Of a stretch of DNA of 64,000 bases, positions 1-64,000 are shown piece after piece. Below the pieces are notes generated by a model, which was given only the letters and a program-made list of their open reading frames with translations, had not been told where the DNA came from and did no database searches. A program made the translations under genes and the position numbers. The first letter of the stretch is position 1; the number at the start of each line of letters is the position of its first letter. Source of the stretch: Mytilus edulis (taxonomy: Eukaryota); the NCBI RefSeq assembly GCF_963676685.1, contig NC_092348.1, positions 6,696,001 through 6,760,000 of the forward strand, given 5' to 3'.

Positions 1-1699
1 CTTGGATTTTACAGCCTCTAGCCATAAAAATGACATGGATCTTGAGATTTCTATAGTCCATAGGTAACTGCAGGGGGTAGGGGTACCAGTTAACTGTATA
101 CAGTATGTTGCACACCTGTCTTGCAGGTAGGAATCACTTTCATGTTTACCTGAGGCAGGTCAATATTTTTGATTGACATTCATGTAAAGACAAATTAGGG
201 AGATTAGCAAGTTATTGTAGAAGAAGTGATAATTTGACTAAAAATGTAAAATAATTTTGTATTATTATATAACGATTGTCATTGTTGTGTGACATTGATT
301 TATTAACTGTCCAGTGGTCAAGTTGTGGTCAAGTTGTGGAATTTTTTAGGTTTAAATGTTCACTTTTGATTTTCAATGGAATAAAAAAGTAAGTTTATTT
401 TATATCTGTGTAAAAAATATTTGATTTGTCTCTTATTTTCCTAGAAATAATTTGACTCTGATACTTCATACAATAAATGTTTTTTTGGTCAAATACTCTG
501 GAATATAAAAAAATATTGGCCATTGTAGAGACATTGAAATTTCTTTCATAAGAACAGGAAACAAAATCCTTACACCAAGTTGAAAAATCCCAACGAAAAG
601 GAATGTTACGTTTATTGTTGTTCCTCATTTCAAAGTTATCAACACAGAGCCTGCACATCACTGCAAGTTTAAAATCCACACAGAGCCTGCACCTCAGTGC
701 GACTTCAATACATTGACTGTTGACCAGGTCTTTGGCTATTTAAGGAGTTTGTGCGACATTTTTACATCCCTACGTAACCATCACGATGAGTCCATTAGAC
801 ATTTTTACATCCCTACCATCACGCTACATGTAATTACCCACTAGATCATTAGATGTCAATATCTAATCGATAACCATGTCAATATCATCATACCTGACCA
901 ATGATTAACATTATGTGTATTTAACACCTTATTATACACTGGACATAATTTTTTCTCTGATCGGGAAAAAAACTGAGGTTTGTCAGATTTTTTTCTTTTT
1001 ATAAAACTTTTTTCGCTATTATTTGTTCCAGTGAGTCTATAAATGATGCTTTCTGCTAATATTGTAATTTTAAAAGTAAATGTGTAATTAAAATGTTAAA
1101 CAAAGTTATGGACATTTTCTATGTTTTCTACCACTTCTTTATTTATGTTCCCTGGGCAACCAAAAATACAGCTATTTAACAGTAAACATGTTTACTTGTT
1201 TCATTTTTCATATTTGATATTTTTTGGAAGGAAATTTCTTTGATTGATGTACATTTGTAGTTGAAAATATGCATTGAACAATTTAACCTGAGTGTGAACC
1301 CTAGACTAACACCTCTACAAATTAGATTTGGCAGTTAGAATGAACTTTACATTGCCAAATAGATCAGATTCAGTGTTCAGAAACAAGATAAAACATTTCA
1401 TTGAACCTTTATCTGTCTGTATATCATTGATAAATTTTATTATGGTTCCTTTCTGTGTAGCACAGAACAAAATATTAGTAAGCCTATCAAGAATAACTTG
1501 ACTTCTTGTAAAACTTGCATAAAATGCTGTTCAGTAAATAAACATACAAGCAAGTTTCCTGATTTGATGTTTTTTTTTTAAATTGAATCACTTCCCGTTA
1601 TAAGAATCTTTTGTTTCAAACAAAGTAAAAAGAATTATAACAATAAATATGTATAAAGTCAGTGTATGCTGTATCTTCCCAAAAGCTAATTATTGATAC

Positions 1700-1945
1700 A
1701 ATGCTCTATATTTGTACAGTTAGCTTTAGTATCAAGTCACACTACACTGTACAGCTTCCCAAATCATTGTTATATATGGAGTGTACAGTTTGTACACTTA
1801 GCCTTAGTATCAAGTCACGGTACATTGTACAGCTCCCCAATTATTGTTATTTATGGAGTGTACAGTTTGTACACTTAGCCTTAGTATCAAGTCACGGTAC
1901 ACTGTACAGCTTCCCAAATCATTGTTATTTATGGAGTGTACAGTA
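1700..1945. repeat. Minisatellite, ~77-78-bp unit, ~3 copies
   Basis: gtatcaagtcac recurs at 1729, 1807 and 1884. Confidence 0.9.
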
Positions 1946-2098
1946 CGTTGAACAATATGTCCCCACGATTTTGTCCAGGTAGATTTCAGATAAGGGTGAT
2001 AAACTTTTATCAATTATTGGCCAATTATCTAGTTGTAAACTTGTAAACTGTAAACTGTATTTATTGCCTTAACTCTAGTTTATGATTTCTCATTTCAG

Positions 2099-2415
2099 AT
2101 AAATATATACTCCAGAAGAATTAACAAAGAAATATTGTCTTGTGAAGAATTGTGGAGTATATTTAAATCGGATGTGACTTCTTAAGGAATAGCAAGTGAT
2201 TCAAATTTCATTTTAAAAATGAGGATTTAAATAAGATTAGCGGATTTATATATGGATATAATATATGAAGTGAAAGTTTTATAATGTAAGGATGTTATAG
2301 ATATTTTTTGTTGGAGATATATATTATTTGTTAGAATTCTACTTCTGAGATTTATAAAGCTAGGAAGCTTTCGCGTCCAATGAATCTTACTTAGCCGGGA
2401 ACCGACGGCAATGTC
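2099..2415 (+). other. 5' UTR part of the first coding exon of the ed-like gene
   Basis: Strong acceptor tttctcatttcag|2099 continuing to the signal-peptide ATG; the upstream non-coding exon was not located confidently. Confidence 0.5.
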
Positions 2416-2467
2416 ATGTGGATTAGCATCTTACGATTGTTGCTTCTACTTCTGCACATTTTGGAAG
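2416..2467 (+). CDS. ed-like exon 1: signal peptide MWISILRLLLLLLHILE
   Basis: Hydrophobic leader, donor AAG|gtgaga, phase 1 matches exon 2 (V-VIGASWEQ). Confidence 0.8.
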
Positions 2468-5400
2468 GTGAGAATTATTTGTCATTGTTTGTAGTAGGAA
2501 AAATAAACAATCTGATTATTTTCAAGCAATAAATTGGTTCAGAAGTTAGCCAATGAGGGATGAATAGTTACCAAAAGATTATGAAAATTACTGATTATTC
2601 AGTATTCATAGGAAGTTTATGCTCTAGTTTCCTGCTAAATATGAGATCTCCCATATAAAAACCTATTTAATACTTGAGAGAGAAAAAAAATAGTGAGCAC
2701 AAAAATGATAAAATTTTGAAAAGTGAAGCATTAGAAATGAGCATTCAGATATATTGAAACATATATCATTTGCATTTTCATTTTCAATATTTAACCTAAA
2801 GCATTTTCATTTTTAATAATTAACCTCTTGGAAAATGGTTAAATTTTCTGATGTTATTAGTACTGTCCTTCAGATGGAGAAAAATTATTAAGAAAACATC
2901 TGGGAATGCTTCCTGAATCTATTTTATATAATTGGAATCGGAAACTTTATAATTAATTTCTCTATTTTAATGTAAAAGCCCTTCTAACTTATAATAGTTT
3001 TACCACTGGTAGTTGTGAATATTGCATTAATCTGTCAGTTCTGACAACTATAATTATATCAAATGTTGTCTTTCCTTCCACTTTTGTTTTTTCCCTAAAT
3101 GAAGGTATACTTCAATAAGACAGAAACTCAGCTACAAAATTAACCAAAAGACATTTAGTGGGCAACATATAGTTTTCAGCAATATACTTTTGGGTTGTTT
3201 CTTGAGCACAAAGTATTTTCCAGTATTATTTCATGTGATGGTCCATATTTCTAAATATTTGCATCTGGTCTTCATATTCCTAAAACAGAGATGGACTTAC
3301 TGCTTATTTCTGGCTATTTCAAAATGTATTGGGTCTCGACAGATACCATACATCTTAAATAAAAGCAAGATTTCCTATTCCAGATTTTTTTTTACCTAAC
3401 TTTAAGTATCGGAAACTGTCCTACTTCGTCTTAATTGTGTAACATAAAAATAAATATTGAATTAAATTGGGTCTCAAGAAACGTAACAAATTTATCATAA
3501 AATTAATTACAGATTTCACCAACAATTACAATATCAATTTGCTGTTAAAAAACAATTAGGACAAATTTCTGTTTTATGTTATGAAAATGAAAAGAAGGAA
3601 TGTTAATTCATTTAAACTGATTCATAATTTTTTTATCCCTGTAAATTATACTCTAATTTGACTATGTTTCTTGAGTTTCACTATTCTTTTCACTCTATGA
3701 AGTGTAAAATTGTGGGGTAGAATCAAGATTTTATCATAGCCTTGTCAGATGTTTCTGACATGGGACTTTTTCAAGGTGAGTGGGTAGGTCATGAGTAAGA
3801 TTTAAAAAAATACAAACAAGCAATTCAACTTGATTAAATGAATTAAACTTTATTTATAAACAATCCACAAAAAACTGATTTTTATCTAAACTTGGACCAG
3901 AAATTGATTAGATAATTATTTACTGTCCTTTCATTGGATTTCACAATTACACCAGAAATAATCTTCCAGCTATACATGATAATTTCATCAAATTCAACAC
4001 GTTTCTGTGAAAATTCCATGAAAATTGAAGAATTCAGAAATTTCAAGTACTAAAACTGAAATTCTTGACCGCAGTCCAGAGTTCAACTTCCTGGAAAGAG
4101 AGAGTGACTTTTGTTAATAAAGTGCCATTATCCAAATTCTGTCCATTTTTGTCCGTTTTATATTTAAAATCTACTATTTTCGTTTTAATTCAAATCCTTG
4201 TCTTTGGAATTTGCTTATTATGATTAAGCTAAAAATTCAGATAATTCAAAATATTTTGACCGAACAATTCCTACAAACTTATTGATGTTTGCAGGAATTA
4301 AATATATTGAGTGAATTACTCTGTATGATTCAGATTTCTGACAGTAATGAAATCGTGATAAGACCATAGAGTACGTGTATTACAAATGACTGAGTGGTTT
4401 ATAATAGTAGCCTCTATTGTAGCGGTCAGTAAGGGTCAGTGTCAAGCCTGTTAGTGGACACAGCAGACGACAATGATGTATGTTTTGTAGACATGTGTTC
4501 TTTAGCTTATGTTCAGGTGTCAAGGAAGAAAGTTTAATTGAAATATTCCCATTAAACTGGTTCACTCAAATTAATTACATTCTTTATGTAGATTTTCTGA
4601 AAGAAGCTGAAATAGATTGGAACAATGATTTTTAATAGATATTCAATTGAATTAAATAAGTTAATTAATGGCAATAGCTTATAAAAGTACTTGTAGTATT
4701 GTTTTCATGTAATGTTGCTTTTCTTATTTCTTCAATGTAAAATGAGGAGAATCACAGTTTTATAGGAATTTCCCTTAAAAATAGAATCGTATATTTGACA
4801 CATATAATCCATTTCTGTTTTCTTAATGAAAGTTTCTCCTATTTCAGTCGTTATTGTCATTATTTAAGCTCTTTTCTTAATCATGTTAATGAAGGTGTGT
4901 CTTTTTATGAGCATGATGTTTTGCAAGGATTTTTATTGAACTCATATTATTTCTGATCAATTTTGTTTTCACTAGTATCAGTAATAACCTTGTGAAAATT
5001 TCAAAGTTATTGGTCATCTGGTCTTTGATCAGTTTTAATGATTTCCGTTCAAAGTTTTACTCTTGAAAAGTAAATAAACAACAAAAGACTGTAGAAAATC
5101 AGTAACGTCACGATATGTAAGGGTGGGGCTAACTGTGAAAAAACTAGTGGTGATTATGGCAAACTACCCTGTTAAAAAAAGCCATAAAGAGGAGCCTTTA
5201 ATGAGTCATCTAGGTAATCCCCTGCTGTTATTTTTAACGATATTTCCTCTGGACAGCTCTCTACAAAAGGAAGTTTCTGAGAGTATTGTCGCCCTCTACA
5301 TGATAATACAATCAATATAGTGTGTTGACAATGGCTTATAAAGAGATAAAAGTTAGCGTTAGATAAGATACTGAACACCAGGTGGGGTTATGCAAGTTTA

Positions 5401-8400
5401 AAGTGTCATAATTCAGAGTGATTTGGACCTTAAAAAGTGTTGTATTTGATAAACTTAAATCTACATGTATATAAATTATTAAAAATTCGAAAAGTTTAGA
5501 TTTTTGGTACACGTTGGTATTCATTAACATGAATCTGTACTGATATGATTTTGTTCAATTGTTCCAATGATCTGCTTTTAGACTTGAGGACAGTTACTGG
5601 TCATTTATTGAGACTATAAATACACACAATACAAGACCTATCATACAACTTAAGATTTGACTTTTATTTCTCCTGTTAAAACATTGTATTAACCTTGCAC
5701 ACCATAAAACATTAGAAACCTAATGTTCTAAAGCCTAGCATACACTAAAATCTAGGAAAAATGAATGATAAAAGCTCATTAAAGTATAAAACTAATTTGA
5801 AAAATGCATGTGTCACATAAAAGAACAATTAATAACTATCAATCAAGTGAATACAAGTTTTTTCCACCAAGAAAATATTATATAAACCTTGGCCATTGGC
5901 CTCTGTGAATATAATATTCTTGGGATAATATATCCCAAATTTCCTTTACATAGACAATATTCATACATTATAGGAAAATATTAAATATATAGTAGCTTTA
6001 GAAAGAATTGTTACCAACAAAAAGCAGTCTGTAGCAAAATATCATATAAAAATGCATAATAATGTCAATAATATGTACTACATATATTAGGGTACATGTT
6101 AATTGTAGGTTATATAAAACATGAGTTCTATAGTATGATATACCTACTGTCTGTTTCAGTCGTGATATTTATATAAATGTGAGTATTGTATGATATAATA
6201 AACTTTCTGTCTGTTTCAGTCGTGATAGGAGCATCATGGGAACAGAGACCAACCGATGTCACGGCACCGGTCGGTAGTACAGTCACATTAACATGTAAAG
6301 TTACGGGTGAACCGGGTTTTGTTACATGGAATAAAAATGGTAATACACTTGCTGTGGGAACAAGTGTAGTATCAAGTGATAGCCGTATTACTGTTCCAGT
6401 AGCTTCTAAGTTTAACCTGCAGATAACTAATCTGCAAAAAAGTGATGATGATGATTATACGTGTAACATACAAAATATACAGCCAGACTCGCAGAAAGCT
6501 GTCACTGTACACCTGACTGTTTTAGGTTAGTATCTATCTTGTTGTGTAAAAAGTGAAATGACTGTTCTGAGTTAGTATATACAATTTAATGTAGATTCAG
6601 GAAATAATGACTGCTTAAGGTAAGTATCTGTCTTGCAGTGTACCAGTACATTAAGTAGACATTGGCTGTAATTGGCTAGTTTTCGCCTTAGTCCATTTTT
6701 TTTTAGCTTTATAACATTATTAAAAGAGTTTAAATACATCTTGCAACATTACATGCCTGAGTATGGTTAGTAATTTTTATAAATTACAAATGGTGCATCT
6801 AGACTCATTAGGTACAAAATAATCCTAAAGATCAATGCAGCATATACTACATTGTATTATACCTCAACAGAATTACTGTGCTGTATTGAAACAATGACTG
6901 ACCTATTTAGATATAGGAAGATGGGGTATAATTGACCATGAGAAAACTCCCCACCAGGGACTAAATGATGTAGAAATTAAGAACCATATATCACTGTTTC
7001 AGCCTTCAACAGTGAGCAATACCAATATCCTATATTTACCTATAAAAGGTCGGAAATGAAAAATGTAAAACAATTCGAAGTTGAATACCAACAGCCTGAT
7101 ATATGTACAAAACAATAAACAAAAAACAAATATTTTAGAAACATACAGTGAATATTTTATTGATGAAAAAAAAGTGTTGTAAGGGAGATAACTCTAGGTT
7201 AGAATATGAAAAGAAACTGAAAAATATATTCTCTAATATTGATATGTTTATTTTCTTTTTTAGTGACTCCTGGCCAGCCAAGTATTTCAATCAATGACAC
7301 TCGACCACAAAAAGTGGAAAAGGATGTTGTGTCATTAACTTGTTCGTCTTCGGGAGGCAATCCACCTCCTGAATTTACATGGACCAAAAATGGATTAGTG
7401 CTCAATTCAAACATTATAGTAACAAAAGTCCCAAACGGATTATCGTCTAGTCAATTAACTGTTCATTTGGATTATAGTGATCATTTAGCGCCTTATTCAT
7501 GTAGTGTCAGAAACTCTGTCAATCAGAATAATCCGTATTCCACATCAACACAAATATCGGTGCTTTGTAAGTATTTAAATACAAATTATATTTCTATAAG
7601 CAACAGTTCACATATTATATTATAAATGGGGAGATTTCAAGTATATTGAACATTTTTAATGATCTATATTCTTAAATGACAACATTACTGCTAAAATGAA
7701 AATAATTGAAAAGTTCTAATATAAACTGTGGATTCATTATTATTTGTGGGGTATAAATTTGTTCATTGATTTTGTGGATAAATGTTAACCATGAATTTAA
7801 ATGTTCAATTAAAACCAGGAAATCAAATATCCAGGTAAATACCAATTTCCCTCAATGCCTGAAATTTGGTACTCCTGAAAATAAATGAATCCACAGTATC
7901 TTTTTGGGCGAATTTTGATACTCAGATATGAAGTTTTATTTAGTTAGCAGCAAAACTGGCATTCAACAATATTGAAATAACTTCTTTAACAAACATTTAT
8001 AATTTACATCAACTTCGAAGTAATTTTTTTTGGGAGTCAAAACTATGAGCTCACCTACACCAAAAACAACTCTTTTATTGAAAAGATTTTGATATAGGCG
8101 ATGAAGATTCTCATAATAATAATGATGTTTCTTGGCTGCACACAAACTTTTAACAAAAGGAAACAGGAGGAAAAACTTTAAATTCAATAATTTCAATTTC
8201 TTGAAAATGGAGCATACATGTATTATGACTTAATCTTGTGTAATCTACATGTATTTACGGTTTTTTATACAAGATGTTCAAAGTTAAAAGAGATCATAAA
8301 AGCGTCTTTTTCAGGACCAAAAATAGGTGTTAAATTCCTTTAAATAAAAAAATAAAAAAGTATAATTTTTAAATCTACAAGCATGGCACTTGTTCCAGGA

Positions 8401-11400
8401 ATAATCTTCAGCAGGTACAAGTAAGTTCAAATAGCAATAAAATGTTTGAGGGCACAAAAACATTATGTTCCTCACAATATTTTTGTGCTCAACATGAACA
8501 GTCAAACATTGGAATGAACAAAGAAAGATAACTCTGGTTTTTTTTTGTAGATCATCCGAGAATAACATTTAAACCATATAAAGACTTATCATTAGAGTTA
8601 GGAAGTGCAGGATCATTAACATGTAATGTTAGTGCAAACCCACAAGTAAATTCTATATCATGGACCAAAGATGGACAACCTCTTCAAAGTAAGAAAACAG
8701 AACACAGATTATTCAATCCCCCTTGGTGTAATGCTTATACATTTGTTACCATTTCTGATGTCCGATATAAAATATAAGTGTAAAGGAGCACACAAAGTTG
8801 TTGTATACAGATTTAAGTTGTAAAAAAATCAACTTTTTGGACACAGATTTGAGAAATTATCAGACTTACTGAGCTCCTCTGCTGTTTCATAACAAATACA
8901 ATCAAGTTTTATATTTTCAACAATGTATATTATCCTTAACCTTCATTTTAACATTGGATGCATTAAAAAAATTCAAAAATTTGTTAGATTTAGAGAACAC
9001 CAGAATGGAATATTTGCTCACAGCAGAAGAAGAATATAAGAAGATTAAATATGTATCTACTATACAGATATAGCTTCTCTTGCATTTGTGTAGTAAAATG
9101 GTATTTTGTAGGATAACTGACAGAACCCAACAATAAACAATCTGAACAATGCTAAAAAACCATGTTTCCTTTAACATGAAATAAAAGAAGATCTTATATG
9201 AGTGTAGGTCAGTGACAAAGCAACCCAACAACACTAAAAACAAAAGAGAGATTTTACCATTGAAACTAAATGTAAAAAATCTGAATGGATGTTAATTTTG
9301 TTCTTAAATCATTTGAAGTTTGAATTACATTGTCATGATAAAAAAAGCATCAGATCAGCTAGATTTAAGAATAAAGTGTGAGTTTTTTTTTTGCTTTGAA
9401 CTTGCCTTTTTACATAATGATTAATCTTCTGTCATTTTTTTTTAGCCACAAATTCCCGCATAGATTTTTCACCGGCCAGTAAAACTGACAGTGGATCATA
9501 CTCATGTTCATCTTCCAATTCAATAAATGGCATCACTAAACCAGCTACAGACACAGCAACAGTCAATGTTTTATGTAAGTATTTTATTTGAAGAGAGAGA
9601 GAATTGACATGACTGACACCATTGATCTCTGATGTTGAACAAAACAGCAAACATGAAAAAGAAAGAAAGGAACGACAATTAAAAAAAAGCAGTATGAGTT
9701 GACTCTTGTTATCTCTTAAAAGTTTTAAACTAGACAAAAATGTTATTATCTCACATTGAATTAAGTAGGAAACTTTTAAAAAACATTCTGATTGTGATCA
9801 AAGGGACGCAACTCCATAGTACTAAGCAGAAAACTTTTAAAGGAAAAAAAGCATTTTGATTTTGATTAAAGGGACACAACTCTGTAATACCATGATAAAT
9901 TGAAGTATTGCATGATTTAGCTAGGGGATCAATAGTATTTTTTAGTTGTGGAAAATTGTCCTTTGCTTTTTTTAATTTAATTTTCCCTTATTTTGATAAT
10001 TTTTCAAAAGAGAATTTAAAAACAAAACACTCGTAGAATAGGTTTGAGTAGTTCACATTGATTAGGGACATAAATCCCCACTGACTGTTCGATATGTAAG
10101 AAATAACTAGATTCTTTTCTTTCTTCAGATCCTCCAGTCATTACAATACCAGAAGTTTACGAAGTAAATGAATCAGCGACATTAGATATCACATGTAATG
10201 TTGATGCTTACCCCACCCCCTTTTACACAAGATGGCAGAAGACCGACAACAGTATCCAATCAAACAACAACCGATTAACTATTGACAATATCAAACGTTC
10301 ACACAAGGGCAACTACTCGTGTATCTCTAAGAATGCTATGAGGCCGTCAGGAGATTCTGAACGTATTGAAGAAAGGATTAAATATACATATCTCTATGTT
10401 AGATGTAAGTTAGTAAAAAAAAAAAGAGTTTTAATGTGCAATTGTGTAATTGAATTCTATCATCTTTTAGAATGTAAAACTATGTTTTAGAAATATTGGT
10501 AATTTGTTTTAAGCAGCTTCAGTTTTAATTGTGCATGTGTTGTCTACTTTTCTCCAAGTTTTTTTTCCAATTTTTTGATGCAATTCATATCTCAATGGCT
10601 TTGGACAGACACCTTGATCCTGATATGCATGTAATATTTGCCACTGCACTTTGAAGAACATTCCATTGTCATCATTAACCATAATATTTCAAATTGCATT
10701 AGGATTACAATTTAAATTAAAGATGAGCAAGAACCAATGAAGTTGGATATATCTATCTTTAATTTAACATTATGCATGTGGATCGATTCAAATATTTTCT
10801 GTCAATTATGAGCAAATTATAAAAATGCTTATAGTAGAACATATAAGCATGTTTTGTGTTATTGAGTGATAGATAGTTTAGTGATAATGATATAAACACA
10901 TGATATTTTATATTTTTCAGATTCCCCTGGCAGTTCTAACATTGCCCCAGTTTCACCTGTTTTTGTAGGAAATTCTCTGACTCTTACCTGCTCTGTTAGT
11001 GATCCAGGTAATTATATTATATACTATGTAATTAATAGATACAGAATAATGCATCGATTTTACATGGATATTCAAGGATAAACAATTAAAATTATTCATC
11101 AAATCATAGTAAGCACATAAACAGGTTCTTCATGGCCAGTTTGGACACCTTTAAAGACATGTGTTATACAAAGTTTATTAACAGATCCCAAAAAGTAACT
11201 GTATTCTTAAATTTAGGAATAATTGATTGAAATGCACTTTGGAAACACTCAAAGCATATTTACATTAACCAAATATAAACATTTAGCATTAATGAATCAA
11301 TATCCTTTGGTTTTCAGATGATTACGTTTTCTATATTTCTCTGAATATTTCATGTATGCTTATTTCTTTTCAAATTTGTCAAGTGTCAGGCTATAATGAA

Positions 11401-14400
11401 ATTTGGCAATTTTAATTTTAAGGCTATCCAGCACCAACATATGAATGGAGAAAAGTTGAAACCAACCAGTTATTAGCAACAGAAACTTCACGACTTATAA
11501 TTAATGGAGTCACGTTACAAGATAATGGCAACTATTCCTGTACACCTAAAAACATGATGGGGAGGGGAGGCTCAAGTACAGTCCCTGTGGTTGTCAATGG
11601 TGAGTACTTGTAATATAATCATAGTATTTCAAATTCACATCCTATATATATATATTCCTAGTAGTTAAAGTTTGTAAACTTTCGTTTTGGTAAATTTAAT
11701 TTGTTAAGTATAAACCACTTCCATCTCCACATATATGTTTTCATTGTTTTAATGAATATATATGATTGATTTTTTTTAAACCATCAATTTGCAATGTTTG
11801 ATACTTGTTTTTAAAATCTGAAATCTTTTTCTTTTCTTAAATAAAATGGAGTTATTTCCCATTGATTAGCAATAACATTCAATTTAAACAATTTTTCAAT
11901 GAGAAATTGTCTTAATATTTTATGTATTTTTTTTTTCTCCTCAGAAAAACCAACATATGTAGGTGTTCATAAAGACAAAGATACTATATACAACAACAGA
12001 ACAGGTTATTGGTTACAGTGTAAAGTAAGAGGACGTCCAGAACCATTAATTCAGTGGTATAAAAACGGCAAACCTTTGGATACGTCGGGGAAATTATATA
12101 GATTAACCACTACTGTTCTACCAGTCGACACATTCAGTTTCCTTGTCACTAGTCAAGTTTATTTACAAGGTAATATTCATATAGTTTATAATGAGGTAAT
12201 ATTCTTATAATTTATAATTGGGGAATTTAAGTTGCAGAAAGTTCATGGATTACTTCCCTTTACAATAGATTTAAGGAAAATATTTATGCATGTGTAAAAT
12301 GAGCTTTGTTGTTCTTTTCCTGTTCAAGACATGATAAGGAACCTTTGAAGGAAGTTGTAAATCTTCTTTCTCATTTGATTACCAATAATTGCAAATCATT
12401 GTATTACAAGGATATGATATTATCTTTTATTATTTTTGAAATAAAGGTTTCCTTTTCAATGTTGATTTTATTTTTCTATCAAATTAGGTCATGGCATTAT
12501 GTTTCCTCCCAGCAGGGGAAGGTGAAAGTTCAAAAGTTTATACTGTAGATTCTAGTTAACCTACTCTTGTTTTAATATAAGTGCCATAAATTTGAATATA
12601 TGCAGTTTAAATGATTAGAAATCTCTACTTTTCATTAAAAATTACTTTCGGAGTAATATAAATTAACAAGATTTTTCATAATTGCCAATGAGACAACTAC
12701 CCACCAATGAGAAAAATATATGATTTTGTCATGGTTGTTTGGGAGTTATCCGAGTCTGACTTGTTTATTTATATATTGTTGTTATTTGTAGGAAGTGATC
12801 GTGTTGGCACAACCTCCCCACAGATCTCTGATGTAGCTAGTTATATTTGTAAAGAAACCACGTCAAACATTAATCATACAACACAACTATTTATATACTG
12901 TAAGTATAACACTTCAATGGTGGATTCAGGGTTGTTGTTACATGGAAACACATATACATGGGACACATGTTAACTTAGCATTAATTTTATAAATCTGCTC
13001 TAAAGTATCAAGCATACCTGACATTCAATATAAGCTTCTCCTTTCAAGTAAAACTAAAGAACCGTTGTGAGAATGCTCACGCCCACACATGATAAAAGTT
13101 TCAAAGTTGCATGAAATTCTGTTGAGTGGATTCAGAGGAGTTGCAAATGAGAACTGTTGCAGTAGTATATAATGGTCAAAAGTTTAATTTGATATTTTAC
13201 ATCCCCCTCCTCCCCCAGCCATAATTTCACAAAGTGTGTGAGTATTATATATTACCGCCAACCATAACTTTAAAAAGTTTGTGTTTTTTTGTAGTTCCCC
13301 CAACTATAACTCCCGATGAGAAGGAAGCATCCATTGCTGGGGGTACAGCTCAGTTGAAATGTTTTGGAGAGGGATATCCTGTACCAAACTTTGTCTGGAA
13401 GAGGAACAATGCTGTGATTAGTTCTGGAGGGAGACTTACAATTCATCAAACCAAAGTTATAAGTGTAACGAGATCTGAAAGCATTCTACAGATAGATAGA
13501 ATTGTTGGTCAAGATTTCGGACCTTATTCGTGTGAGATGTCCAATCAGTTTGGGAAAACAACTAAAACCATCACTTTAACAGTCAAAAGTAAGTTGGTAA
13601 TTTTAGTTTAAATGTTTTCAGCTGCTATTTTAGATATTAGATATTGAAGCTTCTCTTTATTGTAATAACTAGAATAGATTTTTTTTTAAATCAGGATGGA
13701 CCAGATCTGTCGATTTCCCATAAAAACAGGAGTGTTCTTTGTATCTTTTTTTTATGATTATTGAAAAATCAAATTCTTTTTGACTGTAACATAATTGTAA
13801 AGGGAATATGAATGTTTTGAAGAAACAATTGTAAATATGGTACCCGATATTTCCATTGTAGCCCCTGTTAATGCACAATAAATTTTATTCGATATGCTGT
13901 TGGATACACAACAATAAATTATACTGGCGAGTTTTGATGAGAATAGCATGAGATATTATCCATTAATGGATAAATGTTTTTATTTTGTTGACAGAACAGA
14001 CTTTTTTTGTAGATGAGAAAAGTTCAGCATGAACACTTTTAATACTAACTGCTATTTTGAAATCTTTTTTTTTTTATTCAGTATTTTTCCAACATTTGCA
14101 TTTTTTTTCCCTTTTTCTCAGCATGCTTAAATTTCCATTGTCTAATATCCACATCTTTACAGCATTCCTGCTAAATTTATTCAAGAATTCTTAGAGCTTT
14201 TATTCCTTTGCTTGAAGCTGAGATCAGCAGTAAGAAAGATAACAATGTATATAGATAACATTTAATTTACCCTCATGTGCATGGATTTAGTGCATCTTGT
14301 AAAAAATTTACCTTTCTTTGATTCGCTGTCGTAACTTGTCAGTCATGTAAACAGAGGATTTCGGCAATTTTACATCAATTTATATATAATTGGTGAGTAT

Positions 14401-17400
14401 TATTTTGATCATTTGATTACATGTAAAACTCCTTAACCTGGTCAAGTGTAAGGTGGTGATGGAAATTTACATCTGATTAAATGAGAAAAAAAAGCAGGAT
14501 GTAATGTAATTGAACAAAAATAGTTATATAATAAAGAAAAAAGATAAATGTATAAAAAGCCTAAATAAATATATAATCATCCTAAGAAAACATATTTGTA
14601 ATGTAGAAAAATAAATAAAAGCTTGAACAACTATTTTAACTGTGTCTAAATACATATCAGTTAAAACATTTTTTTTTTAATATTCTTCATATCAAAAACA
14701 TTCTTAATTTATTGATATTGATAAATCATACTTAAAGAAAGTAATTTTATTGTTTTCAGGTAAACCAGAAGCACCTACAAGCTTGTCAAGTCCAAAAAGG
14801 TCATGGGACAAAGTAACATTACGATGGACTCCTGGTTTTAATGGAGGGTCATACCAAGCATTTGTTGTGAAGTACAAAAGTAACCCTCCCAATGCAGGGG
14901 ACCAATCAATTAGAGTTATGCCTGACAATGCTACAGAATTTACTGTTTCCAGTGAGTAAAAGTTGACTGTATTGGTTACAGCATAGATTGCAAATGAGTT
15001 ATCTCCCCTTTAGTGTAAAATATTTAAATTTAATTCATGAATTTATTTGATTATGAAAACTATTTTTGATACAAAAGAGTGAAGACAAACATATTGTTCA
15101 TTATGCCAAACAGTACCATCTGATTTTATTTATTAGTTTTGCAAGTATCTGTTTGAATTGTTGTTCCCCAAAGCCCCTCACAGTTGGAAACATAGAATGT
15201 TGAAACTGAATTTAAAATTAAATTGTTATTCATTCAGAAAATATATTGTTAATGAATAAAGCATATTATAGAATTGATTTCTACTTTTCAGATCTGTTAC
15301 CCAGTACAGCCTATGTTTTCCAAGTTTGTGGATATAACGAGCTAGGAGAAGGAGACTTGTCAGATTCTATCACAATTACAACTAATGGTGAGTAATCTCC
15401 CCTTTTGAATATTTTAGAAAGTGTTAACAATTAGATATCTTCTTTATTATCTATCATTATTTTCTGTATCCATTGTCATGCTTCATGTGAAATAATTAAA
15501 TAAACTGTTGCAATTCCTGGTGTTGCCAAATTTCGATTATTAAGTTTTTTAAACTTGAGAAAAAAAACATTTACATACATTTTCAATATGAATAAACAAA
15601 GAAGGGAGTGAAAAATACCTGCAAATCTTGAATAAGATAGAATTAATAAAGTTGACACTTTGGATATTTTTTTCATAATAAAGATGAACACAAAAAATAA
15701 AAATTTAGCTTTATACACAAATGTATAATAGTATTTGATAAACCATAGGTTAAACAGAAAGATTGCCATTTACACATGTAAATAGATATGCTCGGTATAG
15801 CCTATATTTTATTTTTTATTTCAGGTTATACATTCCCATTTATCAAGGAGACACCAGAGTTTTCTGGTGACAACAAAGAATTAGTCTTAAATCTTGATGT
15901 GAACAGTACCTTTTGTGTGAAGGTCAAGGTCAGCACCAACGGTGGACAGTCGTGGCAAACCTTTACTAATAATGACCTTGAATGTTTTGATGCCAATGTT
16001 GCTAAGATGATCGTGACAACCAATGGAGTAGACAGAATGAATGTTTCCCTCTGTCTTGTAGAGCGTATGGATGTCTGTGGCCAGCCTGTTTCTGTTCGAA
16101 TTAGTAAGTCTCCAAGCACCTAGATCATGTCGGATTTGTATATCTAGAAATAAAGCACCTGGGTCATGTGACAAAAGTTTTTATTAAAAAAAAATGACAT
16201 TTTATACAGATATTTGCATTGATTTTTGAAAAGATACATTTATTCAAAAAAACCATTGCACTTTATTTTATAATTATGAATAAAAAGAAAGAGGTTTAAT
16301 AAAAGCCATTATTCAAATTACACAAACCAACAAAAAAATAATATTTTTTAAAATGATGTGAATTATTGATACTGATAATAATGCATACCATATTTTTGTG
16401 TGCTTTTGTAATCTTATTTTCATTTTAATCAAATAGTTTGTCACATTGCCCAATAGAAATTTTACTTTTAATTGTTATATTTTTTTATATATGTCAATTT
16501 TTGGTGTATCAAACAATTTTTTGGTTTTTAAGTGTTTATCATATTCAATGGTTTTCATTGGATCAAAGGAAATAGAGGACATTTATGTTCAAATCAACTC
16601 CATGAATTTTAGGTGAATGGAATATCTCTGGTGAGAATGAAGATATTTTTTATCCAAGACAGAAAGACACATGTTATTATTCAAGAGAATATATTTGTTA
16701 CTTTAATATTGCTGTATAAAATTCAAAGGGAAATAACTCTGTTTTGCCTAATGTTTATGTCAGGGGGAATAACTCTGTTTTGCCTAATGTTTATGTCAGG
16801 GGAAATAACTCTGTAGTGTTGTGTCATGATACCTTCATCATTATTGCAAGTCTTGAAAATCAATTAAGTTTTTGGCATTTTTATACTCCCAGGAAGTTTT
16901 CTATAAATGTGTCAATTTTGAAATGAATTGAGTCATAAAGTTTTTAAGATAAGAGTGTAGACTCTTAATGACCAATATGTGTTTGATCTTTTTGCTGGAA
17001 TATATTCAGAGCAGACTTCATCACTGTAAATCAAAGAGATGTTATTATTTAGCATGAAAAAAATTCTATGATTCTCCATTTACAATGCAATGTATGGTGT
17101 GCATGTGCATCCACAATCCATATGCATTAAAATAATATGATTTCAATAGAAAGATCAAACTAACTCTTTATTTCAACATACTAACCTAAATTATACATTT
17201 TAGTTGCTTTTTCTCTCTGCATTGATTTCTAAACTTACTAACAGGATGATAAAGGGTATGCTAAGTTGAGGAGAAGGAGAACTTGCTATTGAAAGAATAT
17301 ATTTCAACTTGTTCTTTTATTTGGAGTAAATTGAGTTTAAGAAATTAGTACAAGGTGCTATAAAATGGTTCAGTGGTGTGACAGGGGGATAAGGGTACGA

Positions 17401-20400
17401 AAAATTACCCTTTTACAAAAATAATTGGATATTAATATACTTGCTCATTTAAAGATCATTGCATTGGCATAATCATTCTTAAAGTGCTTAGTAAGCTAAA
17501 TATTACCTGAACAAGATTTGTAGAAAAAGTAAATTATGACTATCGGAAATCAATAGATAAAGTTCATTATGATATAAACATCTTCAAGGGAAAAGATAAG
17601 CATATCTTATATAAGAATAAGGAGATTTTGTTCTCAACATTTATTTTTTTTCTTCTTCATTTTTTCGATACATATTCTGCCAAGTAAGAGTTGAGAAAAG
17701 CATGCTAAAACATAAAGACTAGGAAAAAATGGCCCAAAAAATTTAAATCTAGAGCTAATTCTTTCCTATGCAGACCATCTTTCTGAGCCAAGCCCCTTTT
17801 CTTAACAAAATTTGTTAGCATGGTCATCTTAAGTTTAACTGATAATGATAAATTTTCTCAATTTTAACATGGTCAAACTTAATTTACACATGTTCAATGG
17901 GTCAGTTTCAAAGTAGTGTTTTCTCATGCAGGTGATCATTTTACTACCTGACCATAAATTGTTTATTTTCTGAAAGGAAATAAGATTATAGACCAGATAA
18001 CATACAATAATGGCTCCAGTGTTAAAGTGGAGCGAGAGGCTATTTTTAAATATTTGCCAAAACCAATTTTATTTTCTTTCAATCAATAGTTCATTCAATT
18101 TGTCCGTTGAAATGAAATCCTTCACCTGTGTATTACACACCTTCATTGTACCCATCAAATTTTAATCTGATCAAGCGAAGGCTTTTGGACTCAGTGGTAA
18201 CATCCGCGAATTAAAATGTTGTCCATTGTCCGATCTGAACGATTTTTACAGGATTTGGTGAGATCATGGGGTGAAGTTGACAATTTGTTTCGGTATCAAT
18301 ATCTGATTATTTATAAAATCAAAGTGGATTAGGTAAAAGTCAGTTTTGTTATGTCACATTCACAGCTAAAAAAAAGGGACTGCATTTATTGTTATTGATA
18401 AATAAAATTTTTGGTGAAAGATTTTTCTTTGTATATACATGTATAAAAAAAAATCCCTTATTTGGTGATATTTTTTTTTTTTTTAAAGATGTCCATTTCA
18501 TTACAAAATTTAAATTTAAACCTGGTTAGATAATTATATAACTAATGGATTACCATTTGCACCATAAATTTGTGTAAAAAAATGCCAGAAAAAGTATTAC
18601 ACCTTTACTGGAACTTAAAAAAATAATGAAAACATTCTAAAAACTAGAATTTAACATATGCTGTGAGTAGATAAAGTTCAAAGAGGGAAACCAATATAAA
18701 TTTATTTTCCCTTTGAAGGCCCCTTTATAGTTAACATTACATGTAACAGACATATGGCCTATAGCATTTGATTATTTCATCCCAGGATTATATCAATATT
18801 TATTTTAGGCTTGTGTTTACATCTTGTCAAGTTATATAGTAAAGATACCCATCTTTTGATTACATAAAGAAATCTAAATTACCTGGGAGGGAAAGATTTA
18901 AAATAGGGAGGAAGTCTGATATGAAGGGACATCCCAGTACTTTTCCAAGTGGTATATTTGAAACATTCTGGAAACAAACAAAGCTTGAAAATTTTGATGT
19001 CCCATAATTCAAAAATTTGTATAGTGATAAAAAATCCTTGCATAATTGAATTTTGATAAACTTAAAAGCCAATTAATATCAAACCATATAGTTTCCACAG
19101 ATCAATTATATCAGAATAAAAATAAAAAATTCTTTTTTATGTTTCTATAATTTGATTTTTAGGAGATAAAAATCTTTTTATCATTTGTTCAATGCAATTT
19201 AGAATCTTAATTCTACCCTTATGGGCCTTTGAAATATACATTAATATTTTTATACATGTGGCATGAAATGTCAATTGCCTGTGGAAATTTAAAAGTCAAT
19301 AAATAATTCATTTATGTAAAATGTGAGAAATATGAAACATTTCACATTTTTACTCAAATATCAAATTTTTAATACCTACATCATAAACAATGTCTGACAG
19401 ATTTGCTACCTGTCGAAATTTAATTAGATAATCACCCTCCAAAACAAAATAAACTCAGCTCAAAACGTTTAATTCAATTAACTTTAGGAGAGTCTATTGT
19501 CCTGAATAGGGTTGAAAGGTTACACCTGGGAATCTTTCACTGTTGATTGGGTAGATTTCACTCAACCTTGAAGAGAATTCAGGTCATCTGAATGTAGTGG
19601 AATGGAGTAAATAATTTGTTGAGATTTTGTTTATTAATTAATTTCTGTTGTGTGTTATTTCCCCCTTTTGTGTATTGGATTTTACTTAATTAGTGTGGAA
19701 GTGTTATCCCACCTTGACTAGAATATGTTACCAACTGGAGAAAGGAATACACCATGTTGATTTCATTGCTGAAATAGACAACCATGGTGAAATAGAAGTA
19801 TTTATTCATATTTTCACTGGGAAAATCCTTTCAGTTTTATTAATTTTGTACCTTTGGGATTTAAATGAAAAAGTAATTAAGAATATTAATTTTTGGAGAA
19901 GTGACATTTGAATGGATATGAAGATTTTTGTAACATTTTGTGAAATATTATTGGATACAACAATCAGATGAAGTTTTAATTATTGGATATTTAGCTGAAG
20001 ATAATATCTACAAAACTATTGAATTATTCATCAACACAGAACAAAATGTCAGGTGAGAGAAAATTTCTATCTTTCAAATCAATAAGAAACTTATCATTTT
20101 CATGTTGTGGCATAAAAATATAGGTAAATTACTTATGATATTTAACCTTGTGGATGTTTTTATGAGTCATAAGAGTTCCTTTTGAAAAATAAGCAGTTTA
20201 AAATTGTGAAAAATAAACTGTTCAGCAGGAAACGTGATATGAAAATTCATAACTTCCCCTATTTGTTTTTTGGCTGTAACAGAGACAGTCTCTGGCTGTA
20301 ATAACTAAGACGGGAGTTATTCAAATTGTTCCTCATGTTTAATGAAATGGACTAGCTGGCGTGTCTCTATACATGCATGCTATTTGTGGCCAGAATTGAG

Positions 20401-23400
20401 AGAGACAGGCAATTTTAAGATGCTCGAACCCATTTTTTTTCTTGTTTCAATACAGGGGATGTATCTGTGTGCTTGTCCATTGCATAGGGGAGGAGAGTAA
20501 AGACTCAATAAAGATACCCAATATATGATTTTGTAAGCTAGACATCCATCTAGTCCTATAATATAAGACGCTGCAGGTTCATATCATTTACATTCAACGT
20601 TTTTTATTGGATATTTTTTTTTTACTATCAATGTTGAACTGTTGAGTTGCAGTTCAACATTGATAGTAAAAAAAAAATATCTGATAAAAAACGTTGGATG
20701 TAAATGATATGAACCTACAGCGTCTTATATTATAGGACTATAATCCATTCTTTTATATAACACTCATCAGTTGTTTTCAAATCAAAACAGTTGGAGAAGA
20801 CTTAAAATCGTTAGCGAAAAAAAAAGATGGCTAAATAATTTTAAAAAGAAAATGTTGAAGATGCTACTTTAAATTATAACTTTTTCACTCTAGATGTGAA
20901 AAGTACATTGCTCTAAGAAATTGGACATAATGGTTAATTAGTTGAGTCTAAATATAAAATTGTTACAAAATTAAGAATCGGTCTTGCGTTAAGCTAGAAG
21001 AACATCATATTGAAGATATTAATGTGTCTTAGTTTTCCTGTGGTCTGATGTTCATTCATGTATTAAGGAAATTTGAATTGTTTTTGTATTTTACATTTAA
21101 ATTACATCATTGCCTTTTCCTGATCCTCATTTAATTGACACAACTTTGAGATTAAGGATAAGTGTGAACATAATCTATAAGGATAATCTGCATTGGAATG
21201 TTAAAAAGGGGGGATAATTCCTAAGATAATCCTGAATTGTGATAAACATTATGTCATTCTATTGTACATGTTTAACATCCAAACAATAGACTTATAAGGA
21301 TAAGCTAGATATAAATTAATCTTAGTCAAAAATGAAAATTGGAAACTTTAACCCTTTTTTGTAGAAAAAAATAAAGGGAGCTTTGAAATTATGTGACTGT
21401 CAAAATAGCCATAAGTGCATCAATAGCGTGTACATTCAATATCTAGAGCTAAATATCATGCTTTTAAATTGAATTATGCTTTTTTTGGTTGGGGGAGTTC
21501 AGTCACAGGTATTTGAATGCTTTGTCAATAAGGAACCTGTGTTAATAACATGGTTTATCTCAGTCCTTTCCTTGTTTGTGACTAGCATCTATATCTGCTT
21601 TTAGATATCTTGTCCAGTATCTAAAAGGTTGTATCAACACCCAAGAGTTATTTACTTTGAGTTCTTTTCTTTTTTCTTATCACAATTCTAATTGTCTGTA
21701 CAGTAAAGAATGGACTTGATGAATCTTATGATAAACAAGAAATCAGTTTATCTAGACCGTTTTTGCTGGAGGATATTTTTTGTACCATAACGGGATAATC
21801 CCATTTTCTCTGTCTGACTCATGAGTAATTAATGAAAGCTTAATCATATTGTGTCATCATATTGTGTCATCCTCGTGTCATCATAACACATGTTCCGATA
21901 ATATCTAATGGAGTCATTTTTTGAAAATTTAATTGATATCATTGATTTAAAATCATTACTAAGTACTATTACCTTGAATATAAATAATAAGTTTAATTAT
22001 GCATTATAGTTTTCTCGATTTTCCAAATGTTTGGATCAAGGATACCAAAGTTATAAGTGTTTATTAAAAGAAGATAAAATATAGTATTGACCACTGTTTT
22101 TATATGTACTATAGCTCCAATAAAATACCACATTAAATCAGTTGGTGTTGGCTACGTGACTCAGGAGAGGAATAGTGTGAGAAAGTAGAAAATATCCTGG
22201 ATTCAGAATGATTAAGTGTTGGTTGCTTAACATCCAGTGGCAAATATTTCATGCATATTTAGGACCAGGACATCTTGGATTAAGAATCAACAATGAATAC
22301 TATTGTAATGTCTGACCCACTATTTTCTCAGAGACAGAGTTAATAGCATAAATTCTAATTGGAATACTTGCATCAAATTTGAACAGTTCAGATCAGATAA
22401 AATTGTACAATGCAATTTATTTGGGTAAATTATTTTAAAACATAGAAATGGTAGATGCTCCCTCAACCTCTGTATTAGAAAAGTGAATTTTAAATTATCC
22501 GACAGATTATCTTAATTGGTTAAACTCCAAAGAAAACAATGTTGTCTTATCCTAAATATCAGAGAAGACCATGATAAATATCACTTCATAAATAGTGGGG
22601 GGTTTACAAGTGGCAGAACAAGGGAATGTCAATATTGACCCTTTACACAAATACCTTCAGTACTAACCAAAAACTCTCACTTTTAATTAAGAGTAGATAA
22701 CGGTCAGTGTCTTTAGTTTGTGAAATATTTACATTGGGGTGGAATTGTAATGAGAAATAAAGAGATTGATACAAACTTGTGATAATGAAGGGTGAAAGTT
22801 TTAATTGGTTTTACCTCTCCAGGTCCACTTATGTTCTAGGTCAGAGTAAACTGGTCACTTGTGTTCACTATCGCTAAATGCTTTACATGGAATGGCTGAC
22901 AGTAAACTGGACTCTTGTGTTCACTATCCTTACAAGCTTTAGATGGAATGGTATACCAGTTAAGAGTCAGAGAAGGAAAGTGAAGTTTTCTGATAAAATG
23001 CATCCAGATACTACAGAAGAAATTCTTTCAAGTGGTTTTCTAGATAACTTATTGAAATCTTATCTTTTTTAGCAGTTGTCAAGTTTCTGCTTCTATTTGG
23101 TTAAATTGGTTTTCCAGACTTTACTAATTGGCACATTTCACTTATTCAAATCATTCATTAGCACTCTACTTTCTCAATTGGCTATCAGTTACTTTGTTTT
23201 TAAGATTTTCTTGTTTAGTTACTGAAGTTTGGATTGTAATCCCAATGGCAATATTTGTTCATTTATCCCAATGGCAATATTTGTTCATTTATTCCCGATT
23301 TCTCACATTTCTGGGTTACCATGGTTACTGCACGAGTATTCAACATTATGTCCAATGGCCTATAAGTCCTGTCCAGTTGGATTTGTTTCAGAAACTCTTT

Positions 23401-26400
23401 ATTTTATTGCATTGCTGCATAATTGCTTGAGTGTTATATAATTAGCATCAATAGACAAGTCTTGAACATAGAAGTGACTTTTAGTAGACATTAATAGTTA
23501 GCCAGCTTACAATAATGTGAAAAAAATTGACCATGTGTTTAGACAATTTTAAGCCACTGTCAGCATGGTCAGCATACAGTAATGTAGGGGTTGAATTTTC
23601 AAACCAATGACCTGGAATAGGTTAACTCAACCCATGATAAATTGTCCTTTATACCAAGTTATGATATGCATATATGTATTATGTATTACAACATACTGAC
23701 GGCAGGTGCTTGTTCAGCATACTCCACCCCTTTCCTTTCTTTTACAGTTTTATCCCCTAGCCTCAGTTTCAATATGTTCCGTCAGGTTGTGTGAAAGTTA
23801 TAACATTGACAATAGGAATACAATCTTTATGAATAATGTTGATGGTCTGCCAAACTTTCACTTATAAAAATATATTGTATATTTTGAACCTTTATGAATA
23901 TGAAAATTTAAGATAAATTGAAATTAAACTAGGACCAGATTTTCCCTATTGACAGACAAGTTTACTAATATTACCAGATAATAGTAAAGTTGTATTTGTT
24001 AGATTTGTTTCTTTGTTGGAATAACTAGACTCTGGTTCTTGCATTCATTGATATTATACAGAACAATGGCTTATGAATGGTATTGTACAATGTATTAATT
24101 TCAGCTTATCAAATTCCTTTTAATTTAAATTTTAAAGATTTTCTAGCTTGTAAATACGTGCATGTTAAAGCAGAGCATACAGTTCATGTAATATACATAG
24201 CTTTGATTTAAAAGTATAACGCTATATGTAATGTTAAATGCAAAAATAATCTGAAACCATACATAGTGTTAGTACATGTCTTGCCTACCAATTCCTTCGA
24301 GCTAATATCTATATGTATATCTAAGGAAAGTTTTTTCTTTAAGATTTGAAAATATTGTTACATTATTATATCTAAGGTAAATGGTAGGTAAAATCTGAAC
24401 ATTTAATTTGTGTAACCTAGATTTATTTGTTCCGTTTGAAGTCATGTGTTATTTTGTACCAGATAAAATCTGAAATCAGGTAAAATGTTAGTCATTACCG
24501 ATCGGTCGAACTGTTTGAACATGACTATATAATTATATACAAATCTATAATACTTTGTTCGTAAGGTCGAGGTTTAATAAAATCCCCCTTTGTCGATTTA
24601 AAAACCACTTTGCTGTAAAGAAAAAACATCAACAAACAGGCTTTAACAATAGGTATTCCACAATAAACATTCTTATAGCGTTCCTTAAAATAGAATGTGG
24701 TATTATACAGAGATGTATGCCACCTAGTGAAGCAGAAAGTATTGTACTTATTGTACGTAAAGGGATTAGGTTTCTTTAACATGTCCGATATTCAGTATCC
24801 CGTCAACAGGACTAAATGACTTGATCGATCTCCTTTATAAGATTTGTATTCTGATGTTTTCACATTTAAAAATCAGAAATGCATTAGAATTTGAATTTCC
24901 CATTATCAAATCTTGATTTGGTTGTATTTAAGTTGAAACTTAATAAACCATGCTTTGTTATGTGTTATGCCTACAATGCTATGATAAACCAAGGGATATT
25001 TTACATTAAGTAAAAAAAGGTGGTAGAAATCTTAGGATAGGAAGGCTATCAAGGGGGAGTATTATAAAACTTTTCTGTAAAAAAACTGTTAAATATAATT
25101 ACGGAAGAGACAAAATGTGGTTAATAAATTCATGCTATGAAAGCTAGTCTAAAGCAGAAGAAAAATTGATTTTTTTCTGTTCTTGATCAACACTGAGGCC
25201 TTCAACACAGAATAAAAGCTTGCACCTGATAGAAACTTCACAACCAGCAATGATTTAGTGAATTTCTTTATGCTACATCTACCCGTTGGTTAATTTAAAC
25301 ATATTATAGACTATAATGGTCAAATAATCAAACGAAAAACATCATATAGTATTAATATGGTATGGATTGCGTGGTTGATTTGAGAGAACAGTCTGTCATT
25401 AATTGCCTCAGTACATATACCTTTAGTGTGACAAGCAACAATATAATCCTAGTATCATGCAACACTTTTTAAAAAATCAATTTGTTCATTTGTAGATAAT
25501 GCTATCACATTTTCCAATCATCTTGACTGAAATTAGATATTCATTTTGTTTTTTACTGAAATCAATCGATTTTTGGGTGTGAACAAAAGTGAATAGGTAT
25601 TACGTGACTTGATCTGACTCCTTCATGTATATATCTGTTTCTAATCTTTAACAAATAAGGAAGCTTTGTTTTATCAGTCTCAACAAATGTACTCTTCTGT
25701 GTTAAATACAAGGATAGGAAAAAATTGAAAGTACAAAAATTTTGATTCTTTATTTATATTGGGCTTAAAAACAAATTCGTGAGAGGGGGATTAATGTTCC
25801 CATAGAACACAGTTAGGACAATTTCAAGATGATTGTTTGTCATGATTAGGTACAGGCACATTTCACATGAGAACCCATCTTTACAGTGGCCTTGAAACCT
25901 CACTTTATTAGAAGTATCCCAGTATATTTTGTTTCATAGCATTGATAAATTGTAACAAACAAATTTAAAATCTGATGCAGTTTAAAAGTTGTGCTTTACA
26001 TACTGTTCAATAAGCTTAAAGGGGCACTAGCTGTCAAATTCATTGTTACCGATTTGACTCAAATTTTCATATTTGGTTTATAACAAGGTAAAACATTTAT
26101 CCAAACTATCAAAAGTCTAAAATAAACAGTTTACAGAGCATGGGGTAGATAATATATAGGTTCGTTTCGTGTGTATTTTAGTCCAGTCGCCATCTAATTA
26201 ACTATCGATTTGACCTCAGATGACCATATAAACGATGTAAACAAAAGTAAAGATACGAATAGATTAAACCAACACGTGCAATTGGATTTTTATAGGTCTG
26301 TTTGATTTTATTTTATAGATTAAAAATAGATGTTTCTCATTGTTTTTAACCATATACGAATGATTTTATGTGCATCGAATTAGTAATCAAATGATTTACC

Positions 26401-29400
26401 GTAGTTTCACTTTCATTGTTGACATTCTTTTTCTTTAAATAACCAGTACACGTACAATGCATGCGTTGTCAATCTCTAGCTAGGGGTTAACTTGAAGTTC
26501 ACATGAATACCGGTTAGAATGATGATGACATTTTCACTTGCAAGTGAATCAGTCAAAAATTATGTTTAATCGCTTATTTCAACAAAATTAAAGGAAATTG
26601 ATTGCTAAAAGCAAATTATTATTTGATTATTCCAATTTGATTAATGATTGATCTAAAAAAAAATCATACTTTATTTTTTTATATATATCGTAGCTAGTGC
26701 TCCTTTAAGGTTTCAACATCTTTGTGATATTTTTTTCAGTTGTGGGAAAGGATTACAGAGTTATAAAATTGAAAAACATGAGTCTGATGCCCACTTTGTT
26801 TGAGATTTGTGATCAACTTACATGAGTTTTATACTCAGTTTTATATAGATAATAAATCCAGGGGCTTGTCACATGAGGATTTTACAGCCATCCTACTACA
26901 CTGTAAACATAAACAGAAGGTGTTAAGTGAATTATTACGACTTTGTAATGAAAAGGTCTGACATTTTATTACCCTTTGTATGGAATAAGGTATACACATT
27001 AACATATCTTACATTGGGAAAACTTGCTGTATGATTTAAAGGTTCAAATAAGGTCCACCTAAGGTTTATATTTTACTAAAAAAGATAACAAAATTAATAC
27101 AACAAGGACAAATGCAGAGCTCAAATGTAAAAGTGTGAAAATTATAAACAGATAAGGTTACATTTCATTCATCTTTGGAATAAGGGCATTTATATAATTT
27201 TTGATGAAATAAAACTGTATTTTTGTCACTTCTCTCCTGGAGCAAAATTATTTTTCAGTGTGTTTATCTTCCAATTTTTATAGAAACTTTAGTTATGCCA
27301 ATGTGTGGCCATGTGTGGGGAAAAGGTTAATGTTCTTCAATCTTCAGACACTTACATGTATATGCCATCTTTGAATGTCTCTTATTAATTAGCTTTTCCT
27401 GTAAATGAGATTTATATAAAGGCTTGTTTCTCTGTATGCATGTATGTAATATTATAAATTAAAAGTTCTTTTCGCCTTGTATTGAATATAAATGTTAATT
27501 GAATGTGACTTGAGAAAGGAGCTGTGTATTGAGGAAGCTATAATGACCTACAAGAATTTGCCTGCTGTGTTTATAATTACTGAACACATGTTTAACATGA
27601 AAGCTGGATTCACTTTCTCTAGGGGTCCTGTAAAGGGAAAACAATTTGTCAGAGAAGGTTAGACGTGAATCTGTTAATTATTGATGAAGAACGAATAAGA
27701 TGTAGGTGGAACCCAAACAAACACAGCATTTGATGCCTATTATATGTATACTGTTTACATGTCTAAACATCTTATATCATCTAATGTATTATAAGTAATG
27801 ACCTCTTTGATATAGTGCCAGCTCATATAATCATGTAGAGATGACTCAAACTTATCGTGATATTTTATGAAGTAACAGTATATATATATATATAAAAGAG
27901 TTGGTTTACTTTAAATTAGACTATCAGGCAATATAATTGAAATCTGTGGCATTTTACAAGGATATACAAAGTATAAGTTTCACACACTTTTTCCATCAAA
28001 ATTCAAAATGAAGCACGAGTTGACAGTTTCTTATTAAAAACTAGAGAAGGTGATAATAGATTCTATTGAACTTTTTTGTTGACATTGTGTTTTCATTATC
28101 GACTGCTAATGAAGTTAACATTCAGACAAATATTGACCTATAGATTTATCCATTTGGTTTGACATGGGGGATCCATAAATAACCATACTTTTAAATTATT
28201 TGCCCTGGGTCATACATTAGACATGTGTACCTTGTACTTTAAATTGATTTATTGAATGATATTAAGTCCCTCTGTAGAGCCCCAGAAAAAAAATAACACA
28301 TCATGCATGAACCATTTCATGGGAACAACATATTTTTGTGTAAAATGGAAGTAACCTTAGCATCTAATATTGAGAAAAGGATGTGACTTATTTGATAGAA
28401 ATGGCGTACAACACTAAACATGCTGTCACTGATTTAGGTAAGCATCCAACATTGTGTTTTTTATGTCCTTTGTTTGAAAACATGTGACAAAGGATGTGAT
28501 TCATTCAACAGTTTGTGGTTTTGTTTCCATTCTGAAAAACCCAGATTAAATTGATTACCATTTGATTTTTAACAAAGTAGCAGTTTATGGCAATACCTTA
28601 ATATAACATGTATTTTATTGTCTTTTTGCTGTTTGTGTCTGCATCATCATGTCAATCAGACAAAGATTATCTTTCTGTCTACGTACAATATTCATTCCTC
28701 AGGTTGACTCATTAACAATTTACTGAATGACCAGAAGGTCGGACCATTGATATAATGGCTTATTATATCTTTGGTCTGACTGTTCATATTATACATTACT
28801 TTAAATAGATGCACTAATGTATTTTGATTGTTGTAATGGGCACTGCTCTTTCAATAAGGTATATTGCACATCTTTTATTATTCTTGACAAGGGGCTTAGG
28901 GTTTGAATCTGCAGATCACCAACAATCAAGGCATAATATTGCAAGGAGGATACTTATTAGATTTAACCAATAATAAGTAAAGAAGTGCTATCTGCTACAA
29001 TTGACTTTTTATTTTGGAGAAGGGGAGAGGTGATATATATTGTCCTGTAGACTTGCTACATGTCCCTTCCTAATTATTATTATTTTTTCAATTTTGCCCC
29101 TTTAATAATTTTACTGCTATAACTAGGAGATTACAATTATACTGACATCTGCAGGAGGAAAAAGGCAATCAGTAGGCTGGCACTTATCAGTAAACATATA
29201 AATTAGTAAGAGAGAAATATTAGAAAGGGAATTGTAGCAAGTCTAATTGTCCTGGTATTTTATTTTTGTTTACTTTGTTTTGGTTAAGCCTTGGTTGGCT
29301 GGTCTTCTTAAAACTTGTGTTCTTAGTTATACTCATGATACTTAGAGAGTCTGCCAATGACATATCTTGACTGTCAACTGGCAGTAAATTGTATCATCTA

Positions 29401-32400
29401 GCTAACCCCCTTTTTCCCTGTTCCCTATTAAATTTCACATTCACTGTAGAAGTTAGTGCACTCAATGCATATTTAAAGTTCAAAAGAAAGAATGTTCCCA
29501 CAATCACCAACATAATGGCAGTATGATTGTCACCATTTAATGACTGCCAATTTGATTTTCCAATTTATGTGGAACAAAAAAAAAGATGGCGACGTGTTGT
29601 GGTCGTCCTCCGGACAGTGGTCAGAATTCCAATTATAATGACGATTCAACAAGTCCAACCTTTTCAGAATTAGTGTCAGTAAGACTTAATAGCAATTTAG
29701 AAGGTAAAACAAACGGAACATTACCAAAAACTGATGCAATTGATGTATTGAATTCATCTCAATGTGACCAATGGTTCGAGTCCCAAAATGTAAACAATGA
29801 CATTAGCCTGTCCAATTCACAAGATAGTATTACATTCAGTCAAGACTCATACATTCCATCGCAGCAAACTATAATGTACTTAGATAAGGTTTTAGATGGC
29901 CTTCCCAGAGAAAAATACATTGACATGATTGTGCATACTTTAAAAGGCAACGAATCATTAGTAACTTGGTACCGAAATATTCTGCTATCACGGGCGGGCG
30001 AGATAGAAGGGTGTCCAAAAGGGAAACTTTGCAATAGAAAAACCACAAATAAATCTAGTAGCATACAAAAATACGCCAAGGATTGTTATATTCTACAAAT
30101 GTTTACTGAAGGCGACGCCTCTGAGATTGACTCTGTTTTCAGTAGGTCGGTTAATTCAACAAGTGACAATTTGCATAATGATACCATTTGTGAACAAAAC
30201 CCCGTTAACCAGGTTGATATTAACAGTACATTGCAGTTGCTAATTGAAAGAGTCAATGGGTTAGAAAATATTTTAAAAAGTAAAGACGGGATTGAAAAGA
30301 AATTAAAAGCAAAAATTGAAGAACTTGAAAATGTTATTGACGACAACAAACGTCAATTTGAGTTACTAAAAGCTGAAATTACTCCAAAAATAGTGAAATT
30401 TGAATCGGAACTCAAGACCATGAGTTGGTTAGCATCTGACGTGGGCGAGTTCAATTTTATGGCACATAGTAGTAAAATGAAAGAAATCGAATCGGAAATC
30501 AAACAAAATCGTATCGCAATTACGTCGTTACAAAAAACATTCAGAAAAAATCAACCCGTATTGAACCCCAAAATACTAGTAAATAAACAACCGTCAACAA
30601 AAGGTACGAGTGAACACATGTCTACACCTATCTGTCCCGTTAATACGAATAAATCCACTGTGTCAAATGTGTCAATCGATTCATTGATTACAACCGAAAT
30701 TGATCGTATGATGTATCAGATCGACCCCCAACAATCCGATCCTATAATACCTGGCGCTTACGACTCTGTAGATTTTCTAGAACATTGCGGTAAACGCCCA
30801 ACAGAAATCATTGAAACGGACAATAATGCTGATTTAATTACGCCATCTTGCGGAAAGGAAATTGCAAAAGCAACGAACACGAACATAAAATGCGATTCAT
30901 ATAGAGACAAACTTTTAGAAGGCATAAACGAAAAAGCTAACTGCGTAGTTACTAAATTGGCCAAACCATTAGAACCCGCTTTTCAAATTCCCGTACGTAT
31001 CAATGGTAGTCATCATGATCCCAAACCAGCAAATGAGAACTTTACCGGTGTAAGCCGTAAACGCACGTCCAGATTTTACATTACAAACATAGATCCTTCC
31101 TCGAGTAAGGAAGGCCTATTGAGCTATGCGAAACAACGGGGTGTTAATATTACGCACGTCATACTATTCAAACCACGCAAAGGAAGAATTTCCGGTAGAA
31201 TAAACGTTACGATGGAATCCAAAGAATTACTCCAAAACAGTGAGTTTTGGCCTAACAACATTATCTGTCGACCTTGGTATAATAATCGTGCATGGAACGA
31301 TCGCATTAACAACGAGAATTCAACGGAGCCACACCACTATCAAGATGGCTCTTAGTTACATTCATGTACATTCTCGATATTTAATAACTATAATCATGCT
31401 TTCTCTAGTGACTTGGAATGTACGTGGTATCATGTCATCATCAGTCTGCTTATCTGAACTCTTTAAGTATACGAATTGTGACATTGCCGTATTATCGGAG
31501 CATAAGTTATTTAACCACTCTCTGCAATTTCTTAACACATTAGATAATAATTACCATAGTTTAGGTATAGCGGATACAAGTGTTAATATTGAAACCAGTA
31601 AATGTGGAAAAGGTGGCGTTGCAATTATGTACAAGAAAACATTGAAGTTCAACATAAAACCAATTAACTGTCCCGTCTCCGAAAGAATACTAGGAATTGA
31701 AATACAGTGTAACGAAAACTACTCTATATTTGTTTTTTCGGTCTACTTACCCGCAGACAGTAATATTCAGAATTACAAATATGAAATGAACATTGTTGAA
31801 GATTATGTCAGCAACTTTTCAAAATTTGGTCCTGTAATTGTAGCCGGTGATTTCAACACTAGTTGCAGAGTAACCGACCTTGGTCGAACCAATGTGAATA
31901 AATCAATCGTATTTTCAGATTTCATGTTAAGGAATAACATTATCCCGGTTAATGCAAGCACGCTTAGAGATGCTTCATCATTTACGTACATTCCAACTCG
32001 AACTTTACTGGATTACTTTTTGGTTAGCGAGGAATTAGCTGGTGACGTAATTTCCTGTGAAAATATTCCCGAAGGAACATTAAGTCTTACTTCGGATCAC
32101 CTACCTGTTTTCTTGAAACTGAGCATACCGTATGTTTGCAATTCAACAAACAGTTGCAATAATGTTTGGCCGTCATGGCGCAAAGCATCGGAAAGCAGTC
32201 TTGGTGCATACAACGAACTTACCAATAAAATAGCAGATCAGCTCTTGGACTTGCCGTTATGTAATTTGTCCGACTTAGATACACTAGCTTGCAAACTTAC
32301 CGATAAATTGAAAGACTGTGCAAACGAAACAATACCGTCGGGAAGCTTTAATCCCAAAACTAAGCCGTATTGGTCAGATGAAGTTAAACAAGCACATACA

Positions 32401-35400
32401 GCTGAACGTTTGGCTCGTAGGAAATGGATTAACCAAGGCAGACCGCGAGGGGCGAACTTTCCTTCCTACGTCGAATACAAATCTGCGAAAAACGAATTCC
32501 GGAATCGTCAACGTTTTGCCTATAATGCCTACATGGACAATACTTACCGTGAAATCGACGAAGCAGCTGAGTGTGATGTCAGACTCTTTTGGCGCTTAAT
32601 ATCACGTCAGAAAAACCGTAAAACCAACCAAATTTCAGAAATACTACATCACAACCGAAAATGTAAATCTCCAGAAGATATTTCAAATGCTTTTGCTGAC
32701 TTTTATGCAGACGTTTATACACCAACTGAAAACTCAAAATTTGACAATGATTTCAAGGTTCATGTGACTGAATTCGTAGATCGCACACTCGAGTCATGTG
32801 CAACAAATAATGGCCTCCTCCCAGGAGGTGAAATAACCTTGTACGAAATCGAAACAGTGGTTAGAAACCTCAAGCTACGAAAGGCACCAGGATATGACAA
32901 GCTGCAAAACGAACATGTGAGATACAGCGGTAAAAAACTACATACAGTCATTCTCCGTATTTTTAATGCAGTGATTAGATTCGGTCGTAGTCCGTTGTGT
33001 TGGAAGCATGGCTTATTGATTCCATTGTTTAAAGGTAATGGAAAGTCCAAACAAGCGCCCGAAAACTACCGTCCTATATCGCTATTGCCAATAATGTATA
33101 AGCTGTTCGAAACTATATTAAAGAAGCGACTATTAACCTCTTTGCAAAATGATTTGTTTCCAAATTTACAACAACAAGGCTTTCTTAATGGACTTAGCTG
33201 TATCACTGCCTCCTTCAACTTCCAAGAAACTATATATTACCTTTTAGAATTAGGATGCAAATTGTATGTTGCGTTTTTGGACAGTTCCCGTGCGTTTGAT
33301 ACGGTGTGGCATAGCGGCCTAATTTATAAATTGTACCAACTTGGGATAAATAGTAAAGCTTTACAAGTGATTTCTGATTGCTATAGTGATATAACAAGTG
33401 CCGTTTACGTCAATGAACACGTATCAGTACCCTTCAAAGTCCGACAGGGCGTCAGACAAGGCGGTGTACTATCGACCATCCTGTACTTGGTGTACATTAA
33501 TGACCTTTTAAATGAATTAGAATTAGTTGGAACCGCAAATATTTCAAATATTCGTACAAGTAATCCATCATTTGCTGACGATGTAGTTTGCATTGGTACT
33601 TCGCCACAAAGACTCCAAAATATGTTGAATTGTGCGTACGATTATTCACTTAAATGGAGATTTGAGTTCAATCCTCTGAAATCTGTTATCTTAGGCTACA
33701 GAACTGAACTAGATCTTGTATTCAATCTAGGTGATAAAAGTGTTAACATTTCAACTGAGACCAAGCATCTTGGAATATTAAGGACGGTTGACTTATCACC
33801 GAGCACAGATATTCAGCATTCATGTAGGAAGGGTCGCAATGCTTATTTTGCTATAGCCGGTACTGGATCTTGTTTGTTAAATCCGTTAACTGTATGTGGC
33901 CTCTACAACAAAATTGTTATACCTGTGGTACTTTACGGATGTGAGCTATGGAACGGGATAAAACCAAAAGACTTAAGGTGTCTTGAAACTTTCCAACATT
34001 TCATTGTTAAACATATTCAAGGCTTTCCGAAACGAACACGGTCAGATATGTGTGAATCTATGACCAACCTCGAGAGACTACCTATACTAGTAGAAAAACG
34101 GAAATTGATGTTCCTGTATAAACTTTGTGAAATGAAGGCCCAATCACTTACCAAACAAATTTTCATTTATAGACTTTTTCAGTATTTCGGAGATACCAGT
34201 AGGAAACAACATGGATTCATCCCAGATGTAACTAACATTTTATCAAAATATTCACTTTTGAATTTTTTGAATAGCTATATGTTTACCGGCTGTTTCCCAA
34301 CCAAATTACAGTGGAAAAACATTGTCAATGGTGCGATTAACCAGCATGAGAAACATCGAAAGGAAGAGCGAATGCGTAGTGACAACGATTTTACACGATT
34401 TCTAAGATTGTCTGAGAACAATGGCTATGATTTTATATGGCAATATGCAAAATATACTGGCAGACTTCGAACCGCTAAACATGTAGCTAAACTTTGGTCT
34501 ACTCCCCCGACTAGCGGAAACTGCAACTTGTGTGGACACTTTGTTCAAGATACACTTTACCATCAAATTACAATGTGCACAGAACTTCAAACACAAAGAC
34601 ACTTGCTATATAAAAGATTATCAGAAATGACTAGTGACAATTTCTTATACACACTGCTCTCAAAATCAGACGAGTACGTGTCCTGTTTTCTGCTTGGCAA
34701 TCACGAAGAAGCTCTATTGGACTTTTTAACACCAGAGCATTGTTTAGACGTCCTTAACGAAGGATTTTCCTATCTTACATACTGTAGACTGTAAATACTT
34801 TTGAATTCAAAATATTTAGTGACATTAATTCTATTACCTAATTTCAAAACTTTGTAATTGTACATAATTTATATGCATTTTGTCAATCTCCTTTAGGAGG
34901 AAATAAAGTATGATGAAGTTAGGAAAAGATTAAGGTTCGTATGACTAATCAACTAGAAATGTATACCAAGTTCAAAATTAGTGATAATTTACCTGTCATA
35001 AAATTCATTATAAAATATATCAGGTACATCAAACCAAAAAAATTGTTATTTAAAAAATGTATATATTTTGTGGTTGACTATATGATCCCTTTATGTATAT
35101 GTAAAAATTAAATGAAAATTATCAAATACATGGGAATGTCAAAAAGGACAATATTTTCCTTTGAAATTCAACATTAAAACACAATAATGTGTTTCAAATG
35201 ATCTCAGTTTTCATTTAAACAACCTTCAGGTTAGGAACAATGAAATTTGATATTGATTTTCCATAAATTACCATACAACAATAGTATCTGGTCCATACCC
35301 TATTGTCTGGAGACCCAGTGACCCTAGGGTGTTTTGAAGACCATCAATAAAGCATTTGGTATCGATTTATTGGATGACAATTGATTTTTATCCACCATTT

Positions 35401-38400
35401 TATGATAGATCTCTAAGCTGAAGCTTTTTGCCTTCAATCAAATAGTCATTGAGAGTCCACTTTAGTTTGTCTTTGTTCTACTGACTGTATTGCTGGTTTT
35501 TGTATTTTTCTAAACAAATTATGATAAAGACATTAAGAGAAGTGCTATAGGATAGTTGTATTTTTAAAAGAAGTAAAAGCTAACAATCTGACTAAAAGCC
35601 AGCTGTCACTATCTTGTACTACAAATGCAAGTAAATAGAGTGGGACTAGTGTTAGTCTAAAAACAAATGGCTAAACATCATAAACATGACTTGGATAATT
35701 CTGTTTATTAAAAAAAAAACAGTTATAAGTTTGATACATAACATTTGCTAATGCTTTTACACCAAGTGATGCCAATTTTGTAAGCGTTTGTAAGTCTCAT
35801 ATACTACTGGTTTTCATGTGGGATTAAGTTAAACCAGTCAGTAACAAGAATATTATAAATATTGTGATGAAGAATTTGTAAAGTAACACTGGTATCATGT
35901 TGATAACTCATTTCGTTTTGAGTTGTTTATAATTTTGTTTTATGGTAAATACATTTTTGATAGTGATTAATGACAAAGCTAACTTTTTTTGACATTCAGG
36001 GTAAATTGTAATTGCATTTTATCCCATGGCTTATTAAAGTAAAAAGCACAGAAAACCTTACACTTCAAAAAACATAAAACCATTCAATATAATTGTAGCT
36101 ATTTATGTAATTATATATTGCCTTTTACCTACCATTTAACTTTGATGTATAGAATAACATAAGAAAATATTTAATATGACATACATTTGTGTAGCTGACA
36201 GTTTACATTGTTTGTCTTGTCTTTTGGGTATAATAATGGCCTCCAGAAATATCTGGTTTATATCACAATATACAGGGGATGGGAATGGGTTATACTCTTA
36301 CAATGTGTTTGGAAGATTTAATTTCAGTTTTTCCCACCTGAAAAGCTCCTAATGACTATGTTCCATATAATGGATACAAATGCAACATGTTTGCATAACA
36401 AATTAATTAGAATCTTCTAAAAAACTGTATTTCTCCAGACTCTTATATTATATAAATCATCTATGCACTTAGACCCTCTTTATCAAACTCGTATATTAGA
36501 GTGAAGAAGGTCCTTAAAAAGTCAATGATCAGATAAGAAAAAACATATGTTGTCTTGGCACTCAGTCAACTTTGTAGAAAATGTCCTGTAGGAGTCAAAC
36601 ATTATATTATTGTCAAGATTTTATAAAACTGTTTGAAGAAGGTCTTATGTCAAAGGAATATAATATATGTTTTATACTTGAAATACAAAAGATTTATTTA
36701 TAGTTTGTGAAATTAAATTATCATGGGGTGGTTCAAGCAAAGCACACTCCTACACTAGTGTTATATAAAATTATTATCATCTGTCTTAGTATAAATCCAG
36801 TTATATACTAGTCACAGTGCTGATGATAGTTAGGAATGTAGGTTTACATGGTGGCTTGCATTTTCTGAGTACAAGCAAGATAAATAACATGGTTTCTTTA
36901 TATTATATGTTTTACTTCTTTATTTAGGTTTCTCATTTAAAGTTAACATCACTTGTACTTTGCTGGCAAAACGGCTGGTATTGAACAACCAAAAAATCTG
37001 AAGCAAACCGTGCCTTTGTGCACAATAATGGTCTAATAATATCATTATTAAACACTCACTGTAGAAGGCTTATCTTAGGCTTGAGGAATAAAGTCAACTT
37101 TTAAGGAAAGGATGCCCCATTGCACTTAAGTCCAATTGCAAAGGAACAAAGGATCATTTGATATGTAAAGTGTATAAATAAAGAAACAAAAGGCCAGGAG
37201 TGCAAATTGATCTTTCATTGATCACTGTTTGTTACAAAGACTGTTTTGTTAACAGTTATTTTTAAATAATTTATATCAAATATCATCTTATTTATATTTT
37301 CAGGTTCAAGCAGTACTCCTGATCTGACTGAAACAGAAGTTATTATAATTGGGTGTGTGTGTGCAGCTATATTGGTAGCCCTTCTAACGGTACTAGTGTG
37401 CATTATTTGTCGAAGAAGAAATTTAGGTAAGATACTTTGACAATACAAACATTTATGTTTACAACTCAAATTCTTTAACATCACAATAAAAAAAAAAGTA
37501 TTTTCACAAAAACAACTAAGCAAGAAAAGTTTATTGATACAAAAAGACTTTCTAGAATCTTAAGAATTTACACTTTTACTCGTGTTGAAAGAATTAAAAC
37601 AAAACACTCACACCCTTACTTGACAAATCAGTGAGAAAGGAATTTTGTTATGATATCTGTGTGTTGACCAAATGACAGGACAACTAAGAAGGAATGGATT
37701 TCTGTCATTTCAGCTGACAGTCATCATTTACTTATAACTCATTTGTCCTATCCCACACTACATGTACTATCATACCCAATTTTGAATTAGTTTTGGTCTT
37801 TTCAATAAGAAAATTGTTAAATTTCATTTTGGGAACAGTTCGATTCTTTGCAATTTGTGATGGATTTTTTTCCCCTCTTGTGGAAACCCATATCTCCTTT
37901 TCTTCATGCATATTATAACACATCTGTGTTTTGTTGTTTTGCTGGATTGCTGTCTTATTGGCACATTCCTGGTAACCACACATCATGTAAAATAACTGAC
38001 AACATCAGCATATCTGTCATTACTGTAGAAAACTGGTATTGTCTATTTCAAATCATCTTAAAACATAAAGGGATTCTGTGCATATACACATGGTATTGTT
38101 TATGATAGTATAGTAATGTGTATAATTGACATAGATATGTACATAATGTATCAAATGTGTATAATTGACATAGATATGTACATAATGTATCAAATGTGTA
38201 TAATTGACTTAGATATGTACACAATGTATCAAATGTGTATAATTGACATAGATATGTACACAATGTATCAAATGTGTATAATTGACATAGATATGTACAC
38301 AATGTAATAAATGTCATGTTGCATCATGATTTGTAGATGAAAAGTTTCATCTGTACTGAGGAATGTGTGATATAATATCACAAGACTTTCATTTTTTATA

Positions 38401-41400
38401 ACATTAGCTTCTTTCTTTTCTTTAATACTGTAATATATGTTTGTGTTACCCAAGAATGATTCATCTTTCTGTCAGTTCAAAATTGTTTCATATCACAGAA
38501 TAAACAACAACAAAAATCTCCCAAAACAAGGTGACTTGAAGAGCACAATGTGAATTACTTATTTTTATTTTAATTATTTATATTTTCAGCCAAACAGTTA
38601 CCTCCACAAACGTAAGTATATAACGTTATTTATCATCGTTATCAACAGAGAGTTTATTTTTTAAGACTAAAGGAGGATCTTTTTTACTCCTTCTGACTTC
38701 ATTTATTTTTTACATCTTTGTTATCATGCTACAGTTATTAACAAAAACATAACACTCAACAAGAAGACAAACATAACACAAACATTATAATGAGTTATGG
38801 AAGGAAAAGTGTTGTTATATGCCATAAATCTGCACTAAAGTATAGTCTAAATTATCTGTTTATTTTATTTTCAAACTGAACAATAAAAAAAAATATGTTT
38901 CTTTCAAACACATAATATTTCTCACTAAAACCACACAGCATGGATTTCCTGTTTTAAGTAATATAAAAGAAAGAAATCGTATTTTTTAGGCGACACTCGG
39001 TGCGATTTGCAACCAACGACAAATACCAGACTGTAGCTTTTGAGTATCTAAGGTATTAACATTCCCTGCACACTAAAACCATTATACATGCTTGTTTGTT
39101 AGTCTTAGTATTACATATAGTTTAAATTATTTGCTTGATGATTTATGTTATGTTGTAGGAATATTAAAAGATGACATAAAGGACTATTTTGAGTAGACTC
39201 TTTGTGTTATCTGGTTTCAAAAATATTGTGCATGGTCCATTTTGATAAAATTTTGAATTCATACAGTTTATTTGCATAGACAATTAGTTTCTGCAGACCC
39301 TAAGGTTCTGTTCACATCAGCTGGATAGGTAAAATTACAATAAAAAAAATGATTTTTGTTTTGGTATTAATTTGTGAATGTTAGAGTAAAAAACATGTAT
39401 TGTTAGTTCATCCTCTGCTATAAAAGTGTTTCACACCCTTTTTAATTAGAGAAAAGTTATCAGATTGGACCAAACATAAGCAATTGAGATCCATATTGGA
39501 AGTTTGTTTGAAAAGTCTGATAAAAATGGATACAAATTACGAATATTTTCATTGTTAACCATTTGGCATTCTGACTTTCAAACTTTCAAATATGGATTAT
39601 AAAAACTTTCTCCAGACCTTGAAAATAAAATTAAATATGTTTCATTTGTAGATCGCCAAATATAGCAGCAAATGGACACACCAACATTCCTCCCCAGAAA
39701 CCACCTCGAGGTTATGATAACACAGGTATACAAGGATTAGATTTAGTTCAAACTCATGGAGCGCATGCTGGTGTTTCGTATATTAATCCATCTTATTCTC
39801 ATGACGATTGTGAGTAGTTGATAGCTGCTTTACTATTACCTGTACTAATATTATAACACACACAATCTAACATTCCCCAATGCACTCATTGCTCTAGTGT
39901 AGAACGCATTTTATTCAATAATTCAAATGTCAGACACGATTATAAAGTTCAATTAGGTTTCTACAACATTTTTTCTTGCAGTGTTAATTTGAATATGCCA
40001 ACAGCATTTTAATTTCAACATTTGTTTTGACATTTTACCGGTACATGTTTACAAGGATTTGTTATATAGTATAGTTTAACTTGACAAATCCTTGAATTAA
40101 TTGTTTTAATACTCACTGTAAATCTTGAATATACATGAATATTTGCCACTTGAAGTTAAGCAACAATCAATCAATTGAAACTTTGATTTTCTTTTACAAA
40201 AGACATACTTCATAGCATGAATATCCTTTGATCAAAGAAAAAAAAATGTGTAATCAATTATCTCCCCTTATTAACTGAATGATTAATTTTCTAAGAATAC
40301 TTGTGAATGCTACATGAAGGCTTAATCATCTGTACAATACTAAACCTAGAACTAAACTAAGATCACACAGTTAAGTTTAATCAGACCTTTTTCTCAGTCA
40401 TTAAGCACTGATATAATTTAAAAGAGAGAACTTGAAACTAGAAATAAAGATTGATTTTTTGAATTGATAATTGGCATTAAAAAGTAAGGAGCTTAGTATT
40501 GCACATGTTTCTTGTATCTGCTCTGACAGGATAACTCATTAGAGGATTTAATATCAATTTTCTTGTATCAAAGGTTTCTTAAATGTCAATATAAATCATA
40601 GATAGATTTCTTGATATTAAACTGCCAACGAAAAAACCTCTGTATAAACTTCATTTTACTCCAGGCAACCAATGGGTCTCATATAAACATGATAAATAGT
40701 TGTGAAAATTCTTCATCATTTAACAGAGCTTTCATTACATTTTGTCAAATGTAAATGCATAAAATCAGTTAATTTCACAGAATATGATACATAAACTTAA
40801 TCACATTTACAAGACAATGTAAGGAACTGAAGCTACTAAAAATAGCTAAGAAAAATATAAAAGTACCCCAAGAGTAAAAAGTTGGCTTTAAACTGCCACC
40901 TTTTTGTTTTAAGGAAATTGCAAATTTGAAATACCATTTGAAACACATGAACAGTATCTTTCCACATATATATGGATTGCCCTTTACTATTTGCATGTAC
41001 CTGAACAAGCATGGGGAAATAGACTTGAGGATATACAATAAATACCTTTACTTTTGAGTTTTCCATATACTAGCCACCATATTGCACCTTCTAATAGCAC
41101 CAGTAATCATTTTCGTTGTTTAAATCTGTTTATTGTAACTTGTTGTCAATAGAATTTTTCAATTAATGTTTAGATAAATGTTGTGTTTATTTCATTTTAT
41201 TATTATTTTCACCAGTGTTACTCATTGTAATTATAGTTCTTCCATTATTTCTTTTCATTCATCAGATTAATAAAACTTTCATTAATGATTCAGTGATAGA
41301 AGACTCAGGAGTTATCTACCCTGTTCCAATATTTCAACTTCCTCTTTGCATGATTTCATAATTCTGTCCTACTGTTTTCAGATTCTGAAATGAACAGAAA

Positions 41401-44063
41401 TGGTTACCCACCTTTCCCACGACATAATGGGAATGTCCCAATTGATCATGATTCATCTTATGATCCAGAATACGAAAATGAAATGAATAGGCTCAATGCC
41501 AGTAAGTTTACAAATATTTGGACAATTACGCTTTCAAAATAAGATTGCACAATAAATGTATATTAAGCACAATAACTTAAAATATCTTTTCTATATTCAA
41601 TAAAACAGGATATATACTACAATCATTATGATAAATAAAGATATGGAAAAAAGAATAGGAAAATATTTTTTTATGGATGGCCTTTACTTAAATATGTTAA
41701 AAATGGCCTTTACTTAAATATGTTAAAAATTGGTTGTTTTTCCGATTCATGTTTTAATGAATTAAGTATTTAATTTAGATCAGGTTCCAAGGTTTGGAAG
41801 TGATTTTGAGGAACAAGGCAAGAATACTTTAAATTTAATTTGATTCATCCTGGTTATTGTGACACAAGTAAACTGGAATAAGGGTTTATAATGGGTCAAC
41901 TTGATGGTTTCAATTTTGGTTGCACTTTGTCCAGAATTCTGTTCATATTATTTGCAAATAGCTACACATGTTATTATTTTAAAAAGCATAGATGTTTTTA
42001 TCACCACAAAGCTTAGGTCATACTTTATTTAGTATAGAACATGAGATTTAGAAAAATAAGAATGTTTTTATGTTGATGTTAGTTCACTGCTTGATTGTTA
42101 TTAGTGTTTTGTCATGAAATCATTTCATCATCACCTGATAAATGTTTCACACCCCATATATGTTTATGTACACACCTTTTTATATCAATTTTATCCACCA
42201 TGTACACATTTTTGGACAGTTTCCCTACATATATTCAATGCCATTTACATCCACTATACTTATGGGATGACTTTTTGGATTTCGTACCTCAAAGTGTCAA
42301 TTTATTCGTGCATGAAACTTCCACAGACTTTTATTTTTTCAAACCTAATATGGGGTCAGTGGAAAGATCTTTTGTGCTTTTCAGATTTTGTAATTGGGTT
42401 TCTATACTTTATTCTAAGAAATCAAAGAAAACAGTGCATTTTATTGAATATTAAAGCCAATGACTAAAAGTTTAGAACCTGTTTAAAACATCATTAACAA
42501 GAAATTGTCAGTCGGATGGCATAAAAAATCAATATACTGTATGACATTTTTTTTAAGATGTCATACAAAAAAAATGTCATACAGATTGTCTTTCACTGTC
42601 TATGACATTAAGTCTGAATTATCCAAAGTTCTCATCTCTTACTGAGAAAAACAAAATATTAAGCTGTTCTGATTTTTCTATGATTTAGATTTCATATTTC
42701 TCATGTTTAAAAAAAAATATTCTGAAAATAGGTGTTTTCAATTTTTTTATTTGTTTGAAAATTGCTTTCCACTTGTTATTTTTTTTTATACTAATCATAC
42801 AAAAGAGACACACTAAAGGGGTAAATTCTATATTGAGAAAAGCTAAGGATAATTTGGAGTTTAAGAGTTATTATTTTGACCCTGCAAGAAGACATCACAA
42901 TACTCATCGCTAGTAAAAGACAGTTCAATTTCTAGTAAAAAAATGAAATTTTGCTGTTATTTATAAACTTTGATTTTACTCTTGAGTTTTGTATTGAAAT
43001 GGATGGTTTGATTTCAATTTATCATAGGACATTACTGTGTGTCCACATTTTGCTTCATGCTTTGATTTGACTATGTTTGATTACTGTAATTTTGTGGTAA
43101 CAGTTATGGCTGCTGTGTTAATGATATTGACTTAACAAGTTTTATTACATATCTATATTTTAATACAAAACTTTTCATGTTGATATTCACCATCATTCAT
43201 GAGACTTCATACATAACATGTTTTAGAATGGCCCACTGTAAGCTTTGCTGTAGTGTGAATAATTATACTAACCTTTAACTTTCTTCATTTTCAGATAAGT
43301 CCAATTATTTTAATGAAAAGCAAGGAGGTAAGAAACATAATAAAAGTTAAAATGATATCAATGTAGTCAAGAAACAAAAATATGTTAATTAATGTGTCAC
43401 AGAAAAAAATGCAGCTTTTGGGTGCCAAAATTAAAAGAGGAAAATTTTATTGTTAAATTTGAACTCAAATGGAAATTAAGTAAATCTATCTTGTTATCAA
43501 TGATTTTGTAACAAGCTTGATCAGCAAAATTCTACATCACAATTTGAGCCATAGATTTTTATGTCGACCATGACAGTTGTTGATAAAGACCTACAAATGT
43601 TTTACTTTCTACTACCAAGAATCAGTCTGCTTATAAAATATTTCTGTGTATTCTTATCAGACCTGTCAGTCAGAAAACTTATAAATACCATCTTTATTTC
43701 TGGATGATTGTACTAGATACAGGTCTCAGATATATGACGAGAACAAAAAAAAATAAAACTAAATTGAAGTAAGGGAAAGTAAAAAAAAGGATAGTAAATG
43801 TTGCAAAGGATTATCATGATTATTGGACAGGGTTAACAGGAAATTAATGTTTTAAAGTATCAATTATTTGATAACCATATAACCTTTCTTTTTCAGACAT
43901 TTCATTTACTGGTTCACCAAGATCACCAATTAAAGACAAACAATATATAGACATGTCTTCAGAACATAGAAAAGGAGATTTAATCAATGGACAAGAAAGT
44001 GGCTACAATACTCCCGATAACCCAAAACCACCAAAAAAGGTTATTTATGAAGTTGTTGTATAA
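2416..44063 (+). CDS. ed: Echinoid/fred-like IgSF adhesion receptor (SP-7xIg-FN3-FN3-like-TM-cytoplasmic tail), 22 coding exons, ~1128 aa
   Basis: 22 exons with GT(GC)-AG borders join in frame (3387 nt including stop). Seven Ig domains with C...W...Y-x-C, an FN3, and a TM helix followed by RRR. The C-terminus QESGYNTPDNPKPPKKVIYEVVV* resembles the Drosophila Echinoid end (ESGYSTP...RVIREIIV, recalled from memory). Orthology is untested. Confidence 0.8.
6220..6525 (+). CDS. ed-like exon 2: Ig1
   Basis: tttcag|...LTC...VTW...DDDYTC...VL|gttagt; 306 nt, phase 1-1. Confidence 0.92.
7264..7566 (+). CDS. ed-like exon 3: Ig2 (CD80-like C2 type)
   Basis: LTCSSSGGNPPPEFTW...YSC; 303 nt; donor gtaagt. 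Confidence 0.92.
7726..7896. mobile_element. Small MITE (Tc1/mariner-like termini)
   Basis: TIR ctgtggattcatt / aatgaatccacag, followed by TA on the right side. Confidence 0.65.
8551..8688 (+). CDS. ed-like exon 4: Ig3 N-half
   Basis: tttgtag|YHPRITF...LTCNVSANPQVNSISWTKDG...|gtaag; 138 nt; not in the ORF track. Confidence 0.9.
9446..9574 (+). CDS. ed-like exon 5: Ig3 C-half
   Basis: ...KTDSGSYSCSSSN...VNVL|gtaagt; 129 nt. Confidence 0.9.
10129..10404 (+). CDS. ed-like exon 6: Ig4
   Basis: YPPVITI...ITCNVDAYP...RW...KGNYSC...|gtaagt; 276 nt. Confidence 0.92.
10921..11007 (+). CDS. ed-like exon 7: Ig5 N-part
   Basis: YSPGSSNI...LTLTCSVSDP|gtaat; 87 nt. Confidence 0.88.
11423..11599 (+). 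CDS. ed-like exon 8: Ig5 C-part
   Basis: ttttaag|GYPAPTYEW...DNGNYSC...|gtgagt; 177 nt; AAG acceptor. Confidence 0.88.
11945..12169 (+). CDS. ed-like exon 9: Ig6 N-part
   Basis: EKP...LQCKVRGRPEPLIQWYKNG...|gtaat; 225 nt. Confidence 0.9.
12792..12899 (+). CDS. ed-like exon 10: Ig6 C-part
   Basis: GSDR...SDVASYIC...|gtaagt; 108 nt. Confidence 0.85.
13295..13588 (+). CDS. ed-like exon 11: Ig7
   Basis: FPPTI...LKCFGEGYPVPNFVW...DFGPYSC...|gtaagt; 294 nt. Confidence 0.92.
14760..14951 (+). CDS. ed-like exon 12: FN3 N-part
   Basis: KPEAP...LRWTPGFNGG...|gtgagt; 192 nt. Confidence 0.92.
15292..15387 (+). CDS. ed-like exon 13: FN3 C-part
   Basis: NLLPSTAYVFQVCGYNELGEG...|gtgagt; 96 nt. Confidence 0.9.
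15825..16103 (+). CDS. ed-like exon 14: membrane-proximal Cys-containing (degenerate FN3-like) domain
   Basis: tttcag|GYTF...FC...W...EC...LC...VC...RI|gtaagt; 279 nt. Confidence 0.85.
16729..16813. repeat. 36-bp tandem duplication (~2.3 copies)
   Basis: aataactctgttttgcctaatgtttatgtcagggg repeated. Confidence 0.85.
20551..20740. mobile_element. Foldback/MITE-like palindrome with 91-bp arms and 8-nt loop
   Basis: 20551-20641 is the reverse complement of 20650-20740 with 4 mismatches; TA at both ends. Confidence 0.85.
26020..26704. mobile_element. Non-autonomous DNA transposon with TTAA TSD (Kolobok-like)
   Basis: TTAA|AGGGGCACTAGCT ... AGCTAGTGCTCCT|TTAA; 13-bp TIR with 1 mismatch. AG termini plus TTAA fit Kolobok rather than piggyBac. 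Confidence 0.85.
29586..31355 (+). CDS. LINE ORF1 (589 aa; coiled coil plus C-terminal RRM-like domain)
   Basis: Heptad segment LQLLIERVNGLEN...; C-terminal RFYITNI...FWPNNIICRPW is typical of LINE ORF1 proteins. Confidence 0.85.
   Translation: MATCCGRPPDSGQNSNYNDDSTSPTFSELVSVRLNSNLEGKTNGTLPKTDAIDVLNSSQCDQWFESQNVNNDISLSNSQDSITFSQDSYIPSQQTIMYLDKVLDGLPREKYIDMIVHTLKGNESLVTWYRNILLSRAGEIEGCPKGKLCNRKTTNKSSSIQKYAKDCYILQMFTEGDASEIDSVFSRSVNSTSDNLHNDTICEQNPVNQVDINSTLQLLIERVNGLENILKSKDGIEKKLKAKIEELENVIDDNKRQFELLKAEITPKIVKFESELKTMSWLASDVGEFNFMAHSSKMKEIESEIKQNRIAITSLQKTFRKNQPVLNPKILVNKQPSTKGTSEHMSTPICPVNTNKSTVSNVSIDSLITTEIDRMMYQIDPQQSDPIIPGAYDSVDFLEHCGKRPTEIIETDNNADLITPSCGKEIAKATNTNIKCDSYRDKLLEGINEKANCVVTKLAKPLEPAFQIPVRINGSHHDPKPANENFTGVSRKRTSRFYITNIDPSSSKEGLLSYAKQRGVNITHVILFKPRKGRISGRINVTMESKELLQNSEFWPNNIICRPWYNNRAWNDRINNENSTEPHHYQDGS
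31345..34794 (+). CDS. LINE ORF2: APE endonuclease, reverse transcriptase and CCHC knuckle
   Basis: APE motifs TWNVRG, LSEH, VYLP, AGDFN, LDY, SDH; RT motifs KAPGYD, NYRPISLL, QGF, AFDTV, GVRQGGVLS, FADD, KHLG; C-x2-C-x9-H-x4-C near the end. First ATG at 31345 (alternative 31396). Confidence 0.96.
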   Translation: MALSYIHVHSRYLITIIMLSLVTWNVRGIMSSSVCLSELFKYTNCDIAVLSEHKLFNHSLQFLNTLDNNYHSLGIADTSVNIETSKCGKGGVAIMYKKTLKFNIKPINCPVSERILGIEIQCNENYSIFVFSVYLPADSNIQNYKYEMNIVEDYVSNFSKFGPVIVAGDFNTSCRVTDLGRTNVNKSIVFSDFMLRNNIIPVNASTLRDASSFTYIPTRTLLDYFLVSEELAGDVISCENIPEGTLSLTSDHLPVFLKLSIPYVCNSTNSCNNVWPSWRKASESSLGAYNELTNKIADQLLDLPLCNLSDLDTLACKLTDKLKDCANETIPSGSFNPKTKPYWSDEVKQAHTAERLARRKWINQGRPRGANFPSYVEYKSAKNEFRNRQRFAYNAYMDNTYREIDEAAECDVRLFWRLISRQKNRKTNQISEILHHNRKCKSPEDISNAFADFYADVYTPTENSKFDNDFKVHVTEFVDRTLESCATNNGLLPGGEITLYEIETVVRNLKLRKAPGYDKLQNEHVRYSGKKLHTVILRIFNAVIRFGRSPLCWKHGLLIPLFKGNGKSKQAPENYRPISLLPIMYKLFETILKKRLLTSLQNDLFPNLQQQGFLNGLSCITASFNFQETIYYLLELGCKLYVAFLDSSRAFDTVWHSGLIYKLYQLGINSKALQVISDCYSDITSAVYVNEHVSVPFKVRQGVRQGGVLSTILYLVYINDLLNELELVGTANISNIRTSNPSFADDVVCIGTSPQRLQNMLNCAYDYSLKWRFEFNPLKSVILGYRTELDLVFNLGDKSVNISTETKHLGILRTVDLSPSTDIQHSCRKGRNAYFAIAGTGSCLLNPLTVCGLYNKIVIPVVLYGCELWNGIKPKDLRCLETFQHFIVKHIQGFPKRTRSDMCESMTNLERLPILVEKRKLMFLYKLCEMKAQSLTKQIFIYRLFQYFGDTSRKQHGFIPDVTNILSKYSLLNFLNSYMFTGCFPTKLQWKNIVNGAINQHEKHRKEERMRSDNDFTRFLRLSENNGYDFIWQYAKYTGRLRTAKHVAKLWSTPPTSGNCNLCGHFVQDTLYHQITMCTELQTQRHLLYKRLSEMTSDNFLYTLLSKSDEYVSCFLLGNHEEALLDFLTPEHCLDVLNEGFSYLTYCRL
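37304..37426 (+). CDS. ed-like exon 15: transmembrane helix
   Basis: SSSSTPDLTETEVIIIGCVCAAILVALLTVLVCIICRRRNL; tttcag acceptor, AG|gtaag donor; 123 nt, phase 1-1. Confidence 0.9.
38117..38305. repeat. 39-bp minisatellite, ~5 copies
   Basis: atgtgtataattgacatagatatgtacacaatgtatcaa in tandem. Confidence 0.95.
38590..38611 (+). CDS. ed-like exon 16: 22-nt microexon (AKQLPPQT)
   Basis: ttttcag|...|gtaagt; needed to convert phase 1 to phase 2. Confidence 0.8.
38990..39052 (+). CDS. ed-like exon 17: 63-nt symmetric, probably optional exon (RHSVRFATNDKYQTVAFEYLR)
   Basis: tttttag|...AAG|gtatt; open in frame, phase 2-2, GC-richer than its flanks. Confidence 0.6.
39652..39809 (+). CDS. ed-like exon 18: cytoplasmic (PPQKPPR, YDN, YINPSY)
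   Basis: tttgtag|...|gtgagt; phase 2-1; internal in-phase donor at 39725. Confidence 0.8.
40118..40175 (+). repeat. Dispersed short repeat (retroposon 3' tail-like)
   Basis: catgaa(a)tatttgccactg...ttaagcaac...aatcaatc; related copies at ~10620-10655 (+), ~22210-22270 (-) and ~46920-46970 (+). Confidence 0.6.
41382..41501 (+). CDS. ed-like exon 19: cytoplasmic (YSEM...EYENEM)
   Basis: ttttcag|...|gtaagt; 120 nt, phase 1-1. Confidence 0.85.
41779..41817 (+). CDS. ed-like exon 20: 39-nt exon (NQVPRFGSDFEEQ) with GC donor
   Basis: tttag|...AAG|gcaaga; symmetric and open in frame. Confidence 0.55.
43295..43327 (+). CDS. ed-like exon 21: 33-nt exon (DKSNYFNEKQG)
   Basis: TACTAAC branch at 43266, long pyrimidine tract, ttttcag acceptor, GAG|gtaaga donor. 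Confidence 0.75.
43897..44063 (+). CDS. ed-like exon 22: terminal coding exon ending VIYEVVV* (PDZ-binding motif)
   Basis: tttttcag|DISF...YIDM...ESGYNTP...VIYEVVV TAA. Confidence 0.88.
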
Positions 44064-45095
44064 ATTGTCTCCCTTGACTGATGTTGTTTGTTTTATGCAA
44101 CACTTCAACGTGTCTTCTTCAGATGTTTTCATCCATGACCTTTTAACCTTTGTGCTTTATATTTTGGGTTATTTCTCGGCATGGATTTGTGCTCTTATAT
44201 CCATAACTTTTTATGGATAGAAAAACCATTTCTATAATGTTGTGATTGCCGATTTAACTGTTGTCTGCACAATTGACTGGTAAATTTCCATACCTTGTTG
44301 TGGATAAGATGGATAGTAAAACGGATGAGAAATGGTCCAAGTAAGAGAATGCACATTGCATGAATGTTTTGTTACTCTTCCTGAAGAAGTACAATGGATG
44401 ATCGAAATAAGCTTTTAAAAAGTGCAATTAAAATACAATAATAAGGAGAAATGGTGATCTCCGGAAGGAAAAATACATTTATACGCAATAACTTCCTACA
44501 TTATGGAGAAAACAAATATGCATACTTTTCAGGTGAAAGAAACTTCATTACATGATTGCCTCATTTGCCATTTTTATCATAATTTCATTTGTATACATCA
44601 TGAATCATGTGACTTAATGCATAGAATTATTCTGCACAAAATGAATCCAAAGGATTGTATTGGTGCTTTTGTATATGGAGATTATAAATGCAGTGAATGA
44701 GAATGTGTGAAGTCTGTTGCTGTATGGATATTTTCTGGTGCTTAGCATAAACAATGACCAACCATTTTAGTTTTTTAGTCTTTTTGGAATGTTATTGTAT
44801 TTCAGCATCTGTCTCTTACAAGAACTGTTTGGCTTTTCTTTTTAAACATAATAGTTTTGCATAATGGCTTGAAAAGTTAAAAAGTTTTATAGTTATAAAG
44901 TAGTCGCGTTTTTGTTCAATATTCAAGAATCAGTTGGAGAAAAGTTTTGCCAATTTTTTTAAGCAGGAATTATCAGTTAAAGTAATAAAAAAAATGGTTA
45001 TGATTATCTTACTCTTTTGGAATATTTCAATGATTTCTTTACTTTATTCCAATAAGGATTTTAAAGAAATTACTAATTACCATATATATCAAAAT

Positions 45096-45193
45096 GTTGA
45101 AGACCTGTTGGTGACCTACTGCTGTTGGTTTTTTTCTATGGTCGGGTTGTTGTCTCTTTGGCACATTCCCTATTTCCATTCTCAATTTTATTA
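45096..45193 (-). repeat. Dispersed repeat fragment
   Basis: Reverse complement of aaaattgagaatggaaa..gggaat..gtc..agagacaac, also present at ~57594-57642 (+). Confidence 0.65.
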
Positions 45194-46419
45194 AACAAAC
45201 GTCCATTATTTCATGAAGATCAAAATTATTTTTATGAGTTGTAGAGTGTATGTTATATGGGATTATGAATGTTTGAATAAATGAATGTGAAGTTTTGATC
45301 ACAAAGGGCTTTAAAAGCTTGAAAAACAAATGTGTGTATGTGACTTAAGAATATTTTTGATAAAACAATATTGAATACACAAATCTCAAAAAGAAATATG
45401 TTTTCAATATAAACTTTCAACTTGTTATCCCAATCTAGCTATCTGTGAAGAATAATATGAAAAATTTCTTTTTCTATGGACCAAGATGACAAAATAATTG
45501 TCCCCCTTAGTTATTTGGAAAGGTAGATAAATGAATATTTGTTTATATCTATGAAGAATGATAAACATTCAAAAGTTGCCTCCCTTTATTTTATCCACTA
45601 ATCCACTAGGCTGTATAATAAATAGCCCACTTATAGTTCTAATTGCAAAAAGGAAAAATTATGATATTTCAAATTGGTAAGTCACTTCAAAAAGCAACAG
45701 ACATGTGAGCCATATATCTCACTTTTTCTTGATCATTTTTCTAAATTTATCCAAACCAGTCTGAAACATACTTTATCTCCCTTTCTATTTTCAAATAACT
45801 GGCAAACAAAAAAGATTTCAGACATGAAAATCTTGCAGCAACTGTAAATGATGTTTGTTTTAACTCGATTCAACGGCATTTATTATAGAGTAAATGTATG
45901 GTTTGAATATCTGCGAGCTAAATGCCATATTGTATAAATGATTGTTAATTTAATTAGAATAATGATAAATAGTTAGAATAATTAGCAAATATCAAAATAA
46001 GTTATTTTTCTCAACTAAACTATAACTAAAGTATTAACCCTGATATTGTAAAAGGAAAGATACTACAAAATCTTTAAACATCTAAAGAATCTTGTTTATA
46101 AACTAATATTTATTTCAAATATTTTGTTTACAAAACATAATGTGAATTAAAGTTTTAAGTAATTTAATTGTAATTTAATAAAGTTGGTATGTTAAGATTT
46201 TTATTTATGAAATATTTGTTCAATTTTTACCAGTTTTAAATGTTAACAATGTTTTTATTAAAGTTAAATTTCATGTTCTTAATTACAATTGTTACTCTGT
46301 TCCCAATTGTTTTGGAGAGAAGTATTTTGGTCATCACACATTAAGTGCATGAGTTTTATATATTGTATTATGTAGCATATGTATTATAAATTTTTATATG
46401 AAACATTTGTTGAGAAAAA

Positions 46420-46425
46420 AATAAA
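46420..46425 (+). terminator. Candidate poly(A) signal of the ed-like gene (~2.4-kb 3' UTR)
   Basis: AATAAA after a U-rich UTR-like stretch, followed by a GT/T-rich segment; other AATAAA hexamers exist nearby. Confidence 0.35.
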
Positions 46426-48497
46426 GATATATATATTAATATTTCCTGTGATGTATTCTCATGTTGAGGACTTCTTTTCACTTAGCATCCTTTGTTGCCA
46501 TCTGTTGTAGAAAATAGAGGATACCCGTTGGTACATCTTGAAAAAGATTGAAGCATGCTTTCAATGGTTTTTTGTTCAGTTACATTTTTATTTCTTTATG
46601 ATCATTTACACACACCATAATTTTGCATGATTTCTAGTGTTTCAATTCGTACATAAGATATCTAATTATTTATAACTTTGACTCAAAATATCATTAAATA
46701 GCATCACCAAACCTCAAAGAAGAAAATGGACATCATTCAGTATCAATTAGATAAAAAAAAATTGATGAGAGCTTGAATGAGGTTTAAGCTACAGGAAGTA
46801 ATGGCTGTTAAAACTACTTAAGAAAGAATAATTGGGTCAAGAAACTTGAAAAAAATAGACAAATGATGACCATACCCATTGATTTAAACAAAGGAGACTC
46901 TTCTTAAGGAATGAGTCATCTTGAATATGCATGAAGTATTTGCCGTTGGATGTTTGAGCAAACAAAAATCAAAGAACTGGTAGGAATTCGTATTATAATT
47001 TAAAATAATAAAATGACCAGATGTTGGAACTTAATCTGTACATTTCACACTTAATCGTCAAACTATACAGTTTGTTTAATAGCAGAATATCGATTATGCA
47101 TCCCAATGATGGTATACAAGTGATTGTCACATTTGTGAATAAATTGTGCTATTTAGTCTACTTTATAAACCCTGAAAGTTTTGGTGCTCCTTTTGGGCTC
47201 ATTTTTAGTCTTTCTTATAATTCATTTTTATGGCAGACAAAGATCTCACTGAATGGCACACAAATTAGATACATTTATAATGTTTTAGAAGATTTTTATC
47301 ATTTGGTGAGTTTCTCGTATCATTTCAAAGTAAAACATCCTATTGTATTTGAGGTGTCAGAAACAAAAGTTCACATCTACACTATGGCAAAAAACAACAC
47401 TAGAGACACCTAGAAATATAATTCAGCATTTATATTAGGTAATTTCTGTTCAAAAGACCTTTCATGCATTAATCCTCATTATTGGAGGGTAAAATTTATA
47501 TCAAAAAGTTCGAACAAAAACAGAAAAATATATAAAACCTTCTACTGGATTTTTTTTATTTTTACTGTGCATGATATTTGATTCTCTATCTGTCCCTGCT
47601 TTGTGTAAATTAAGAATATAGAGGAAATCTATAAGCTACTGCTTATTGTGAAATCGTATGGATAAGAACAAGAATACAATAAATAAGTGAGAAACAAACA
47701 AAAAAATATACATGTTCGGCAGGCAGGGTTCATAATAAACTCGTCATGGATACCAGGATTGCAATTTTATTTTTGTGTCGGATGTGCGTTCGTCTACAAA
47801 AGACTCATCATGCAGTGACACTCAATTAAAAAAAAAATTAATGAGGCCAAATACAGTACGAAGTTGAAGAGCACTGAGGACCAATAATTTTCAAAAGGTG
47901 TGCCAAATACAGCTCATCTGAAATTATTTAATTAGAACAATACTCATTCTCTTCTTGATTATTTTTTCCCTCGGATTCTGTAAAAAATCAACTATATGGC
48001 ATGATCGTTAGGTATACAACCTGATGTTATGGGGTTGTCGTTTGTGGGTGTGATTCATAAGTGTTCCTTGTTTTTTATATAGATTAGACCGCTGTTCTAT
48101 TTGTTTGAATGGTTTAATACTAGCTATTTTTGGGCCCTTTATAGCTTGCTGTTTGTTGTTACTTGCAGTAATAGTTCAACTAAGTGTGTACTGAGACTAT
48201 ATAACAGATAAAGTAGGTCCCCGATGTATACAAGTCCCATCTGCTTTTTTGACTGAGATTTTATTCCAAAAATCTACAAGATCAAGGTTTTTCCTGAAGT
48301 ATCTTATTAAACTAGCGTTTTATATCAAAGTCAATTAATCATGATATGAGTTATGGTTATAGTGTCGTCCAATCCGGAGAACAGATTGATATCCTATAGT
48401 TAGCTAGGATCGTCAACCAGGGATGTACGGAAAGATAAGTGAATGTAGTTTCCAAGCAAAAGAAGATATCGTCACATACGATATTTAATTCAAACAG

Positions 48498-48614
48498 AAA
48501 ATATATGGTGTCCTTATACACATAATGAAAGGAGTTACAATAAAAGAATATCCAAAATATATGGTGTCCATATACACATAATGAAAGGAGTTACAATAAA
48601 AGAATATCCAAAAT
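48498..48614. repeat. 56-bp tandem duplication
   Basis: atatatggtgtcc...aataaaagaatatccaaaa starting at 48501 and 48557. Confidence 0.9.
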
Positions 48615-49153
48615 AACTTGACAGAGTTCTAGTAGTGGCAATGGAATTTTTAGATATAACAATCTTATTTTCTTTTTAAAAAATGGACAGGGATTGTTGG
48701 GTGAATTAAACATTTTGTAAAGAATATGCAATTTTTATTTTACCATTTTTACCATAAACTGCCATAACCCTCCTTTGAAATCGCATTTAGTAAAAAAAGG
48801 TTTTCGTTCTCGCTACACCGAGATAGCCTATATATAGACTCAGGAATCTGCTTCATTGGTTGCGAATCACTCATAAATGCAAATTCACAAAGAATATAGT
48901 ATGACAAAACATGTCCAGAAATTATTAGTCCTTCGAGTGAAGGGGAGTAAATAAACATCTTTAAAAACCTTAGTTATTGTAACACAATACAATACCAACC
49001 AAGTAAAAAAAAACACGATTGTTGAGAGCGGAGTAGTAGCTGGTCGGTGACATTCCAAAATACAATTCTAAAATAAGATATTGACCAAGCCTTGCTCTGT
49101 TTCCTAAGTAACATTTTTTTAAATTATGAAGAATGTTTTCTTTATTGTTTCAG

Positions 49154-50434
49154 ACTAAAGCTAAAGAATTTGAGGCCAATCTGACCAGTTCAAATTATTA
49201 TTTTTCCGACAGTGTACCATTTGCACATGACCCACCAGGGCATAACTGTGGATTGCCATGTTGCAATCGTGACCTGCACATTCATTTGAAATTATCAGGA
49301 GTTCAAGGATGCATGTCATTGTTGCCATTTCAGCCAAAACCGGATAAGCAAGAAAATTTTTCATTTCACCAAAAAAGAGGTGGACTAATTTCTGGTCGAC
49401 CAACATTTTCCAAGAAATTTAGTTCATTACAACCGGAGAGAAAGAGTCAAAGACGCAAACCTTTACCAGGATTTGGTAGTTTACGCCAGTCAGATGTACC
49501 TTCTAAACAGCTGTACGAGCTTTCTGGAAAACAACACCATTACCTAAAAGAAAGAGGCATTACACTTCCCAGAATGCACATTGGCGAAACGTCAACTGAC
49601 ACTGGTCGTATCTGGCAGGACGACATAGAAGACAGCAGTGAATCGTCTGATTCTGAAACAGATTATTATACAATCTGGGAATGCAACGGAATGGATTCAG
49701 AAATTCTGATGAAATCCCCTAGTGCCTTGAAGAATACGGAAAAGATTTACCCCTGGACCCTTTTGGAACATATGGAAAAACAACCAGACATCGAAAAAAC
49801 AAATGTCACTCAAAACCAAAACGTGCCTAAAAACTTCAAGTATGGTAGCTTGCCCATGTGTTACAAAACCCAGACCGAATCAGGAACTCCAACGAAAGTC
49901 CAGAAGCCTGTAAAACAGAGCGAAACAAAGGTTTTTACTCTTAATTTTGACAGAAAGCGTTTAACTTCTAACGATAAGAGACATACCCTCGAGCGAACCA
50001 GCGTAATGCCTTCCAACAACGCCGACCCTAGAAATGAGGTGAGATTTTCTGGAGAACAACCAAAGACCAAGTCGTCTACCTTGCCTAGGTCGTCAGTTAG
50101 AATTCGACCAATTCTAAAGAAAAGAATAGAAAACATATACACAGATCTGATAACAAGCCAAATCCTGTCTAGAAGTAACCCGTCAGCACCACCAGAGGAG
50201 ACCGAGGATGATCATAATTACGAGCAAATACGTGACGAGGATATGATACAGAGTTGGAGAGCACAGAAAAGACCAGTTTTCATGACAATCGGGAAGAAAT
50301 TACCAGGAAGAGAAAAGGGAAATAAGTTTCATTCCTATGAAAATACGTGTTTTAAACCAGATGAAGCTCCAAAAAACAAAACAAAAGATTTTAAGGCGGT
50401 ATCTGATGATATTCCTATAACATTAATATTGTAG
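49154..50434 (+). CDS. Uncharacterised, largely disordered, Tyr-motif-rich protein or terminal exon (426 aa from the acceptor)
   Basis: 1.3-kb stop-free frame in AT-rich DNA with elevated GC and a strong acceptor ttttctttattgtttcag| (phase 0); no recognisable domain. Confidence 0.7.
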   Translation, partial: TKAKEFEANLTSSNYYFSDSVPFAHDPPGHNCGLPCCNRDLHIHLKLSGVQGCMSLLPFQPKPDKQENFSFHQKRGGLISGRPTFSKKFSSLQPERKSQRRKPLPGFGSLRQSDVPSKQLYELSGKQHHYLKERGITLPRMHIGETSTDTGRIWQDDIEDSSESSDSETDYYTIWECNGMDSEILMKSPSALKNTEKIYPWTLLEHMEKQPDIEKTNVTQNQNVPKNFKYGSLPMCYKTQTESGTPTKVQKPVKQSETKVFTLNFDRKRLTSNDKRHTLERTSVMPSNNADPRNEVRFSGEQPKTKSSTLPRSSVRIRPILKKRIENIYTDLITSQILSRSNPSAPPEETEDDHNYEQIRDEDMIQSWRAQKRPVFMTIGKKLPGREKGNKFHSYENTCFKPDEAPKNKTKDFKAVSDDIPITLIL

Positions 50435-50520
50435 TTTGTGTTTTTGTTTTCATTCGTTTTTAAAATTTGGCATTAAATATATAATTTCTGATACATTTTG
50501 ATAATTAAGTATAGAAAATT

Positions 50521-50974
50521 AACAAGAATGTGTCCACAGACCACGGATGCCCCACTCGCACTATCATTTTCTATGTTTAGTGGACCGTGAAATTGGGGTA
50601 AAAACTTTTTAATTTGGCATTTAAATTAGAAAGATCATATCAAAGGGAACATTTATGCTAAGTTTCAAGTGAATTGGACTTCAACTTCATCAAAAACTAC
50701 ATTGAACTTTAACCTGAAATTTGCACTATCATTTTCTATGTTCAGTGAATCGTGAAATTGGGGTCAAAGCACTAATTTGGCATTAAAATTAGAAAGATCA
50801 TATCATAGGGTACATGTGTACTGAGTTTCAATTTGATTGGACTTCAACTTCATCAAAAACTACCTTGACCTAAAACTTTAACCTGAAGCGGGACGAACGG
50901 ACGGAAGGATGAACGAACAGACGCACAGACCAGAAAACATAATGTCCCTCTACTATCGTAAAAGGGCATAAAAA
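50521..50974 (-). mobile_element. HINE/DINE-1-like non-autonomous Helentron-type element with 2 core repeats
   Basis: AACAAG...ATAAAAA ends, subterminal ATGCCC/GGGCAT inverted motif, GGAC/GAAC microsatellite, 165-bp internal duplication (50558/50723); a second copy lies at 54598. Confidence 0.7.
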
Positions 50975-52712
50975 TTGATAGAATATAGTTTGTAAGTACT
51001 CCGTCTTCATACTTGTTTTCATCATACCAGTTAACATCAAAGAATTTGAATGGAGTTTTAATTAAAATAATTTCTTGTTCGGGGTTTGTCCTTTATGGTT
51101 ATATCAGCTCTTTAATGTTTGGTATTTCAAATAGCATGGCCTCGCTCATCACTGAATGTCCACATTATATAGAAGAAAAAGTAAAACACACATATCGAAC
51201 TCAAATTTAAAAAGGGGATCGTATATGAAACCTGAAAAAAGTCATACGTGAGACTATCAACCAACAGAACGAATGGGAAACCGACTTTCATATTCCTGCC
51301 GGAGTATATTCATTTTTCCGAAAGAATAAAAGAAGACAACATACTAATCCAAATCATATAATCGAAATTCATTTGAAAATGAATTGAGACAAAATTGTGC
51401 ACACTTATCAATATAATTGTTTGTTAATGAAAGCTTACAAACATAAAGCGTTGAAGAAGACAGCACAACATTAGTATGTATATATATATATATATTCTTT
51501 ACTTACATTAATTTGAAACAATGCAAAAAGTGTGTATACATAAGCTTCATGAGGTCTAGGATATAACGCAATGCATGCTCATGTGATACTAATGTCGTGC
51601 TACATAAGGAGACGATTTGTTGAATTTGTGTGCAGTTGGTGAGAGGAAAATATTTTGTTTTTGTTGCATTATCATTTTTATTGGTTATTTCAATGAACAA
51701 TATTTTGTAAAGCATACAAAAATAAGATTTGGCTTTATTTACTCTGAGGCCACAATCCACATGAGTACAAATAACTCGGGTGATATCAATTATTATAGGT
51801 AAGGTCTATGTTTTGGGCAACATCAAGGTAATACATAAATTGGTGGTAGAGGGTATTCATTAGTGAACTAATAACATTTATTCACCTACAATCATAACAA
51901 TAACAAGCGACTGTGTTTTTCCGAACATTTATGGTATGAGGAAAGTAAAATAATAATTGAAAAAATGAGTAATTGTTCAAGAAATGTAACTGATCATAAC
52001 GATGAGAAGACTTAATATCCACAGCAACATCCTTTACCTGCATTTTCAAAGAGATATATTTATGTATCTTCATTCAATCCTCTTTTTTATTTGGTATGTT
52101 TGCGTTTCATATCTACAAGGTTTTAAAACTTGGAATCTGCAGACAAATAAGTGAACATTTTAATATCCCTGTTCTAGTTTTTGTCGCCCAAGATTATGAT
52201 CTATGACAAACTCGTCGCTTTCAGCTGACATATGATATTTAACTATGAAATACCAGCCGCATAAGAGTATGAAGCATATGCATGGCAGTTTTCTGTAATA
52301 GCAAGTTGGTTCTATTTTAATAAAAAGACATCACCCACAGAGATAATATTCAACTAAAATAAATACAGCATCATGACTCGAAAGTAGAACTTGAATCTAG
52401 CTACTACAAACAAATTTTTTTTTTCAATAGCAAATTCCAAAACAGGAAACAAGATAATTATCCTATTTCCCCGGATAATTTTTGCTAAATTTTACTTAAG
52501 TCTAGATCTGTAGTTTTTGATTCAATGGCAAGATAATGCTAAAAAACGTCTTAATTTAACAATGCAGTGGTATTAACATTATAAGAAGTGTCCGATTTTT
52601 CGAAACATTTTAGGCTAAATAGAAATTGGTGAGATGATAATTTTTACAATTTCATTTTTTTTTCTTATTGCCATAGTTTTAGAAAATAAGCATAAACTGT
52701 AGTTCCACCACC

Positions 52713-53680
52713 ACGACCATTGCTGGTTGATCAACTTGATGAAAAATTCAAACATTATAGTTGACGACCATTGCTGGTTGGTAAACTTTATGAAAAACAC
52801 AAACTTTATAGCTGACGACCATTGCTTGTTGATCGACTTGATGAAAATCACACACTTTATAGTTGACGACCATTGCTTGTTGATCAACTTGATGAAAAAC
52901 ACAAAACTTACAGTTGACAACCATTGTTGGTGGATGAACTTGATGAAAACCACACATATTTGTTGTTGACGATCATTGCTGGTTGATTAACATAATCAAA
53001 ATCACACTGTATAGTTGAAGACCGCTGCTGGTTGATCAACTTGATGAAAAACACAAACTATATATAGTTGACGACCATTGATGGTTGATCAACTTTATGA
53101 AAAACACAAAATGTATAGTTGACGACATTGCTGGTTGACAACCATTGATGGTTGATCAACTACATGAAAAACACAAAATGTATAGTTGACGACCATTGCT
53201 GGTTGATAAACTTTATGAAAAACACAAACTTTATAGCTGACGACCATTGCTTGTTGATCGACTTGATGAAAATCACACACTTTATAGTTGACGACCATTG
53301 CTTGTTGATCAACTTGATGAAAAACACAAAATTTATAGTTGACAACCATTGTTGGTGAATGAACTTGATGAAAACCACACACTTTTTAGTTGACGATCAT
53401 TGCTGGTTGATCAACATAATCAAAATCACACTGTATAGTTGAAGACCGCTGCTGGTTGATCAACTTGATGAAAAACACAAACTTTATAGTTGACGACCAT
53501 TGATGGTTGATCAACTACATGAAAAACACAAAATGTATAGTTGACAATATTGCTGGTTGACAACCATTGATGGTTGATCAACTACATGAAAAACACAAAA
53601 TGTATAGTTGACAACATCGCGGGTTGACAACTTGATGAAAAACACAAACTATATTGTTGAAAACTTTGCTGGTTGGTCGA
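52713..53680. repeat. 51-bp satellite array (~19 units) with 425-bp higher-order duplication
   Basis: gttgacgaccattgctggttgatcaacttgatgaaaaacacaaactttata repeated; the same variant series recurs at 52792 and 53217. Confidence 0.95.
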
Positions 53681-54167
53681 CATCGTATCGATGAAACAGA
53701 AATCCAGAGCTTTTTATGAGGAGATTTTTAAGAAAAAGTGTATAGATGACGGTCGCAAAGTAATGGCAAAAACTCACTTATTACCCTTTGTGCCAAGTGA
53801 GTTAAACAAATAAGTTTAAAATTACAAAGTTCTTCAGAAAAAGAATAGATATTGTTGCTGTTAACATATATACTATAACCCTGAGATAAATTAGAAAATT
53901 GTGCCTATAATTCTCATTAAACAGTTTGAAAAGTAATCGTAAACATTATACTTTCTTCTAAAATATAGAAAAAATCCAAGATATGTATCGTTGTGAAAAT
54001 GGGCTGCTCTCTCATTGGCGTATATACGTCATACATGTATTGAAAGTTTTTGTTTTCAATGCAAGCTTGAAAACATTTAGACATTTATTGCTTAAAGATT
54101 CATTTGAATACTGCACACGTAAATTTTTAATCTCATCTTTGTTCTCATGGCATTGAAACACTATTCT

Positions 54168-54435
54168 TTATAACACTTTTGGTCTATCTTGAAAGTATTG
54201 GCGCTGAAGTTCTAATGCCTTCTTGTAAATTACCAAGTCCATGCCGTCTATACAACGTACTAACCGTGCATTCAATATAGTTTCTCCACCGGAATGCGAT
54301 AGTTCTCCTATTAACTGAAACAGAGACCCTGCTTCCTCTAAAGGTTCTATGAGAGATGTGTTAACCTTCAAAGAACATCCGGTCTTCGGGTCTGCAAGGA
54401 AAGCCCGACAGTTTTGAAAGTCGTGTTGAAGTAAC
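54168..54435 (-). CDS. TEN1: TEN1 exon 2
   Basis: Acceptor ttattgcag|G; ends in TAA; AATAAA on the - strand at 54084-54089. Confidence 0.92.
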
Positions 54436-57400
54436 CTGCAATAATTAAAAAACACAGATAGTAATATAAAATCAAAGAGCTGATAGCTCTGAAGTGGAAG
54501 AAGGTGAATAAAAGGTAACTTGAATTACCATAAAAGCAGCCCCACTTACCCAGGCTGCTTTGTTCCATTATCTTTAAAATGTATTTTTTTTTCTTCAAAC
54601 AAGAAAAGGTCATAAGTACATGGATTTCCCGTCCGTACAATCATTTTCTATGTTCAGTTGACTATGAAAATTAGGTAAAATCTTTAATTTGGCAGTAATT
54701 AAGAAGATCATATCAAGAGGAACACATGTGTACTAAGTTTCAAGTTGATTGGATTTCAACTTCATCAAAAACTACCTCGACCATAAACTTTATAACCAGA
54801 AGCAGGACGGACGGACAGACTAGAAAACATATTGCCCATAAATGGAGCATAAAAATAGCAAGACTTGTTACATACCTGCCAACTTTTGAAAGTTCCCATA
54901 TGGGTTTTTACTGCACAACAACAATTTTAAAGGTTACAATTTTTAGCGACGTATTTTGCAAGATCTGGATGGTCTAGAAAAAGTGTCATATTTGTATGAT
55001 GAACTTACATGCCTTTTCCTTAAGTCTGGTTGCATGATTCTAGTTATATATTAAATCGGTAGAAAAAATATACATGAAGCTAGCAGACCAGGGTTTATTT
55101 TCCAAATTAAGAATATTAGATGCTTGTTGAAATTTCCAATTTTGAATTATGCAGATGGACCTTTAACAGGTTGGGAACAACACTCCAAATGAGGGTAACC
55201 TAACTGGAAGATCATCACAACCCAATGTAAAAAATGAGCACAAAAAAAGTCATTTATATTCATATTATTTGATGAAACTTTTCCCCAAGAACTATGCATC
55301 TATTAAGTACTGAATGGTCAAAACATCATGTTTTTTTATCGACATAAATTTTGTCGTAAATGTAACCAAATGATGTAGAAATTGTGTTTTTTCTTCAAAT
55401 TTCCATCAAATTGTAATGTTTATAGTTCCCTTATTGCCTCTCTATAAAATAATAAGAAGAATCTGTTTCTTGTTTTGTTTTGTTTTGTTTTGTTTTTGAC
55501 AAATGATTGTTCACTGCTTGCAAATGAATCATTATATTTATATATCTTATCTGTATATATTTTTGTTCATGTCTCCATCTCCTTATCATTTGTAAAAGTA
55601 TAGACAAATAAGAAAGAAATAAGCTCCACATGTATATTTGCAATATCGTAAATTAATTGAAAAAAATAACATACACTAACACTAGTACTGCATGGATTTT
55701 AAGCATTATGAAAGTCATATTTGTAGAAAGCTTATTAAAAACTTAAAAACAGTGTAAAATGTCTTGCTATTTCTTAGCTTACACAATAAAATCTAATATG
55801 TACTAGCATTTACAAATATAAATTTCAACATTTTACTAGGAATTAATCTAACTACTAGACCTTTTATTAGTCTTTTTTTAGACCTTTTATTAGTCTAGTT
55901 GCACATATTGTATGTTAACTTCTGATCATATTTAAACAAATTTATCATATAAACTTCAATTTAATCCTTGAAAGGAGGTCTAGATTGCTAAAATAATTTA
56001 TAAATTTTAATTTTTTTATTTGTCCAAAATCATTTAAATTCATTTAATCAACATCCTTTTATGATTATTTGATTAAAATATTAATCATTTATAGTCTTTT
56101 TACAATTTACATTTTTAAAAGCAAAATAACTGAAAACAGGATAAAACAAAGGGAAGTAACAAAAAAGTATTTCAATATTCCCAATACACATCGTTTTGAT
56201 AACACAACGGCAGTTAGCCGGAGGTAAACATCGTTGATTACCAGTATGTTTGACACCCAAGCTGTCAAGTGAAGCCATATAATTATACATCTTCTTTGAT
56301 GTTCAGGTAAAATTTAACACAGGTGTCAATTACACCCGTACAGTAGTAAGAAATGATCAAATATGGCGTCTGAAAAAATTCATAGACGGGAGTTTTTTCT
56401 CCTTAACGGGAGGTTCACATGTATGTTACGAAGGGCATCTAATTCACATGACAAAGGAAAACCATGAATAAAGACAACACTTTATATATCCTTTTATTTA
56501 TATAAAAACAAAATCTTCTTGTATGCAGGATTGCAAATTCGTAACTTCAAGGGCGAACTTCTAAACAGGGCGAGTTGTCCCGATACCAAATTCACGCATG
56601 CGTAATACAAATATCTACAGTTAAAACATCCTGTTACAAGTAAACAAATAACGTTCATGTGGAAGAGATGAAATCTAATAATTTACATAAATAAAAGGGT
56701 CATATTCACGATAGTGATTGTTTTACAATCATAATTTACAAATTAAATGATTCAGATGCCTAATCATGTGTAAAAATCGGTGTCAGGAATCTAAGTTGTT
56801 TTGAAATTGTAATACACGAAATGAATGCGGCATACGGAGACTCAATGCAAATGGTCGGCCCCTTAAGTCTTCAGAAGACTTGACGTCTTCTTCCACTAAA
56901 AAATAGTCGAATAGTGTCCTTTTATTTATTTCGTTCTTCCTCGGTTAGTTAAAACAGTTTGTATTAATGGAAACAATACAACAATAAAGTATTACAATGT
57001 TACATGAAATTTAAATATGAGGTTCGGAAACAGCTAGGTTTGAAAGAACTTACATAAATCCGTTTCCCCTTATCAGTTAATTAGTGGAACAACTTATGTT
57101 GTCTTTGATGATACAACTTTGCAACATGACTTAGACAACGGATATAACTGTGTTTGCATGCAGTTCATCGGATTTAATTTTTAAAAAACTTTATCATGCA
57201 GGTGCACTCAAGATTAAATAAAATTAGTTAAGCATATTTATTTATAGGGGATTGGGAAACAAGTTTTGCAACTTATATTAATCCCTTTCCACTTTGCGGG
57301 TGTGAGCGCTGCCTTGTATAGCGACATTAGCCTGCTCTTTTTTGAAATTTACAAGGGTGTCTTTTACGTGCAAGAGATATGGCTCTCTCTTAACACGCGT

Positions 57401-60400
57401 GCGGGTCAGTCATTTATCGTCCCCTTCCGACGGACTATCATCGTTTCCTCAAGACCATACTCGCAAATAGTGTCAAGGAAGAGCCGAAAATTCAGTCCCC
57501 GAAATCTTAACGGAACGGGAATCGAACCAGGAACCTTTGTGTTAGTAGTCCGATGCACTAACCACTACACCACGGCTCTCATTAATAAATTTAAATAAAA
57601 TTGAGAATGGAAACGGGGAATATGTCAGAGACAACCACCCGATTACTTGTGGAAAGATTATGTCCAATCATATTGAACATATATATCGTGATGATGGTGA
57701 ACAATAATAACTTGCTATGGCACAAAAGGAGTGATTAACAAGAACACTATTTCAGTGCAAGTACTCATTTAATATTTCCCCACATGGTTTCGGTCTTATT
57801 TGCTTTTGCATATACTATAAACCAGGCTTAATCCACCATTTTTTACATTTGAAAATGCCTGTACCAAGTCAGGAATATGACAGTTCTTGTCCATTCGTTT
57901 TTGATGTGTTTTGTTATTTGATTTTGCCATGTGATTATGGACTTTCCGATTAGATTTTTCTCTAAGTTCAGTATTTTTGTGATTTTACTTATGTCTTTAC
58001 ACTGCAGATCAATAGTTCGATATAATTGGACAAAAACATGACCATATAAGGACTAATACTCCATAAGGAGTCATCAAATGGTTTCAAACTTTCAGTAATA
58101 TAGCATGTGTACAGGTCTTGTATTGCACGTCGTATTTCTATGTCTATCTATCATAGTATTCAGGATATTTGGCAAAACCAGAAATGAAAATTCATAAACG
58201 TATGGCAATAATTCCTTTAGGCGTCATATAATAATTATGGTAAAAATAAGAAAGTATGTGAATCTTAATACTGATAGAATGTTAACCCCATATCCGACAT
58301 CTATCTGTTATGATTTTCAAGATAAAAGACAAATAATGCATTTAACCATGATATTCCTTCTTCAATTTATTTTGCTATGGTGGCAATGGTTATTGTCCGA
58401 TCGTATAAAAATACAGTTTATACTAGATCCCATAATATGAAACGTCCAAATTTTGATTGAAACTCTTTCAGAAAGACCATTAAAAATCAGTGAATCAGCA
58501 TCAAATTGCTTCGATTTTTCTTGGTTTTTTTTTGTAGATATTGACGCCACGAAAGTTAAAGCAATAGCTCACATGGTCTTAATGTCAGATGAGCTAAAAC
58601 AAATGATTTACGGTGTTCTGAGTAGAATACAGCAAACTGAACGATTAAACAGTAAAAGATGCGTATCCTTGCATTATGAGGAGAAAGTTTTAGAAGAGGG
58701 TTTCCCAATCATGTTTCATCATTCTTATAATTTGAGAAATCTTGGTCGGCATTGCTGTGCCTGAGGAGAAATATATGAGGAAGGTGTCCATGGGTCTCAT
58801 ATATGATGCTCCCGCTTGAATATACTATTATAAAAGGACATAACTCAAGAGCGGTAAAAGTGACGCTACCAAAATTTACAGTTGATCTGAGCGATAATGT
58901 AACAAGCATTGTGCATAAGTTTCGCAACATTTGGTTGAGGCCAACTTAAGTAAGAAAACAGAAACGAAAAATTCAACAATTTTTCCAGTTGTAAAGGGGC
59001 TTAACACTGGAACGGTAAAAGTGACACTACCGAAATTTCAGATTGATCTGTGATTTGAGGTAATAAGCATTGAATATATGATTCATAACGTTTGGTTGAA
59101 GCAAACAAGAGTTAGAGAACAGAGACAAAAAAATCGGTATTTTTCCATTTGAAGTAGGACATTACTGTAAGACTAGAACGGTAAAGGTGACACCACCAAA
59201 ATTCAAACATACCATGTTTTGTGGTAAGTAGCATGGTGTATTAATTTCATAACATTTGGTATAGGCAAACTAAAGTTACAGAACGGAAACTAATTTTAGA
59301 CACACGGACAATGTCCCCAGTCGTACAATTTAAAAACTGAGCAAATCCGATAAGAATGAACGAAGATAAATTTGTTTACACTTTTCCAAACATGCTGCAA
59401 AGTTGTGTTGAACTGGTCTTCTTTAAATACATAGTCAACTCTTCTTGAGTGTAAAATTACTCTTGTTCGTTCAATCATGAGCCCTTCCTCCTCCATTCTC
59501 AAATTCAGAAGTAGTTATTTACAATATTTATATAGAAATTAAAACTATATATATACGTCTGGGATCTATGGAGTTCTAAATGTGTGAAGCTCCTGTCAAG
59601 GCTCCGGGCAGGATGGCCCTGTACTCTTTAAGTGTAGCTGATATTGTTTTTATTCCTTAATTGATCTTGGAAAGAATGAGTATCTGTACTGGTCTTTTAG
59701 AATACGCTCTTGGTGTATGTGTTGACCTCACCATTTCCTGGTCCATGAATCACTAGGTTTGTAATATTTTTAGATAGGTAAATGTCTACCAATCTGTGTT
59801 TGGATCTTATAGACCATGGTGAAGCGGTCTTTGGAGCGTCTATCTTTAATGAGATTCCATTTAAGTCTCTCCATTAGAGAGCTGACACAACCCGGAGATA
59901 CTATTAGTTATATTGGTGTAATCAGGATAACGAATTTATTTCTTATGAACAATTCCTTTACTCATTTTGAAACCAGGATGTAAAATTGTAAAAATGGTAA
60001 TGAAAAATTTCCAGCGTAATATTTTTACAATGTTCATGTTGCTGCACATGGTCTTTATTTTTTGGAAAATTCAGAAAAATTTTGTGTTCTAATTGAGTTT
60101 ACAAAAAAAAACCACAAAAANNNNNNNNNNNNNNNNNNNNNNNNNNNNNNNNNNNNNNNNNNNNNNNNNNNNNNNNNNNNNNNNNNNNNNNNNNNNNNNN
60201 NNNNNNNNNNNNNNNNNNNNNNNNNNNNNNNNNNNNNNNNNNNNNNNNNNNNNNNNNNNNNNNNNNNNNNNNNNNNNNNNNNNNNNNNNNNNNTTTTTTT
60301 AGTTTTGGCAAGTTTATTTATCATCGGGTGAACAAGGGTGGGTTGTTATTTACACCGGGTAGTATTTTTGCTGCATAAGAAATAAATTTTGATATTCATT

Positions 60401-63400
60401 GTAAAAGAACCTTGCTGCTCTTCTCTACACATGTTCCAATTATTTTTCTTAGTTGTTTTGGATTTTGATTTTTGATTTTTTTGTGTTTTGAACGCAACTT
60501 TTAAGCACCGCATTTAGGTTATTTCGTGGCGGCCAGTTTTCATTGGTGGAGGAACCTGGAGTCCACCCACCTTCGACTGAAAAACTGACAATCCTAGTCA
60601 ATTATGATTGGAGTCGAGTGCACCGGCGTGAGCGGGGTTCGAACTCACAACATCCGTGTTGATTTGCTAGTGAATACTGTAGTAAATACTTAGACCACTC
60701 GACCACCGAGGCCTCAAAGATGTTTTGGATTGGGTCCTATACAGTGGAAGCATTATAAGGAGTTGGTCTAACCATGGTGATATATGCGTTGGCCTTAACA
60801 TCAGGTTAAGGGTCATCATAACAAATGGACAAATATGGCCGTATTTTCACCTCTAAAACTACTCAGTGTACAGACTTGCCTGTGAAGTTTGGAAAGTTTT
60901 AAGGCCTGGCATCCACTAGATATATGAAAGTTAGATGCTTTTTGTGCTCCAAAAAGATAAAATCGTATTTGGATTTGGATTGACATTTTTTCCTTCCTGC
61001 AGAAGATGTAAAAATAAACAAACATCTGAATTACTTTGATACTGTCCACTCAGATAAACTCTTGAACTCACCTATAAATGTGTAGATATATATTGTCCAT
61101 GCCAATCAAGGTCAATCAATACAAGAAAAACCAGTTCTTACCTGAGAGGGAGCATCTCAAAGTTATATCCCAACTAAGTTTATTTTTACACCTTCTACAG
61201 GAAGGAGAAAAATTCTCAATAAAATCCAAAAAAGATTTCATCTTTCCGATATGCAAAATACATTGAACTTTTATATATCTAGTGGATGCTAGGCCTTTAA
61301 ACTTTCCAAACTGCACAGGTATGTCTGTACATAGAGTGATTTTGGGTTAAAAATTCGGCCATATTTGTCTTTGATGTTTTACCTAGTCTGTTTGATGTAA
61401 GTTTTTCACTGTATGTCGTGATCAAAGGTAGCTTCTATGTATTTCCCATGCTTAACTACATTTAAGGTGTGACCATGTAGTTGGTAGTTCTCAATTAGTA
61501 GATTTCCTTTGTTGATAATCAGTGTCGTAATGCACTTCTCGTGATGGAAATTAAACTGCCATTGTGTCTTCCACTCTTGGAGTTTGTTTACGTCATGTAA
61601 TGTCTGGCTGTTATTGCTGTTCTTGATCTTCCTAAAAACTGCCTTATAGCTAACATTGTGGAAGGTCGTTTGTGTACAAAATGTAGGCCAGGAATAAAAG
61701 TATTCCAATGCTACTGTCAACTGTTGTACCCCCGAGATGACGTCTAGTGGTCGGATGTATGCCATTAAAGCAATACCGATTGGGTTTTCTTGCTGATAAA
61801 GTATTTTATCCACTGGAGTTGTAATCCTTTTTTTAACTACCTTAGTCAATGTTTGTTTTGTTCACACATCGTTGTCAACATAATGGAATTTGATGCTACT
61901 TTCGTACCTTCAAGTGAGAGGTTTAGTTAGCTTTAAAACAAGGTTTAATCCACCATTTTCTACATAAGAAAATGCCTGTAACAAGTCAGGAATATGACAA
62001 TTGTTATCCATTCATTTCATGTGTTTGAGCTTTTGATTTTGTCATTTGAATAGGGACTTTCCTTTTTGAATTTTCCCCGGAGTTCAGTAGTTTTGTGATT
62101 TTACTTTTTCTGGTTTCCTTTTCTAGTTTCTTGCTATTTTGATCTAGATTTATCCAGAGTTTGGGTTTATGTGATCTGTTTGCTCTGAACCCGTTTTGAT
62201 GGTCACCTAGAATCAAGTGTTGGTCACAGTGATCCATGATGATGTGTACAATATGTTCCAACAGTTTACAGCAGATGAGAGTCAATGAAACTCGTCGGTA
62301 ATCGGAAGCTTTTGTGTTTTTCTCGCTTTTTTAGAACAAAGTTGGCAGCTAGACAGTTGCTTTGGATGGTTCAGGTGTCCAAAGATTTCTAGTGTCAGAT
62401 ATGGTGATATTTGTTTAGTTTCTTCTTCAAGTATATGTATAAGCTGGAATTTCATCAGCTGTCACAGCGACTTTAAATAGCCTTAGCTTGTACACTCCCG
62501 TCAGGCTAACTGTGACAGTGTTCATAGTTGGAAATGGACTTGGTCCCATATCTGGTATGTTATCAATATGTATATGTCTTCTTTTGTTTAGACATATTGA
62601 AATTGTTGGTTTAATATTGAATATGAATATATATGTTGGTGTATCACTGAGGGCCCTCATGGGGTTTTTGATTATGTGATTACTTGGCCGTTTTTTTAAT
62701 GATTATTTGATTATTAAGCCAAATATTTCATGATTATTTGATTACCTAGGACTGTATTTTTAGTTTATGATTATTTGATTACTAAAGATAAGCAAATATT
62801 TAATGATTATGTGATTATATTGGCAAAAAAATGGTGATTATGTGATTACTAGGACCCCCCCCCCCCCCCCCATGAGGGGCCTCATCACTATGGAGTAGGA
62901 CATCTTTGTCCTTTATGGTTACAACGTCTGGTGAGTTTTGGTTCCGGCTCTATCTTTAGATGATATAAAGCACAGCCTTCAATGAATATGTATGTGCCAC
63001 TGGGTGTAGACTTCAGGATCAGCAAGAAATGTGGCTCTTTAATTATTAAGTGTCTCCAAATTCACTAATTCTAAAAAAAAATTATAACATTTCACCTGTT
63101 AGTTTAAGATTAGCTGCAGAACCGTACGTAGCTCTTGAGCTAGCTTCAGATGAGAAGAATTTTTTGAACTATATATCATATATTTTTTTTATAAATGCAT
63201 TACCACGTCTGGCAAGGCTATTTTAATTTTTTTTCTGGGACGCCTCTGGGGGTACATGTAACAGGTTTTGTCTGATTACAACGTAATGAATAACTTTCAT
63301 GGGCACCTTTCAAATATTATTTATGTGAAAGTTGACTTAGTGGTTACATGCAGTTTATAAAGAACAGTGCCTCTTACCAAACTGATTGTGGACGAAGTGA

Positions 63401-63562
63401 TCGATGCCTACTATGCGTTTTAAAAATTCCCGCGAAAAAGGTTTTTGGCGGGAAATATTTCTCTTACCTTCCATTAATCCTTACTGATAATCCATCCATT
63501 GTGTAGCCATTTTCTACAATTTCGTTCAAAAGATAAGGTTCTCCATGTTTAATACCACCCAT
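54168..63562 (-). CDS. TEN1: CST complex subunit TEN1 (120 aa, 2 coding exons: 63562-63468 and 54435-54168)
   Basis: MGGIKHGEPYLLNEIV...DGLSVRING R LLQHD...VNTSLIEP...GSLFQLIGEL...LNARLVRCIDGMDLVIYKKALELQRQY aligns by eye with human TEN1 (OB fold); phase-2 AG|gtaag...tgcag|G junction restores the frame. Confidence 0.92.
54598..54855 (-). mobile_element. Second HINE-like copy with a single core repeat
   Basis: Clear similarity to 50521-50974 (tcattttctatgttcag, gatcatatca, ttcaacttcatcaaaaactac, ggacggacggacagac, gcataaaaa). Confidence 0.75.
54871..56425. mobile_element. Non-autonomous DNA transposon, CATAC...GTATG termini, 3-bp TTA TSD
   Basis: tta|catacctgccaact ... aggttcacatgtatg|tta; imperfect short TIR. 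Confidence 0.5.
57266..57580 (-). mobile_element. tRNA-derived SINE with Deu/Nin-like central domain
   Basis: The - strand head GAGAGCCGTGGTGTAGTGG (A box)...GGTTCGATTCC (B box); body contains CACGTAAAAGA..CCC...TTTC.AAAAAGAGCAGG, resembling the Deu/Nin domain from memory. Confidence 0.8.
57817..57990 (+). repeat. Dispersed repeat, second copy at ~61935-62108
   Basis: ttaatccaccatttt...gaaaatgcctgta.caagtcaggaatatgaca...ttcagta.ttttgtgattttactt in both places. Confidence 0.85.
58830..59310. repeat. Three diverged ~165-bp tandem core repeats (HINE-type)
   Basis: cggtaaa.gtgac.c.acc.aaatt and aac.tttggt...ggcaaac recur three times; ends in ...gacacacggac. Confidence 0.75.
60121..60293. other. 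Assembly gap (173 N)
   Basis: Run of N. Confidence 1.
60480..60713 (-). mobile_element. tRNA-derived SINE with V-like domain
   Basis: The - strand reads GGCCTCGGTGGTCGAGTGG (A box)...GAGTTCGAACCCC (B box), then CTCCAGGTTCCTCCACCAATGAAAACTGGCCGCCACGA, resembling the V-SINE domain from memory. Confidence 0.75.
60810..61385. mobile_element. MITE with long (~110-bp) diverged TIRs
   Basis: 60828-60938 is an inverted match to 61261-61369 (gacaaatatggccg...gtttggaaagttt.aaggcct.gcatccactagatatat). Confidence 0.8.
62649..62883. mobile_element. MITE with 16-bp TIR and 6-bp TSD (ATCACT)
   Basis: atcact|gagggccctcatgggg ... ccccatgaggggcctc|atcact; internal TGATTA(T)(G/T)TGATTA repeats. Confidence 0.88.
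63427..63455. promoter_or_regulatory. Inverted pair of E2F consensus sites in TEN1 intron 1
   Basis: TTCCCGCGAAAA-ag-g-t-TTTTGGCGGGAAA; both halves match TTTSSCGS; ~13 bp from the exon 1 donor. Confidence 0.6.
63468..63562 (-). CDS. TEN1: TEN1 exon 1 (absent from the ORF track)
   Basis: ATG at 63562, 31 codons plus AG, donor gtaaga. Confidence 0.88.
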
Positions 63563-63847
63563 ACTCTGCATTTTGAACCATGCAAAAAATGTATGTCCAG
63601 AACAAATACACGTTGATGGACTCGTTAACGAACAAATCGAACAAGTTCGAGAAGTTCGAAGGGAAGGATGTTACAATGACAGCAAAATTTGATTGGCCGA
63701 AAAGTATATTACAAGTTACCATATTGCATTCAATGAATTCATTCAAACGAAATCATTAATATTTTTATGATTTTAATTGACTCCTTTTTTTTAAACTGTT
63801 AAAGGATTTTTAATGTCAACAATCTAGTAGTTATGACAACGTCAGAA

Positions 63848-63870
63848 TCACGTAATCAAAATGGCGACCA
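63848..63870 (+). promoter_or_regulatory. YY1-like motif (CAAAATGGCG) and TCACGT in the TEN1 upstream region
   Basis: Motif match in a locally CpG-richer segment ~300 bp upstream of the TEN1 ATG. Confidence 0.35.
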
Positions 63871-64000
63871 TCGGCAAGAAATTTTGACAGCCGTAAACTT
63901 GCAGAGGTTGTTTTAACATTTATGATTTTACAGGGCTTTAAATCACAATATTTCTCAGTTGAAGTTATTTTTTTTACTCTTGATACTTATTATATTCTTA

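What the first reader, a model, noticed from the sequence alone, without database searches (positions are those of the whole stretch)
16104..37303. Intron 14 may let the receptor be expressed as two separate halves (secreted ectodomain and ectodomain-less membrane isoform)
Seen: every other intron of this gene is 0.3-3.8 kb, but the one between the last ectodomain exon and the TM exon is 21.2 kb, still ~15 kb after removing the LINE and MITE. Its 5' part has candidate stop-containing ends (16104-16154, 17204/17245). Further in are ATG-donor mini-exons (20046-20052, 28401-28437) whose phase 1 matches the TM exon. Inference: the locus could yield full-length receptor, a soluble 7Ig-FN3 decoy, and a TM-plus-tail signalling or dominant-negative isoform from internal promoters. 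I know of no description of this for an echinoid-type gene in molluscs, but cannot search.
Basis: partly seen in the sequence, partly recalled or inferred. Interest (0 to 1): 0.75.

Follow-up and report, generated by a model that had tools for sequence, protein, structure and literature searches.

The report
Hidden promoter makes ectodomain-less Echinoid-like receptor
A mussel gene for an Echinoid-like cell-adhesion receptor has a second start site inside its longest intron, whose RNA skips the whole outer adhesion part and likely makes a small membrane-anchored signalling adaptor; oysters have the same short form and snails and annelids probably do, while the proposed secreted half was not seen.

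Summary
The window holds a 22-exon, 7Ig-FN3-TM Echinoid-like gene of Mytilus. Intron 14 is 21,200 nt; the other 20 coding introns are 277-3,752 nt. RNA shows a separate first exon at about 19568-20052 that splices to the TM exon at 37304. The junction appears in 5 of 6 runs laid (3 of 4 studies). In three raw runs of one study it outnumbers the full-length junction (37:8, 22:7, 26:4); in a fourth it is absent. The predicted product is a 169-229 aa signal-less membrane protein with a 14-residue outside stub and the full tail. The same short start occurs in other mussels and oysters, and look-alikes occur in gastropods and annelids. The 28401-28437 exon is supported only by M. coruscus and M. 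edulis protein records. The secreted decoy is not supported: about 25 of 25 reads at the end of exon 14 fit splicing to the TM exon. The mechanism is of a known kind (PTPROt, gamma-neurexin); I found no description for this family. Protein and function are untested.

The parts
2416..16103 (+). Coding exons 1-14 of the full-length receptor: signal peptide, 7 Ig, FN3, juxtamembrane domain
   Evidence: model identical to P0011
16104..37303 (+). Intron 14, 21,200 nt, GT-AG, phase 1; carries the internal first exon(s)
   Evidence: exon 14 -> TM exon loose ends in X22 (7 reads) and X24 (5 reads)
19568..20052 (+). Alternative first exon A (about 480 nt): long 5' UTR with 9 upstream ATGs, then Met-Ser plus one base (20046-20052); splices to 37304
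   Evidence: joint 20052->37304; molecule ends at 19568/19572; no cover 18500-19499; single copy in G000
28401..28437 (+). Coding part of alternative first exon B (Met plus 11 residues plus one base); 5' extent unknown; likely a minor or tissue-restricted start
   Evidence: P0044 (M. coruscus, NCBI and Logan) and P0013 (M. edulis model); weak sense cover in X21 bin 27854-28520, joint not listed; single copy
16104..16154 (+). Proposed read-through end (stop 16121-16123, AATAAA 16149): not used in the runs laid
17204..17260 (+). Proposed stop-containing acceptors 17204/17245: no joint seen
29556..34794 (+). LINE insertion (ORF1 599 aa, ORF2 1196 aa with EN and RT); passenger, not the source of either first exon
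26016..26708 (.). High-copy short repeat (MITE-like)
   Evidence: depth and loose ends
37304..37426 (+). TM exon shared by long and short forms
38590..44063 (+). Seven tail exons, several alternatively spliced, ending in the C-terminal motif KKVIYEVVV
49154..50434 (+). Likely alternative last exon reached from a donor at 44039/44040; would replace the C-terminal motif by a tail of about 430 aa
   Evidence: gene models P0013, P0103, P0107, P0110, P0116, P0122, P0123; splice sites; RNA not tested

Best explanation
Intron 14 of this Echinoid-like gene holds an alternative first exon (about 19568-20052) whose RNA splices straight onto the transmembrane exon, and this RNA likely encodes a small, signal-peptide-free membrane adaptor that carries the receptor's cytoplasmic tail without its adhesion domain. 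Shown: the exon, its strand, its junction, a 5' edge with no upstream exon, and large differences between samples in the short:long ratio. Inferred: a promoter just upstream of 19568; translation from ATG 20046; N-out/C-in (type III) insertion by the TM helix itself. Also inferred is the function: the tail (Tyr-x-Asn motifs, PxxP, ESGYxT box, C-terminal PDZ-type motif) would sit at the membrane without cell contact and recruit or compete for the partners that the full-length receptor gathers at junctions. In flies those partners are Canoe, Bazooka and Salvador. A second, rarer first exon at 28401-28437 likely feeds the same acceptor. No secreted half is made at detectable level in the runs laid.
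For:: joint 20052->37304 (GT..AG) in X21 with 38 reads from 19 starts, against 37 reads on the next joint (37426->38590); also in contigs of X1 and X3, two further studies and a second organism label. TM-exon loose ends at 20054 in X21, X22, X23 (37, 22, 26 reads), all one strand; depth 10-31 over 19500-20099 and 0 over 18500-19499 in all 4 runs; molecule ends piled at 19568 (6) and 19572 (7, 14); no loose ends listed before them although 3-read rows are listed; no joint from exon 14 into this exon; in-frame stop 17 codons upstream of the ATG; net charge -3 before and +4 after the TM helix, with the same direction in 22 of 22 short proteins examined; 9 of 12 short hits start Met-Ser and run straight into the TM exon; the oyster short form (P0056, on 41 Logan contigs) reads MSG|QSQK where the long form of the same cluster (P0062) reads ASIR|QSQK, the same phase-1 swap as in Mytilus; short forms starting at the aligned point in Littorina, Arion, Elysia and Paralvinella; exon A is single-copy.
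Against: No protein-level evidence. The 5' UTR has 9 upstream ATGs, so translation may be poor. The start site comes from ordinary RNA-seq read ends, not CAGE, and 5 loose-end rows were not shown. The three runs where the short form dominates are one study, and tissues are unknown. X24 shows no short junction. Only 6-18% of each raw run was read. Outside mussels and oysters no same-species long form was in hand, so those short proteins may be split gene models or stand-alone genes; the cephalopod short start is an internal Met of the long form and was discounted. Orthology to fly Echinoid was not tested by a tree (ties Echinoid, Dscam-like and nephrin clusters at 0.97). All functional steps are borrowed from Drosophila.
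Confidence: 0.8

Rival explanations
1. The short form is made but acts mainly as a dominant-negative: it binds the full-length receptor through the TM helix, or soaks up tail partners, in cells that express both forms.
For: Same anatomy. Both junctions occur in X21-X23. The TM helix is strongly conserved. The fly Ed tail is needed for cable assembly (PMC3172166, passages).
Against: In X21-X23 the short form outnumbers the long 3- to 6-fold, which fits a stand-alone role in other cells at least as well. Bulk RNA cannot show co-expression in one cell.
Confidence: 0.3
2. The short RNA is real but is a regulatory or poorly translated transcript, with no functional protein.
For: 9 upstream ATGs in a 478-nt UTR; no proteomics.
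Against: The Met-Ser-plus-one-base coding end, its frame and its junction are kept in mussels and oysters. The uORFs are all short (1-19 codons). The main ATG has an AAA context.
Confidence: 0.1
3. One reading: the locus also makes a secreted 7Ig-FN3 decoy by intronic polyadenylation or a stop-containing exon.
For: A stop and an AATAAA lie within 50 nt of the exon 14 donor. Sparse intronic reads at 16500-18299 in X23. Few tissues sampled; 15 of 59 and 15 of 16 cluster members were listed.
Against: Bases laid in bin 16100-16299 equal exactly 6 per read for 8+7+4+6 reads, so all stop at 16105 as a splice to the TM exon requires; upper bound about 11% if the reads were independent, and some are duplicates. 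No joint to 17204/17245. An M. coruscus model reads through this donor in a different frame, so the stop seems not conserved (P0015; protein only). All RefSeq isoforms listed carry the TM.
Confidence: 0.1
4. Exon A is a cassette exon inside the full-length transcript rather than a first exon.
For: Two automated models use it internally (P0015, P0103). An AG lies at 19572-19573.
Against: No joint or loose end leads into it, and reads extend to 19568, past that AG. The 480-nt exon has stops in the coding frame. Its depth is several times that of exon 14.
Confidence: 0.04

Closest known systems
PTPROt / PTP-oc (truncated PTPRO)
   Same: [quoted passage not shown]
   Different: PTPROt carries a phosphatase domain; this tail has no Pfam domain. 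The host gene is an Ig-superfamily adhesion receptor.
gamma-neurexin (mouse Nrxn1-gamma, C. elegans short nrx-1)
   Same: Extra promoter gives an adhesion-receptor isoform lacking all folded ectodomains but keeping TM, tail and PDZ motif (PMC10084454, passages). The worm short form suffices for presynaptic maturation (10.1101/2022.09.27.509791, passages).
   Different: Unrelated family. It keeps much of the stalk and, as I recall, has its own signal peptide; here there are 14 outside residues and no signal peptide.
Drosophila Echinoid (Ed)
   Same: 7 Ig + FN3 + TM + tail with C-terminal PDZ-type motif. Two Mytilus records are named echinoid/ED.
   Different: No natural ectodomain-less Ed isoform appeared in the passages read. 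The tail profile found no arthropod hit that I could identify. Orthology not tested by a tree.
Transmembrane adaptor proteins (LAT, LIME1, SCIMP, PAG)
   Same: Short outside stub, no signal peptide, Cys near the inner TM end, disordered Tyr-rich tail (class features recalled; seen here).
   Different: Not homologous and made from their own genes. Atlas similarity was under 0.9, a lead only.
Soluble receptor decoys by intronic polyadenylation (such as sFlt-1; recalled)
   Different: Not seen here.

Membership tests
Internal-promoter, ectodomain-less receptor isoforms (PTPROt, gamma-neurexin type) | Own first exon inside an intron of the full-length gene, not fed by upstream exons | tested here: met
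   5' edge 19568/19572, no cover 18500-19499, no incoming joint listed; RNA-seq ends, not CAGE
Internal-promoter, ectodomain-less receptor isoforms (PTPROt, gamma-neurexin type) | Splices in frame to the TM exon and keeps the same TM and tail | tested here: met
Internal-promoter, ectodomain-less receptor isoforms (PTPROt, gamma-neurexin type) | Cell-type-specific expression apart from the long form | tested here: inconclusive
   short:long 37:8, 22:7, 26:4 and 0:6 in four raw runs; tissues not given
Internal-promoter, ectodomain-less receptor isoforms (PTPROt, gamma-neurexin type) | Protein made and inserted in the membrane | not testable with these tools
   topology only inferred from charges
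Echinoid/Fred IgSF receptors | Seven Ig domains plus FN3, single TM | tested here: met
   Ig_3 seven stretches, fn3 at 703-791
Echinoid/Fred IgSF receptors | C-terminal PDZ-binding motif that binds Canoe/Bazooka | tested here: inconclusive
   hydrophobic end -YEVVV/-YEVIV in 26 of 26 aligned tails; binding untested
Echinoid/Fred IgSF receptors | Orthology to Drosophila Ed by phylogeny | not tested
   no fly sequence in session; ties Echinoid, Dscam-like and nephrin clusters; database names
Transmembrane adaptor proteins (LAT type) | Type III topology, short ectodomain, juxtamembrane Cys, Tyr motifs | tested here: inconclusive
   features present in sequence; the Mytilus CxxC is not kept in all relatives; palmitoylation and phosphorylation untested; no homology
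Soluble decoy isoforms by intronic polyadenylation | Transcripts reading through the last ectodomain donor or using a stop-containing terminal exon | tested here: not met
   0 of about 25 reads in 4 runs; shallow sampling

The most novel reading that the evidence does not exclude
Since before molluscs and annelids split, the echinoid-like locus has been a two-product gene: an adhesion receptor and a LAT-like, contact-independent membrane adaptor from an internal promoter, which is the main product in some tissues. A second conserved switch (last exon 49154-50434) swaps the PDZ end for a long new tail, and in some snails the adaptor half may stand as its own gene.
Probability: 0.35. Interest if true: 0.72.

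Novelty: new member of a known kind. Interest (0 to 1): 0.55.

Why it matters
Echinoid-type receptors link cell contact to junction, EGFR and Hippo control, and whether adhesion and tail signalling can be separated is argued from artificial truncations in flies (PMC12377819, section 10 read; PMC3172166, passages). Here a natural, abundant, conserved ectodomain-less form offers a direct test: delete one promoter or one ATG and leave the receptor intact. It also matters for annotation. None of the RefSeq Mytilus isoforms listed has this start, and gene-level counts would mix two products whose ratio swings from about 6:1 to 0.

Tried and rejected
Secreted decoy through 16104-16154 or 17204/17245: no reads. 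The LINE or MITE as source of the promoter: exon A and the region of exon B are single-copy and lie outside them. A separate paralog as source of the short RNA: the only other TM-exon match in G000 is a broken 600-nt duplicate without tail. C. gigas RefSeq 'MSGKECF' starts (P0040, P0055, P0065) were dropped as support, because that Met is internal to the last ectodomain exon (P0062). Cephalopod short proteins (P0071, P0072, P0076) were dropped for the same reason. Genomic single-exon fragments among the hits (such as P0038, P0075, P0077, P0079, P0081-84, P0086-92, P0094, P0097-100) were dropped. A third ATG-donor candidate at 31212-31239 lies in the LINE; no joint was listed. The frame checks failed from off-by-one exon edges, corrected. 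One search listed no holder on record as RNA; that blank was not used. Ten paper searches listed no paper on a short isoform of an echinoid-type gene; the library lacks most subscription papers, and PMC6181781 and PMC3288783 were not held. No supplements were read. Earlier scan findings: none. No fold or complex job was run: the tail is disordered and no partner sequence was in hand.
Full report
The gene. The window holds a 22-exon gene (2416-44063, + strand). Its model translates to 1128 aa, identical at every position to P0011, a RefSeq Mytilus edulis protein named 'DSCAM-like isoform X1'. Pfam finds seven Ig stretches and one FN3. A TM helix and a tail ending KKVIYEVVV follow. Two Mytilus records are named echinoid or ED, and the architecture is that of fly Echinoid (passages of PMC3172166, PMC8854406 and 10.64898/2026.04.22.720164). 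The Atlas ties Echinoid, Dscam-like and nephrin clusters at 0.97 and I built no tree, so I call it Echinoid-like.

The observation. Intron 14 (16104-37303) is 21,200 nt; the other 20 coding introns are 277-3,752 nt. A LINE (29556-34794) and a high-copy repeat (about 26016-26708) account for about 6 kb. By sequence alone they are not clearly beyond chance: 3 ATG..GTRAG phase-1 candidates against 6.8 in shuffles, 2 strong-donor ones against 0.65+/-0.73, and 1.46 AATAAA per kb.

RNA test of the short form. I laid 6 of the 24 runs listed, from 4 studies; tissues are not given and only 6-18% of each raw run was read. On 19850-39849 the joint 20052->37304 has 38 reads from 19 starts in X21, against 37 on the next joint downstream. 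It stands in contigs of X1 and X3 (depth 57 of 235 and 45 of 301, a poor measure of level) and is absent in X24 (0, against 22 downstream). On 14700-20699 TM-exon loose ends at 20054 number 37, 22 and 26 in X21, X22 and X23, which are one study. Depth is 10-31 on one strand over 19500-20099 and zero over 18500-19499 in all four runs. Molecule ends pile up at 19568 (6) and 19572 (7 and 14). No loose end is listed in front of them, although rows with 3 reads are listed (5 rows hidden), and no joint leads in from exon 14. The 7-nt mini-exon is thus the coding end of a first exon of about 480 nt. It is single-copy in G000. X24 has depth of about 3 on it but no listed joint.

RNA test of the decoy. 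The bases laid in bin 16100-16299 are 48, 42, 24 and 36, exactly six per read for 8, 7, 4 and 6 reads. So all about 25 reads stop at 16105, as a splice to the TM exon requires, since intron and TM exon both begin GT. The loose ends shown there are the TM exon (X22 7 reads, X24 5 reads). No joint to 17204 or 17245 is listed. The upper bound on read-through is about 11% if reads were independent; some are duplicates. An M. coruscus model that runs past this donor reads another frame, so the stop seems not conserved (P0015; protein only). The decoy is unsupported, though not excluded for unsampled tissues. Short:long junction counts are 37:8, 22:7, 26:4 and 0:6.

Second first exon. P0044 (M. coruscus; NCBI and Logan) and P0013 (an M. 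edulis model) begin with the 12 residues of 28401-28437 and continue into the TM exon. In my runs no 28437->37304 joint was among the 15 of 28 joints shown. X21 has about 1,000 sense bases in bin 27854-28520. The exon is likely real and minor (about 0.7), and is not shown here.

Conservation. A search for shorter relatives of the TM and tail gave 12 proteins among 321 candidates; 9 start Met-Ser and run straight into the TM exon. The clearest case is the oyster: P0056 (same 90% cluster as C. gigas RefSeq; 41 Logan contigs) reads MSG|QSQK where P0062 of that cluster reads ASIR|QSQK. That is the same phase-1 swap as Mytilus MSG|SSST against VRIS|SSST. A profile search (46 hits among 4,222 candidates) adds short forms in Littorina (4), Arion (2), Elysia, Paralvinella and unnamed gastropod-like and annelid-like records. 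They mostly start M-[SAG]-[DE] at the aligned point. Long forms exist in Sinanodonta, Ylistrum, Pinctada, Patella, Liolophura, Tubulanus, Owenia and Lingula (59 hits, 10 looked up by name). No same-species long/short pair was in hand outside mussels and oysters, so the wider range is suggestive only. I dropped the C. gigas 'MSGKECF' starts and the cephalopod starts, which are internal Met residues of long forms. Mussels and oysters split over 400 million years ago (recalled).

How it likely works. ATG 20046 has an in-frame stop 17 codons upstream and an AAA context; nine short uORFs precede it. The product would be 14 residues, a 24-residue TM helix and the tail, about 169-229 aa for the tail variants seen. 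It has no signal peptide. Net charge is -3 before and +4 after the helix, and 22 of 22 short proteins lean the same way, so the positive-inside rule predicts N-out/C-in insertion and a cytoplasmic tail, as in the full receptor. The tail has no Pfam domain but keeps Tyr-x-Asn motifs (25 of 26 aligned), an ESGYxT-like box (21 of 26) and the hydrophobic C-terminus (26 of 26). In flies the Ed tail binds Bazooka and Canoe through its PDZ motif and Salvador through its C-terminus, and is needed for actomyosin cable assembly. I infer a contact-independent membrane scaffold for such partners. A dominant-negative role is the main rival. Neither is tested.

Compared with what is known. The closest mechanisms are PTPROt (intronic promoter, 8-residue outside stub; PMC8645932, passages) and gamma-neurexin (PMC10084454 and 10.1101/2022.09.27.509791, passages). 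In anatomy the product resembles LAT-type adaptors (recalled; Atlas rows under 0.9). Ten searches (listings and abstract starts) gave no description for an echinoid-type gene. In PMC10776947 the word means sea urchin. Short forms do sit uncommented in automated annotations (M. coruscus, Littorina), and a RefSeq Mytilus short isoform could be among the 44 of 59 cluster members not listed.

Verdict. A real, abundant, sample-dependent ectodomain-less transcript from an internal first exon, conserved at least between mussels and oysters. It is a new member of a known kind; the secreted half is not supported. Interest 0.55.

Noticed in passing
window 44039/44040 -> 49154-50434: A donor inside the last exon, just after the KK codons, joins a large downstream exon in gene models from Mytilus, another bivalve, gastropods, a cephalopod-like record and an annelid-like record (P0013, P0103, P0107, P0110, P0116, P0122, P0123), and Lingula has the same region (P0147, P0148). 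Most share an H-x-PPGH-x-C-x-LPCC motif. It likely gives an alternative C-terminus of 200-750 aa that replaces the PDZ-type end. RNA not tested.
   Followed up: partly
window 15825-16103: In X21 and X22 depth rises along exon 14 (1 to 8; 3 to 9) while exons 12-13 have 0-1, and C. gigas RefSeq models start at a Met inside the same exon. This may be 3' bias, duplicates or a third start site.
   Followed up: no
P0066-P0069, P0073, P0074, P0078, P0080, P0085, P0116: Only ectodomain-less forms were found for Littorina, Arion, Elysia and similar snails; their best long match among the hits was usually Patella. The TM-tail half may be a separate gene or a split model there.
   Followed up: no
window 13588 -> 37304 (P0101): M. 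trossulus RefSeq isoform X11 joins exon 11 straight to the TM exon, dropping the FN3 and juxtamembrane exons.
   Followed up: no
window 38990-43327: Tail exons are alternatively spliced in RefSeq isoforms of four Mytilus species; intron 41818-43294 is GC-AG.
   Followed up: partly
window 29556-34794: LINE with two open frames (599 and 1196 aa, EN and RT), GC- and CpG-rich against the background; apparently a recent insertion.
   Followed up: partly
window 20551-20740, 22209-22272, 26016-26708: Short high-copy repeats; 20551-20740 is a 190-nt palindrome.
   Followed up: no
L006:4829-5564 (G000:C5 near 2.704 Mb, minus strand): Broken duplicate (94%) of window 36782-37397, intron end plus part of the TM exon, joined to a copy of 37913-38042.
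   Followed up: yes
P0040, P0065: C. gigas RefSeq isoforms carry a 9-residue insert between the last ectodomain exon and the TM exon, probably a cassette in the equivalent intron.
   Followed up: no
window 2468-38589: The first 15 coding introns are all phase 1, so any upstream exon can join the TM exon in frame.
   Followed up: yes
window 52713-53675: Tandem array with a 51-nt unit downstream of the gene.
   Followed up: no
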